Shown: one piece after another, positions 1 to 33,188 of the stretch
Numbering within the stretch: the first letter of the stretch is position 1
Layout of the letters: every line of letters begins with the position of its first letter
Origin: an uncultured virus (IMG/VR IMGVR_UViG_3300014159_000004)
Taxonomy: Duplodnaviria > Heunggongvirae > Uroviricota > Caudoviricetes
Length of the DNA: 33,188 nucleotides
IMG/VR virus record: IMGVR_UViG_3300014159_000004
Strand: one strand, 5' to 3'
Program-made: the position numbers and the translations under genes
Notes under the pieces: generated by a model
What the model was told of the DNA's origin: nothing
What the model saw: only the letters and a program-made list of their open reading frames with translations
Database searches by the model: none

Positions 1-2
1 CG

Positions 3-161
3 CGCGCGGTGAAGAACTTCGCGCAGGCGTGGAACGCCGCGAGCGCCGACTCACAGATCGACACCAGCGGCAAGTACACGCAGGAGACCGCGGCGGCGCT
101 CAACGCGGCTTTGAGCGCGCTCGCGCCTGGATCAGGGTCGGCGCCGGCGGCCGTGCTCTAG
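3..161 (+). CDS. C-terminal fragment of a protein, possibly a peptidoglycan-binding (PG_binding_1-like) domain
   Basis: Open frame from window edge: VKNFAQAWN...IDTSGKYTQETAAAL...stop 159-161; loosely resembles the AVKAFQ..VDG.YG..T..AL pattern. Confidence 0.4.
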   Translation, partial: RAVKNFAQAWNAASADSQIDTSGKYTQETAAALNAALSALAPGSGSAPAAVL

Positions 162-182
162 CCCAGGGATCAGAACCCCAAA

Positions 183-1235
183 ATGTCCAATCCGCGCGAG
201 ACGTGCCCGACCGGATCCGCCGGCCAAACCGGCCCGACCGGCCCGACCGGCGCGACCGGTCCGACCGGCGCGCCCGGTCCGACCGGCGCGCCCGGCTCGG
301 CCAGCAACACCGGCGCGACCGGACCGACCGGGTTCACGGGGCCGACGGGCGTCCCGGGCTCCGCGACGAACACGGGTGCGACTGGGGCGACCGGCTTCAC
401 GGGGCCGACGGGTGCGACCGGAGCTCCGGGCTCGGCGACCAACACGGGCGCGACGGGGCCGACCGGCTCCACGGGGCCGACGGGTGCTCCGGGCACCGCC
501 TCGAACACGGGAGCGACGGGGCCGACCGGGGTCGCCGGACCGACGGGGGCGACCGGCGCGACGGGGGCGACCGGCGCGCCTTCGAACGTCACCGGGCCCA
601 CCGGTTCGGGGAACACCGGACCGACGGGGCCCGCCGGTCCTCAGGGGACCGGAATGACCGGGCCGACCGGGCCGACCGGGCCGGTCGGGGGGCCGACGGG
701 ACCGACCGGGGCGGCCGCGACCGGGTCTACGGGACCGACCGGCGCGACAGGGCCGAGCGTAGCGACGTCCATCTCGGGGACGGGGACCAACGAGTTCACC
801 GGCGTCGGCACGCTCGTCGACATCACGTCCACCGAGACCGTGCTGGCGTCTGGAGACACGTACGCGGTCAAGGGGTTCACCGGCGAGATCCAGACGCCCA
901 GCGACGCGTTCGTGACCATCGCGTCGTTCACCCCTCCCACCAACTCCGCGGGCGACTGGTCTGTCACGCTCCTCGGCCTCGACGTCACGGGAGCGCCGCC
1001 GGTGCCCGGCAACTTCTACCGAGCCGACGTCACGTTCTCCCACGTGCGCGCCGCTGGCGCGCCGACGCTCTACCCGGCGACGCCCGCCGCGACCAACGTC
1101 GTGTCGAACGGGACGGGCTCGACGTACGCGGTCCAGGTCGTCCTGTCGGGCAACATCATCGAGATCCAGGTCGCCGGCAACGCCGCCACGGACGTGGACT
1201 GGAGCGTCATCGGTCAGCTCCAAGCGGTGACCTGA
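183..1235 (+). CDS. Collagen-like (Gly-X-Y) protein, probable tail fibre or virion decoration
   Basis: About 180 aa of GPT/GAT triplets with recurring G(A/V)PG(S/T)A(S/T)NT units, then a beta-rich C-terminal domain. Confidence 0.85.
213..757 (+). repeat. Collagen-coding tandem repeats
   Basis: Imperfect 9-nt ggNccgacN/ggNgcgacN units plus four copies of a longer unit. Confidence 0.85.
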
Positions 1236-1236
1236 C

Positions 1237-2064
1237 GTGCAGGTCGTCCATCCGGACCGGAGAATATGGACGCCGAGGCGAGCTAGCCCGTCGGCGGATG
1301 GGTTGTTGGCGGCTCCGCCGCCGCTCGGTCTGGGACTCAAGCAGCGGGTGAGCAAGGGGGCTTGGTACGACGCCCTGCTCAGCATCCCCGACTGCGTGCT
1401 CCTCATCGATGCCAGCACGAGCAGCAGCGTCACGCTCAGCGGTTCGCACGTGTCTGCGCTGGCCGATCTTTCGGGTCAAGGAAACAACTTCACCCAGGCT
1501 ACTGGGGCAATGCAGCCACCGTACAACTTGACCGGCATCAACGGTCTGCCGTCCGTGGACACGCGCGCAGCCGTGAGCCAGAAAATCATGGACTGCGTCA
1601 ACCCAGGCACGTCGATATTGACTGGATCTGGGGCCACGTCCGTGATCGTCTTTGACCCGGTCGCCGCCGCATCCCAAGCGGGGATCGGGGCATTCTCAGA
1701 GCACTGGGGTAATACCGGTGTAGCTCAGGACCTATTTCCTTATACGGACGGAAATTTCTACGACACATGGTTCACGACCGTGCGAAAGGCGATCTCTGGG
1801 ATCGTGCTGGGCAGCGCGTTCGCGTACGCCACCACCTCAGAGACTGGAAACTTCACGGCCTACCAAAACAACGTCCAAGTTTTCACTACGTCAAGCAACA
1901 GCACGGGATCGGACGGCAGCAACCCGAGCATGTTCGGCGATTCACTCGCGCAGGACGACTGGTGGATGGGTCTATTCAGTCTCCGGGCTGCGTGGAATCG
2001 CGTCTTGACGTCGATTGAGTTGGGTCAAGTGCAGGCGGCCCTGTCCTCAAGGTTCGGTGTGTGA
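1237..2064 (+). CDS. Putative virion or receptor-binding protein, LamG/concanavalin-like
   Basis: V..LADLSGQGNNFTQAT...P.Y...GINGLP N-terminal motif and WNRVLTSIELGQVQAAL..RFG C-terminus; lower GC than neighbours. Confidence 0.65.
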   Translation: MQVVHPDRRIWTPRRASPSADGLLAAPPPLGLGLKQRVSKGAWYDALLSIPDCVLLIDASTSSSVTLSGSHVSALADLSGQGNNFTQATGAMQPPYNLTGINGLPSVDTRAAVSQKIMDCVNPGTSILTGSGATSVIVFDPVAAASQAGIGAFSEHWGNTGVAQDLFPYTDGNFYDTWFTTVRKAISGIVLGSAFAYATTSETGNFTAYQNNVQVFTTSSNSTGSDGSNPSMFGDSLAQDDWWMGLFSLRAAWNRVLTSIELGQVQAALSSRFGV

Positions 2065-2157
2065 CGATGGATCAGAACTCTTACCAGTGCCGCGAGCCGA
2101 TCGCCGCCCGCGCGAAGGCGCCCGGGCTGGCGGCGGCCGTGCTCTGAGGGGCGGGCC

Positions 2158-4056
2158 GTGCCCGTCCACTCCCGCGGCCGCGGGTGCTACCAGTGGGGCC
2201 AGCACGGCAAGGTCTACTGCGGCCCCGGCGCCCGCCAGAAAGCCGAGCGGCAGGGGCGGGCGGCGCACGCGCGCGGGTACGGCCTGCGCGAACCGTCGAG
2301 CGACTGGGAGGACGCGCTCGTCCGCGGCGACGCGCGCTACGTCCCCGCTGGTGTCGCACCGCAGATGCCGGGCGTCGTCGCGCGAGCGCGCGCGGCCGGC
2401 GCGCGCCCACCGCTCGAGTACGTGGGCGCCGGGATGACCGGCGTCGTCCTCTGCGCCGGCGACGTCGCGTACAAGGTCGCCCGGGACACGCGCCCGATCG
2501 ACCACCAGTTCTTCGAGGAGGAGGCCGATTGGCTCGCGGCGGCCTCGCAGGTCCCCGCGGTCGCGCCGCACGTCGCGCACCTGCACGACTTCGACCCCGA
2601 GAGCCTCGTCATCGTCCGCGACTGCGTACGCGCCGACCCGGAGCAATCCGCGTGGCGGTACGGCGAGGGCAAGCTCCACGACCTGCACCGACAGATCGAA
2701 CGGGACATGATCCCGTACGGCTGGACCGCGCCAGAGTTCAAGCCGGACAGCTATGTGCTGACGACCCGCGGGCCCGTGCTCGTCGATGCGTCGATGCCGT
2801 CCCGGGTCGGCAATGAGCTCGCGCAATACGTCGAGGCGGTCGTCGCCGACGAGCGGCCGCTCTGGACGACTCGGCCCGAGGACCTGGCGTTCGCGGTCCG
2901 GATGGAGGCTGGACGAACGCTCACGCAGGAGGAGTCGGACCGGCTCGAGGCGATGATCGCGCGTCGGTGGTCTGCGCGTGCCGGTGAGGTGAGGGAGCGG
3001 CGCTTGCGTGAAGTGCGTGAGCCGAATCTGTCGTACTTGCTCGGGCCCATGGGAACGATCCGGGCCATCGGTCACGAGGACGGTCCCGAACCGCCGACGA
3101 ACGGGATCGCACGATACCGATCCGAGCACGGTAGCTACCGGTACGTCTACTACGTCCGCGGCGAACCGGTGAGCGCCATCCAGGTGATGGCGCGCGACAA
3201 GAAACACGGTCGCGTCGCGAACGTGTGGACGGCTCCGCACGCGCGTCGAAACGGATACGCGACCAAGCTTATCCAGCAAGCCAGGAAAGATTTCAAGACT
3301 GTCGAGCACTCCGACGCCCTGTCAGCGGACGCAGTTGCGTGGATTGATCGAGTCGGAGAGGCGCGAACCGTTCTCGCCGAGAACAGCGACTGGATACTCG
3401 TGGCGCCGCTCGCGCAAGCGCAGATCTTGGGCGGTGCCTACCTTGCGAGTTCCGACGGCCGATTTGTCATCTTCGCTCGCCGGTATCGCGTCGGCGACAA
3501 GGGTCGCCGCGAGTACCGAATCGAATTTCAGACCGTCGAGTATCTGGGCGGTGACTCTAGGAGAGGTGGCGAAAACCGAACCCTCTATGAGGGGCAGAAT
3601 CTAGCCGTTCTCCAGGGTCGGGCCCGAAGATCGCCTCGTACGCGGCACGCGGCAGCAAGATGCGCATTTCAACGACCGGATCGTTGGCGCTTATCGTCTC
3701 GTCTCTCGGACCCTCGCGCTCTGCGAGACGCTGGACCCGATCGGGGATCTTGGCCGAAGCGAGCATCTCGGGCGCGCCCCGCATCAGCGCGCGCACTTCG
3801 GACGGGGTCCTGGGCGAGCGAGTCACAGCAGCCCTTCCGAGGCATTGTCCTGCCAGATTGTTGCCGCACGGATGTACCCGAGAGCCACGCGCTCCGACTT
3901 GTGCCTGGTCTGCTTCATGATACTCGCCAGGGACTTCCCCTTGATCGCTGCGGTCGTCGCGAAACCAGATCGGAGCGAGTGACCCGACACGAGATCGGCG
4001 TCGAGGCCGGCACTCTTCGCCAAGCGCTTGACGATCTCCGAGGCGGTCCGATCTGA
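2158..4056 (+). CDS. Multidomain protein: small phage-type N-terminal module, protein-kinase-like domain and GNAT acetyltransferase; C-terminal ~150 aa doubtful
   Basis: YVGAGMTG loop, VAYK, EFKPDSY and LVDAS kinase-like motifs; VANVWTAPHARRNGYATKL GNAT motif A; tail overlaps the recombinase antisense. Confidence 0.6.
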   Translation: MPVHSRGRGCYQWGQHGKVYCGPGARQKAERQGRAAHARGYGLREPSSDWEDALVRGDARYVPAGVAPQMPGVVARARAAGARPPLEYVGAGMTGVVLCAGDVAYKVARDTRPIDHQFFEEEADWLAAASQVPAVAPHVAHLHDFDPESLVIVRDCVRADPEQSAWRYGEGKLHDLHRQIERDMIPYGWTAPEFKPDSYVLTTRGPVLVDASMPSRVGNELAQYVEAVVADERPLWTTRPEDLAFAVRMEAGRTLTQEESDRLEAMIARRWSARAGEVRERRLREVREPNLSYLLGPMGTIRAIGHEDGPEPPTNGIARYRSEHGSYRYVYYVRGEPVSAIQVMARDKKHGRVANVWTAPHARRNGYATKLIQQARKDFKTVEHSDALSADAVAWIDRVGEARTVLAENSDWILVAPLAQAQILGGAYLASSDGRFVIFARRYRVGDKGRREYRIEFQTVEYLGGDSRRGGENRTLYEGQNLAVLQGRARRSPRTRHAAARCAFQRPDRWRLSSRLSDPRALRDAGPDRGSWPKRASRARPASARALRTGSWASESQQPFRGIVLPDCCRTDVPESHALRLVPGLLHDTRQGLPLDRCGRRETRSERVTRHEIGVEAGTLRQALDDLRGGPI

Positions 4057-4722
4057 AATCGGGAAGATCCTCCCCTCGGCGATCCCAGCCTCGGCGAGGT
4101 ATTTCCAAAGCGCTCGGACCGGGCAGAGCGGTCCGCGCCCCATTGAAACACCGCAAACCTGCCCTTCGCCTTCTTGGTCCGTCTTCGAGCTCCGTAACGT
4201 GACCATCAAGCCGTCCGGGCTGAACACGACGTCGTCAACGACCAGGGCGACGAGCTCCGACCGACGCAGGGCGGCAGCCCAGCCGAGGAGCACGAGCGCG
4301 CGATCCCTGGCGCTGGCGTTCAAGAGCATCGCAGCGAGGTCGGTGTCCTGTAGGGGGGTAGCCTTGCGCTGCGCGGTACGCAGCTTTCGACGCAGACCTT
4401 TGAGCGTCTCGCGGATCGCGGGGTGGTCCGGCCACTCCACGGCCGCGTCCTTGTGCGCCCGACGGAGGGCGGAGACCGCCCGGTCGATGGTCGCGATCTT
4501 GTGATCCAGGCTCAGGTGGGCCAGATACGCCACGATCGTCTCTGGACGGGCCGGGAGCGTCGCGAGGCCGTGAGGAGCTGCCCATGCTTGAAAAGCCCGC
4601 CAGTCCGCCGCGTAGCCTCGGCGCGTGGCGCTGGTGCGCTTGGCCTCCGCCGCTTCGGCGGCGATGGCGAGGAGAGACGGGAGAGAGTGTGTGGAAACGA
4701 GCGCATTCGCCTTGTCCGCCAT
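3823..4722 (-). CDS. Tyrosine recombinase (Cre-like, SAM-like N-domain)
   Basis: TRRGYAADW N-domain; catalytic RDRAL..LRRSEL, SKTDQ, GHSLRSG, RHKS..GY. Confidence 0.95.
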   Translation of the reverse strand: MADKANALVSTHSLPSLLAIAAEAAEAKRTSATRRGYAADWRAFQAWAAPHGLATLPARPETIVAYLAHLSLDHKIATIDRAVSALRRAHKDAAVEWPDHPAIRETLKGLRRKLRTAQRKATPLQDTDLAAMLLNASARDRALVLLGWAAALRRSELVALVVDDVVFSPDGLMVTLRSSKTDQEGEGQVCGVSMGRGPLCPVRALWKYLAEAGIAEGRIFPISDRTASEIVKRLAKSAGLDADLVSGHSLRSGFATTAAIKGKSLASIMKQTRHKSERVALGYIRAATIWQDNASEGLL

Positions 4723-4724
4723 GC

Positions 4725-4749
4725 TTCCGATAATGGTCTGTTATCGGAA
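4725..4749. promoter_or_regulatory. lox/res-like inverted repeat, probable recombinase binding or crossover site
   Basis: TTCCGATAA-N7-TTATCGGAA just upstream of the recombinase start; extra CCGATAA half-site at 4771-4777. Confidence 0.7.
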
Positions 4750-5058
4750 AAAACGCCAGCCCATCCTTGACCGATAAAGGTTTGGCGTCAAATGGGCGAC
4801 TTGGACTCGTCTTCGACCGCGTGCGGGGTGAAGTCGCCCCATGGCGTCGCGGGTCGGCCGCTGGCGACGTCGGCGCGCACGCTCGCGAGCCCGGCGTCCA
4901 AGATCGCCTCCGTCGTCCCGGGTGACATAAAACCACAGGCCCCAACCAGCCGCCGAACCGTCGGTAGCGTGGCGGAGCGGCCGGATCGTGCACTCGCCGA
5001 GCAGGAGTTCGTCGGCCAGAACACCCGAACGGTACCGGAGCGTGCAGTCCGCCATGAC

Positions 5059-5997
5059 CTATGCGAGCCCCGCACTGACCCGCTGCCGCTGGATCCGCGT
5101 CCGGACGTCCTCCGGGTCGACCCAGCTCGCCGGCGCGCCTGCGGGGCGCCAGTAGACCGAACAGGCCACTAAACCGTCGGCGATGACGATCCACGCGCCC
5201 GCGCGCGGCAGCTCAGGTGGTTGGCCGGACTGCTGCCAGCGCAGAAAGAGGGCGCGTGCAGCCTCCGCCGGAGTGAGTCCGACCAGCATGGGGGCACCGC
5301 ACGGCAGGTAGATGTTCGCGGTCCTGCCAGAAAGGACAATGAGTCCGCTTGCTTCGGCGAGCGCGCCGTCGAGGGGGAACGTGCGGATCCGGATGTCACC
5401 GAGCGCGATGTCATGCGACACCGACTCCAGCGGCTCGATCGCCTGCTGGACGAGTCGCGCGAGTCGCAACCGTTCCGCCGACGTGTCCGGCGACCCGACC
5501 GACGGGTGCGCTGGCGAGGATCCCGGCGAGCCACCCGCTGGGTGCCACGGGGGCGCTGCTGCGGGGTGGCCCGGAGGTTGACCTGGGGACCAGCCTACGG
5601 GGTCACCCTGCGGGTAACCTGGGAACTGTCCCGCAGGTTGACCCGCGGTCGGCTCGGGAGAACCTGGCGAGATCCTGCGGACCATCCAGAGATGGCCCAC
5701 TCGCTCGACATAGCCGAGCGCCCCAAGCCTGTGCAGCAGCGCGTTGCCCGCGAGCGAGTGGCTCCCGCGCGATCTCGGGCTCCCGCTGCGGTCCAGTCGG
5801 TCCGGCCACATCTTCATCGAGAAGTCGGCCGCCGATAGAGCCCCGCTGCGGAGCACGTCGATCGCTCGACTGACTTCGGCCGGTTTCAGGTCGTACACGC
5901 CATCGCCAGGATAACGCGTGAGAACCTCAGCGCAATACTGGCGTGCTAGGTTGCTGGTCTCTCGGGGGCGCGGGAGGTTCTCGGAGAACATGGACAT
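5059..5997 (-). CDS. Hypothetical protein with possible winged-helix N-region and Pro/Gly-rich linker
   Basis: Long ORF from ATG 5997 with ~8-aa repeats (GQPAGQFPGYPQGDPVGWSPGQPPGHP). Confidence 0.55.
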   Translation of the reverse strand: MSMFSENLPRPRETSNLARQYCAEVLTRYPGDGVYDLKPAEVSRAIDVLRSGALSAADFSMKMWPDRLDRSGSPRSRGSHSLAGNALLHRLGALGYVERVGHLWMVRRISPGSPEPTAGQPAGQFPGYPQGDPVGWSPGQPPGHPAAAPPWHPAGGSPGSSPAHPSVGSPDTSAERLRLARLVQQAIEPLESVSHDIALGDIRIRTFPLDGALAEASGLIVLSGRTANIYLPCGAPMLVGLTPAEAARALFLRWQQSGQPPELPRAGAWIVIADGLVACSVYWRPAGAPASWVDPEDVRTRIQRQRVSAGLA

Positions 5998-6376
5998 CAC
6001 TGCGCCGCCGAAAGAGCTGCAGATCGCCTTCTGCACCACCTGCAAGGGCCGAACTCCCCACATCCGGGAGACGCTGCCAGTCAACCTGCATGGCAACGCG
6101 CGGGCCCGGTTCGTCCTCGTCAACTACAACAGCCCCGACCAGCTCGACGATCTGCTCCGCGAGCGGCACATGGGCGACATCGATAGCGGCCGACTGAGCG
6201 TCTACCGGTTCACCGAGCCAGGACCGTTCCGGATGGCGCACGCCAAGAACCTAGCCCATCGATTGGCGATCTCAGAGGGAGCGGACATCCTCGTGAACCT
6301 AGACGCGGACAACTTCGCTGGGCAGGCTTTCGACGCGTACGTGGCCGAGCGGCTCAGCGCACACGTTGACGATTGA
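5990..6376 (+). pseudogene. Glycosyltransferase family 2 (GT-A), N-terminal half only
   Basis: IAFCTTCKGR, FVLVNYNSPD, AHAKNLAHR and LVNLDADNF (DxD); stops ~20 aa after DxD. Confidence 0.65.
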
Positions 6377-6385
6377 CGATTCTAT

Positions 6386-6414
6386 TTGCGCGACTCCATA
6401 ACGTGAGCTAAGGG
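6386..6414 (+). promoter_or_regulatory. Candidate sigma70-type promoter for leader and tRNA operon
   Basis: TTGCGC-N17-TAAGGG, 10 nt before the leader ATG (near-leaderless). Confidence 0.4.
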
Positions 6415-6424
6415 TTCCTCTGCG

Positions 6425-6541
6425 ATGAAACGCGCCGGCTCAACAGCCACGTATACCGAGCGGTCCGAAAGGGCTGCCTGGGACACGTGCGCCGTCGTGA
6501 TCGGGCGCCCTTTCCAGAGCAATCCGGGTCACACCATGTAG
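6425..6541 (+). CDS. Putative attenuator leader peptide (38 aa) MKRAGSTATYTERSERAAWDTCAVVIGRPFQSNPGHTM
   Basis: ATG 6425 to TAG 6539-6541; 31 distinct codons; ends 30 nt before an intrinsic terminator. Confidence 0.6.
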   Translation: MKRAGSTATYTERSERAAWDTCAVVIGRPFQSNPGHTM

Positions 6542-6570
6542 GGCAGCTTCGCGAATACGCAACGTAGCGC

Positions 6571-6610
6571 GAGGCCGCCCGGAGAAGACCCGAGGCGGCT
6601 TTTTTCATTT
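6571..6610 (+). terminator. Intrinsic terminator (attenuator) directly before the first tRNA
   Basis: GAGGCCGCCCGG-AGAAGAC-CCGAGGCGGCTTT stem-loop followed by TTTTTTCATTT. Confidence 0.85.
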
Positions 6611-6611
6611 C

Positions 6612-6689
6612 GGGTCGAGCGCTGGGACGCGACGGTGTCTGTAAAACACTGGCTTTCATGCTCGCTGGGTTCGATTCCCAGGCGACCCA
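6612..6689 (+). tRNA. tRNA-Tyr(GTA)
   Basis: Anticodon arm ggtgt-CTGTAAA-acact; GGTTCGATTCC T-arm. Confidence 0.85.
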
Positions 6690-6736
6690 CGAGGAGAGGA
6701 GGACACGATGAAACGCACCGGTCCAAAAGAAAGCGA

Positions 6737-6808
6737 GGGACGTTAGCTCCAGGGCGGAGCGGCAGCCTTTTAAGCTGCGCGGGCCGGGTTCGATCCCCGG
6801 GCGTCCCA
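6737..6808 (+). tRNA. tRNA-Lys(TTT)
   Basis: gcagc-CTTTTAA-gctgc; full cloverleaf. Confidence 0.9.
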
Positions 6809-6818
6809 CGACCCACGC

Positions 6819-6889
6819 GCGCCGGTAGCTCGAAGGTCGAGCAGGTGGCTCTTAACCACTCGGCGAGAGTTCGATTCTCTCTCGGCGCA
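6819..6889 (+). tRNA. tRNA-Lys(CTT)
   Basis: ggtgg-CTCTTAA-ccact; full cloverleaf. Confidence 0.9.
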
Positions 6890-6890
6890 C

Positions 6891-6957
6891 TGGGGATTCG
6901 ATGGTCGACAGGTGGTCTCTGAAGCCGCCGACGGTGGTTCGATTCCACCATCCCCAA
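6891..6957 (+). tRNA. tRNA-Gln(CTG)
   Basis: gtggt-CTCTGAA-gccgc; short D-arm. Confidence 0.85.
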
Positions 6958-6963
6958 CCGATG

Positions 6964-6998
6964 GCCCGACGCACACGGGCTATTCGCTCCTTGACAAC
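6964..6998 (+). promoter_or_regulatory. boxB-like hairpin plus boxA-like antitermination site
   Basis: GCCCG-N7-CGGGC hairpin then GCTCCTTGACAAC, similar to rrn boxA GCTCTTTAACA. Confidence 0.5.
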
Positions 6999-7080
6999 CT
7001 GGACGCACGTGACGCGCGGGCGCGAGCTCGCGGGCGGTCTCTGCGAAGTCACGACGCGCGGGCACGTAGCCGCGCAACAT

Positions 7081-7152
7081 TGCGATGCAGCATGAAGGTC
7101 ATGCGCCCGGCTGTTAACCGGAGAGAAGCGGGTTCGACTCCTGCCTTCGCAG
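7081..7152 (+). tRNA. tRNA-Asn(GTT)
   Basis: ccgg-CTGTTAA-ccgg; GGTTCGACTCC. Confidence 0.88.
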
Positions 7153-7158
7153 CTCGAC

Positions 7159-7227
7159 GCCGTCTTGTACCTGGGGTCAACGCGCTCTCGTAAGGCGCGT
7201 GGCGGGGTTCGAATCCCCGAGGCGGCT
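7159..7227 (+). tRNA. tRNA-Thr(CGT)
   Basis: gcgct-CTCGTAA-ggcgc. Confidence 0.85.
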
Positions 7228-7232
7228 CTCAC

Positions 7233-7305
7233 GTCCCGTTCGACTTCTTGGGCAGGTCGCCGGATTCTCGATCCGGACAGAGGGGTTCGAATCCCCTACG
7301 GGACG
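7233..7305 (+). tRNA. tRNA-Glu(CTC)
   Basis: ccgga-TTCTCGA-tccgg. Confidence 0.9.
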
Positions 7306-7310
7306 CTCTT

Positions 7311-7382
7311 GGTCCGCTTTCTCCTGGTGGGGTGGTCGGATTTTCAACTCGACTTCGACGGGTTCGATCCCCGTGCGGATCA
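7311..7382 (+). tRNA. tRNA-Glu(TTC)
   Basis: tcgga-TTTTCAA-ctcga (one mismatch). Confidence 0.75.
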
Positions 7383-7393
7383 CGAAGTAGTAC

Positions 7394-7466
7394 GCCGCGA
7401 GAGCTGGTGAGGTCATAGCGCCCGGTTGAAGCCCGGGAGAACTCCGCTCGATACGGAGTCGCGGCA
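7394..7466 (+). tRNA. tRNA-Phe(GAA)
   Basis: cccgg-TTGAAGC-ccggg; atypical T-loop CTCGATA. Confidence 0.8.
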
Positions 7467-7477
7467 CGAAGTGGTAT

Positions 7478-7549
7478 CAGGGTGAGGTGTTTGTGGTAGC
7501 ACGCTCCGTTCGGGCCGGAGTGGTGCGGGTTCGACTCCCGCCGCCCTGA
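7478..7549 (+). tRNA. tRNA-Pro(CGG)
   Basis: ctccg-TTCGGGC-cggag. Confidence 0.88.
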
Positions 7550-7551
7550 CT

Positions 7552-7628
7552 GTGACCGTGGTGTAGTGGTTTCTGCACGGCTGGTTGTGGCCCAGCAGGT
7601 ACGAGTTCAATCCTCGTCGGTCACCCCA
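7552..7628 (+). tRNA. tRNA-His(GTG)
   Basis: gctgg-TTGTGGC-ccagc; C73 discriminator and encoded CCA. Confidence 0.9.
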
Positions 7629-7629
7629 C

Positions 7630-7701
7630 CTCCTCGTCCCGCCGGATGCGGGCGGCGCACTCCTAAGGCGCACGTGCCGGGTCCGACTCCCGGCGAGGAG
7701 A
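7630..7701 (+). tRNA. tRNA-Arg(CCT)
   Basis: gcgca-CTCCTAA-ggcgc; ctcctcg/cgaggag acceptor. Confidence 0.8.
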
Positions 7702-7707
7702 CGAAAT

Positions 7708-7780
7708 GCCCCGTGACGCGCCTGGTGGCGCGGTCAGCTTGTCACGCTGCGCGAGACGGATTCGATTTCCGTACGGGGCG
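7708..7780 (+). tRNA. tRNA-Asp(GTC)
   Basis: cagc-TTGTCAC-gctg; G73. Confidence 0.85.
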
Positions 7781-7788
7781 CTGCGCCT

Positions 7789-7856
7789 GGGTCCATGCAT
7801 CGGATGCAGCTCGGTCTCCAAAACCGAGGATGAGGGTTCGACTCCTTCTGGGCCCG
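7789..7856 (+). tRNA. tRNA-Trp(CCA)
   Basis: tcggt-CTCCAAA-accga; short D-arm. Confidence 0.85.
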
Positions 7857-7866
7857 CGAAGTAAAC

Positions 7867-7937
7867 GGGCTGCTCGTCCAACGCGAGGACACCGCTTTCG
7901 CACTGCGGAGATGGGGGTTGGATTCCCCCGCGGTCCA
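7867..7937 (+). tRNA. tRNA-Ala(CGC)
   Basis: ccgct-TTCGCAC-tgcgg; G3:U70 pair present. Confidence 0.8.
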
Positions 7938-7945
7938 CTGGCTTT

Positions 7946-8016
7946 GCCCATGTCCGACGGTCGGGCTCCTCCTCGGTAAGGAGGCGCTGCGGGTTCAACT
8001 CCCGACGTGGGCTCCA
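7946..8016 (+). tRNA. tRNA-Thr(GGT)
   Basis: cctcc-TCGGTAA-ggagg; encoded CCA. Confidence 0.8.
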
Positions 8017-8018
8017 AC

Positions 8019-8086
8019 GCCGATCGGTCCAGGGACCACGGCCCCTTTGTATGGGCCACAGACGCGTTCGATTCGCGTGATCGGCT
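8019..8086 (+). tRNA. tRNA-Thr(TGT)
   Basis: gcccc-TTTGTAT-gggcc; GCCGATC acceptor is Thr-like. Confidence 0.7.
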
Positions 8087-8090
8087 CCGT

Positions 8091-8161
8091 GCGGGTGTAG
8101 GTGACGGTCACCGGCGCGCCTTCCAAGCGTTGCTACCCGGGTTCGATTCCCGGCATCCGCT
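8091..8161 (+). tRNA. tRNA-Gly(TCC)
   Basis: gcgc-CTTCCAA-gcgt; GCG start and U73. Confidence 0.88.
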
Positions 8162-8175
8162 CTGACGCTATTTGC

Positions 8176-8247
8176 GCGGGCGAGTCGGCAAGGTGCCGAG
8201 CGTGGTTGCCATCCACGTCCAGGCGAGTTCGATTCTCGTCGCCCGCT
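8176..8247 (+). tRNA. tRNA-Gly(GCC)
   Basis: cgtgg-TTGCCAT-ccacg; U73. Confidence 0.88.
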
Positions 8248-8252
8248 CTAGT

Positions 8253-8321
8253 GAGCCGATCTTCCGGCGAAGGACGCTGATTGCAACCTAGCGAAGCCCG
8301 GTTCAACTCCGGGTCGGCTCT
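8253..8321 (+). tRNA. tRNA-Cys(GCA)
   Basis: gctga-TTGCAAC-ctagc; U73. Confidence 0.8.
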
Positions 8322-8353
8322 CCGGGCGAGGCGCAGCGATGCGCCGAGCCTGC

Positions 8354-8424
8354 GCGCTCGTCCCGGCGGATCCGGGCATGGCACTTCTAAGGCCGTTGAC
8401 TCGTTTCGACTACGAGCGAGCGTT
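8354..8424 (+). tRNA. tRNA-Arg(TCT)
   Basis: tggca-CTTCTAA-ggccg. Confidence 0.75.
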
Positions 8425-8426
8425 CC

Positions 8427-8499
8427 CTCGTCGTTCCGGCGGATTTCCGGACCGGAGTTTCCGAAACTTCGTGCCCGGGTCCGACTCCCGGCGACGAGA
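8427..8499 (+). tRNA. tRNA-Arg(CCG)
   Basis: ggagt-TTCCGAA-acttc. Confidence 0.78.
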
Positions 8500-8500
8500 C

Positions 8501-8570
8501 CTCCCTGCCAGCGGACCTGGCGTCGACGCTACGAACGTTGATTGCGGCCGTTCAACTCGGTCCAGGGAGA
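8501..8570 (+). tRNA. tRNA-Arg(ACG)
   Basis: cgacg-CTACGAA-cgttg. Confidence 0.8.
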
Positions 8571-8571
8571 C

Positions 8572-8647
8572 CGCGGGGTGGCGTAGATTTAGTCGCCAGG
8601 TGGGCCCATAACCCTCCCGATGCCGGATGCAACACCGGTCTCCGCAA
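8572..8647 (+). tRNA. Initiator-type tRNA-fMet(CAT)
   Basis: CGCGGGG start with C1:A72 mismatch; GGG/CCC anticodon stem; loop CCCATAA; atypical T-loop. Confidence 0.8.
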
Positions 8648-8649
8648 CC

Positions 8650-8719
8650 GCCGACGACGACCGGGATCGAGCGCGCTCTCATAAGGCGCTGCAGTGGGGT
8701 TCGACTCCCCACGTCGGCA
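8650..8719 (+). tRNA. tRNA-Met(CAT), elongator (or Ile2)
   Basis: gcgct-CTCATAA-ggcgc. Confidence 0.8.
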
Positions 8720-8720
8720 C

Positions 8721-8788
8721 CGGAGGATACCTGGCGGGAGCATGCGCCCTACAAGCGCGAGCGCGGGGTCCGATTCCCCGGCCTCCGA
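8721..8788 (+). tRNA. tRNA-Val(TAC)
   Basis: tgcgc-CCTACAA-gcgcg. Confidence 0.75.
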
Positions 8789-8789
8789 C

Positions 8790-8868
8790 CGGACGCGTGC
8801 CTAAGCCGGCGGTCCCGGCGCACGTCTTATGAGCGTGTGGCTCGAGGGTTCAACTCCTGCGCGTCCGA
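8790..8868 (+). tRNA. tRNA-Ile(TAT), atypical
   Basis: cacgt-CTTATGA-gcgtg; cggacgc/gcgtccg acceptor; elongated D region. Confidence 0.65.
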
Positions 8869-8874
8869 CTCAAT

Positions 8875-8946
8875 GCGAGGCATGGCTGCTGGTGCAGCCA
8901 CCGGCTCGACACGCCGGCTAGGAGGGTTCGATCCCCTCGCCTCGCA
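8875..8946 (+). tRNA. tRNA-Val(GAC)
   Basis: ccggc-TCGACAC-gccgg. Confidence 0.85.
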
Positions 8947-8948
8947 CC

Positions 8949-9020
8949 CCGCCCAGAGGCCCGGTTGGCCTGCGATTGCTGATAACGATCGCGCGCTGCG
9001 TTCAACTCGCAGTGGGCGGA
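8949..9020 (+). tRNA. tRNA-Ile(GAT)
   Basis: gattg-CTGATAA-cgatc. Confidence 0.82.
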
Positions 9021-9044
9021 CAACGTGCTAGATCGAACCGCGCG

Positions 9045-9566
9045 ATGGAACCGCAGACGCTCGTGCTCACCCCGCACATGACTCCCCACCGGATCGCCGG
9101 TTGGCAGGAAGCGATCGTGCTCGTCTACACGGACAAGGTCGACGTGCTCGAGGAGTACGAGGCGACGATCTCGAGCCCGTCGGTGACGTTGCAGGTGCCC
9201 GCGGTGCTGCGCCTGCGCAAGGAGATGTCGCTCTTCAAGAAGGGCACGAAGTACAGCCCAGCGAACGTCATGCTCCGTGACAAGCACACGTGCTGCTACT
9301 GCGGCCAGAAGAAGCGGCCGCGCGATCTCAACATCGACCACGTCGTCCCGCGCGCGCAGGGCGGCAAGACGACGTGGCTGAACTGCGTCTCCTCGTGCCC
9401 GAGCTGCAACCGCCGCAAGGGGGCGCGCACGCCGGCGCAGGCAGGACTGAAGATGCACTTCCAGCCGCACGTGCCCAGGCAGTTGCCGTTCGCGCCGCTG
9501 CTGCTCATCGCGAAGGTGCCCGACCTATGGGTCCCCTACCTGTCGGCGAGCGCGCAGACGGCGTAG
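9045..9566 (+). CDS. HNH endonuclease (McrA/HNH_5-like) inside the tRNA array
   Basis: RDKHTCCYCG...NIDHVVPRAQGGKTTWLNCVSSCPSCNRRKG. Confidence 0.93.
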   Translation: MEPQTLVLTPHMTPHRIAGWQEAIVLVYTDKVDVLEEYEATISSPSVTLQVPAVLRLRKEMSLFKKGTKYSPANVMLRDKHTCCYCGQKKRPRDLNIDHVVPRAQGGKTTWLNCVSSCPSCNRRKGARTPAQAGLKMHFQPHVPRQLPFAPLLLIAKVPDLWVPYLSASAQTA

Positions 9567-9577
9567 CAAAAAAGTTT

Positions 9578-9668
9578 GGAAGGTACCGCTGAATGGTCGG
9601 CAATCCGGTTCGAACCCGGAGGCGTGGTGTAACCCATCACGGGCGTTCGATTCGTCTACTTTCCGCCA
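9578..9668 (+). tRNA. tRNA-Ser(CGA)
   Basis: tccgg-TTCGAAC-ccgga; long variable arm; G73 and CCA. Confidence 0.9.
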
Positions 9669-9681
9669 ACGTGAAAGCACT

Positions 9682-9766
9682 GGAAGAGGAACCGCGCGGG
9701 GCGCGGGCCGGTTTGCTAAACCGCGCGGCGGCATGAGCCGCTCTGGGTCGGGACCAGTCTCTTCCT
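9682..9766 (+). tRNA. tRNA-Ser(GCT), degenerate T-arm
   Basis: cggt-TTGCTAA-accg; long variable arm. Confidence 0.7.
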
Positions 9767-9776
9767 CCGTTGCGTC

Positions 9777-9860
9777 GTGCCTCGAGCGGGACTCGAACCC
9801 GCAAGCTCCGAAGAGCGGCGATTTTTAGGACCGCCTGGTCTACCGTTCCTCCACCGAGGC
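9777..9860 (-). tRNA. tRNA-Leu(TAA)
   Basis: Reverse complement gcggt-CCTAAAA-atcgc; long variable arm. Confidence 0.85.
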
Positions 9861-9865
9861 CCTCG

Positions 9866-9946
9866 TACTCCGGGCGCGAGTCGAACGCGCATGCCTTGCG
9901 GCACCCGATCTTGAATCGGGCGTGGATACCGTTTCACCACCGGAGC
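9866..9946 (-). tRNA. tRNA-Leu(CAA)
   Basis: Reverse complement cccga-TTCAAGA-tcggg. Confidence 0.88.
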
Positions 9947-9956
9947 ATTCACTTCG

Positions 9957-10039
9957 TACGCGGGGAGGGAGTTGAACCCTCACGCCCTCTCGGGCACGAC
10001 CACCTCAAGGTCGCGTGACTGCCATTCCACCACCCGCGT
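9957..10039 (-). tRNA. tRNA-Leu(GAG)
   Basis: Reverse complement cgacc-TTGAGGT-ggtcg. Confidence 0.88.
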
Positions 10040-10112
10040 GGGTAGTGGGTCAGTTTGAGTTTCGCGTCATGACGCGCTTGCGTGACCGGTCAAGCATGGT
10101 CAAGCTCGCGGC

Positions 10113-10430
10113 ATGGCGATTCTACGTGAGCGTGTGGCGTGGTCGAAGCCGAGGGCTAGGCGTGGTCCGGACCTGAGCCCAGACGAACAGAAGGCGGTCA
10201 AGAAGGCTCTTGCGTTCCTCGCCAAGCGCCACGGCTCCCTCGTGAAGCTGTCCGCCGCGATGGGCCTGAAGCCAGACGCGGTCGTCCATGCGGCCAGAGA
10301 GCGCGGGAGCGTTACGGCGGGCGTCGCGCTCCGGGCTGCTCGCGCTGCCGGAGTGCCTCTGGAAGACCTCCTAGCCGGCCGGTGGCCCGAGGCTGGCACT
10401 TGCCCTCTCTGCGGCCGGAAGGCAGGATGA
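10113..10430 (+). CDS. Small HTH-like regulator with C-terminal CxxC
   Basis: SLVKLSAAMGLKPDAV helix pattern; CPLCG. Confidence 0.6.
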   Translation: MAILRERVAWSKPRARRGPDLSPDEQKAVKKALAFLAKRHGSLVKLSAAMGLKPDAVVHAARERGSVTAGVALRAARAAGVPLEDLLAGRWPEAGTCPLCGRKAG

Positions 10431-10434
10431 AGGC

Positions 10435-10701
10435 GTGCCTAAGCGGTCAAGCAAGAGCCCGAAACGCCCGACGGACGTGAACTCGCTGGCGGCGTCGATC
10501 GTCGCGGCGGCAACCGACGAGACGCCCCCGGAAGAGAAGGCCGAGCCGACACCCGAGGAACTGGCGCACGCGGCGGCCGTGGCCCTCGGAAGGCTCGGTG
10601 GATTGAAGGGCGGAAGAGCGCGAGCGGAGAGTCTGTCGAAGAAGAAACGTAGTGACATCGCCAAGAAAGCGGCGAAGGCGAGGTGGAGCGCAAAGCCGTG
10701 A
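10435..10701 (+). CDS. Small basic protein of the type found beside IS1-like transposases
   Basis: RPTDVNSLA...AAVALGRLGGLKGGRARAESLS...IAKKAAKARW. Confidence 0.75.
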   Translation: MPKRSSKSPKRPTDVNSLAASIVAAATDETPPEEKAEPTPEELAHAAAVALGRLGGLKGGRARAESLSKKKRSDIAKKAAKARWSAKP

Positions 10702-10752
10702 CGCGTTCGCGATTGACGAGCCGGACCGTTGCGTGATCGCATGCATCGTCAA

Positions 10753-11730
10753 ATGCCTGAGGACGAAAAAAAGCCGCCGTACATCAAGCAGCCGGCCAAG
10801 GACGATCAGCGTCCATTTCAGCGCGTGCTGAGCGAGCACGATCTATTTGCTTCGCAGCGATTGACCCGGCGTGGCCTGCTTCAAAAAATCGAGGCCGAGA
10901 CGACCGGTGAGAGGTCCGCCACCATCGGCTTCATTGGCCGCGGCGCGATCGATCCCAGAGACATCACGGCCTTTGGCGATGTCCTGATGTCGGTCGGTGA
11001 TGTCGATGTCCTCAACCTGATCATCGATAGTCCTGGCGGCGACGGTTCTACGGCGGAGAAACTGATCGAACTGTGCCGCGCCTACTGCAAGACTTTCCGG
11101 GTAATGATCCCTAACCGCGCAAAGAGTGCGGGCACGATCATCGCGCTCGGCGCCGATGAGATCGTGATGGGGCACTGCTCCGAATTGGGTCCAATCGACG
11201 CGCAGGTGCCTGTGATCGTGGGCGAGATCCCTCGATACATCTCGGCACAGTCGTTTATCGACGCTCAGTTGGATCTACAGGCTGAATTTGCAAAGCGCAT
11301 CGCCGCGAATGGAAAGGCGGACGTGCGCGACATCCTGCAACAACTTGCCGCGCTCAACCTGCCGTTTATTGACCACTGCAAGAAACTCATGGGCTTCTCG
11401 CGTGACGTTGCAGAGAAGAATCTGGCCGCGCACATGTTTCGGGATGTTCAGCCCGATGCCGAGCGCAACCAAAAGGTTGCAAAGGTCATCAAGGGGCTCT
11501 CGCATCCAGAGAACTTTCAGGTGCACTCGCGAATGATCGACGGCAACACGGCCAAAACCAAGCTGGGGCTAAATGTGCGGCTTCTCGGCAAAGACGACGA
11601 ACTGTGGGCCGCGATCTGGCAGTACTACATTCGCGCGGACGTTTTTCTCTCGGGCGCCCACGGCCCCGGGGCGTCTAAGCTGGTCGAATCACGGGTGGAG
11701 AGCCTACATCTAACGGCGGAACTGGAATGA
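10753..11730 (+). CDS. ClpP/S49-like serine peptidase (SDH_sah-type); start uncertain (10729-10753)
   Basis: LNLIIDSPGG, AKSAGTIIALGADEIVMG, SELGPIDAQ. Confidence 0.85.
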   Translation: MPEDEKKPPYIKQPAKDDQRPFQRVLSEHDLFASQRLTRRGLLQKIEAETTGERSATIGFIGRGAIDPRDITAFGDVLMSVGDVDVLNLIIDSPGGDGSTAEKLIELCRAYCKTFRVMIPNRAKSAGTIIALGADEIVMGHCSELGPIDAQVPVIVGEIPRYISAQSFIDAQLDLQAEFAKRIAANGKADVRDILQQLAALNLPFIDHCKKLMGFSRDVAEKNLAAHMFRDVQPDAERNQKVAKVIKGLSHPENFQVHSRMIDGNTAKTKLGLNVRLLGKDDELWAAIWQYYIRADVFLSGAHGPGASKLVESRVESLHLTAELE

Positions 11731-11753
11731 CTATTGCTACGCGAGAGGGGACC

Positions 11754-11969
11754 ATGAACCGACCGACCGATAACCAGAATCCGGATGGCCACAGCTCCGA
11801 GGTCAGTCAGGCGCTGGAACTGTTCAACAGTACAGATGCAGCGCGGGACGCCGCTACAGCTCTGGAGGTGATGCGCTTGGCTGGTGCTAGCCGACGTGCG
11901 CGCACAGAACGCCGGTTCAGTCTGTCCATCAGTGGCGGGTATGTTCGATGCGAGGACGACGGCGCTTAA
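11754..11969 (+). CDS. Hypothetical protein
   Basis: GAGGGG RBS before ATG; short ORF. Confidence 0.4.
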   Translation: MNRPTDNQNPDGHSSEVSQALELFNSTDAARDAATALEVMRLAGASRRARTERRFSLSISGGYVRCEDDGA

Positions 11970-12046
11970 AGTCGCTGTTGACAATTTGTCGCTGTCGATG
12001 ACCCTACAGGGGCAATGCAGTCACGATGACAGTCAAAGTGAACCGG

Positions 12047-12079
12047 ATGCTTGACTGAGCCTCAACGGTCAAGCATACT
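12047..12079 (+). promoter_or_regulatory. Transposase promoter overlapped by an inverted-repeat operator
   Basis: TTGACT-N17-CATACT; IR ATGCTTGAC/GTCAAGCAT (12047-12055 and 12068-12076). Confidence 0.7.
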
Positions 12080-12086
12080 GTCCAGT

Positions 12087-12959
12087 ATGAACACGCTGGA
12101 CGCCGCCACCCGCACCCGCATCGTCTCGGCCCTGGTCGAGGGGAACTCGATCCGCGCGACGTGCCGCATGACCGGCGCGGCGAAGGGCACCGTCTTGAAG
12201 CTCCTGGCGGACCTCGGCGCCGCCTGCCGCGCGTACCACGACGCGAACGTGCGCGGCCTGCACTGCAAGCGGCTCCAGTGCGACGAGATCTGGTCCTTCT
12301 GCGGCGCCAAGGACAAGAATGTCCTGCCCGACGAGGAAGGCTTCGGGCGCGGCTCGATCTGGACGTGGACCGCGCTCGACGCGGACACGAAGCTGATCGC
12401 CGGCTACCACATCGGCACGCGCGACGCTGGCTGCGCCTACGAGTTCATGACCGACCTCGCGTCACGCATCGAGACGCGCGTGCAGCTCACGACCGACGGA
12501 CACAAGGCGTACATCAACGCGGTCGCCGACGCGTTCGGGCCGTCGAATATCGACTACGCGATGCTCGTGAAGCTGTTTGGCGAGACGCCGGCCGGCGCAG
12601 GTCGCTACAGCCCGCCCGCGTGCATCGGGATCGAGATGCGCCCGATCATGGGCGAGCCGGACATGGAGCACGTGTCGACCTCGTACGTCGAACGCCAGAA
12701 CCTCACGATGCGGATGTCGATGCGCCGGTTCACGCGGCTCACGAACGCGTTCTCGAAGAAGTGCGAGAACCTCGCGCACGCGGTCGCGCTCCACTTCATG
12801 CATTACAACTTCTGCCGCGTGCACCAGACGCTCCGCGTGACGCCGGCCATGGCCGCGGGGCTCACGGATCATGTGTGGGAGATCGGCGAATTGATCGCGC
12901 TCATGCCGAAGCCGGTCGCGAAGCCGTGGGGGAGCGTGAAGCGCGCGGCGGTCGCCTGA
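12087..12959 (+). CDS. IS1-family DDE transposase, single ORF
   Basis: HTH (EGNSIRATCRMTG), QCDEIWSF, LTTDG, STSYVERQNLTMR...RFTRLT. Confidence 0.9.
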   Translation: MNTLDAATRTRIVSALVEGNSIRATCRMTGAAKGTVLKLLADLGAACRAYHDANVRGLHCKRLQCDEIWSFCGAKDKNVLPDEEGFGRGSIWTWTALDADTKLIAGYHIGTRDAGCAYEFMTDLASRIETRVQLTTDGHKAYINAVADAFGPSNIDYAMLVKLFGETPAGAGRYSPPACIGIEMRPIMGEPDMEHVSTSYVERQNLTMRMSMRRFTRLTNAFSKKCENLAHAVALHFMHYNFCRVHQTLRVTPAMAAGLTDHVWEIGELIALMPKPVAKPWGSVKRAAVA

Positions 12960-12963
12960 TCGG

Positions 12964-13356
12964 TCAACGCTGCGGCACCTTTGCCTTGAAGCCTCGCGGG
13001 GTGAATTGCGAACGGTGGAGCCCGATCCGCATCCTAGATAGGAGCGCGTCTGCAATGCACGTCTGTTTGCGGCCTGGTTGCAACGTATCGGTGTCCCCGG
13101 CCTCTACCTCTCGAAGGCCTCGGTAGAACACGTAGCTTTCGTGGGTGATGAACGGGTGCGCGTCCGGATCGCCGGGGCGAAGGATGCACGAGCGGTCCAC
13201 GAACCTATCCACCGTCGTGACGTTCACGATCGTGGCGCACACCGCGAGCGAATAGTCGGGCGTGTAGACAGCCAGGACGACCCACAGGTGATCGACGACC
13301 GCCGTCTTCGACGGGTTGAGCAGAAACGCATCCCCCGCCTCGACGGTTCCCCTCAC
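12964..13356 (-). CDS. Putative toxin, PemK/MazF-like fold
   Basis: GDAFLL...HLWVVL...IVNVTT...HPFITHESYV; coupled downstream of a Panacea gene. Confidence 0.55.
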   Translation of the reverse strand: MRGTVEAGDAFLLNPSKTAVVDHLWVVLAVYTPDYSLAVCATIVNVTTVDRFVDRSCILRPGDPDAHPFITHESYVFYRGLREVEAGDTDTLQPGRKQTCIADALLSRMRIGLHRSQFTPRGFKAKVPQR

Positions 13357-13934
13357 GACGAATGGATCAACCTATCGACTGCTGCGAGATACTTTGCGCG
13401 CTTGGCGCGATCGCTGATTGCTTCGTCGTTCTCGCCGACCGCGCGGAGAATGTCAGCGGCCGGCAATGGTGCAACCTTCGCGGGCTTGGGGTGCTTCCAC
13501 TCCGGAAGCCCGTGGACCACGTCGATCAGATGCGTGTATGAAACACGCTTATACTTCTTCGCGAGATCTGTCAGAACGCCGACGTCGTAATCCGAAAGCT
13601 GATCGTCGCCCGGGTCCTCTACAAGCTCGACGTTGTAGCCTTGGGTGCGGATGCAGTGGTCCCAAAGACTGTCGGCGACCTCGACCTCCCCCTTGATGCA
13701 GTTGTAGACCTCACTCAGAACAGGCCCGTTCGCCATGGACACGAACGTAGAGCCGGTGATCGGCTGACCGGTCTCGATCAGCGATTGCCTGTCGGCGAGG
13801 TACAGCTCCTTCAGGATGGACGTGTAGTTCTCGGTACCACCAGCCTCGCGCAGGAGAACGGCAGCAGCTTGCACGGCTCGACGTTCGTCAAACCGGAACC
13901 TGAGTTCGCCCCCCGCTTCCAATAGCATCGTCAA
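13353..13934 (-). CDS. Panacea (DUF4065/SocA-like) antitoxin
   Basis: LKELYLADRQSL..TGQPITG..FVSMANGPVLSEVY. Confidence 0.85.
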   Translation of the reverse strand: MTMLLEAGGELRFRFDERRAVQAAAVLLREAGGTENYTSILKELYLADRQSLIETGQPITGSTFVSMANGPVLSEVYNCIKGEVEVADSLWDHCIRTQGYNVELVEDPGDDQLSDYDVGVLTDLAKKYKRVSYTHLIDVVHGLPEWKHPKPAKVAPLPAADILRAVGENDEAISDRAKRAKYLAAVDRLIHSS

Positions 13935-14069
13935 CCACCATCTACCGATCCGCGCCTGCCCACGCGTTCAGGCTAACGCTAACGTATGACATCTGCAAGC
14001 CTCAATGCTTGAGCGGTCACGCAACGCGCCGCGTCAGCCCAACTCAAACTGACCCACTACCCCCGCGTG

Positions 14070-14137
14070 TCCGGGCCGAGGGGATCGAACCCTCTTCGCC
14101 GGATTCAAAATCCGGCTCCCCACCATGGGTGGCCCGA
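14070..14137 (-). tRNA. tRNA-Gln(TTG)
   Basis: Reverse complement ccgga-TTTTGAA-tccgg. Confidence 0.82.
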
Positions 14138-14138
14138 G

Positions 14139-14221
14139 TGCGTTGGGAGGGAGTTGAACCCTCACGACCTTGCGGTCACTGCGGTCTGAACGCAGCGCGG
14201 ATACCGTTTCGCCACCAACGC
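14139..14221 (-). tRNA. tRNA-Leu(CAG)
   Basis: Reverse complement ctgcg-TTCAGAC-cgcag; long variable arm. Confidence 0.9.
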
Positions 14222-14333
14222 GCGTGACTCTGTCACCAGCCCCTATAAGGGCAGGACAAGACGCAAGCGTTGCGATAGGCGGAACGTGTGCACGACGGGG
14301 ATAACACTGACACGTCTCCGAGCAGCGCGCAAG

Positions 14334-14687
14334 CTACGCCCCCTCGATCGCGCCCCCGCGGACGTGGAAGTGCGCGCCGCACCCATCCCCGGTGAGCCGG
14401 ACGCTCGACGAGCCGGCGACGAGCGTCAGGTCGTCGAGGCTCGTTCCCACAAATTCCCACCGGCCCGGCTTCGGGTCAACGTCGGGCGGCACGCGCGGGC
14501 GCCAGCAGATGACCGCGTGCGTGCCGACTCGGCCGCCGTTGGCCTCGAAACACTTGGGGCAGTAGAAACACACCCCGTCGGCGTCCTCGATGCGGTCGAC
14601 GACGCGGTGGCCCTCGCCGCCGTCGACGACCTCGCGGCGGATGAACCCGAAGCAGTCGTCGGCGTCGACGAGGTCGCGGAGCCTCAC
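14334..14687 (-). CDS. Small Cys/His protein (DUF6527-like)
   Basis: FYCPKC...H...W...LTL..S..V...CGAHFHVRGG; GTG overlaps upstream stop. Confidence 0.6.
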   Translation of the reverse strand: MRLRDLVDADDCFGFIRREVVDGGEGHRVVDRIEDADGVCFYCPKCFEANGGRVGTHAVICWRPRVPPDVDPKPGRWEFVGTSLDDLTLVAGSSSVRLTGDGCGAHFHVRGGAIEGA

Positions 14688-14932
14688 TCGTCGGCCTCCA
14701 GCTTGTCGAGTCGCGCGATCTGGTCGCACAGTCGCCTGCGCGCGCAGCGCCAGGAGCAGGCGTCGAAGTGCTCGCTCGCCGACGCGCGCTCTCCAGACCG
14801 ACCGTCCGCAACCGACAGCATCACGATGAGGCCGTTCGTGTTGCGCGGGGAGGTCACCGCGATGGAGTTCCCGCAGACCGCGCACGCAATCGGCTCGGCC
14901 TCGCGAGCGACGGGGGACCCCTTGCGCCTCAT
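14684..14932 (-). CDS. Hypothetical Zn-binding protein
   Basis: CAVC...CSWRC; ATGA coupling. Confidence 0.55.
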   Translation of the reverse strand: MRRKGSPVAREAEPIACAVCGNSIAVTSPRNTNGLIVMLSVADGRSGERASASEHFDACSWRCARRRLCDQIARLDKLEADE

Positions 14933-15339
14933 CGCGCCTTTGGGCGCCTCGCCAGCCCCTCGCGCACCCCCTGCGTCACGAGCGTGAGCTCCTTCGGGCT
15001 CAGCGTGGCGCACGTCGCGATGAGCCTGGTGACCGTGCGCGCGCTCACGGCCGTCCCGGCGCGCTCCGGGTGGGGCGCCACCGGCGGCAGCTTGGGTAGC
15101 GGAGGCAGCTTGGTCTCGTCGATCTTGCCCGCGGCGTCGTGGGGCACGCTCACCTTGAGCGTGCCCTTCGCGATCCCGGCGCGCACGCCGGCCGTGACGG
15201 CCGCGAGCTCCGGGTCGTTGAGCGAGAGCGCCATCGCGACGCAGTGGGCGACGAGCGCGAGGTCGGGGTCCACGCGGGCGGTCTTCTTCTTCGCGCGGAT
15301 CGCTTCCCGGAAGGCGGTGACGGCGGCGGATTCGGGCAT
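14929..15339 (-). CDS. Hypothetical protein
   Basis: ORF from ATG 15339 coupled to next gene. Confidence 0.6.
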   Translation of the reverse strand: MPESAAVTAFREAIRAKKKTARVDPDLALVAHCVAMALSLNDPELAAVTAGVRAGIAKGTLKVSVPHDAAGKIDETKLPPLPKLPPVAPHPERAGTAVSARTVTRLIATCATLSPKELTLVTQGVREGLARRPKAR

Positions 15340-15386
15340 GCCTGGGAGGGTAGCACCGTGCACAGCCGCCCGCAGTCGGCACTTGC

Positions 15387-16870
15387 CCGAGGCGCCGCGA
15401 TGCCGTAGCCACACGGGAAAGGAAGAAATACTCCGACGCCTCTACCCTAGCCGCGATCTCCGAGGCGCCGCGGTGCCGCAACCATCTGCAGAGCATGAGT
15501 GCTGTTCCGGCACCGGAGATCGGGCCGCGATCTCCGAGGCGTCGCGGTGCCGTAGTCACACCAGCCTGTGACCATGGAGCAGTAGTCGGCGTAGTCGCGA
15601 TCTTCGAGGCGCCGCGATGCCGCGATACCCGTCCGTCCTCGCGAGTTCAGTAGGTCGCGGTCTCACGAGGCTCCGCGATGCCATCATCAACCATCCAGGC
15701 CGCCACGGTGCGAGCAGGTCGCGGTCTCAGAGGCGTCGCGATGCCATAGCCACGGCACGGGCGCATCGGTCGTCCGTGTGGTTGATCAGGTCGCGATCTC
15801 CGAGGCGCCGCGATGCCGTAGCCACGAGAGCGAGGTCGACCACTTCGACTCGTGGCTCCAAGTCGCGATCTCCGAGGCGCCGCGATGCCATAGCCACCCG
15901 ATCGACGGGTACAAAACTCGCTCGTCCCACTTGGTCGCGATCTCCGAGGCGCCGCGATGCCGTAGCCACACGGGAAAGGAAGAAATCCTCCGACGCCTCT
16001 ACCCTAGCCGCGATCTAAGAGGCGCCGCGGTGCGGCAGCCATCTGCAGATCACGAATCAACTCACTCCCGGTCGCGATCTTATAGGCGCCGCGATGCCGT
16101 AACTACGGGCGCGCCTTGCAGGTCATGACCTGCATCATGCACCGAGCCGCGATCTCCGAGGCGCCGCGATGCCGTAGCCACTTCGCCGCGCTCGTCGAGA
16201 CGACGCTCGGCCGGAGCGTGTCGCGATCTCCGAGGCGCCGCGATGCCGTAGCCACAGGATCTGCACGCGCGCGCCACGACCCAGCGAAGTCGCGATCTCC
16301 GAGGCGCCCCCCGCGCACCCAAATAACCCGCACGCGCCCGTCATTCGTCGACTCTCCTCTTCGGTGGTGGTCTCTTCGGTAAGTTCTGCAGGACCGCCGG
16401 GTCGCGATCTCCGAGGCGCCGCGATGCCGTAGCCACTCGTCACCCATCGCATCAGCCACCTGATGCGCCGTGTCGCGATCTCCGAGGCGCCGCGATGCCG
16501 TAGCCACCGGCATTGCGATTGAAGCACGCGACCGACTACACGGTGTCGCGATCTCCGAGGCGCCGCGATGCCGTAGCCACGAGAGCGAGGTCGACCACTT
16601 CGATTCGTGGCTCCAAGTCGCGATCTCCGAGGCGCCGCGATGCCGTAGCCACGTCGTCGGGGGCATCAGGATGGCCAGCGAGGACGCGTCGCGATCTCCG
16701 AGGCGCCGCGATGCCGTAGCCACCGGATCTGCGGCTGGCCCGGCGACTGTTCGCTCACCGGGTCGCGATCTCCGAGGCGCCGCGATGCCGTAGCCACGTC
16801 GGGATACGACGGTCGACGTTGTGGCGATCAGATTGTCGCGATCTCCGAGGCGCCGCGATGCCGTAGCCAC
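15387..16870 (-). CRISPR. CRISPR array: 21 repeats (some degenerate or truncated) and 20 spacers; repeat GTGGCTACGGCATCGCGGCGCCTCGGAGATCGCGAC
   Basis: 36-bp repeat, mostly 33-39 nt spacers; perfect copies near the cas gene and degenerate copies distally, so transcribed on - from a leader at 16871-16968. Confidence 0.97.
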
Positions 16871-16968
16871 AGGTGGCCGAAAAACGTTCCGATTTTCAAA
16901 GACCTGCGCGGCCGCCTGCGAGCGCCGCCCCGATCGGGTAGCCGACCCGGGCGCGACCTGCCAGTTGA

Positions 16969-19026
16969 CTACTCTGCCGCCCGGCCGAACCCCTCGACGC
17001 GCCTCGACTTCTTCGCCCCGCGAGCGCCCCCACCCACGTTCACGCCGCCCGAGGGCTCGCCCGAGTGCCGGTCGTAGAGATGCTTGGCCGCGTTGAGGTC
17101 CTGGTCGTAGACCTGCCCGCACGCGAAGCAGGTGACCGGGATCTGCGGCAGCGGGTCAGACGACTCGCCGCCGCAGCCGTGGTGCTCGACCGTGATCCGC
17201 TCGCTCGGCGCCCGGTGCACGTTCGCCTCGCCGAACGCCGCCTCGAGCGCGTCTACCAGCTCGCTCACGCACGCGAGCACGCGGTTGCTGTTGCCGCGCA
17301 CCTCTTGCTCGGTGCGGGTGTCGGCCTCGGGGTCCGGCGTCTCGGCCGTCTCGGACTTGTTCCACTGCTCGATGACGACGCGCTCGTAGCGGGCGGCCAA
17401 GTCGCGCGCGTAGCACCGGTAGCGGTCTCTCCTCGACCGGCGCAGGCGCAGGTCGTTGTTCCTGGCCCAGTTGACGAGGTGCCGGTCCTTGGCCCGCCAC
17501 CAGTCGAGGTAGACCGCGAGCACCTGGTCCGCGCTCACGACCCCGCGCCCGGCGAGCCACGCCTTGATCTCGTCGAGCGGCCCGAACAGGTCCAGCTTCG
17601 GCGACCGCTCGAGTCGCCACGCCTTCCAGAGCGCGGGCACGTCGACCCCGCGCGCCTCGAGCCAATCTCTGCGCAGGTCCAGAGCCACCCGCGCGAGCCG
17701 ACCGTGGCTGCGCCAGGCGTGCACCGTGTCGAGCGACCAGGCGGCGACCTGCTCGGGCGAGAACAGGCTGCGCTCGCCCCCCTTGAACCAGCCGGCCAGA
17801 GCGTCCCTGACCGCGAGGAAGTGCTCGTCCGCGTACGACAAGAGGCGATCGGCGAGGTCCGACCCCTCGCGGAAGGATCGCGGCAGCACCAGCCGGTCCT
17901 CCGCGCGCGAGGCGCTGCCCGACCACGGCGTCGCGACCCGCAGGTCACCGTTCTTGAGCGCGCGCCAGCCGAGGTTCAGCGCGATGGTCCCGCGCGCCCC
18001 CGCGCTCTGCGCCCGCGCCCGGTCGACCGAGTCGCAGGTCAGCTGCAGCTCGTAGTGCCACACGAGGCCGACCCGCCGCGCGACGACGTACGCCCAGCGC
18101 ACCCGCGCCTCCGGGGCCATGTCCCGGTGCCACACGACCGGCAGGTGCAGCCACGTCGCCTGGTCGCCGCGCCCGGACAGGTGCAGGTGCACGACCGCGT
18201 ACCGGGTGCCGTTCGCGCGCGCGGTCATGTCCGCGGGGAACTCGACGCGGACCTGACCGACCGCGGCGCCGACGACGTCGTCGGCCGAGAGCCCGCCGCC
18301 CCGGACCTGCAGCCCCACGCGCTCGCACTCGAGCCGCGAGAACGGCGGGTCCCCGGCGCACTCAGCGAACGACTTCTCCGCGGCGGCCTCCACGGCGAGG
18401 TACGTCCCGACGGCGCACCCGCACTCGGCGCGAGCGCGCTTGGCGAGCGCCTCGTGCTCCATCTGCGACCGGGTCTTTGCCTTCCACGGCTCGCCGACGG
18501 CCGGGTCGGCGAGCGCACGCTCGCGCACCGCTGCCGTGATCGCCGCGAGCACGTGCGGGCCGATTGGCCCCGGGTCGGCGCCGCGCGCGAACCGGGCGAC
18601 CGCGCACGCGAAGCCCACGGCGGCCGTCACGGACTGCTTCGCCTCGCGGTACTTCTGATCGGCGGCGCCGAACACGTCGGCAGTCGTCCGGTCGCGCGCC
18701 TCGGCGTACGCCTTCCAGGCGCCCGACCGCGCTGCACTCAACCGGCGCACCTCGGCGGCGACCGGGTGCCGCGCGCGCTCCGCGCGCGGCACGCCCGACA
18801 AGAGCCGGCGCCCCTCGACGACCGCGCGGTCGGCCGCCGCGTAGGCGGCGTGGAGGTGCGCGAGCTCGGGCGACAGGGAGTTTCGGAGGTCGCGGTACGC
18901 CGCCCGGCGCGAGCGCTCGATCTCCACGAGGCGGTTTCGGTAGCGGTGCGCGGCGCGCACCTCGCGGTCGATGATCTGGCGCGCCTCGAGCGGCAGCGGA
19001 CCGATCCCCCACTTGTAGACCAGCAT
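16969..19026 (-). CDS. cas12m: Type V-M (V-U1/C2c4) Cas12m-like effector, RuvC-I Asp replaced by Asn
   Basis: AHRYRNRLVEIE N-terminus, long coiled coil, WLHLPVVWHR, RuvC-I TIALNLGWR, RuvC-II VVIE, H..C/C..C Zn finger, RuvC-III YDQDLNAA; abuts the array; GAGGAG RBS. Confidence 0.85.
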   Translation of the reverse strand: MLVYKWGIGPLPLEARQIIDREVRAAHRYRNRLVEIERSRRAAYRDLRNSLSPELAHLHAAYAAADRAVVEGRRLLSGVPRAERARHPVAAEVRRLSAARSGAWKAYAEARDRTTADVFGAADQKYREAKQSVTAAVGFACAVARFARGADPGPIGPHVLAAITAAVRERALADPAVGEPWKAKTRSQMEHEALAKRARAECGCAVGTYLAVEAAAEKSFAECAGDPPFSRLECERVGLQVRGGGLSADDVVGAAVGQVRVEFPADMTARANGTRYAVVHLHLSGRGDQATWLHLPVVWHRDMAPEARVRWAYVVARRVGLVWHYELQLTCDSVDRARAQSAGARGTIALNLGWRALKNGDLRVATPWSGSASRAEDRLVLPRSFREGSDLADRLLSYADEHFLAVRDALAGWFKGGERSLFSPEQVAAWSLDTVHAWRSHGRLARVALDLRRDWLEARGVDVPALWKAWRLERSPKLDLFGPLDEIKAWLAGRGVVSADQVLAVYLDWWRAKDRHLVNWARNNDLRLRRSRRDRYRCYARDLAARYERVVIEQWNKSETAETPDPEADTRTEQEVRGNSNRVLACVSELVDALEAAFGEANVHRAPSERITVEHHGCGGESSDPLPQIPVTCFACGQVYDQDLNAAKHLYDRHSGEPSGGVNVGGGARGAKKSRRVEGFGRAAE

Positions 19027-19047
19027 TCTAGCGTTCTCCTCTCGAGG

Positions 19048-19218
19048 TCACTTGATGAGGTCCTCTCGCTTCAACTTCCTGAGCGCGCTGCGCAGGCGTT
19101 CCTTGGAGTGGTCGCTCAAGAGCACGGAGATCCCGTGCTCGAGAGCGCGCTTGACGGTGCGCGGGTCGAGCTGGGCCTCCAGCGCGATCCGCATGAGTGT
19201 GGGTCGGTCGACTTCCAT
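19048..19218 (-). CDS. Small HTH-like protein (56 aa), not in ORF track
   Basis: MEVDRPTLMRIALEAQLDPRTVKRALEHG...; AGGAAGG RBS. Confidence 0.6.
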   Translation of the reverse strand: MEVDRPTLMRIALEAQLDPRTVKRALEHGISVLLSDHSKERLRSALRKLKREDLIK

Positions 19219-19254
19219 CTTTGCGCCTTCCTGGTCGGGGTCCCGCCCCGCAGT

Positions 19255-19662
19255 CTACTCGTCGAGCTCGTCGATCTGGCGCCGCAGCTCCTTCTCCGAG
19301 AGGTTGGAGAGTTTCCCGTCCTGCTTCTCGGCGAGGATCGCGAGCAGCTTCTCCTTCCTGACCTTCCTGTCCGCCCGCCTCTTCGCGTCCTCCTCCTCGG
19401 CGAGCCTCGCGTCGATGACGCACTTGACGATCTCCAGCGCGGTCTCGCGCCGGTCGTGCTCCGGCGTCCGAGCGGTCTCTACGAAGCTCTCCTCGGCGAG
19501 GTCCTTCCACGCCTTGTTGGCGGCCTTCGCGACGGCGTTGAGGTTGAAGTCGTCTTTCGACCGCAGGGGGACGTCCCAGAGCTGCTCGGTGGAGAGTTCC
19601 CCCCTGACGGACTGGAACCGGAGCTTGTTGCGGGTGGCGTACGCGAAGATGTCGGTGACCAT
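19255..19662 (-). CDS. Phage-type coiled-coil hypothetical protein
   Basis: IFAYATRNKLRF.S.RG.LS.EQLWD.PL...EESF...LLAILAEKQD; GAGGAG RBS. Confidence 0.8.
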   Translation of the reverse strand: MVTDIFAYATRNKLRFQSVRGELSTEQLWDVPLRSKDDFNLNAVAKAANKAWKDLAEESFVETARTPEHDRRETALEIVKCVIDARLAEEEDAKRRADRKVRKEKLLAILAEKQDGKLSNLSEKELRRQIDELDE

Positions 19663-19682
19663 GGTCTCACTCCTCTGCCGGC

Positions 19683-21752
19683 TCACGCGCCGACCTTGAT
19701 GTTGAACACTCGCTGCTTTCGGCCCTGGTGGACCCGGACGATGAACGACTCGCGCTTGGTCGACGAGAAGCCGAGCCCCGAGAGCTGCCCCTCGGTGGGG
19801 GCGCACTTGGTCTTGTCGCCGATGACCTCGAAGACTTTGCGGTGCGGCTCGAGGCGCGGGTGCAAGAACTCGTTATAGAAGCCGCGCGTCGGCTCGTCGT
19901 TCTTGCACCCGTCGATGAGGAAGAACGTGTGCTTGTTGCCGACCGCGCTATCGCCCCAGTAGTTCGGACTCAACATGACCGCGCTGACCTTCACGTACTG
20001 CTCGGTCGTGAGACCCCACTTCTCCTGCGAGATGTTGGCGGCGGTGATGCCCGGGTCGCCGACCTCGACCTTCTCGACGACGCCACCGCGCACGTGGAGG
20101 GTCACGACGGCGACGTCCTGTTGACCGCGAACGCCCTTGTTGTACGAGAAGTGCGAGAGCTTGCCGCCACTTTCTACTTCGACGACGAACCCCGGGTTGC
20201 TCGTCTCGCGCTGCGTGAAGTTGTTGACGACGACGCGGTACGCGCCGTCCGGAGGCGGCGCCGACCACACGACGTTCTCGACGGCCTCGCGGGTCGTGCC
20301 GTGGCCCGCGTTCATGTCGACGTCGAGCGTGCCGCCCGTCCACCCGCGCTTGTTGCGGAAGTAGATGTGGTCCTCGAACGCGTGGCGCCCGCGCCCCGGC
20401 GGCTCGTGCACGTGCAGGTCGAGGTCGTCGAAGTTGAACCAGGAGAGCGACACGCGCAGCGCCGCGCCCTCCACCTTGCCGCCGGCCTTCTTCACGCGCT
20501 CCTTGATGCTGTCCGCGACGTTGCCGCCGTAGGACCACGCGAAGTCGTTGTCCCACCGGAAGAGCTGCTTCGGCTCCGGGTGCACGGGAGCCGTCAGTGA
20601 CACCAGGTTGCCGACGTGCTCGCTCTTGAAAAACAGCTCAAGGCTCGTCGTCTCGGGCAGCACCCTCGCCACGAAATCGTCGATCCCGATCGGCTCCGCG
20701 CGCTCCGCGTCGTGCTCTGCGCTCCGGCTCACCGCGGTCGCGTGCTGCATGAGCACATCCCCGATGCCGCCCTTCATCAGCGGCTTGACGGTCCCGTCGA
20801 CCCACTTCACGTCGTTGACGGACACGTCGCTGATGACGGCGAACCGCCGCTCGAGGGCGGACTCGAGGCCGAGCACCTCGATCGTCTCCATCGCCTTCTT
20901 CACCATGCCGGGCGTGATGATGGCGGTCGTGCGCTTGTAGTTCTGCGGCGCGACCTTCGTCTCGAAGGCGCGCACCGCTTGCTCGACGTCCTGGCCACCG
21001 GACAGGTCCTGCACGAGCGTGCCGATCACGGTGTTGCGGAAGCGCGCAGCGGGGTGACCCGCGTTCGCCCACGCGAAGAGGGAGCGCCCGCGACCCTCGC
21101 TCCTCGAGAGGTACGCGCGCTGCGCGGCCATGAAATTCACGATCGCGAACTTGTGCTCCTCGCCGCGATAGAGCGCGCCAGCCTCCACGAGCGAGAGCGC
21201 GGTCTCCACCGCGCTCGGGGTCAGCTCGACCAGCCCGCGCTCGAAGACCTGCACCGTCGTGCGGTAGTCGCCGCGCACCTGGTCGGGCGTCTCCGACCGC
21301 AATTTTCTCGGGATCTCCCCCGTGTAGAGGTGCTGCCACGTGAGAGCGCGGCCGGTCTCCCTGTCGAGCGACCGCGACAGGGCCGCGCCGAAGCTCACCT
21401 CCCTCTCGCCCACGCGAAAGAGGTCGCAGACGCTCGCGGCGCGCACGACGTCCTGCAGATACGTCGCCACCACCTGGTAGACGCCCATCCCCTCCACGGC
21501 GGCCCGGTCCCAGACCGTGTTCAGCACGCCGTCGTCGCCGATGGTCACGACAGCGCCGGCCCGGCGAATGAAGTGCCGGCAGCAGCGGCAGTCGTGCTCG
21601 GTCGACTTCTTGAAGATCGAGTCGGCGCCGGCGGGAAACGCCGCGATGTACTCCTCGTACAGCGAGCCGACGTCCGCGACGAAGACGTCCTGGGACTTCG
21701 TCAGCTGCTGGAATGACTCCGCGACCGTCCTAGCGAACACTGAGAAATCCAT
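19683..21752 (-). CDS. Large phage-type protein with YfaP/DUF2135-like domain
   Basis: HDCRCCRHF; LRVSLSWFNFDDLDLH...LDVDMNAG...AVENVVW; LSGLGFSST. Confidence 0.8.
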   Translation of the reverse strand: MDFSVFARTVAESFQQLTKSQDVFVADVGSLYEEYIAAFPAGADSIFKKSTEHDCRCCRHFIRRAGAVVTIGDDGVLNTVWDRAAVEGMGVYQVVATYLQDVVRAASVCDLFRVGEREVSFGAALSRSLDRETGRALTWQHLYTGEIPRKLRSETPDQVRGDYRTTVQVFERGLVELTPSAVETALSLVEAGALYRGEEHKFAIVNFMAAQRAYLSRSEGRGRSLFAWANAGHPAARFRNTVIGTLVQDLSGGQDVEQAVRAFETKVAPQNYKRTTAIITPGMVKKAMETIEVLGLESALERRFAVISDVSVNDVKWVDGTVKPLMKGGIGDVLMQHATAVSRSAEHDAERAEPIGIDDFVARVLPETTSLELFFKSEHVGNLVSLTAPVHPEPKQLFRWDNDFAWSYGGNVADSIKERVKKAGGKVEGAALRVSLSWFNFDDLDLHVHEPPGRGRHAFEDHIYFRNKRGWTGGTLDVDMNAGHGTTREAVENVVWSAPPPDGAYRVVVNNFTQRETSNPGFVVEVESGGKLSHFSYNKGVRGQQDVAVVTLHVRGGVVEKVEVGDPGITAANISQEKWGLTTEQYVKVSAVMLSPNYWGDSAVGNKHTFFLIDGCKNDEPTRGFYNEFLHPRLEPHRKVFEVIGDKTKCAPTEGQLSGLGFSSTKRESFIVRVHQGRKQRVFNIKVGA

Positions 21753-21784
21753 CGCCGCCCTCACTCAGGTCAAAATGACGCCCC

Positions 21785-21808
21785 GCACTCGGCGGACCCG
21801 CCGAGTGC
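21785..21808. other. Strong hairpin between tRNA-Arg and the downstream gene
   Basis: GCACTCGGCG-GACC-CGCCGAGTGC; no clear U-tract. Confidence 0.5.
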
Positions 21809-21831
21809 CACGACTCTGTCGCTCCCAAGAA

Positions 21832-21907
21832 GGACCCTGCGGCACGACTCGAACGTGCGGCCCCCGGTTCCGTAGACCGGTGCTCTTCCAACTGAGCTAC
21901 GAGGGTC
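21832..21907 (-). tRNA. tRNA-Arg(ACG), stand-alone
   Basis: Canonical TAGCTCAGTTGGA D-arm; ccggt-CTACGGA-accgg. Confidence 0.88.
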
Positions 21908-21913
21908 GAGCGG

Positions 21914-21942
21914 ATGATGCACTCTGCTGCAGGCTGAGTCAA
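21914..21942 (-). promoter_or_regulatory. Candidate sigma70 promoter
   Basis: TTGACT-N17-CATCAT on - strand, 6 nt before the tRNA. Confidence 0.55.
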
Positions 21943-22029
21943 GCGCTCGCGTACGATTTTTCTCCGCGCGAACCTCCCACGGCTCTTACCGCGCCCACTA
22001 GGCCGCCGAAACCGGCTACGCTGCCGACC

Positions 22030-23742
22030 ATGGCGAACCAGATCACCCTGGCCTTTTCCGTCGCGACCGCGAGCACCATCTACACGCCCGCGCAGGCCGC
22101 CGCCAAGCTGAGCGCGGTCCCGCTCTTCGCGTCGGTCGGCAACGACCCGGTGCTCGGGCAAGCGCTCGGGCTCACCGTCGTCGACGACATCGTCTCCGAC
22201 GGCGGCGTGACGTACACGGGCGAGGCGGGCGGGCCGTTTCTGCCGGGCGAGACGGTCACCGACTCGCCGAGCGGCGGGACAGCCACGGTCGCCCTCGACT
22301 TGGACGGGGTGCTCTACTTCGAGCTCGGCACGGCCGTCGGCACCTTCGCGCACGGCGACACGATCACGGGCAGCACGTCCGGCGCGACGGCGACCGTGAA
22401 CAACGCGGCCGCCCTCGGCGGGCCGACGCCAACGACGCCGGGAGCGACGCGCGTGCTCGTGCTCAACATGACGGCCCTGACCTCCCCGTACGCCCCGCCG
22501 CCGTCGCCGTGCCGGCCGACCGGCCCGGTCGACCCGCCGCCGGACGCCCCGCCGCAGCTGCCGTACACGCTCACGCAGACGACGATCAACCGCTACACGC
22601 AGCTGCCGGTGACGACCCCGGCGCCCGCGCAGTACGTCGCCTTCTACTCGTCCTCCGAGCTCGACACCGACGGCGTCTCGACGACCCCGGCGATCCCGGC
22701 CGGCGCGGGCGCGCAGATCATGGCGCTCGAGTATTACGACTCGACCGGCGCCGGCCCCTTCGCGGTCTTCGCGAAGCTGATGGGCAAGTTCCCGGCGCCG
22801 GTCACGCTCGCCGGCGGCAGCGTCGACGTCGCGCAGGTGACCCAGTGCTTCATCGAGCAGGTCGGCGCGTTCGGCAACTCCGTCGGCCAGATCACCCTCT
22901 GCGCGCTCGAGGCCCCCCTGCCGGCCATCCCCGCCACCGCCACGCCCGAGGACTTCCCGGCGCTCACCGACGCCGCACAACTGACGATCGCCCGGCCGCT
23001 CGTCTACATGCCCCCCAGCTACTTCGCGCTCGCGCAGCAGCAGAACAGCGCGCCGCAGCTCGCCGGCGACTTCGTCGTCGAGCGGGGGTCGCCGACCGTG
23101 CTGACGCCGGTCAGTCAGCTCAGTGTCCTGGCGGCGACCAACGTCCTGGAGTTCGCCTCCCAGCCCGGGGTGCAGTACGAGATCGCGTCGGTCAGCGCGA
23201 CGTTCGTGAAGCTCACGACGCCGTACACGGGCCTGTCGCACGCAGAACTCGCGCCGGCCGCGGAGGACCCGAGCCCGGCGCAGTCCGTGAGCGACCGGAC
23301 CGACGGGGTCGTGACCTCGGCGGTCCTCGTGTCCCCCTCGCAGGCGGCGCCGCCGGACGACGCGCACCTCTTGACCCCCCTCAGCGAGTTCACGCTGCCG
23401 CAGTCGACGGTGCCGGCGCTGACGTACTCTGCCGAGAGCGGCCCGTTCACGCCGACCGAGACCGCGGTGGGGCAGAAGAGCGGCGGCACGGCCACCGTGC
23501 TCTACGACGACCAGGGCGCCGACGCGTCCGGGACGCTCGCCTTCGCCTCGGGCTCGCTCAAGAGCGGGTTCATGCGGGGCGAGACGGTCGTCGGCAAGAC
23601 GTCCGGCGCGACCGCGACTGTGGTCAACCCGAGGACGCTGGCGAGCAACCCGCAGCCGGCGAACCTGAGCGGTCTCTACGCCCGCACGCTGTCGCTCGTG
23701 CTCGGCGCCCCGGTCGTCGCGCAACCGATCACGCTGATCTGA
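22030..23742 (+). CDS. Putative virion structural protein with repeated F..G(E/D)T(V/I).G..SG(A/G)TATV modules
   Basis: Four copies of the motif in two pairs; Ala/Thr/Pro/Val-rich. Confidence 0.7.
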   Translation: MANQITLAFSVATASTIYTPAQAAAKLSAVPLFASVGNDPVLGQALGLTVVDDIVSDGGVTYTGEAGGPFLPGETVTDSPSGGTATVALDLDGVLYFELGTAVGTFAHGDTITGSTSGATATVNNAAALGGPTPTTPGATRVLVLNMTALTSPYAPPPSPCRPTGPVDPPPDAPPQLPYTLTQTTINRYTQLPVTTPAPAQYVAFYSSSELDTDGVSTTPAIPAGAGAQIMALEYYDSTGAGPFAVFAKLMGKFPAPVTLAGGSVDVAQVTQCFIEQVGAFGNSVGQITLCALEAPLPAIPATATPEDFPALTDAAQLTIARPLVYMPPSYFALAQQQNSAPQLAGDFVVERGSPTVLTPVSQLSVLAATNVLEFASQPGVQYEIASVSATFVKLTTPYTGLSHAELAPAAEDPSPAQSVSDRTDGVVTSAVLVSPSQAAPPDDAHLLTPLSEFTLPQSTVPALTYSAESGPFTPTETAVGQKSGGTATVLYDDQGADASGTLAFASGSLKSGFMRGETVVGKTSGATATVVNPRTLASNPQPANLSGLYARTLSLVLGAPVVAQPITLI

Positions 23743-23748
23743 CCGGGG

Positions 23749-23967
23749 TCACCCGCCGCCGTACGGCTTGCCGTTCGGCAGGATCTGCCGGACCTCGAAC
23801 GTGAGGCCCCTGCTAAGGGCCCGCTGCTCGGCCAGGTCGGGGTCGATCTCGGGCCCGTAGACGACCCTGTACCGCCGGATCTGCCCGGCGAGGTTGGTCA
23901 GCCACTGGGAGGTCTCCCGGCACCAGATCCCGTACGGGCCGCGGTTCGTCGGTGCGTCGTCGCTCAC
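23749..23967 (-). CDS. Hypothetical protein
   Basis: GTG-start ORF with codon usage like neighbours. Confidence 0.45.
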   Translation of the reverse strand: MSDDAPTNRGPYGIWCRETSQWLTNLAGQIRRYRVVYGPEIDPDLAEQRALSRGLTFEVRQILPNGKPYGGG

Positions 23968-23981
23968 TTCAGGCGCGCGCC

Positions 23982-24470
23982 TCAGTGCAGGGTGGGCGGG
24001 TGCAGCGAGAGCCACATCCACGTGGCTGTGAACGCCCCCGCGAAGGCCCCGAGCGTCGCGCCCACGAGCAGCGTGACCAGGCGCGACGCGGAGGGCACGA
24101 CGGCCAGGATGGCGCGCGCCGTCAGCATCTTCACGGCCGACTCGCTCAGGCGCGTCGCGATCTCCATGAGCCTCTTTCTCTCCTCGCCGATCTCGGCGAG
24201 CTTCGCGGCCCACTCCCTGTCGTTGTTCTCGACGCGAGCGGCCAGGGTCTCGATGACGGCGATCTCGTGCGTCTGCCGCGCGTGGATCATCTCGAGCGTG
24301 ACCGGCAGCTCCGGGAGCGTCTCGGCGTCGTGCAGGTCGTCGTGCGGGAGCCGGCGCGGCGTCGCGGCTGGGTCCGGGATGACGGGCCTCGGCGGGGCCG
24401 CCGGGACCGACAGCGGGAGCGGTGGCGGCAGTCCGGCGACCTTGTCGTCTCTGTCGCTACCTCCGGTCAT
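23982..24470 (-). CDS. Coiled-coil protein with C-terminal TM segment
   Basis: LVTLLVGATLGAFAGAFTATWMWL. Confidence 0.6.
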   Translation of the reverse strand: MTGGSDRDDKVAGLPPPLPLSVPAAPPRPVIPDPAATPRRLPHDDLHDAETLPELPVTLEMIHARQTHEIAVIETLAARVENNDREWAAKLAEIGEERKRLMEIATRLSESAVKMLTARAILAVVPSASRLVTLLVGATLGAFAGAFTATWMWLSLHPPTLH

Positions 24471-24685
24471 CGCTCGACGACCCACCCTAGCCGAGACGGC
24501 CCGCGTCGCGCCGGCGAATTTTGTCCCAGATGGGCGAAAATTCGCCCGGTCGGGCGGCCGGCGCGCGGGAAGTCACGCGATCGGCCCTGGAGAAGTGGCG
24601 ACTGGGTCACCGTCGACTCGACCGCTGCGGACACGTCCCAAGACTATGCTGAGCCCCGACCGACCGGCAAGGACTCTTCGCGCGC

Positions 24686-25153
24686 TCACTTGAGATAGTG
24701 CCCGGCCGCCGCTGCGGCGAGGGCCGCCACGACCGCTAGCAGGATGTCCCACCGCCGGTCGGCCGCCTTCTCGACGCGCTTGTCCACGCTCGCCTCGAGC
24801 GCGGCCCTCTCCGCCTCCGCCTTGATCGCGCGCTCGCGCGCCTCGGCGATCTTGTCGGCCGCCGCGCGCTCGGTCGCCTCGCGCAGCTGCCGCTGCAGCT
24901 CCTCGATGTCGAACCGGTCGGTGTCGGTCCGCTCGCGCGTTCGCACCCGCTCCTGCACGACGACGAGCGCCGGCGGCGGCGGGCGCGACGCCGAGTAGAC
25001 CCGCACCTCGTGCGCGATGGCGATGGGGTCCGTGCTGTCGCGGTCGCGCAGTCGGGCCATGGCGGCGCCCGGGTCGTCCGCGCCCACGTACTCGCGGGTG
25101 AGCTGGGCGATCTCTTCGCGGTCCTTGTCCGTCAGTTTGCGGGGAGGGGTCAC
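24686..25153 (-). CDS. Coiled-coil protein with C-terminal TM anchor
   Basis: RRWDILLAVVAALAAAAAGHYLK. Confidence 0.65.
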   Translation of the reverse strand: MTPPRKLTDKDREEIAQLTREYVGADDPGAAMARLRDRDSTDPIAIAHEVRVYSASRPPPPALVVVQERVRTRERTDTDRFDIEELQRQLREATERAAADKIAEARERAIKAEAERAALEASVDKRVEKAADRRWDILLAVVAALAAAAAGHYLK

Positions 25154-25206
25154 GACGCCGCGATCCTACAACGACACCGCGACCCCCCGCGACCGCGAAC
25201 CTGCGC

Positions 25207-26607
25207 CTACCAGAGCGGGTCGATCGCCTCGGCGGCGGCGTCGATCGCCTCCTGGCGAAAATTGACGGCCGTGAACGCCTTCGCGAGCGTCGCGTCCACC
25301 GCCTCGAGCGTCGGCGACGTCGTCGCCGACAGGAGCGTGGAGGCGGCTGCCGAGGCCAGCTTGACGGCCTCCGGCTCGAAGAGCAGCCAGTGGGGCGCGA
25401 ACGCCTTCGCGATGGCCTGCACGACGTCGGCGCAGGTCGGGCTCGGCGCCGGCGGCGCGGGACTCGGCGGCGCCGGGGTCGGTGCGGGCGGGGCCGGTGA
25501 GGTCGTGACCGGCGCACCGAGCAGCGCCGAGAAGTTCGCCCCGTTGGGGGTACCGAGCCCACAGCACACGGCGGCCGGGTAAATTCCGTTCGTCCCGCTC
25601 CCGCCGACCGGCGTGCAGGCGCTCGGGTTGCCCCAGAGCTTCTGGTCGATGGAGCCGGGACCGTTGACCCCGAGCGACGCGATGAGCCCCGCCCAGAGCG
25701 GCGCCACCGCGGACGTGCCGCCGACGACCTGCGACTGGCCCCCCTGGACGATGTCGAACCCCGTGTTGGGGTCCGCGTTGCCGGCGACGTCGCTCACGGA
25801 GCGACCGCCGCCCTTCGGGCCGGTGCACCACGCGGCGAACGGGAAGACGGTCGAGAAGCCACCCCCGGTCCCCTCACCGCTGGCCTGCCCCGGAGTGTCG
25901 TTCCAGATGCTCGACGTCCCGTCCTGCGACGTCGCAGTGCCGCCGCACGCGAGGGAGTTCGAGCACGACGCCGGCGCGTCGACCGCGGGCTTGCCCGTAC
26001 CGTCCCCGTCGTCCGCGTCGTTGTCGCCCGCGGCCGCCGTGAACGTCGTCCCCCTCGCGTTGGCCGCCGCGATCGACGCCTGGCAGGCGGCGAGGTCCGC
26101 GGGTGCCCACTGCGACTCGGCCGCGCCCCACGAGCACGAGCACGCCGCGTGACCGAGGCTCGCGCTCTTGTCGACGGCCGTGTTGATGTCCTGCGACCAC
26201 AGGACCACGATCGTGGCCTGTTTCCCCGTCAGGTACTGGATGACGGCGCCCACGATCTGGATGTCGAGCGCAACCTCGACGCTGGCGTCGCCGCCGTTCG
26301 CGCCGGCGTTGGTCGTGCCGTCCACCGACACGTCCGTGATGGTCGGGACGGGCTGCCCGATGCTCGCGAAGTATTGCGTCATGTCGGACAGGACCCAGCC
26401 GCCGCCGAGCTCCACGATCCCCACCGTGCCGGGGTCGTTCAAGAACGACCCCGCCTCGAACCCGTACGCCTTCAGGATCCCCGGGACCGTCCACGGCCCC
26501 TCGCCCGAGACGTGCGCCCGGAGGTGCTCGCGCAGCGATCGTTTGGACTTCTTGTAGAAGGGTCGGAGTGCCTTTCGGAGCGTCTCGGTCGTCAGGGTGT
26601 CGGTCAC
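25207..26607 (-). CDS. S53 family (sedolisin/kumamolisin-like) serine peptidase
   Basis: EVALD (Glu/Asp), SCSWG, AAGDN, DVAGNADP, GGTSAVAP, CGLGTPNG. Confidence 0.92.
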   Translation of the reverse strand: MTDTLTTETLRKALRPFYKKSKRSLREHLRAHVSGEGPWTVPGILKAYGFEAGSFLNDPGTVGIVELGGGWVLSDMTQYFASIGQPVPTITDVSVDGTTNAGANGGDASVEVALDIQIVGAVIQYLTGKQATIVVLWSQDINTAVDKSASLGHAACSCSWGAAESQWAPADLAACQASIAAANARGTTFTAAAGDNDADDGDGTGKPAVDAPASCSNSLACGGTATSQDGTSSIWNDTPGQASGEGTGGGFSTVFPFAAWCTGPKGGGRSVSDVAGNADPNTGFDIVQGGQSQVVGGTSAVAPLWAGLIASLGVNGPGSIDQKLWGNPSACTPVGGSGTNGIYPAAVCCGLGTPNGANFSALLGAPVTTSPAPPAPTPAPPSPAPPAPSPTCADVVQAIAKAFAPHWLLFEPEAVKLASAAASTLLSATTSPTLEAVDATLAKAFTAVNFRQEAIDAAAEAIDPLW

Positions 26608-26633
26608 GGGTCACCTCGTGGTGCGTTTGGGTT

Positions 26634-27074
26634 CTAGTCCGCCATCTTCAGGACTGCGTCGAACTTGGGGGGATGGTACTGCGGCGCCGCCTCGTGCACG
26701 GGAGGGGGCGCCGCGGAGGGCGCCGGCGGCGCCAGCGCGGCGGCCCCGGCGGGGGCGGGCCGTTTCGGCCACGGGTAAGCACCGCCCGCGCCCGCGCCGA
26801 GCGACCGCACGACGGTCCCCGCGTCGGCGACCGGCAGGACCGGCGCCAGCAGCCGCTCGCCGTCTTTCGCGGCGACGTACCCCCGGAGCGTCACGACGTC
26901 GTCGTGGTTCTGCGCGACGGCCACGTTGAGCTTCTCGATCCCCGCCGCGAGCTGCTCGTAGGAGACCTTCGTCACCTCGTGACTCTGGGGCTTGAAGAGC
27001 GCCGTGAGCAGCCCCGCCAGCGCCGTCAGGAATATGAACAGCTGGCGGGCGAGCCGGAGCTGGTCGGAGGTCAT
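26634..27074 (-). CDS. Membrane-anchored hypothetical protein
   Basis: N-terminal TM, coiled coil, Pro-rich tail. Confidence 0.6.
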   Translation of the reverse strand: MTSDQLRLARQLFIFLTALAGLLTALFKPQSHEVTKVSYEQLAAGIEKLNVAVAQNHDDVVTLRGYVAAKDGERLLAPVLPVADAGTVVRSLGAGAGGAYPWPKRPAPAGAAALAPPAPSAAPPPVHEAAPQYHPPKFDAVLKMAD

Positions 27075-27316
27075 CCGGCCGCCTGGCGGCTTCGGTTCCT
27101 CCCGCGCGCCTGCCCGCCGCGCCGACCGATCTCCGCCATGTGGGCGCGGTCGGAGGCGACCTTCTTGCCCCCCTCGCGGCCGGCGACCCGCGCCTCGTCG
27201 GGCGTGAACTCGTGGGCGCGCCCCTGCGCGTGCGCCGCCTTGCCGCCCTTGCTCGCGATGGCGCGCTGCTTGGCTTCGTCCATGGAGGCGAAGCCGCGGT
27301 TCGACCGGTCCGCCAC
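27071..27316 (-). CDS. KGG-repeat general stress protein (YciG/GsiB-like)
   Basis: RGFASMD...IASKGGKAAH..G.AHEFT.DEAR.AGR.GG...HMAEIGRRGG. Confidence 0.9.
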   Translation of the reverse strand: MADRSNRGFASMDEAKQRAIASKGGKAAHAQGRAHEFTPDEARVAGREGGKKVASDRAHMAEIGRRGGQARGRNRSRQAAG

Positions 27317-27318
27317 CT

Positions 27319-27552
27319 TCAGGCCGCCTTCTGGGCGGCTAGCGCTCGGCGCGCGCGGGACCGCGCTCGGGCCTGCGTCACCTGCTGGCTCACGCCGAGG
27401 GCCGTGCCGACCGCGCCGACGGCGTAGGCGACGATCGTCGGCCACGGTTGCCACGCCGAGAACGCTTGCCCGACCGCGACACAGGCCGCAACCACGCCCA
27501 CGTCGACGGCGGTCACGACCTGGAGCGCGGTCCCGTTGAGTTGCAGGCTCAC
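27319..27552 (-). CDS. Small two-TM protein, holin-like
   Basis: Two hydrophobic helices and a basic C-tail. Confidence 0.5.
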   Translation of the reverse strand: MSLQLNGTALQVVTAVDVGVVAACVAVGQAFSAWQPWPTIVAYAVGAVGTALGVSQQVTQARARSRARRALAAQKAA

Positions 27553-27842
27553 GGAGTCGCCTTCTTCTTGGCGTGCGCCGCCGCGAAGGCCGCGCTCTCG
27601 GTCGGGGGGACCCGCACCGTGTACTGCGTCGCGACGCCGGGCGGCGCGCCCGCGACCGTGCACAGGTAGTACACCCAGGTCGGGTCGGGCTGCTGCTCGG
27701 CGAGGCTGCACGCGGCGTCCGCGACGTCGATGATCTCGGTGACGATGCTGGAGACCTGAGCCGGGGTCGACCCGCAGTGGACCGAGGAGGCGTAGACCGA
27801 ACCGACCAGCGCGACTGCACCCAGCCAATGAACTCGCTTCAT
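27549..27842 (-). CDS. Secreted or lipoprotein-like hypothetical protein
   Basis: Signal-like N-terminus followed by Cys. Confidence 0.5.
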   Translation of the reverse strand: MKRVHWLGAVALVGSVYASSVHCGSTPAQVSSIVTEIIDVADAACSLAEQQPDPTWVYYLCTVAGAPPGVATQYTVRVPPTESAAFAAAHAKKKATP

Positions 27843-27874
27843 GGGGCCAAAGATAAACTCCCCCGCCGAGCCCG

Positions 27875-28153
27875 TCAAACCAGCAACCAGCCGTTGAGCA
27901 GGAGAGCCTCGTCGGCCTCCTCCCGCGAGGCGAAGTAGCCGATGCAGACCGGGTCTGGGTCGTCGTCGTCGTAGTTGCGGTCGTCCGGACCGACCCATGC
28001 GGCCACCCCGACCGGGGACGCGTCGCGCCACTCGTAGGTGACGCCGCTCAACGCGGGCCTGGGCGATCGGCACCACGGCCCGGCCACCTTGGGAGCCGCT
28101 CTTAGCGCGTCCCACACTTCCTGCGGCGTCAGCGTCTTCCAGTCTACCGGCAC
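27875..28153 (-). CDS. Hypothetical protein
   Basis: GGAGA RBS; 92-aa ORF. Confidence 0.55.
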   Translation of the reverse strand: MPVDWKTLTPQEVWDALRAAPKVAGPWCRSPRPALSGVTYEWRDASPVGVAAWVGPDDRNYDDDDPDPVCIGYFASREEADEALLLNGWLLV

Positions 28154-28185
28154 GTCTTTTCTCCAGTTCTACGCGCGCGCGCGCA

Positions 28186-28404
28186 CTAGTACGCACGTGA
28201 GTCGGTCAACGGCACCCACGTCAATCCACCTTTGCGTCCGCCACCGAAATCGACGAGGGCGCGCGCGCCAGACGGGCCCGTCCAGTCGATGAAATCGATG
28301 CGACCCTGAGCGCCGCAATGCGGACCGCCCACCACGTGGGCCCAGTCGCCAACCTTCCAGACGTACTCGCTCGACTCCGTCACATCGTCCTCCTTCGCGC
28401 GCAT
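28186..28404 (-). CDS. Small KOW/SH3-like protein
   Basis: WKVGDWAHVVGGPHCGAQGRI. Confidence 0.5.
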   Translation of the reverse strand: MRAKEDDVTESSEYVWKVGDWAHVVGGPHCGAQGRIDFIDWTGPSGARALVDFGGGRKGGLTWVPLTDSRAY

Positions 28405-28405
28405 G

Positions 28406-28891
28406 TCATCGTGTGCCGGCGGTCACGACGTCGGGCAGCTCGAAGAGGCCAAACGAACCGGCGCACGGCGCGAACGGGAGCGGCTCGACGTCGGCGAGCA
28501 CAAATCCGTATTGCTCCGTCATGTGCCATCGGTGGTCGATGCCCGCGGGGTAGAACCTGTCCAGGGTCGACCGGAACGGCGGCGCTCCGGGCGGCTCGCC
28601 TCCCACGCGCAAGCTCGGAACCCATGGCCGGATCACGTCGACGATGCGCGCGCGGCCGACGACGCCTCCGCGCTGCATCGCTTGAAGACGGGGGACGTCA
28701 GCAAGGCTCGCGATCACGCCGGCGTTCTCCATCCACACGATCGCGTCTTCGTACTCATCCCTGGTGCAGCCCTTCGCCGCGTGCAGCAAGATCGGACCGC
28801 GATAGCTCGTGTTCCACACGCGGTTTTCTATCCGCTTGCCAGCGTGGAGAATCGCCCACCACCACGGTTGACGCCCGCTGAGGGCTTTCAT
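28406..28891 (-). CDS. ASCH domain protein
   Basis: MKALS.RQPW...I...GKRIENR.W.T.YRGPILLHA. Confidence 0.9.
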   Translation of the reverse strand: MKALSGRQPWWWAILHAGKRIENRVWNTSYRGPILLHAAKGCTRDEYEDAIVWMENAGVIASLADVPRLQAMQRGGVVGRARIVDVIRPWVPSLRVGGEPPGAPPFRSTLDRFYPAGIDHRWHMTEQYGFVLADVEPLPFAPCAGSFGLFELPDVVTAGTR

Positions 28892-29115
28892 CGCAAGGCC
28901 GGCGCTTTCTCACGGAGTAAGGCGAGCGTGCCCGGACGGACACCAAGCCCCGCGATCACACGGGCCACAACTTCTCGGCTCAGCCCGAGTTCCCTCGCTA
29001 CGGTCGCAGTCCCCCGCGCTTCGACAAGCTGCGCCAGCCACACGCGGACGTCGGCGGGCGGCCCCACACCAAGCGCGCGTTTGGAACGATCGATCCTCTT
29101 CATGTCTTCGCCCAC
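28888..29115 (-). CDS. Small HTH protein
   Basis: GTATVARELGLSREVVARV. Confidence 0.6.
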   Translation of the reverse strand: MGEDMKRIDRSKRALGVGPPADVRVWLAQLVEARGTATVARELGLSREVVARVIAGLGVRPGTLALLREKAPALR

Positions 29116-29318
29116 TCGATCGGGACGAGGAGCGCCAGGGGCTTGCCCGACTTGAGGAGCAGGAAGGAACGCCCCTCGCGCGAGACTGCCCGCACGTACT
29201 CGCCCACCTCCTTGCGAAACTCGCTCATGGTGACATGTTTCGGCAGCTCGAGATCTTCGGGGGCCGGCTCGGCGGCGGGCTTCGCCTTCGTACGAGCTCG
29301 CGCGGGTTTCTTGGCCAT
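29100..29318 (-). CDS. Phd/YefM-like antitoxin or regulator
   Basis: VTMSEFRKEVGEYVRAV...SFLLLKSGKPLALLVP. Confidence 0.75.
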   Translation of the reverse strand: MAKKPARARTKAKPAAEPAPEDLELPKHVTMSEFRKEVGEYVRAVSREGRSFLLLKSGKPLALLVPIEWAKT

Positions 29319-29584
29319 GCGGACGACTCTAGCACGCGATCGTGCGATCGACCGATTGCGGTACGCGCGGCGTGCGGTACAGTTCACGAGCGCGTGAGAT
29401 TCCTTCGGGGGTTGCAAGTGCCCGGCAGGGCAGACGACAGCAAAGCCCGTAGCCCTTGAGTCGTCGGGAGAGATCGCAAAAAACGAGTGCCGTCCTGGGA
29501 AGCGGCCACGCGCGTTTTACGAAAGGCCGGTCTTGTCCTCTCCGGTGCACCGTTTGCAGTAACCTCGTCCCTGAGTTGGGTCGT

Positions 29585-30067
29585 TCATCCCGACCTCCTG
29601 CGCGTCCCGGCCACGATCCGAGCGACCGACGTCCGGTGCAAGCCGAGCCGCCGCCCGATCGCCGTGAACGACTCGCCCGCCTGCGCGGACTCGCGGATGG
29701 CAGCCACCACCGAGTCGCCCGTCGCCTTCCGCGGTCCACCGCGTGGGTGCGTGCCATGCACGCGCTTGTCGGCCTCGTTCTCCTCGGGCAGCGCCCAGCG
29801 CAGGTTGCCCGCGCGATTGTTGCCGCGGTCCCTGTCCGGGAAGTGCGCGCCGTGGTGGCGCGTCGAGGGTCGCGGGGCCACGAACGCCTCGAGCACGAGC
29901 GCGTGGACTGGCCGCCAGACCCGCCGGCCGTCGGGCGACACCAGCCGGACCCTCAGGTAGCCGCCGCGCCACTGCGGCAGGAGCGCGAGGCGCCCGCGCC
30001 GGACGTGGCCGCCGCGGGAGACGCGGTAGCCTGGGAAACCCGCGATCGGGCGCCAGATGGGTCTCAC
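29585..30067 (-). CDS. NUMOD4/HNH_3 endonuclease with C-terminal HTH
   Basis: WRPIAGFPGYRVS..G; GYLRV; VHALVLEAF; H...DRGNNRAGNLRW. Confidence 0.85.
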   Translation of the reverse strand: MRPIWRPIAGFPGYRVSRGGHVRRGRLALLPQWRGGYLRVRLVSPDGRRVWRPVHALVLEAFVAPRPSTRHHGAHFPDRDRGNNRAGNLRWALPEENEADKRVHGTHPRGGPRKATGDSVVAAIRESAQAGESFTAIGRRLGLHRTSVARIVAGTRRRSG

Positions 30068-30261
30068 CTGTCGCCCCGACGTCGCACCCTCATCGCGTCC
30101 CCGAAGGTGGTCCGCAGCGTCGGTTTGCCCGCCGCGCGCAGCGCATCCTCCTCGCGCTTGCGTCGCTGCATGCGCTGGAGATCGGTCTCCTCCACGGGTG
30201 ACCTGTCTGGATCGCAGCCGGAACACCCCGCGCACCCAAATAACCCGCACGCGCCCGTCAT
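30064..30261 (-). CDS. Hypothetical protein
   Basis: ATGA-coupled ORF with Cys-rich start. Confidence 0.5.
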   Translation of the reverse strand: MTGACGLFGCAGCSGCDPDRSPVEETDLQRMQRRKREEDALRAAGKPTLRTTFGDAMRVRRRGDR

Positions 30262-30602
30262 TCGTCGACTCTCCTCTTCGGTGGTGGTCTCTTCGGTAAG
30301 TTCTGCAGGACCGCCGGCGTCGGCACCTCACGACCGCGCGGCGCGAGTCCGCGGCTGACGAGGTTCGCGTAGGCGGGGACGACGCGCCCGTGGACGCTGG
30401 TGACCCACCCGCGCTGCTTGTCCGAGAGCTGGTGGAACGGCCTACCGGCGTCCGTCCCGTCCAGGATCCCGCCGTACGCCTGCAGGTCGAAGCGCATGCT
30501 GGCAAACGCCTCCGTCTCGCGGTCAGTGAGCTCGTCGGCGTGCTTGCCTAGCAGTTCGCCGAGGAGGTTGAGGTCGGAGGTGCGCTTCGAGTCACTGATC
30601 AT
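30258..30602 (-). CDS. Hypothetical protein
   Basis: ATGA-coupled ORF; LSDKQRGWV. Confidence 0.65.
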   Translation of the reverse strand: MISDSKRTSDLNLLGELLGKHADELTDRETEAFASMRFDLQAYGGILDGTDAGRPFHQLSDKQRGWVTSVHGRVVPAYANLVSRGLAPRGREVPTPAVLQNLPKRPPPKRRVDE

Positions 30603-30870
30603 CGCAGATCAAGAGTCTGCACGAGCCACGCGATGAGTGTATCCGTTCGCTCGCCATTCTCGGATCGGGTCTGCATTTCCGTCATCGCACTCCATCGCCG
30701 CTCCACAGAGACGCCGCAACTCCCACCGTTTGCCTCCAGAAACGTCGAGAGCGCGGCCCACCCGCTCCGTTTGTTGCTGTCCATGAAGACGTGCCCCTGG
30801 ACGATATAGACGGCGTAGGCTGCCGCGATCTCGGGCACCGACTCGTAGTACGAGTTGTTGACGGCACGGC
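30599..30870 (-). pseudogene. Fic/Doc toxin fragment lacking its N-terminus
   Basis: AAAY...IVQGHVFMDSNKR resembles the Doc motif HxFxD(A/G)NKR. Confidence 0.7.
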
Positions 30871-31076
30871 TGGAAGAGGACGGCGCCGAGGCGGTCCGCG
30901 ACCCTCCGCAACTTGCGGAGGTTGACGGGCGACTCGCGGATCATGAAGTCGAAGTCCTCCGTCGTGACGCGGGCCCCGAGGAGCGCAGCCCCGGCGTTGC
31001 CAATCATGATCGCCTCGAGCCCAGCCACGTCGACCGCGTCGGCGACCTCGCGGAGTGTCGGGGCGGCGCTTACCAC
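30865..31076 (-). pseudogene. Nucleotidyltransferase-like N-terminal fragment
   Basis: IMIGNAGAALLG...TEDFDF (G..A/DxD pattern); continues out of frame into the Fic fragment. Confidence 0.55.
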
Positions 31077-31258
31077 CGGACACCCCTCGGGGCCACGTGG
31101 AAGGTCACGGAGACCCCCGCGTCCAAGTGACGCTTCATGACCAGCCGGCCGAGCACGTAGACGTATACCTCCGGACCGCGCTGCACGGCGAACGTCGTCG
31201 GGTTCACCAGTGCATCCGAACTGCACGACGCTCCGGCTGGGGTGAACTCTCGCTTCAC
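31070..31258 (-). CDS. Hypothetical protein
   Basis: GTGA-coupled short ORF. Confidence 0.4.
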   Translation of the reverse strand: MKREFTPAGASCSSDALVNPTTFAVQRGPEVYVYVLGRLVMKRHLDAGVSVTFHVAPRGVRW

Positions 31259-31569
31259 CGCTGCACCGTGACCACGCGACGGACGTGACGGAGATCAGTC
31301 GCGCTCGCGGCTAACTCCGCCACGCGTAGGTCGTAGCTCTGCTGCATGTTGAGCCAGAACTCCGGCGTCGTGCCGAACGCGCGCCCGAGACGCAGCGCCG
31401 TGTCGGCAGTGACCGAGCGGTCACCCGCCACGATCGAACTGACGCGATTCGCCGGCACATCGAGGGCGTGTGCGAGCGCGTTCGCGCTCATTCCGAGCGG
31501 GACTAGGTACTCCTCGCGGAGGACCTCGCCGGGATGGATGGGACGCATGTTGTTTCGAGGGGTGGACAT
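31255..31569 (-). CDS. higA: HigA antitoxin (XRE HTH)
   Basis: PIHPGEVLREEYL...TADTALRL...FGTTPEFWLNMQ. Confidence 0.93.
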   Translation of the reverse strand: MSTPRNNMRPIHPGEVLREEYLVPLGMSANALAHALDVPANRVSSIVAGDRSVTADTALRLGRAFGTTPEFWLNMQQSYDLRVAELAASATDLRHVRRVVTVQR

Positions 31570-31580
31570 GATGAACCTTT

Positions 31581-31859
31581 TCAGTGGTAATCGACGACCT
31601 CAACCTCTGTTGGACCGGTGGGCGTCCACCGGAAGCACAGGCGGAACTGCTTGTTGACTCGAATCGAGTGCTGCCCCACTCGATCCTCGTCGAGTGCTTC
31701 CAGTTGATTGTTTGGTGGCGACTTCAGGTCGGTAAGAGTCGTGGCGGCGCTAAGCATGGCGAGTTTCCGCTCAATGACGTTCTGGATGTTGCCAAAACGC
31801 CTGGACCGCCTTCCTTCGAAGATTGCCTGGGTCTCCGCGCACCGGAATGATCGAATCAC
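31581..31859 (-). CDS. higB: HigB toxin (RelE/ParE family)
   Basis: MIRSF...DLKSPPNNQLEAL..DRVGQHSIRVNKQFRLCFRW...EVVDYH. Confidence 0.93.
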   Translation of the reverse strand: MIRSFRCAETQAIFEGRRSRRFGNIQNVIERKLAMLSAATTLTDLKSPPNNQLEALDEDRVGQHSIRVNKQFRLCFRWTPTGPTEVEVVDYH

Positions 31860-32050
31860 TCGTGAACCATAGCGCCTGTACGTTGTACGTCAAGCGACCT
31901 ATGCCCGGGTGAGCAGGTGCAGCGCCGTCAATAGACCCGCCGTCTGGACCGGGGTCAGGCGCCCGGCGTCGATCTCCACGAGCAGGAACAACAACTCGTC
32001 GTCCCGCATCGGTTCGCGACGCATCAGGCGGTTGAGGATAGCGGCGACCG

Positions 32051-32590
32051 TCACAGCGTCACCTTGAAGGGCACCGACCCGAAGTACGGGTATGAGAATC
32101 GGTGATCGAGTCCAGCTCGCTCCTCCCACTCACCGACCCGAGGCGCGGCGACAGGAGTCCCGTAGATGAGGAGCGTGTTCGCTGGGTGCGGCACGTGGGC
32201 CACGAGTTCCAGACCGAGGAAGTACCGGAATAGGCCCGGCCAGCCACAGAGAGTCCCGTCCGTACACTTCCCGAGGTACGCGATCGTTTTGGCTCGATAC
32301 AGCAAGTCAAGTAGTGGCGGCTCGTTGTGGTTCACCGGCCAGGAGACGAACGCGACGTCGATGATCGGTTGGCGGGTCTCGTATTCTGCGAACGTGGTCC
32401 GTACGGTATTCACCCACGACCCTGGGCATCCGACCGGGTGCTCGTCGACCGCGATGACCGCGGCGGCCCCGAGCTGGACGAGCGCATCCGACAGCACCTG
32501 GTCGCCACACCCGAGGTCGTGGATCGTCCGGCCGCGGACGACCGCCGCGAGCGCCTCGGCCTGCGCCGTGTCGAGTCGACCCCACGTCAT
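32051..32590 (-). CDS. SAM-dependent methyltransferase-like protein
   Basis: IHDLGCGD motif I, VIAVD, FVSWP. Confidence 0.65.
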   Translation of the reverse strand: MTWGRLDTAQAEALAAVVRGRTIHDLGCGDQVLSDALVQLGAAAVIAVDEHPVGCPGSWVNTVRTTFAEYETRQPIIDVAFVSWPVNHNEPPLLDLLYRAKTIAYLGKCTDGTLCGWPGLFRYFLGLELVAHVPHPANTLLIYGTPVAAPRVGEWEERAGLDHRFSYPYFGSVPFKVTL

Positions 32591-32769
32591 GGCGGCGCCT
32601 CCGTTTCCTTCTCGACCGGTACCGAGATACTTGACCCGCACCTACAGTTTCTGAGTTCCAGCTCGCCTCCGTCGCCGTCGTCCATCTTGCCGACCAGCGG
32701 CAACTGCTGCCACCCGTCGGCGTCGAAGTAGCGTCCGCACGCGCAGTGCTTCACCGCACCGACCATCAT
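32587..32769 (-). CDS. Small Zn-ribbon hypothetical protein
   Basis: KHCACG...LELRNCRCGS. Confidence 0.55.
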   Translation of the reverse strand: MMVGAVKHCACGRYFDADGWQQLPLVGKMDDGDGGELELRNCRCGSSISVPVEKETEAPP

Positions 32770-33188
32770 GAAGGCACCCTCGCCCGCGTCTGGATGAGCG
32801 CGGCCTCAGACCCTTTCCAAAACGGTTTCCGCCATATCTTTTTCCGCAACGTACTGCGCGGGCCGTGCGGCTGCATCGCGTAGTGCCCGCGGACCATCCA
32901 CTGCACCGTCGGCATGCCCCTGTTGTGCCTGCCCGTCTTCTCGGAGCTGCGCGTCCCCCTCTCGACGTACTCCCTGACGGCGTCCCGGCAGTCGATCTCG
33001 AGCGGCTGGCCGATGGTCACGATGCGGTGCTCGGGTTCCGCCTCTCGCCCTCGGCTCTTCGGGCGCGCCTCGACCTTGCGGACCTTATGGGTACCCGCGT
33101 CCTGCAAGTTCAGGAGCAGGCCGGCGACCAGGCGTTTGGCCAAGATGAGGCAGCGCTGCGACGGGGAGTCCTGCGCGAGGTCCGTCTC
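32766..33188 (-). CDS. Phage-type hypothetical protein, C-terminal part
   Basis: WMVRGHY..QPHGP....RK.IW..PFWKG; runs off the window. Confidence 0.7.
   Translation of the reverse strand, partial: ETDLAQDSPSQRCLILAKRLVAGLLLNLQDAGTHKVRKVEARPKSRGREAEPEHRIVTIGQPLEIDCRDAVREYVERGTRSSEKTGRHNRGMPTVQWMVRGHYAMQPHGPRSTLRKKIWRKPFWKGSEAALIQTRARVPS

Follow-up and report, generated by a model that had tools for sequence, protein, structure and literature searches.

The window, by which we mean the whole 33,188-nt stretch of DNA analyzed here, belongs to a viral record of 117 kb with a G+C content of approximately 68%. An integrase gene and a truncated gene lie upstream of a short leader region, and the leader is followed directly by a large plus-strand array of tRNA genes. 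The features of the locus are listed below.

3823-4722, minus strand: integrase gene
5918-6376: truncated upstream gene, encoding the first approximately 150 residues; the full protein reaches 444-494 residues in relatives
6373-6402, plus strand: promoter-like site, with TTGACG (6373-6378), an 18-nt spacer and CATAAC (6397-6402)
6409-6414, plus strand: weak Shine-Dalgarno-like TAAGGG, 10 nt before the ATG (strength judged by eye)
6425-6541, plus strand: leader ORF of 38 sense codons and a TAG stop codon
6502-6512, plus strand: partner of the terminator 5' arm proposed in the initial annotation, located inside the ORF
6541-6553, plus strand: predicted 5' strand of the antiterminator (region 2); its first nucleotide is the final base of the stop codon, and it falls within the footprint of a terminating ribosome
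6556-6566, plus strand: small predicted hairpin between regions 2 and 3, capping the antiterminator helix
6568-6582, plus strand: predicted shared strand (region 3), serving as antiterminator 3' strand and terminator 5' arm
6572-6611, plus strand: predicted intrinsic terminator, with stem 6572-6582/6590-6601, loop 6583-6589, T-run 6600-6605 and tail CATTTC
6612 onward, plus strand: tRNA-Tyr, the first gene of the array
6612 to approximately 9768, plus strand: tRNA array (Tyr, Lys, Lys, Gln, Asn, Thr and others), the proposed regulated unit
8015-8101: odd tRNA-like gene with an 8-nt anticodon loop
8976-9566: HNH endonuclease gene inside the array

ARAGORN detected 23 plus-strand tRNAs at its default threshold and 29 at a relaxed threshold; together with the odd tRNA-like gene, the relaxed set comes close to the block of 31 tRNA genes counted in the initial annotation. 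The plus-strand block serves 19 amino acids, with Leu absent. Three Leu tRNAs are encoded on the minus strand directly past this block (9777-10039), and a fourth is found at 14138-14221. The minus-strand Leu tRNA block has a promoter-like site of its own, and neither a terminator nor a Leu-rich leader ORF was found for it. When the array region was compared with cultured phages and plasmids by blastn in distant mode, only single-tRNA or HNH matches were obtained.

A recount of the leader ORF confirmed the composition reported in the initial annotation, namely 31 distinct codons and 19 amino acids among 38 codons, with Leu missing. The ORF encodes MKRAGSTATYTERSERAAWDTCAVVIGRPFQSNPGHTM before the stop codon, no amino acid occurs in it more than five times, and there is no stretch of regulatory codons devoted to a single amino acid. 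At least 19 amino acids were found in 364 of 147,143 stop-free 38-codon segments of the same genome, in 754 of 300,000 composition-matched shuffles (approximately 0.25%, as in the genomic segments) and in 235 of 16,675 segments of likely proteins. The diversity of the ORF is therefore above chance relative to segments of equal length from this genome. The exact set of 19 amino acids without Leu was reached by 12 of 300,000 shuffles and by three of the 147,143 genomic segments, probably all overlapping the leader ORF itself. The number of distinct codons alone is weaker evidence, since 31 were reached by 5.8% of the shuffles. Rare codons were not significantly enriched in the ORF (nine of 38, a count reached by 10.7% of gene windows). 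The initial annotation had also pointed to a match between individual codons and the anticodons of the array; this was not borne out as an enrichment, with 28 of 38 codons having a cognate array tRNA in a tally from ARAGORN anticodons and the remaining 10 being CGC, GCC, GCT, CCT, TCA or TCC.

The strong predicted terminator described before the first tRNA was found as proposed. The segment 6566-6611 has a predicted energy of -20.6 kcal/mol, TTTTTT follows the stem, and the tail ends 1 nt before tRNA-Tyr, so that the terminator abuts this gene. The hairpin begins 30 nt after the end of the ORF, and a simple hairpin scan missed it because of its 7-nt loop and bulged stem. Because the T-run and the first tRNA are just 5 nt apart, a separate promoter could not fit between them.

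In the minimum free energy fold, 6541-6553 pairs with 6568-6580, and masking 6541-6553 restores the terminator. To represent translation in the fold model, a 30-nt ribosome footprint was forced to be unpaired and the probability of the terminator was computed. For RNA starting at 6411, this probability was approximately 0.01 without a ribosome or with a ribosome at codons 1-34, and 0.8-0.94 with a ribosome at codons 36-39. In this model the terminator stays low unless a ribosome is at the end of the ORF, because 6541-6553 otherwise pairs with the strand 6568-6580 that contains the terminator 5' arm. The same switch pattern appeared in one of 300 dinucleotide shuffles of the upstream part and in four of 1415 natural genome segments joined to the same terminator (approximately 0.3%). 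With RNA 5' ends upstream of 6400, the ribosome-free state was mixed (terminator probability 0.16-0.81). Placing the ribosome at the stop codon rather than at codon 30 still made a difference for 5' ends from 6340 onward; this contrast was nearly lost for a 5' end at 6300, where the stop-codon value of the terminator dropped to 0.15.

Two other helices had been drawn in the initial annotation, and both exist as complementarity. The competing helix of 6472-6479 with 6541-6548 has a predicted energy of -13.4 kcal/mol, and the pairing proposed as antiterminator, 6502-6512 with 6571-6581, reaches -16.4 kcal/mol; however, the latter is not conserved in the related leaders described below, and the conserved helix is that of 6541-6553 with 6568-6580. 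Rfam models gave no match of the leader to the Trp, His, Leu or Thr leader families, and no T-box (specifier loop and T-box motif) was detected by its Rfam model at E values up to 10. The sole Rfam match in the leader was to RcsR1, with 22 bits where the gathering score is 60.

We collected related leaders through the HNH protein of the array. As a single query, this protein retrieved one viral locus (L034) and nine metagenome loci, and a search of genome contigs gave one unrelated match. An alignment of the protein with three metagenome relatives retrieved 80 viral loci, many of them with large tRNA arrays. Fourteen arrays whose first tRNA lies at least 400 nt inside the locus were inspected (13 from the 80 loci, and L034), and a homologous leader was found before eight of them (L070, L081, L084, L088, L090, L091, L099 and L108). 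Two hairpin-based pattern scans added L156 and L157; L160 is the same as L157 over the region shown, and L148-L151, L158 and L159 are repeats of contigs already in the set. The family consists of the window and 10 diverged viral contigs, giving 11 leaders that share a module of promoter, ORF of 31-50 codons, hairpin and T-rich tail. Among the other loci retrieved, L059 is the record of the window itself, L058 is 99.96% identical to the window, and L060 and L061 are true relatives whose contigs start partway through the array.

Ten of the 11 modules were seen directly before tRNA arrays, with the available sequence of L156 and L157 covering only the first three to four tRNAs. The arrays of L081, L084, L090, L091, L099, L156 and L157 begin with Tyr-Lys(-Lys), like that of the window; no Tyr was called by ARAGORN in L070 and L088, and the array of L108 begins with Trp. 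Among the 14 inspected arrays, L083, L103, L104 and L110 had nothing like the module before them as judged by eye. L069 carries an inserted HNH gene in the place of the module and has kept the T-rich tail alone. L034, an unrelated array, was not accepted as a member: it has a promoter, a leader and a terminator, but its ORF has 26 codons with 14 amino acids and its switch is partial, and Rfam returned nothing meaningful for its leader. Four further terminators from the hairpin scan (L152-L155) lie in unrelated contexts and were dropped by eye.

Promoters in the family were assigned by the rule TTGAC[ACG], a spacer of 16-19 nt and a -10 element, and promoter-like sites were found upstream of the ORF in nine of the 11 leaders. 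In the window, the -35 element at 6373-6378 shares bases with the stop codon at which the truncated upstream gene ends, and a stricter scan that required T at position 6 of the -10 element did not list this site. In these leaders, the end of the -10 element and the start codon are 7-36 nt apart. The gap is only 7-10 nt in L070, L108, L099 and L157, which suggests very short or absent 5' leaders. A Shine-Dalgarno sequence is weak in the window, and none is visible in several relatives.

The ORFs of the family are highly diverse in amino acids. All 20 amino acids are used in L081, L088, L091, L099, L108, L156 and L157, 19 in the window and in L084, 18 in L090 and 17 in L070. The full set of 20 was thus reached by seven of the 10 relatives' ORFs, compared with six of 465 other 31-50-codon ORFs of the same loci, and at least 19 were reached by eight of 10 compared with 17 of 465 (Fisher p = 1.9e-10 and 7.5e-10, respectively; because the 11 leaders are homologous, p-values assuming independence overstate the case). 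Against composition-matched shuffles, p-values were 0.0001-0.004 for nine of the 11 ORFs (eight of the 10 relatives), and the ORFs of L070 (17 amino acids in 31 codons, p = 0.04) and L090 (18 in 49, p = 0.43) were not unusually diverse. Start codons were picked from the position of the promoter, and other in-frame starts alter these lengths: L099 read from its ATG has 34 codons with 19 amino acids, and L081 read from an inner ATG has 31 codons with 19. In every one of the 11 leaders, the tail ends 58-77 nt past the end of the ORF. Median pairwise identity of the leader peptides is 26%, so the conserved property is amino-acid coverage and not peptide sequence. A high-diversity ORF is accordingly a recurrent part of homologous leaders, in line with the initial proposal.

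The absence of Leu from both the ORF and the plus-strand block, which the initial annotation had pointed out, holds for the window but does not extend to the family as a rule (Fisher p = 0.22, nine leaders). In seven relatives, Leu is present in the ORF and Leu tRNAs belong to the same-strand block. In L070, the ORF contains Leu codons and no Leu tRNA was seen within 7 kb after the leader. L070, L084 and L090 carry array tRNAs for the amino acids that their ORFs lack.

Terminator-like hairpins of 9-15 pairs with a T-rich tail are present in all 11 leaders, with a poor T-run after the stem in L090 and L099, and their arm sequences fall by eye into approximately five types. The best partner of the terminator 5' arm was located at -13 to +18 of the stop codon in 10 of the 11 leaders, a zone that covers about one quarter of leader positions (p of approximately 8e-6 if the leaders are treated as independent). 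The exception is the window, where 6502-6512 scores best under that one definition of the arm. Small hairpins at the place equivalent to 6556-6566 were also observed by eye in relatives.

Because a MAFFT alignment of the 11 stop-to-tail segments was structurally wrong (RNAalifold, four pairs), alignment-free duplex and swap tests were used. In the swap test, cognate pairs of terminator arm and stop-proximal segment had a mean of -21.1 kcal/mol, compared with -14.3 kcal/mol for swapped pairs. The cognate stop-proximal segment ranked first of 11 for eight of the 11 arms, and none of 100,000 permutations reached the cognate mean. At the level of predicted duplexes, this is alignment-free covariation of the antiterminator strand with the terminator arm. 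Covarying helices are thus found in homologous leaders, and the helix that covaries is the stop-proximal one.

Full-length equilibrium folds gave a clean switch in the window only, and those of the relatives mostly favored the terminator wherever the ribosome footprint was placed; the switch, if real, must therefore be kinetic. The trp attenuator likewise needs kinetic trapping. When the nascent RNA was cut off at the terminator loop, the predicted probability of pairing between the 5' arm and the stop-proximal segment was 0.52-0.80 in all 11 leaders, and 0.00-0.10 when the footprint was placed at the stop codon. A ribosome in the middle of the ORF left this pairing unchanged in nine leaders, with a change from 0.69 to 0.47 in L081 and from 0.76 to 0.81 in L091. 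When the stop-proximal segments were shuffled, nascent pairing was 0.03-0.24, except for L070 at 0.61. The parts of the module, their geometry and their conservation are established at the level of sequence and comparison.

The gene at 5918-6376, on the upstream side of the module, has 32 relatives, in two of which (L002 and L003) the full length of 444-494 residues was checked, and the remainder of the gene was not found anywhere in the genome of the window. No tRNA array was found near its relatives in any of the 32 loci. Since the upstream gene is truncated and the loci of its relatives have no arrays, the leader and array appear to be a separate block joined at approximately 6360-6376. In the 10 other contigs, the module recurs behind unrelated upstream sequence. 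By this comparison of flanking sequences, the leader and tRNA array form a module that travels as a unit. No relatives were found of the downstream protease-like gene. The conserved 693-aa protein of the window has 15 related loci; comparison of the leader with 20 records (14 of these 15 loci and six others) gave short chance matches only, and a tRNA scan of 13 of the 20 records revealed some tRNAs in nine and, by reading, a compact array in none. Among the 32 loci with relatives of the upstream gene, L003 contains one tRNA and L013 contains three scattered tRNAs.

We consider it likely that 6373-6611 is a ribosome-mediated (leader-peptide) transcription attenuator gating the plus-strand tRNA array, as the sequence comparisons and fold models suggest. 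From the geometry and the covariation we infer translation of the ORF, termination at the hairpin, kinetic competition between the helices and a physiological trigger. RNA synthesis would start from the promoter at 6373-6402, and the first feature of the transcript would be the 38-codon ORF sampling 19 amino acids. Because the antiterminator strand lies at the stop codon, a ribosome there would prevent antiterminator formation, and read-through would be permitted when the ribosome lags. A ribosome keeping up with RNA polymerase would sit at the stop codon and cover 6541-6553 while 6568-6601 is made; the terminator would then form, and transcription would stop at the T-run, 5 nt before tRNA-Tyr. 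Slow decoding of any codon type would cause the ribosome to lag and would leave 6541-6553 free to pair with 6568-6580, the strand that doubles as the terminator 5' arm. The free strand would capture this arm on its emergence, with read-through into approximately 30 tRNA genes. Since the ORF samples nearly every amino acid once or twice, it would act as a timer of overall elongation speed and not as a gauge of a single amino acid. The outcome would be negative feedback on tRNA supply, for which mismatch with the host tRNA pool, a tRNA-targeting defence and starvation are candidate triggers. The conserved diverse ORFs and the covarying helix lend support to the generalized sensor of the initial annotation, in which stalling would lead to read-through. 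More tentatively, we propose as a possibility that decoding capacity is under closed-loop control in phages with near-complete tRNA sets, by means of a pan-amino-acid leader ORF that times the first ribosome over approximately 40 codons of almost every kind.

Several features of the module could also be accounted for without translation. The hairpin, the alternative helix and the tail motif C[GA]TTTC before the first tRNA are conserved, also in the leaders with a poor T-run (L090 and L099), Shine-Dalgarno sequences are weak or absent, and the leader folds somewhat better than shuffles (z = -2.06), all of which would suit a structured RNA leader acting in tRNA-precursor processing or stability, or as a switch responding to a protein, a small molecule or a tRNA, with the ORF as a by-product. 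However, such a leader leaves unexplained an open frame of 31-50 codons in 11 of 11 cases, a stop codon at the antiterminator strand in 10 of 11, and the use of all 20 amino acids in seven of 10 relatives despite the low peptide identity, and the leader matches no Rfam family, T-box included; we therefore regard this explanation as unlikely. That the region is simply junction DNA, with an ordinary terminator of the truncated upstream gene and a chance ORF, is highly improbable. The upstream gene does end exactly at the edge of the module, and GC-rich sequence offers many alternative pairings, but the module has its own promoter, it recurs behind unrelated DNA in 10 contigs, and the chance levels are 0.25% for the diversity and approximately 0.3% for the switch pattern. 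The divergence of the peptides (median identity of 26%) also argues against the relatives being assembly copies of one sequence.

A different question is what a ribosome-coupled switch of this kind would report. Its geometry suits any sensor of coupling, and the input might be ribosome availability, host shut-off, infection stage or, as with pyrBI, polymerase speed, in which case amino-acid diversity would merely avoid sensitivity to any single amino acid. The lack of enrichment in the codon match to the array anticodons (28 of 38 by the tally) and the presence of array tRNAs for amino acids that the ORFs of L070, L084 and L090 lack are in keeping with such an input. Against it stands the placement of 10 of the 11 modules directly before tRNA arrays, where a sensor of speed would most simply feed back on decoding, and we judge another input to be rather improbable.

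Leader-peptide attenuators are known from the amino-acid operons trp, his, leu, thr and pheA, and from ilvGMEDA, where the leader is multivalent. Attenuators of this type are treated in PMC1183508. In the window, approximately 65 nt lie between the stop codon and the end of the T-run, a spacing similar to that of trpL. The attenuators of amino-acid operons are also like the present leader in having a short ORF, a stop codon beside the antiterminator 5' strand and a strand common to antiterminator and terminator. In both, the position of the first ribosome decides or would decide the outcome. Unlike these attenuators, the present leaders have no codon run for a single amino acid and use 17-20 amino acids, each once to five times; moreover, the output consists of tRNAs and not biosynthetic enzymes, the carrier is a phage, and no Rfam leader family is matched. 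Because the regulatory codon run is absent, we call the feature a variant, and from its sequence it is best read as a variant of leader-peptide attenuation in which the ORF samples nearly all amino acids and the output is a tRNA array.

In pyrBI and pyrE, the terminator is prevented by a ribosome that reads into it, and the input is UTP-dependent pausing of the polymerase. These operons are like the present leader in having a leader peptide without special codons and an outcome set by the distance between ribosome and polymerase. A further comparison is with T-box riboswitches (PMC2879506). These bind uncharged tRNA directly and do not need a ribosome. They differ from this leader, in which no T-box was matched, and they resemble it in a choice between terminator and antiterminator that reports tRNA status.

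Beyond the amino-acid operons, the nearest mechanistic parallel among the sources consulted is the resistance gene tet(M) of Tn916, whose attenuator is described in the relevant part of PMC3886932 as dependent on charged-tRNA levels. There, as in the summary of the resistance genes mef/mel(msrD) in PMC4335068, a leader peptide and a terminator report the general state of translation. The direction differs: in the Tn916 model as sketched in PMC3886932, more charged tRNA gives more read-through, whereas here slow decoding should raise read-through. Unlike in Tn916 tet(M), the output here is tRNA itself, which would close a feedback loop. The nearest functional parallel in the same body of sources is the trn operon of Anabaena with its 26 tRNA genes, which PMC10272220 summarizes as derepressed under translational stress via the repressor TrcR. 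It is, in that summary, a large accessory tRNA array kept low and turned on when translation is stressed, as is proposed for the array of the window; its control is exerted by a ribbon-helix-helix repressor at the promoter, whereas a cis-acting ORF and an RNA switch would act here. A full-text literature search, in which most sources were covered at the level of listing or abstract, returned no leader-peptide attenuator before tRNA genes.

If the proposed mechanism is true, this would be the first attenuator with tRNA as output and global elongation speed as input. To our knowledge, the regulation of phage tRNA genes, and the reason why some phages carry nearly full sets, are largely unknown. 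With a switch of this kind, a mismatched host, the decay of host tRNA late in infection or a tRNA-cutting defence nuclease would each cause the array to activate itself, and it would shut off once tRNA supply is restored. Such self-sensing would explain how a costly 3-kb array could be expressed only on need. In the parts of PMC10264068 and PMC11464382 that concern them, phage tRNAs are tied to escape from tRNA-cleaving defences, and the ideas of tRNA supply and counter-defence both become testable with a leader-reporter fusion. The leader would also represent a compact natural sensor of global translation speed, useful for study and engineering. The 11 leaders, with their five arm types distinguished by eye, are in effect a set of natural compensatory mutants.

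The leader (6373-6611, plus strand), which carries the proposed attenuator of the tRNA array, is preceded by a truncated gene.

5918-6376, plus strand: truncated gene preceding the leader, with only the N-terminal ~150 residues

The full protein in relatives of this gene (32 in total) comprises 444-494 residues, a length that was checked in two loci (L002 and L003), and the remainder of the protein is encoded nowhere in the genome of the window. The tandem TTGACGA TTGACGA contains the stop codon of this gene and also supplies the -35 element of the leader.

At its other end, the leader finishes with a short motif.

6606-6611 in the window, with the equivalent position in 10 relatives: near-constant tail C[GA]TTTC, the final bases before the first tRNA
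~2560-2600 in viral contig L081: tail motif in a second copy, TTTCGTCGTTTG, preceded by a GC-rich stretch and directly upstream of the leader promoter

Because the tail is nearly constant, including in L090 and L099, where a poor T-run follows the stem, its sequence suggests a second role, such as 5' processing of the first tRNA. The second copy in L081 may be the terminator of the unit before it or a part of the module that was duplicated. In the related array locus L069, a 102-codon HNH-type ORF (2270-2620) stands where the leader ORF and hairpin would be and ends 17 nt before tRNA-Tyr, and the T-rich tail alone remains of the leader module. Judged from this arrangement, L069 is a natural loss of the proposed switch.

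Two further features were identified within the plus-strand array.

6693-6747, plus strand: second mini-ORF of 12 codons, MKRTGPKESEGR, in the spacer between tRNA-Tyr and tRNA-Lys
8015-8101, plus strand: tRNA-like gene whose anticodon loop has 8 nt, assigned the 4-base anticodon ttgt by ARAGORN

The mini-ORF is preceded by a strong GGAGAGGAGGA, matches the start of the leader ORF at 20 of its first 24 nt, and has its TAG stop in the D-arm of tRNA-Lys. Similar spacer ORFs were found in L081 (with a GTG start, by eye), L070, L088, L091, and L099, and none of this kind in L156 or L157. The tRNA-like gene is probably the third Thr tRNA counted in the initial annotation; many array members score under the Rfam tRNA threshold, and only nine in the plus-strand block pass it.

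The Leu/Gln tRNAs form a separate block on the minus strand.

14222-14275 (window) and 2848-2900 (metagenome relative L060), minus strand: motif CAACGCTTGC ... TA..AGG upstream of the Leu/Gln block
10032-14070: ~4-kb segment between inverted repeats
10032-10061 with 14041-14070: inverted repeat pair 1 (30 nt, 93% complementary)
10078-10097 with 14005-14024: inverted repeat pair 2

The CAACGCTTGC ... TA..AGG motif is common to both genomes, and no ORF-terminator module was found upstream of the block in the window; therefore, the plus-strand and minus-strand tRNA blocks seem, from their upstream sequences, to be under different control. The minus-strand block is uninterrupted in L060 and interrupted in the window by the ~4-kb segment. 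This segment resembles an inserted transposon or an invertible stretch of DNA, and encoded within it are an IS1-like DDE transposase and a ClpP-like protease, together with a SocA/Panacea-domain gene and a Cro-like ORF.

Follow-up and report, generated by a model that had tools for sequence, protein, structure and literature searches.

In a CRISPR array carried by an uncultured virus (IMG/VR record IMGVR_UViG_3300014159_000004), one spacer position is filled by a 92-nt copy of the virus's own genes. This insert appears, on balance, to be the scar of an aberrant integration or recombination event, harmless because the effector is predicted not to cut DNA and because a PAM is probably missing at the matched site. 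Its carrier, a phage or phage-like genome of about 117 kb, has a type V-M module and no cas1 or cas2. All coordinates refer to the window, the 33,188-nt stretch of the record that was analysed. It has long been asked whether natural CRISPR systems regulate genes of their own carrier; spacers that match self have mostly been dismissed as accidents.

The array occupies 15377..16870 on the minus strand and holds 21 copies of a 36-nt repeat, one of them truncated. Repeats are perfect on the side facing cas12m (16220-16870) and degenerate on the far side (15377-16181). The stretch from the cas12m stop codon to the first repeat (16871..16968, minus strand) is assigned as the leader from the polarity of repeat decay and from the same layout in a related phage (G002); it contains an A+T-richer patch beside the first repeat. 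A simple scan detected no sigma-70 consensus promoter in this leader and no promoters or terminators in 15000-19300, and Rfam returned only sub-threshold chance hits on the array.

Spacers in the array measure 22-39 nt, except for the insert of 92 nt at 16309..16400 (minus strand), which starts CCGGCGGTCCTGCAGAAC in the crRNA sense. Direct comparison confirmed the same-orientation match reported by the first-pass annotation: 16309-16400 and 30226-30317 are identical at 92/92 positions on the same strand. The identity stops exactly, with not one further matching base on either flank, and the sequence has two copies only in the whole 117,319-bp virus record. An exact 92-nt repeat within 117 kb cannot have arisen by chance. 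The insert is also the sole self-match among the 20 array units, since the remaining 19 spacers match the 117,319-bp record no better than the chance level of 11-20 nt. It comprises the last 19 codons of the gene p114 and the first 12 of the ORF p65, with the ATGA at which the two overlap. Between it and the cas12m side lie six normal spacers, the number counted at first pass, and seven perfect repeats.

Read in the crRNA sense, the order is full repeat, 92 nt, repeat positions 17-36, and older spacer. The complete repeat (16401..16436, minus strand) stands 5' of the insert in this sense and would supply a full crRNA scaffold. The copy behind the insert (16289..16308, minus strand) keeps repeat positions 17-36 and has lost its 5' 16 nt, including the 5' arm of the scaffold stem; the loss of 16 nt had been recognized earlier, and the 20-nt remnant proves to be a duplication copy. 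It equals the first 20 nt of the plus-strand repeat and is identical to 16401-16420, the last 20 nt of the complete repeat in the crRNA sense. The insert is thus flanked by a 20-bp direct duplication, and this duplication accounts for the "truncated" repeat. Where the insert meets the leader-proximal repeat, the join is precise to the single nucleotide; the other junction shows no microhomology with the target flanks. The older 33-nt spacer (16256..16288, minus strand) has probably lost its crRNA scaffold, because the truncated repeat is the one that precedes it.

Under the favored explanation, a 92-bp piece of the phage's own DNA, covering the end of p114 and the start of p65, would have been inserted into one array repeat, duplicating 20 bp rather than the usual 36-bp repeat. 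This arrangement could stem from an aberrant staggered insertion of the integrase type in which the nick on the leader side fell 16 nt inside the repeat. Alternatively, illegitimate recombination or gene conversion may have lengthened an ordinary self-derived spacer. The canonical Cas1-Cas2 pattern of ruler-length spacers and whole-repeat duplication looks different, with 22-39 nt rather than 92 nt and 36 bp rather than 20 bp. No characterized Cas1-Cas2 is known to yield a 92-bp prespacer or a 20-bp duplication. Non-canonical or off-target Cas1-Cas2 integration creates new repeat-like duplications, and the insert resembles such events as a DNA piece inserted with a staggered-cut target duplication, here of 20 bp. 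It differs from them in a duplication that falls short of the full repeat, in a length 2.5 times that of a normal spacer, and in the lack of Cas1-Cas2 in the record; Pfam profiles for Cas1 and Cas2 gave nothing at E ≤ 1 in the 117-kb record. The case provides an example of an abnormal V-M array insertion, a 20-bp duplication around a 92-bp piece, and bears on how V-M arrays gain spacers without their own cas1-cas2. Microhomology-mediated template switching was also considered and rejected: the left junction shares no base, and at the right one the GTCG common to target flank and repeat is offset by one base.

The insert is real and inherited. Logan contigs of four runs (X1, X5, X8, and X12) were compared over 15300-17100, with bridging defined as 31 letters on each side. 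A single unbroken contig of X5 (freshwater, 2023; 16219-16436) spans both insert junctions, and a contig of X8 (lake, 2020; 16236-16388) spans the left one. X1 (wetland, 2017; possibly the source sample) contributes unitigs 16229-16338 and 16371-16426, each reaching 30 nt into the insert. Measured against the 31-letter rule, these are 1 letter short at the left junction and, at the right junction, 1 letter short within the insert and 5 short within the repeat; they end just short of bridging because k=31 unitigs stop in this manner at repeat boundaries. The 92-mer itself forms a separate X1 unitig at roughly double depth (41.8 versus 24.5 and 19.3). Strict bridging is therefore seen in two of the four runs and junction-specific sequence in three, X12 being without coverage at the insert. 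Across three habitats and six years, the insert shows at most one differing letter. None of the 20 runs listed for this sequence is an RNA data set.

These data bear on the possibility of a chimeric join between the array and a distant locus. Such an artefact could be imagined, since the record was assembled from a metagenome and the repeat exceeds typical k-mers. However, independent runs of 2020 and 2023 each yielded contigs across a junction, and the X1 junction unitigs have the same depth as their flanks, which leaves a chimeric join with next to no probability. Misassembly, which the first-pass annotation had put forward as the finding that would overturn its reading, is ruled out because contigs from three habitats and years (X5 and X8, with the X1 unitigs) carry the insert junctions.

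Around the insert, the array varies among strains. The trailer of X5 is joined to 16219, and a variant with another spacer, of 34 nt, occurs in both X5 and X12; the insert therefore travels as one array unit among others. Within the Logan contigs, the unit is conserved among near-identical strains only. Complete identity with the source (92/92) and at most one difference across samples are compatible with selection, and clonal inheritance explains them equally well.

As same-strand direct repeats 13.9 kb apart, the two 92-bp copies bracket 16401-30225, an interval that holds cas12m. They may conceivably serve, or have arisen from, the looping out or moving of cas12m together with the six newest spacers, and genes for a Sak4-like annealing protein and an exonuclease in the record would fit such a process. 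We regard this as highly improbable. No Logan contig needs such an event, although k-mer contigs cannot tell deletion junctions from existing ones, and a role in recombination would explain neither the 20-bp duplication nor why the copy sits exactly in a spacer position.

Homology to TfCas12m identifies the protein encoded beside the array (16969..19026, minus strand; 685 aa) as the Cas12m effector of a type V-M system, as had been proposed at first pass. Among PDB chains, phmmer matched 23vw (TfCas12m) at E=9e-33, with an alignment covering just two stretches, and 23vu (UnCas12m4a) at E=4e-6; MmCas12m and GoCas12m gave no match at E ≤ 1. The effector has 2542 homologs at E ≤ 1e-3 and matched no Pfam or NCBIfam model. 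A query of IMG/VR returned no relative, relatives in genome contigs reach at most 41% identity, and metagenome contigs yielded the record itself, all others being at or below 36% identity. The adjacent array, with its 3' stem and ...GAC repeat end, and the lack of detectable Cas1 and Cas2 are further features shared with type V-M. MmCas12m, GoCas12m, TfCas12m, and PmCas12m represent this type, which the array resembles in its 36-nt repeat, 3' stem, and ...GCGAC next to the spacer. At 685 aa, the effector is longer than characterized Cas12m proteins (~570-610 aa) and distant from them. A virus-borne module is itself not without precedent, since MvCas12m is described as phage-encoded, on MV-1 (10.64898/2026.09.14.751636).

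Asn351 of the effector aligns with the first RuvC Asp of TfCas12m and is invariant in 4/4 close relatives, a replacement also found in Cas12m orthologs of the N-D-D class. The C-terminus carries the zinc-finger/RuvC-III motif YDQDLNAAKHL. According to the accessible text of PMC11013384, all eight Cas12m orthologs assayed there bound DNA and left it uncut, whatever their RuvC triad. By analogy with these orthologs, the effector is predicted to be nuclease-dead and to bind without cutting. Cas12m bound in promoters or coding regions is described as silencing genes (PMC11013384; 10.64898/2026.10.26.761838).

The crRNA sense is the minus strand, on which the end of the repeat, the position of the stem, the direction of decay, and the layout in a related phage agree. 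The minus-strand repeat reads GTGGC...ATCGCGAC, and the nine published Cas12m crRNAs listed in PMC11013384 Table S5 all end ...GAGAC, ...GCGAC, or ...AAGAC right before the spacer. It folds with a stem adjoining the spacer, and repeat decay runs away from cas12m. In the related phage G003, cas12m is followed by the array on one strand, with the repeat GTGGC...CGCGAC. In this sense the insert is preceded by a full repeat, and formation of a normal guide is expected.

The size of the insert would be no bar to guide formation, because the mature PmCas12m crRNA, as far as described in 10.64898/2026.03.26.714355, consists of ~33 nt of repeat and ~17 nt of guide, the protein cutting at guide position 17-18. 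The unit should still yield a normal Cas12m crRNA made of the scaffold and the first 17-18 nt of the insert. With guide lengths taken from 10.64898/2026.03.26.714355 and PMC10442227, the first 17-20 nt of the guide are predicted to have their protospacer at 30298..30317 (minus strand). Pairing is predicted with the plus strand, the template strand of the target genes, so that the guide would be perfectly complementary to the template strand of the 3' end of the phage's own p114.

The PAM position (30318..30322, minus strand) reads 5'-CGACG-3' in the crRNA sense, as the earlier reading had it, with A at -3, C at -2, and G at -1. ACG is the Thr codon that precedes PAVLQN. Published Cas12m PAMs and tested flanks comprise TTN, YTN, YTTS, TTV, and CCN (PMC10442227, 10.64898/2026.03.26.714355, PMC11013384); these are pyrimidine-rich, and ACG fits none of them. 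The first-pass annotation had contrasted the flank with a TTN typical of Cas12m. The mismatch holds, ACG fitting neither the TTN nor the CCN class, but TTN alone is too narrow a description, as TfCas12m, the nearest relative with a solved structure, was tested on CCN-flanked targets (PMC11013384 Table S8). A YYN flank is present at only 23.7% of positions in the genome, and a random piece would therefore usually come without one. Extrapolating from distant characterized orthologs, the self-target probably lacks a functional PAM.

Protospacers that might define the PAM of this system were sought in several collections. The array had no match in a phage collection or a plasmid collection, and the PAM-proximal parts of two spacers, searched as exact patterns in IMG/VR, gave 0 hits each. 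Comparison with the related phage records G001 and G002 reached at best E=0.085, and comparison with 11 related loci or records at best 19/20 nt (E=0.025), neither yielding a usable protospacer. The G002 and G003 arrays, compared with related records, gave partial or low-complexity matches only and no PAM to borrow; one G002 spacer matches G001 at 24/25 and partly matches G000, and the G001 match yields no PAM because it covers the PAM-distal part of the spacer.

Of the two readings offered by the first-pass annotation, we accordingly favor the aberrant acquisition, tolerated for want of cutting by the effector or of a PAM at the site; it is supported by the Asn at the RuvC Asp position, the non-cutting Cas12m orthologs, and a flank that fits no published Cas12m PAM. 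The insert would have been passively inherited beneath six newer spacers because this Cas12m is predicted not to cut and the protospacer, with its ACG flank, most likely has no PAM. There would be no autoimmune cost to escape here, given an effector that does not cut. A binding-only effector removes this cost, and a perfect self-guide can therefore persist and could be co-opted.

The source copy (30226..30317, minus strand) lies inside a run of overlapping genes. p114 (30258..30602, minus strand) encodes a conserved phage protein of unknown function of 114 aa. It has 82 homologs, many of them on 115-152 kb contigs, and matches no Pfam, NCBIfam, or PHROG family. Upstream, a 79-aa Doc/Fic-like toxin fragment (30599..30838, minus strand) overlaps the p114 start with its stop (ATGA); it matches Fic at 27.9 bits (E=4.3e-6) and the Doc-like toxin phrog_577 at 1.9e-10, in the C-terminal third of the profiles only. 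p65 (30064..30261, minus strand), a 65-aa Cys-rich ORF with a paralogous stretch at G000:C1:3344-3499, overlaps the p114 stop with its start (ATGA), and the target spans this overlap, in accordance with the coupled stop/start described at first pass. The HNH gene placed downstream by the same annotation is likewise present (29585..30067, minus strand). It encodes a homing-type endonuclease (NUMOD4 - HNH_3 - HTH), begins with a GTG that overlaps the stop of p65 (GTGA), and matches phrog_59 (E=1.9e-24), phrog_1492 (1.2e-21), and phrog_959 (3.8e-20); the Pfam matches to HNH_3 (7e-4) and NUMOD4 (2e-3) are both below the Pfam cut-offs. In 11/11 related loci, p65 and the HNH gene are absent next to the p114 homolog, and both therefore look like an added cassette. 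The reverse direction of copying, from array to target, was rejected: an alignment of 29 homologs shows a conserved p114 C-terminus, and the gene is therefore the source of the insert. Within the p114 family, no motif is more conserved than PAVLQN(L), which the predicted protospacer encodes. A guide placed on this motif of a conserved gene, in front of an HNH cassette, might not be there by chance alone.

This gene order is what a natural CRISPRi, the self-regulatory guide of the second first-pass reading, would exploit. A self-guided Cas12m on the template strand at the p114 3' end would act as a roadblock that lowers p65, HNH, and later genes, a reading that we consider rather unlikely in its general form. 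Its narrower form, in which Cas12m parked at the p114 end throttles read-through into an invading HNH homing-endonuclease cassette, appears somewhat less probable still. The full scaffold repeat 5' of the insert and the perfect match of the first 17-20 nt would suit such a role, as would silencing by Cas12m bound in promoters or coding regions (PMC11013384; 10.64898/2026.10.26.761838). The target heads translationally coupled genes (ATGA and GTGA overlaps) just ahead of the HNH gene, p65 and HNH are missing beside p114 in all 11 related loci, and the unit has outlasted the addition of six newer spacers and recurs in three sample sets. Against these points, the ACG flank falls outside all published Cas12m PAMs, and 92 nt would be unneeded when ~17-18 nt are used. 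Moreover, the regulatory crRNA-like RNAs described in the accessible literature match promoters briefly and partially, not over 92 nt within a gene. Keeping a selfish or toxic cassette quiet would be one example of use. If CRISPRi did operate here, a virus would police a selfish element in its own genome, and its Cas12m ortholog would accept a purine-containing ACG flank; if the flank is a non-PAM, the insert is simply a well-documented harmless scar.

Related phages add to the case against regulation. Cas12m-like genes occur in 3/10 related phage records, each with an adjacent array, and the insert, which the first-pass annotation had suggested looking for in related genomes, has no counterpart there: 0/3 of these arrays (G002, G003, G006) contain a self-matching spacer or a comparable unit. 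Self-targeting is consequently not a conserved feature of the module. The G002 array also has truncated repeat remnants (L039 4217-4224 and about 4331-4340), so that damaged repeats are ordinary in such arrays.

The guide might instead be aimed at p114 of co-infecting close relatives, the phage's own copy escaping through its flank. The best-conserved p114 motif would be a fitting site for such a weapon in a family of 82 homologs, many of them on 115-152 kb contigs, and the G002 spacer that partly matches G001 (24/25) and G000 fits phage-against-phage targeting. In X5 and X8, the insert is uncollapsed in the contig graph, a weak hint, at depths of 2.8-6.6, that an identical target may be missing. 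Nevertheless, relatives with TPAVLQN share A at -3 and C at -2, and the flank cannot separate self from sibling because ACG is the Thr codon of the conserved TPAVLQN. Guide-homologous sites in the 11 related loci match just 12-16 of the 20 guide positions. The 92 nt also include the p114/p65 junction, which is found in no related locus, and the source of the insert is therefore this lineage itself. Targeting of siblings is, on these grounds, improbable.

Self-targeting spacers are generally seen as autoimmunity accidents, and the scar proposed here shares with them identity to the carrier genome, a damaged neighboring repeat, and a target that is probably PAM-less. It differs in its length (92 nt versus about 36) and in the location of the damage, since the damaged repeat lies behind the unit and the scaffold of the self-guide is kept. 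Self-targeting relics often carry guide-disabling damage. The intact scaffold repeat of the self-guide counts against reading the unit as an accident.

CreR, crlRNAs, and the Cas9 long tracrRNA offer another comparison, being CRISPR guides that match self DNA and act by binding, not cutting (10.1101/2023.03.10.532045, 10.1101/2023.03.03.530964, 10.1101/2020.05.21.102756, 10.1101/2024.10.29.618823). As these sources describe them in their accessible parts, they are stand-alone and conserved, have degenerate repeats, and match the promoter of a cas or toxin gene briefly and partially. The unit described here is located in the main array, matches 92/92 inside a non-cas gene rather than part of a promoter, and is absent from the three related arrays. 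Type V-K transposons also combine a nuclease-dead type V effector with an atypical unit, a truncated repeat, and a fixed genomic site (10.1101/2021.02.06.429022). In that system, according to the same source, the truncated repeat is part of the guide, and the guide homes the transposon to a tRNA site. Here, no linked transposition genes are present and the truncated repeat stands behind the unit.

In the Cas12m literature searched, as far as its text was accessible, no self-derived or oversized unit was found described in published arrays, and a wider literature search found no earlier description of an oversized self-copy unit or of self-targeting spacers in phage-encoded CRISPR. The present case thus supplies a concrete, testable guide/target pair on a phage, for which natural array variants already exist in public metagenomes.

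The 92 nt at 16309-16400, which occupy a spacer position in the CRISPR array, are identical to 30226-30317 in the same orientation, with the match ending exactly at both edges. Just two copies exist in the entire virus record, which comprises 117,319 bp, is classed as linear and has a CheckV completeness estimate of 100%. The array (15377-16870) is built on a 36-nt repeat, with 21 repeats including a truncated copy, and its other 19 spacers measure 22-39 nt. Only the insert matches the virus itself; the remaining spacers show merely chance matches of 11-20 nt. Because the truncated repeat (16289-16308) corresponds to nucleotides 1-20 of the plus-strand repeat and is identical to 16401-16420, the simplest description is a 92-bp piece lodged in one repeat together with a 20-bp duplication. 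The observation made in the first-pass annotation holds in all particulars and is robust. With middling confidence, the insert is best read as a tolerated insertion scar. Its component phenomena (self-targeting spacers, aberrant integration, and phage-borne Cas12m) are already known.

An assembly error, a concern raised with the original observation, does not explain the insert, since contigs from two independent runs bridge its edges, both of them in X5 and the left one in X8. The stretch 14900-19100 is present in 20 public runs from 17 studies, sampled from wetland (2017), lake water (2020), and freshwater (2023). Contigs of four runs (X1, X5, X8, and X12) were aligned to 15300-17100. In X5 (2023), a single contig with one different letter covers 16219-16436, including the truncated repeat, the insert, and the next full repeat, and an X8 contig (2020) spans 16236-16388. 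Unitigs of X1 (2017), possibly the source sample, cover 16229-16338 at depth 24.5, 16309-16400 at 41.8, and 16371-16426 at 19.3, the pattern expected for a 92-mer present twice per genome. Judged by a bridging rule of 31 letters, the X1 unitigs are 1 letter too short at the left junction; at the right one, they lack 1 letter of insert and 5 of repeat. Contig coverage in X12 is absent at the insert. Array composition varies among strains in this four-run comparison. The X5 variant links the trailer (15301-15356) through 21 other letters to 16219, and X5 and X12 have in common 15301-15414 followed by a different 34-nt spacer. Since the arrays differ around it, the insert represents one inherited unit in an otherwise turning-over array.

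Internal duplications show that recombination has rearranged the array. A 112-nt repeat-spacer-repeat block occurs twice (15387-15498 and 15944-16055, 94% identity), and one spacer is doubled with a single mismatch (15826-15861 and 16581-16616), with one copy among the six newest units and the other further back, where the array is older and partly degenerate. Between the window and the whole record (G000), one of 33,188 bases differs, C at 19446 versus T at G000:C1:80888, in the interval that separates cas12m from the next large ORF.

The cas12m ORF (16969-19026, minus strand) encodes 685 aa and matches solved Cas12m chains (23vw, E=9e-33; 23vu, E=4e-6); the supplement of PMC11013384 gives the aligned 23vw sequence as TfCas12m. 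Pfam and NCBIfam searches gave no family for the product, and its own family is large (2542 representatives at E<=1e-3). The first RuvC aspartate of TfCas12m (AIDLGW) is replaced by asparagine (ALNLGW), which is invariant in the four closest relatives. Orthologs with D-E-D, H-D-D, and N-D-D sites, as described in PMC11013384, all bind DNA and none cut. The same source describes V-U type loci as missing acquisition genes, and Cas1 and Cas2 profiles found no match in the 117 kb record. Phage-type genes in its remainder encode a Sak4-like annealing protein, an exonuclease, a helicase, methyltransferases, homing endonucleases, an integrase, and a phrog_1735 protein. Most proteins have no family: PHROG matches were obtained for 11 of 45 scanned proteins outside the window (at 1e-5) and 14 of 32 inside (at 1e-3). 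The accessory arm holding the CRISPR module also contains a tyrosine integrase (3823-4722, minus), an IS-type DDE transposase with weak Pfam matches (12051-12959, plus), and a second HNH endonuclease gene (8976-9566, plus). Adjoining cas12m, a 693-aa ORF (19683-21764, minus) matches phrog_1735 end to end (E=8.7e-226), a widespread phage protein of unknown function. A September 2026 preprint (10.64898/2026.09.14.751636) calls its phage-encoded Cas12m the first such case; a phage as carrier is therefore not in itself a novelty.

The putative crRNA is assigned to the minus strand on four grounds. The cas12m gene shares this strand and lies immediately upstream of the array, and repeats are perfect beside it and decay with distance. 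For the minus-strand repeat (GTGGCTACGG...GAGATCGCGAC), a stem is predicted one base away from the spacer, and the repeat's end is of the same type as those of experimentally used Cas12m crRNAs, which read ...CUGAGAC, ...GCUGCGAC, or ...UCCGCGAC before the spacer (Table S5, PMC11013384). Finally, in the related phage record G003, the Cas12m-like gene and its array (repeat GTGGC...CGCGAC) share one strand. In crRNA sense, the order on the minus strand is a full repeat (16436-16401), the insert (16400-16309), repeat positions 17-36 (16308-16289), and an older spacer (16288-16256). Published Cas12m crRNAs have a scaffold derived from the repeat and, after it, a guide of 17-20 nt (PMC10442227; 10.64898/2026.10.26.761838). 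For PmCas12m, the cuts made by the protein fall behind repeat position 2-3 and at guide position 17-18 (10.64898/2026.03.26.714355). If this ortholog behaves likewise, the 92-nt length would be irrelevant and the unit would yield an ordinary crRNA, with a guide starting CCGGCGGTCCTGCAGAAC. The 5' arm of the stem is missing from the truncated repeat, so the older spacer behind this repeat is probably dead.

At the target, four minus-strand ORFs overlap head to tail (ATGA, ATGA, GTGA): a Doc/Fic-like fragment missing its N-terminal half (30838-30599), the 114-aa phage protein p114 (30602-30258), the 65-aa Cys-rich p65 (30261-30064), and an HNH endonuclease (30067-29585). The coupled junction described earlier is the ATGA overlap joining p114 and p65, and the HNH assignment stands on matches to phrog_59 (1.9e-24), phrog_1492, and phrog_959; Pfam HNH_3, NUMOD4, and HTH occur in the usual order with scores under Pfam's cut-offs. 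Toxin-antitoxin parts cluster around the target, namely the Doc/Fic-like fragment, a HigB-like toxin with HTH antitoxin (31255-31859), a Phd/YefM-like ORF under Pfam's cut-off (29100-29417), and a SocA/Panacea-domain protein (13353-13934), all on the minus strand. A p65-like stretch lies outside the window at G000:C1:3344-3499 (55% identity over 55 residues), overlapping the start of a 775-aa ORF (3360-5687), and p65 may have originated there as a copy or fragment.

The predicted guide falls on PAVLQN, the most conserved motif of p114, which has 82 homologs, many from 115-152 kb contigs. A guide aimed at sibling phages is quite improbable; at the relatives' homologous sites, 12-16 of 20 guide positions are identical. 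Neither p65 nor HNH lies beside p114 homologs at any of 11 related loci, and as the 92 nt span the p114/p65 junction, the piece comes from the own lineage. In the related phage G001, the p114 homolog (L035 2902-3633) has 243 aa, with two tandem domain copies and a Cys-rich tail, and is followed by a HigB/HigA-like pair in place of p65 and HNH.

Natural CRISPRi self-regulation by the insert-derived guide is a minor possibility that turns on PAM and expression. The guide has mRNA sense and would therefore pair with the template strand. The flank earlier given as CGACG indeed reads ...GCCGACG in crRNA sense (A at -3, C at -2, G at -1), where ACG encodes the Thr of the conserved p114 motif. Published PAMs or tested flanks are TTN for Mm, Go, and Ms Cas12m (PMC10442227, PMC11013384) and YTN, YTTS, and TTV for Pm, Mk, and Pp Cas12m (10.64898/2026.03.26.714355), and CCN-flanked targets were tested for Pp and TfCas12m (Table S8, PMC11013384). 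ACG fits none of these PAMs or tested flanks, all of which belong to other orthologs. No protospacers were found for this array in phage and plasmid collections and related records, for the PAM-proximal parts of two of its spacers in IMG/VR, or for the arrays of relatives in related records. YYN flanks 23.7% of genome positions, so most pieces captured without regard to the PAM would have no such flank.

The insert could have arisen through staggered nicking and fill-in, with one nick at the usual boundary of repeat and spacer and its partner 16 nt into the repeat; the product would be precisely [full repeat][new piece][repeat 17-36][old spacer]. Alternatively, an ordinary self-derived spacer may have been lengthened by gene conversion from the target, ending in an illegitimate join within the next repeat, with an identical final sequence. 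The left junction has no microhomology, and a common GTCG at the right is out of register by one base. As cas1 and cas2 are absent from the record, any integrase would have to be host-supplied. That breaks near the HNH endonuclease gene supplied the piece is speculation prompted by proximity. Repeat remnants of 8-10 nt separate spacers in the G002 array, which shows that damaged repeats are common in such arrays.

Among ten related phage records found via p114, three encode Cas12m-like proteins, each adjoining an array (G002 and G006, 695 aa; G003, 610 aa). None of these three arrays has spacers matching its own record elsewhere. The G002 array matches only itself, the G003 array only itself and a palindromic overlap, and the single 24-nt self-match of G006 lies within the effector-gene part of the query, outside the array. 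The G002 array (L039 3558-5906; G002:C1:45557-47905) has about 29 repeat copies found, falling into two variants with compensatory differences in the stem. Among its older units, spacer pairs are split only by the remnants (~4217-4224, 4331-4340). One G002 spacer (L039 4178-4202) matches a conserved gene of related phages through its PAM-distal portion only, with 24/25 nt at G001:C1:17254-17278 and 86% over 29 nt at G000:C1:10625-10653. This match hints that the arrays of this phage group may be directed against one another's kin.

Follow-up and report, generated by a model that had tools for sequence, protein, structure and literature searches.

We identified a locus that we read, with good confidence, as type V-M (Cas12m) on a large mobile element, with an RNA-guided effector that most likely binds DNA and silences it without cutting. 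The locus lies in the window, that is, the whole 33,188-nt stretch of DNA that was analysed, within a virus record of 117,319 bp. Its effector gene (16969..19026, minus strand) was called as an open reading frame with an ATG start and encodes a 685-aa protein; it occurs as a single copy in the whole record. The analysis establishes directly the family membership of the protein, its RuvC residues, the CRISPR array and its polarity, the fold of the repeat, the lack of adaptation genes, purifying selection acting on the gene, and variation of the array among samples.

Identity of the effector and its RuvC site

The RuvC motifs that an earlier note on this DNA had pointed out (TIALNLGWR, a RuvC-II Glu, and DQD) are all found in the 685-aa protein, as TIALNLGWR (N351), VVIEQW (E553), and YDQDLNAA (D643). 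In an alignment with the solved Cas12m 23vw_A, whose counterpart motifs are GTAAIDLGWR, IVLEEF, and WDQDYNAAKNL, these three residues fall exactly on the RuvC-I D, RuvC-II E, and RuvC-III D, and a family alignment places them at the same RuvC positions. The zinc-finger residues H615, C618, C633, and C636 fall in invariant columns of the relatives' alignment.

The Cas12m-like identity proposed in that note is borne out by both profile and structure comparisons. The matches far exceed chance: the PADLOC Cas12u1 profile matches the protein with an E value of 2.2e-65, and Cas12m was matched in the PDB at 9e-33 with the single sequence and at 1.1e-73 with a clade profile. Against the five solved Cas12m sequences the clade profile gave values from 1.1e-73 to 2.4e-31, and the next chain, deposited as a transposase, reached 4e-5. 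An AlphaFold2 model (pLDDT 86.9, pTM 0.80) is bilobed, with REC helices, a RuvC domain, and a zinc-finger/TNB domain, and is closest to solved Cas12m in Foldseek. The top four matches are Cas12m entries (E 3.4e-21 to 7.3e-16; the fifth, 6e-7), led by structures 8pm4 and 8hhl (E about 3.5e-21), and the gap between Cas12m and the next family amounts to 14 orders of magnitude. The TM score of the model against 8pm4 is 0.60 by query and 0.67 by target. Identity in structural alignments to the Cas12m of Go and Mm is 18–20%, and single-sequence phmmer with the 685-aa protein gave no match to GoCas12m or MmCas12m2. Based on profiles, predicted structure, and repeat shape, the protein is a member of the Cas12m (type V-M, formerly V-U1) family.

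TnpB was considered as an alternative identity and rejected on the clade profile (1e-73 for Cas12m vs. 4e-5), on Foldseek, and on the presence of a 21-repeat array. There is one gene copy, RuvC-I carries Asn instead of the D-E-D site, and the HMM and structure comparison favoured Cas12m with no clustering of the protein with ordinary TnpB.

The earlier note had laid weight on the Asp-to-Asn change at RuvC-I. The change is present, and the special status given to it did not hold. Of the 146 nearest family representatives, 44 have N-E-D, more than any other triad, and the RuvC-I Asn is invariant in all 30 nearest relatives. Because N-E-D is the commonest triad in this branch and Asn at RuvC-I is already on record as N-D-D (available text of PMC11013384; preprint 10.64898/2026.03.26.714355), the emphasis was overstated; judging from the alignments, the change appears ordinary for the branch and not special. 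Two of the three closest relatives have Ala or Gly in place of the RuvC-II Glu. A single-protein query of viral contigs returned no close relatives, and a search of them with a 30-sequence alignment returned one (L012), whose triad is N-E-N. A relative 77% identical to the protein is encoded on a contig of 132 kb. Proteins of this branch are mostly about 640–790 aa long among the nearest representatives, and the protein described here exceeds the studied Cas12m proteins by about 90 aa.

The same residues bear on whether the effector could be an active nuclease that still cuts its targets, as the retained E553 and D643 and the intact zinc finger might suggest. We regard this as highly improbable, given that the first metal-binding Asp is Asn in all 30 nearest relatives, that the Glu is gone in two of the three closest, and that even D-E-D Cas12m left DNA uncut in the assays described in the available text of PMC11013384. 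According to that text, binding of DNA without cutting is common to Cas12m proteins whose sites are D-E-D, H-D-D, or N-D-D, and protection is by binding; an N-E-D member is not among the eight proteins that it lists as tested. A DNA-binding, non-cutting repressor would be the best reading of the 685-aa protein, by analogy with the proteins described in the accessible parts of PMC11013384 and PMC10442227.

The CRISPR array, its repeat, and its spacers

A repeat scan placed the CRISPR array at 15377..16870 (minus strand). Its 36-nt repeat, which reads GTGGC...GCGAC on the strand of the gene, occurs 21 times, and 20 segments lie between the copies. The array is downstream of the effector gene on the same strand, and its first repeat follows the stop codon after 98 nt, in agreement with the distance of about 100 nt given earlier. 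These 98 nt (16871..16968, minus strand) were read as the leader, with an A+T-richer stretch beside the repeat. Ten of the 21 repeats are perfect and sit at the leader side, and the far-side copies are degenerate, the last one being truncated. Most segments (16 of 20) are 33–39 nt long. Two pairs are duplicates (S04/S14 and S12/S20), which leaves 18 distinct segments, and one segmental duplication (family D5) was found. No anti-repeat, that is, a reverse-strand repeat-like copy, was detected in the 33-kb window at up to 13 mismatches in 36, and a simple scan of 14800–19900 for sigma-70-like promoters and terminators found 0 of each. The array is directly downstream and on the same strand in every relative's locus examined. 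Clear arrays accompany five relatives (L012, L014, L015, L017, and L020), and a sixth, L016, has two repeat copies at a contig end.

The repeat folds into a 5-bp stem that ends at position −3 and is followed by an AC tail. The pairs C14-G34, G15-C33, C16-G32, and G17-C31 join positions −23 to −20 with −3 to −6. A direct helix count found a 5–6-bp stem ending at −3 and an AC tail in five of five compared repeats, the stem sequences differing, with the same layout in L017; this 3' end is common to the repeats of Cas12m relatives. A second, 3-bp pairing (G9-C11 with G20-C22) is possible and insignificant on its own. The stem and tail match the published crRNA of PmCas12m, for which pairing of −23 to −20 with −3 to −6 was reported (preprint 10.64898/2026.03.26.714355), and the contacts of Cas12m2 with A(−2) and C(−1) of the repeat handle given in the available text of PMC10442227. 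A likeness of the repeat to type I-C, suggested in the earlier note, gained no backing from a comparison that covered Rfam families (no match at the gathering score nor at E ≤ 10) and the genome and viral collections (no array with the repeat core).

A six-frame search with the Pfam Cas1, Cas2, and Cas4 families gave 0 matches for cas1, cas2, and cas4 in the whole 117-kb record, with control genomes positive, which extends an absence first noted for the window. The missing adaptation module is typical of this subtype, as adaptation genes are described as typically absent from V-U1 to V-U5 loci in the accessible part of PMC11013384. New spacers might instead be acquired through host Cas1-Cas2 acting in trans on the array, which we consider possible but doubtful. 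Such uptake would fit the segment lengths (33–39 nt in 16 of 20) and the leader-end position of the ten perfect repeats. It would also fit a different 34-nt segment found beside the terminal repeat in contigs of two runs from two studies, an indication that spacer content varies between populations. However, recombination could yield the changes seen (two duplicated units, the segmental duplication, a deletion-like variant, and a 92-nt copy of the element's own DNA), and a 22-nt core of the repeat had 0 matches in viral contigs. A host array with matching repeats did not turn up either: across 185,579 species, each represented by one genome, the core occurred in no array, in an exact-match search that would miss a diverged host repeat or a host outside the collection. 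Four core matches in genome contigs were rejected as chance, because they are single, lie in coding DNA, and have neither repeats nor a Cas12m relative nearby.

The search for spacer targets, also proposed earlier, returned none in the collections and seeds covered. The whole array had no match in 50,697 phage records, and its matches to plasmids (11 records) all had E ≥ 0.1, which is chance level. Exact 20–24-nt seeds of S01, S04/S14, S02, and S05, that is, 4 of the 18 distinct spacers, had 0 matches each in viral contigs. Among 401 + 401 genomes of two phyla, 33 and 34 had matches, all of 50 bits or less, and we read these as composition noise because many fall on the GC-rich spacer S09 or on a spacer-repeat border. 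Some loose ends at 16182 and 16198, within S09, might stem from protospacer-carrying contigs, an observation to which we attach no weight.

Only one match of the array is clear, and it lies within the element's own DNA. A 92-nt block at 16309..16400 (minus strand) is an exact copy of 30226..30317 (minus strand), a source composed of the last 60 nt, including the stop codon, of the gene 30258..30602 (minus strand) and 32 nt of intergenic DNA before an HNH endonuclease gene. The small gene encodes 114 aa with no family found and adjoins a Doc-like toxin gene; the HNH endonuclease ORF (29585..30505) matches PHROGs phrog_59 with E 1.6e-23. In the array, the block is preceded by a full repeat (repeat 7) and followed by only the last 20 nt of a repeat, the first 16 nt being missing. 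Contigs of other runs also hold the block inside the array (record 21 of run X4 spans 16219–16436), and in run X1 the 92-nt piece is at about double depth.

Such a unit could mean that genes of the element itself are under the control of the system or of at least one of its guides, here one that joins repeat 7 to the start of the self-copy. This guide would send the non-cutting effector to the 3' end of the gene 30258..30602, as a roadblock before the downstream HNH gene. We consider both the regulatory role and this particular roadblock unlikely. The unit is aberrant in length (92 nt) and its next repeat lacks the first 16 nt, so it looks like a product of illegitimate recombination instead of spacer uptake. 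The 5' flank of the target (...CCGACG) does not resemble the motifs reported for Cas12m (TTN or YTN), the target is at a gene end and not at a promoter, and the array holds no further self-match, the best other match being 16 nt. On the other hand, the exact match starts precisely where the full repeat ends, the block has the sense-strand sequence of the gene, at least two runs, which differ in study and year, have contigs that retain it in the array, and a non-cutting effector would make self-targeting harmless; Cas12m2 is reported to silence even from a 3'-UTR site (available text of PMC10442227). A bolder reading, which we hold to be slightly less probable still, is that this Cas12m is in part a regulator of its carrier's genes, with a self-copied guide kept in nature that would hold the effector at the end of the small gene, ahead of a homing-endonuclease gene, as a CRISPR-interference circuit in a virus, and that the long N-E-D proteins form a branch of Cas12m with properties of their own.

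For the preferred reading, a non-cutting silencer, the steps of action are drawn from tested relatives as regards guide processing, motif-dependent binding, lack of cleavage, and silencing. Transcription of the effector gene probably runs together with that of the array or just precedes it. The effector most likely cuts the long transcript within the repeats, which would give guides in which a 5' handle from the repeat is joined to a spacer, and each guide would lead the effector to matching double-stranded DNA beside a short flanking motif. Because its RuvC site is N-E-D and no tested family member cuts DNA, the effector would most likely stay bound there and block transcription or replication of the target. 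Competing mobile elements would be the likeliest targets; since no protospacer was found, this role is a guess.

The carrier element and its variation in nature

The record has no terminal repeats, and its completeness is estimated by the collection at 100%. It contains 29 tRNA genes, and the two genes just upstream of cas12m belong to phage families (phrog_1735, E 8.7e-226; phrog_2018, E 6.9e-36), a 107-nt stretch of the phrog_1735 gene matching Caulobacter phages. HNH endonucleases and a Sak4-like protein with an exonuclease are also encoded, and an M23 peptidase occurs within a run of same-strand ORFs, several of them large and without a family. Further genes include an integrase, an IS1-like transposase, and several toxin-antitoxin genes.

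Scans of called ORFs with PHROGs (96 and 30 ORFs) and Pfam (26, 60, and 10 ORFs) detected no family of terminase, portal, or capsid proteins, and a six-frame search with the Terminase_6N, TerL_ATPase, and Phage_capsid models was equally negative. Two ORFs that were looked up in a protein atlas as capsid candidates gave sub-threshold leads only. The same PHROGs and Pfam scans revealed no replication, partition, or conjugation families. The description of the system as phage-borne was therefore only partly upheld: phage carriage is plausible, and since terminase and capsid were not found in the scans, the word phage is unproven and rests mainly on the collection's viral label, the 29 tRNA genes, and the phage-family neighbours.

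Alternatively, the carrier could be a plasmid-like or other mobile element, or the record a part of a larger genome, with the locus serving competition between elements. We find this unlikely in view of the tRNA genes, the two upstream phage families, the Caulobacter phage match, the HNH, Sak4-like, exonuclease, and M23 peptidase genes, the lack of any replication, partition, or conjugation family in the scans, and the completeness estimate. Points in its favour are the failure to find terminase, portal, and capsid by PHROGs, Pfam, and six-frame searches, the record's lack of terminal repeats, the integrase, transposase, and toxin-antitoxin genes, and an identical 685-aa protein on a contig of 148,905 bp. 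Type V-M is also described as strongly enriched in plasmids in the available part of PMC11656645.

The stretch is present in 20 DNA runs of 17 studies, with no RNA runs listed, and the element is widespread in wetland and lake samples. Contigs of run X1 are identical to the window throughout. In contigs of three other runs (X4, X8, and X13), all 12 nucleotide differences in cas12m are silent when read codon by codon. The array varies between samples, with one deletion-like variant seen. The cas12m gene is under purifying selection while the array changes.

Comparison with known systems

The V-M subtype, Asn at RuvC-I, missing adaptation genes, and carriage on mobile elements are already known, and V-M systems have been published from plasmids and prophages (PMC11656645) and from one phage (bioRxiv 10.64898/2026.09.14.751636), as the accessible text of these sources indicates. 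As such systems are already known on mobile elements, the locus is a solid but fairly ordinary case. New details are the 92-nt self-copy in the array and the variation of the array as against the silent differences in cas12m. Non-cutting CRISPR effectors would gain a well-documented natural example here, carried by a large virus-like element. The locus also draws attention to a large branch of Cas12m that is made up of longer proteins with N-E-D, the commonest triad among the nearest representatives yet outside the tested set, and more compact tools for DNA binding could come from this branch. With the self-derived unit, it can be asked concretely whether such effectors also regulate genes of their carrier.

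Relative to TnpB and TldR, which are distant homologues, the system stands apart by its 21-repeat array, its single gene copy, and its far better Cas12m scores. Both of these homologues have a RuvC domain and a zinc finger; they lack a CRISPR array and have their guide encoded at the 3' end of their own gene. TldR proteins are nuclease-dead repressors, and TnpB (IS200/IS605) usually occurs in several copies and has a D-E-D site. CasPhi (Cas12j) and CasLambda (Cas12l) are active nucleases of huge phages and belong to other type V subtypes. Like them, the effector described here is a compact, plausibly phage-borne type V protein with its own array and no adaptation genes; unlike Cas12m structures (3e-21), they match its model in Foldseek at only about 1e-5 to 1e-4.

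Characterised Cas12m proteins share with the 685-aa protein the fold, the order of domains, the zinc finger, and a RuvC site that is non-canonical and variable, as well as the repeat with a 3' stem and AC tail, the downstream array, and the lack of adaptation genes; use of a single crRNA is predicted to be common to them too. Their triads are H-D-D (MmCas12m2 and GoCas12m), N-D-D (MkCas12m, PpCas12m, and PmCas12m), and D-E-D (MsCas12m, TfCas12m, ApCas12m, and UnCas12m), the last of these proteins coming from an IMG/VR scaffold (PMC11013384, Table S2, as available). They are 536–628 aa long, unlike the 685 aa found here, and N-E-D is absent from the tested set. The V-M loci of plasmids and prophages, as far as they are described in the available text of PMC11656645, are likewise on mobile elements, are non-cutting, as is probable here, and are thought to serve competition between elements; their targets are mostly plasmid genes, whereas here no target was found and the carrier looks like a large virus.

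A close parallel in setting is MvCas12m of myxophage MV-1 (610 aa, D305-E463-D555, 8 spacers), as presented in the accessible text of bioRxiv 10.64898/2026.09.14.751636. Both viral genomes pair a Cas12m gene with an adjacent CRISPR array and lack cas1, cas2, and cas4, and no protospacers were found for either array. The MvCas12m locus is described as lacking a tracrRNA, in line with the lack of an anti-repeat in our 33-kb window. Compared by description only, the system reported here differs from MvCas12m in its 685-aa length, its N-E-D site, its 21 repeats, its tRNA-rich 117-kb record, and its self-derived unit.

A Cas12m-family effector with asparagine at RuvC-I

The cas12m-like gene is an ORF of 685 aa with an ATG start that runs from 19026 to 16969 on the minus strand. 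For its product, Pfam gave a weak Cas12f1-like zinc-finger hint alone and NCBIfam nothing useful; the PADLOC model Cas12u1 matched at E 2.2e-65 (V-U1 is the former name of subtype V-M). Among the sequences of solved structures, a single-protein query retrieved 23vw_A (E 9e-33), which bears the name 'CRISPR-associated DNA-binding protein Cas12m', and UnCas12m4a (4e-6). All solved Cas12m sequences were recovered by a profile built on the 30 nearest relatives (23vw at 1.1e-73, 23vu at 4.5e-36, 8pm4 (GoCas12m) at 5.1e-36, 8hhl and 8hio (Cas12m2) at about 2e-31), and the best non-Cas12m chain, deposited as a transposase, reached 4e-5. The AlphaFold2 model from the same 30-relative alignment is confident (mean pLDDT 86.9, pTM 0.80), with disorder in the last 27 residues only. 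Foldseek ranked four Cas12m entries on top (E 3.4e-21 to 7.3e-16; TM to 8pm4 0.60 by query and 0.67 by target), and other Cas12 subtypes, TnpB and Fanzor were all at 6e-7 or worse. On these profile scores and this ranking we ruled out an ordinary TnpB; profile and predicted fold place the protein in the Cas12m family, as the earlier note had proposed.

The same note had read RuvC motifs with Asn in place of Asp at RuvC-I, which is borne out by the HMMER alignment to 23vw_A: GTIALNLGWR falls on GTAAIDLGWR (RuvC-I), VVIEQW on IVLEEF (RuvC-II) and YDQDLNAAKHL on WDQDYNAAKNL (RuvC-III), so that the catalytic positions are N351, E553, and D643. Of 1.84 billion representative proteins searched exhaustively, 2,542 qualified as relatives at E<=1e-3 and 315 at the stricter E<=1e-30. 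We counted triads in 146 aligned proteins of at least 480 aa, out of 151 relatives, and found N-E-D in 44, D-E-D in 42, N-D-D in 8, N-G-D in 6 and D-A-D in 3, with each remaining triad occurring at most twice. The RuvC-I Asn is invariant across the 30 nearest relatives, and the Glu is gone in two of the three closest (77, 47, and 42% identical), where Ala and Gly are found. Thus the Asn is fixed clade-wide in a decaying active site and, as judged from these alignments, is not peculiar to the present gene. Cas12m proteins with D-E-D, H-D-D, and N-D-D sites are reported to bind DNA in a motif-dependent manner without cutting it and to protect cells via binding, and their RuvC site is described as dispensable for pre-crRNA processing (PMC11013384; PMC10442227; 10.64898/2026.03.26.714355). 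The triad of PmCas12m is N372-D494-D581 (10.64898/2026.03.26.714355), and the eight Cas12m proteins described as assayed in PMC11013384 include no N-E-D member.

The array, its repeat and the loci of relatives

The CRISPR array, in which a 36-nt repeat (GTGGC...GCGAC when read along the gene's strand) occurs 21 times, extends from 16870 down to 15377 on the same strand as cas12m (minus), 98 nt from the gene. Ten copies are perfect, among them all seven nearest the gene; mismatches number 1 to 13 in gene-distal copies, the last of which is shortened at the start of the next gene. Because of this polarity of degeneracy and an A+T-richer stretch adjoining the first repeat, the leader is assigned to the gene's side. 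Models for Cas1, Cas2, and Cas4 found no match in the 117-kb record and gave matches in control genomes, extending to the whole record what had been noted for the window; the initial observation of a Cas12m-like effector with its own array and without adaptation genes is confirmed. Their absence is described as normal for V-U1 to V-U5 loci (PMC11013384), and a myxophage Cas12m locus is likewise reported without them (10.64898/2026.09.14.751636).

The repeat can form a stem of C14-G34, G15-C33, C16-G32, and G17-C31 (positions -23..-20 paired with -3..-6), followed by unpaired AC. The same pairs are described for the PmCas12m crRNA (10.64898/2026.03.26.714355), and Cas12m2 is reported to contact the bases A(-2) and C(-1) (PMC10442227). 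The repeats at four relatives' loci (L012, L014, L015, and L020) are very different in sequence and have a 5-6-bp stem in the same place with the AC tail kept, so that stem and AC layout occur in 5/5 repeats compared, although the significance of a single stem is weak (2.4-15% of shuffles reach it). The repeats of a further locus, L017, have the same layout with a compensating change within one array. The predicted shape is that of the Cas12m family. No Rfam family was matched by the repeat at gathering score or at E<=10, and the likeness to type I-C repeats suggested earlier is therefore unsupported.

An array lies directly downstream, on the same strand, at all relatives' loci examined: L012 (17 repeats), L014 (4, up to the contig end), L015 (13), L020 (8), L017 (9), and L016 (two copies at the contig end). 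L012 is on a second viral-collection contig (131 kb, A+T-rich, estimated 31% complete) in which Cas1 and Cas2 models found no match, and its protein is 30% identical with the triad N-E-N. Genes of 69-nt (23-aa) tandem repeats (1-1020 and 8331-9101 of L012) flank its Cas12m-like gene and array on both sides. In a single 274-kb contig, three identical matches (L017, L018, and L019) recur at intervals of exactly 90,651 bp; the contig is most likely a concatemer of three copies of a circular ~90.7-kb element, which encodes a Cas12m-like protein (25% identity) beside the 9-repeat array. A 132-kb contig carries a 685-aa protein in the 90%-identity cluster of P0002, the relative 77% identical to the query.

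A self-derived array unit, population variation and targets

The stretch is present in 20 DNA runs from 17 studies, with samples from wetlands, lake water, and fresh water dated 2017 to 2023, and contigs of four runs (X1, X4, X8, and X13) were compared with the window. Within the array, perfect repeat 7 precedes a 92-nt block (16309-16400) identical to 30226-30317 in the same orientation, after which the next repeat retains only its final 20 nt. The source on the minus strand consists of the final 60 nt of a 114-aa gene for which no family was found (30258..30602, minus), with its stop codon, and 32 nt before an HNH endonuclease gene (within 29585-30505, minus; phrog_59, E 1.6e-23). These belong to a run of small accessory genes (29585-31569, minus) that also includes a HigA-like HTH protein (31255-31569, minus) and a Doc/Fic-like ORF (30599-30838, minus) preceding the 114-aa gene. 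One X4 contig spans 16219 to 16436 with the self-copy within the array, and in X1 the 92-nt piece has roughly twice the depth, as two copies per genome would give. The self-copy thus lies within the array beyond the present sample as well.

A guide of repeat 7 and the self-copy would match the element's own DNA perfectly. With a non-cutting effector such a match does no harm, and it could create a roadblock by which the carrier regulates its own genes. We regard this role as improbable, since three features point to a tolerated product of illegitimate recombination: the length of the self-copy together with the shortened repeat after it, the flank ...CCGACG, which is unlike the T-rich motifs known for Cas12m, and the position of the target at the gene's end. 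Traces of recombination are visible in the array: a single mismatch separates the duplicates S04 and S14, and the segment from repeat 12 through S12 into the start of repeat 13 has a second copy (94% identity) at repeat 20, S20, and repeat 21.

Next to the terminal repeat, contigs of two studies (X4 and X13) have 34 different letters, and in X4 the block around the self-copy meets the flank directly, 21 other letters lying between. Therefore, spacer content differs among populations; the variants do not distinguish uptake from loss or rearrangement. An X4 variant is without about 860 bp of the distal array. The cas12m gene differs at 12 positions in X4, X8, and X13, and X1 is identical throughout. 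All 12 differences are silent per codon, two codons with two changes each still encoding Arg, and thus the protein is maintained by selection while the array changes.

The array had no match in 50,697 phage records and only matches of E >= 0.1 in plasmids; exact-seed searches with 4 of the 18 distinct spacers found none in viral contigs, and 802 genomes of two high-G+C phyla gave only noise of 50 bits or less (one such match in genome G487). These searches revealed no credible protospacer. The 22-nt repeat core is absent from the viral contigs searched and occurs at four places in a one-genome-per-species collection (185,579 species). We rejected these as host arrays: they are single chance matches in coding DNA with no nearby repeats or Cas12m relative. 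So no host array with the present repeat is known, from a search blind to a diverged repeat or an unsampled host. The wider reading in the earlier note, a phage-borne RNA-guided repressor that gains spacers through host Cas1-Cas2 in trans, is supported in part.

The carrier and known Cas12m systems

The window (69% G+C) corresponds to bases 61443-94630 of a 117,319-bp record that lacks terminal repeats. The locus had been called phage-borne, and a virus is the likely carrier, in line with the record's viral class and completeness estimate of 100% in the source collection and with 28 tRNA genes detected by ARAGORN plus one more by Rfam. Immediately upstream of cas12m are two members of phage families without an assigned function, phrog_1735 (19683-21764, minus; E 8.7e-226) and phrog_2018 (19255-19806, minus; E 6.9e-36); the former and Caulobacter phages have a 107-nt stretch in common at about 80% identity. 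The record also encodes HNH endonucleases, a Sak4-like protein with an exonuclease, a Dam-type methylase, and an M23 peptidase in a same-strand ORF run with several large family-less ORFs. However, no terminase, portal, or capsid family was found among the ORFs scanned and six-frame searches with three hallmark models gave no match, as would fit a non-phage carrier or a partial record. Replication, partition, and conjugation families were not found either, and two atlas look-ups were uninformative. A 148,905-bp contig carries a protein identical to the present Cas12m, for which reason the record may come from a larger genome and be partial despite its completeness estimate.

The 29 tRNA genes (6612-10039, 14069-14221, 21834-21906) lie mostly in one cluster, broken by an HNH endonuclease gene (8976-9566, plus). 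Between tRNA clusters are a weak IS1-like DDE transposase match (12051-12959, plus) and a Panacea (SocA-like) antitoxin-domain protein (13353-13934, minus); an integrase is encoded at 3823-4722 (minus).

Subtype V-M and its silencing mechanism are in print (PMC11013384; PMC10442227), as are Asn at RuvC-I (PMC11013384; 10.64898/2026.03.26.714355), the carriage of Cas12m by plasmids and prophages (PMC11656645) and an UnCas12m effector from a viral-collection scaffold (PMC11013384, Table S2). MvCas12m, phage-borne with an array (610 aa, D-E-D, 8 spacers), is presented in its preprint as the "first Cas12m identified in a bacteriophage" (10.64898/2026.09.14.751636). The present locus therefore adds to an already known kind of Cas12m, contributing a long N-E-D branch that seems experimentally unexamined, a large, naturally varying array beside a gene under purifying selection, and a conserved self-derived array unit.
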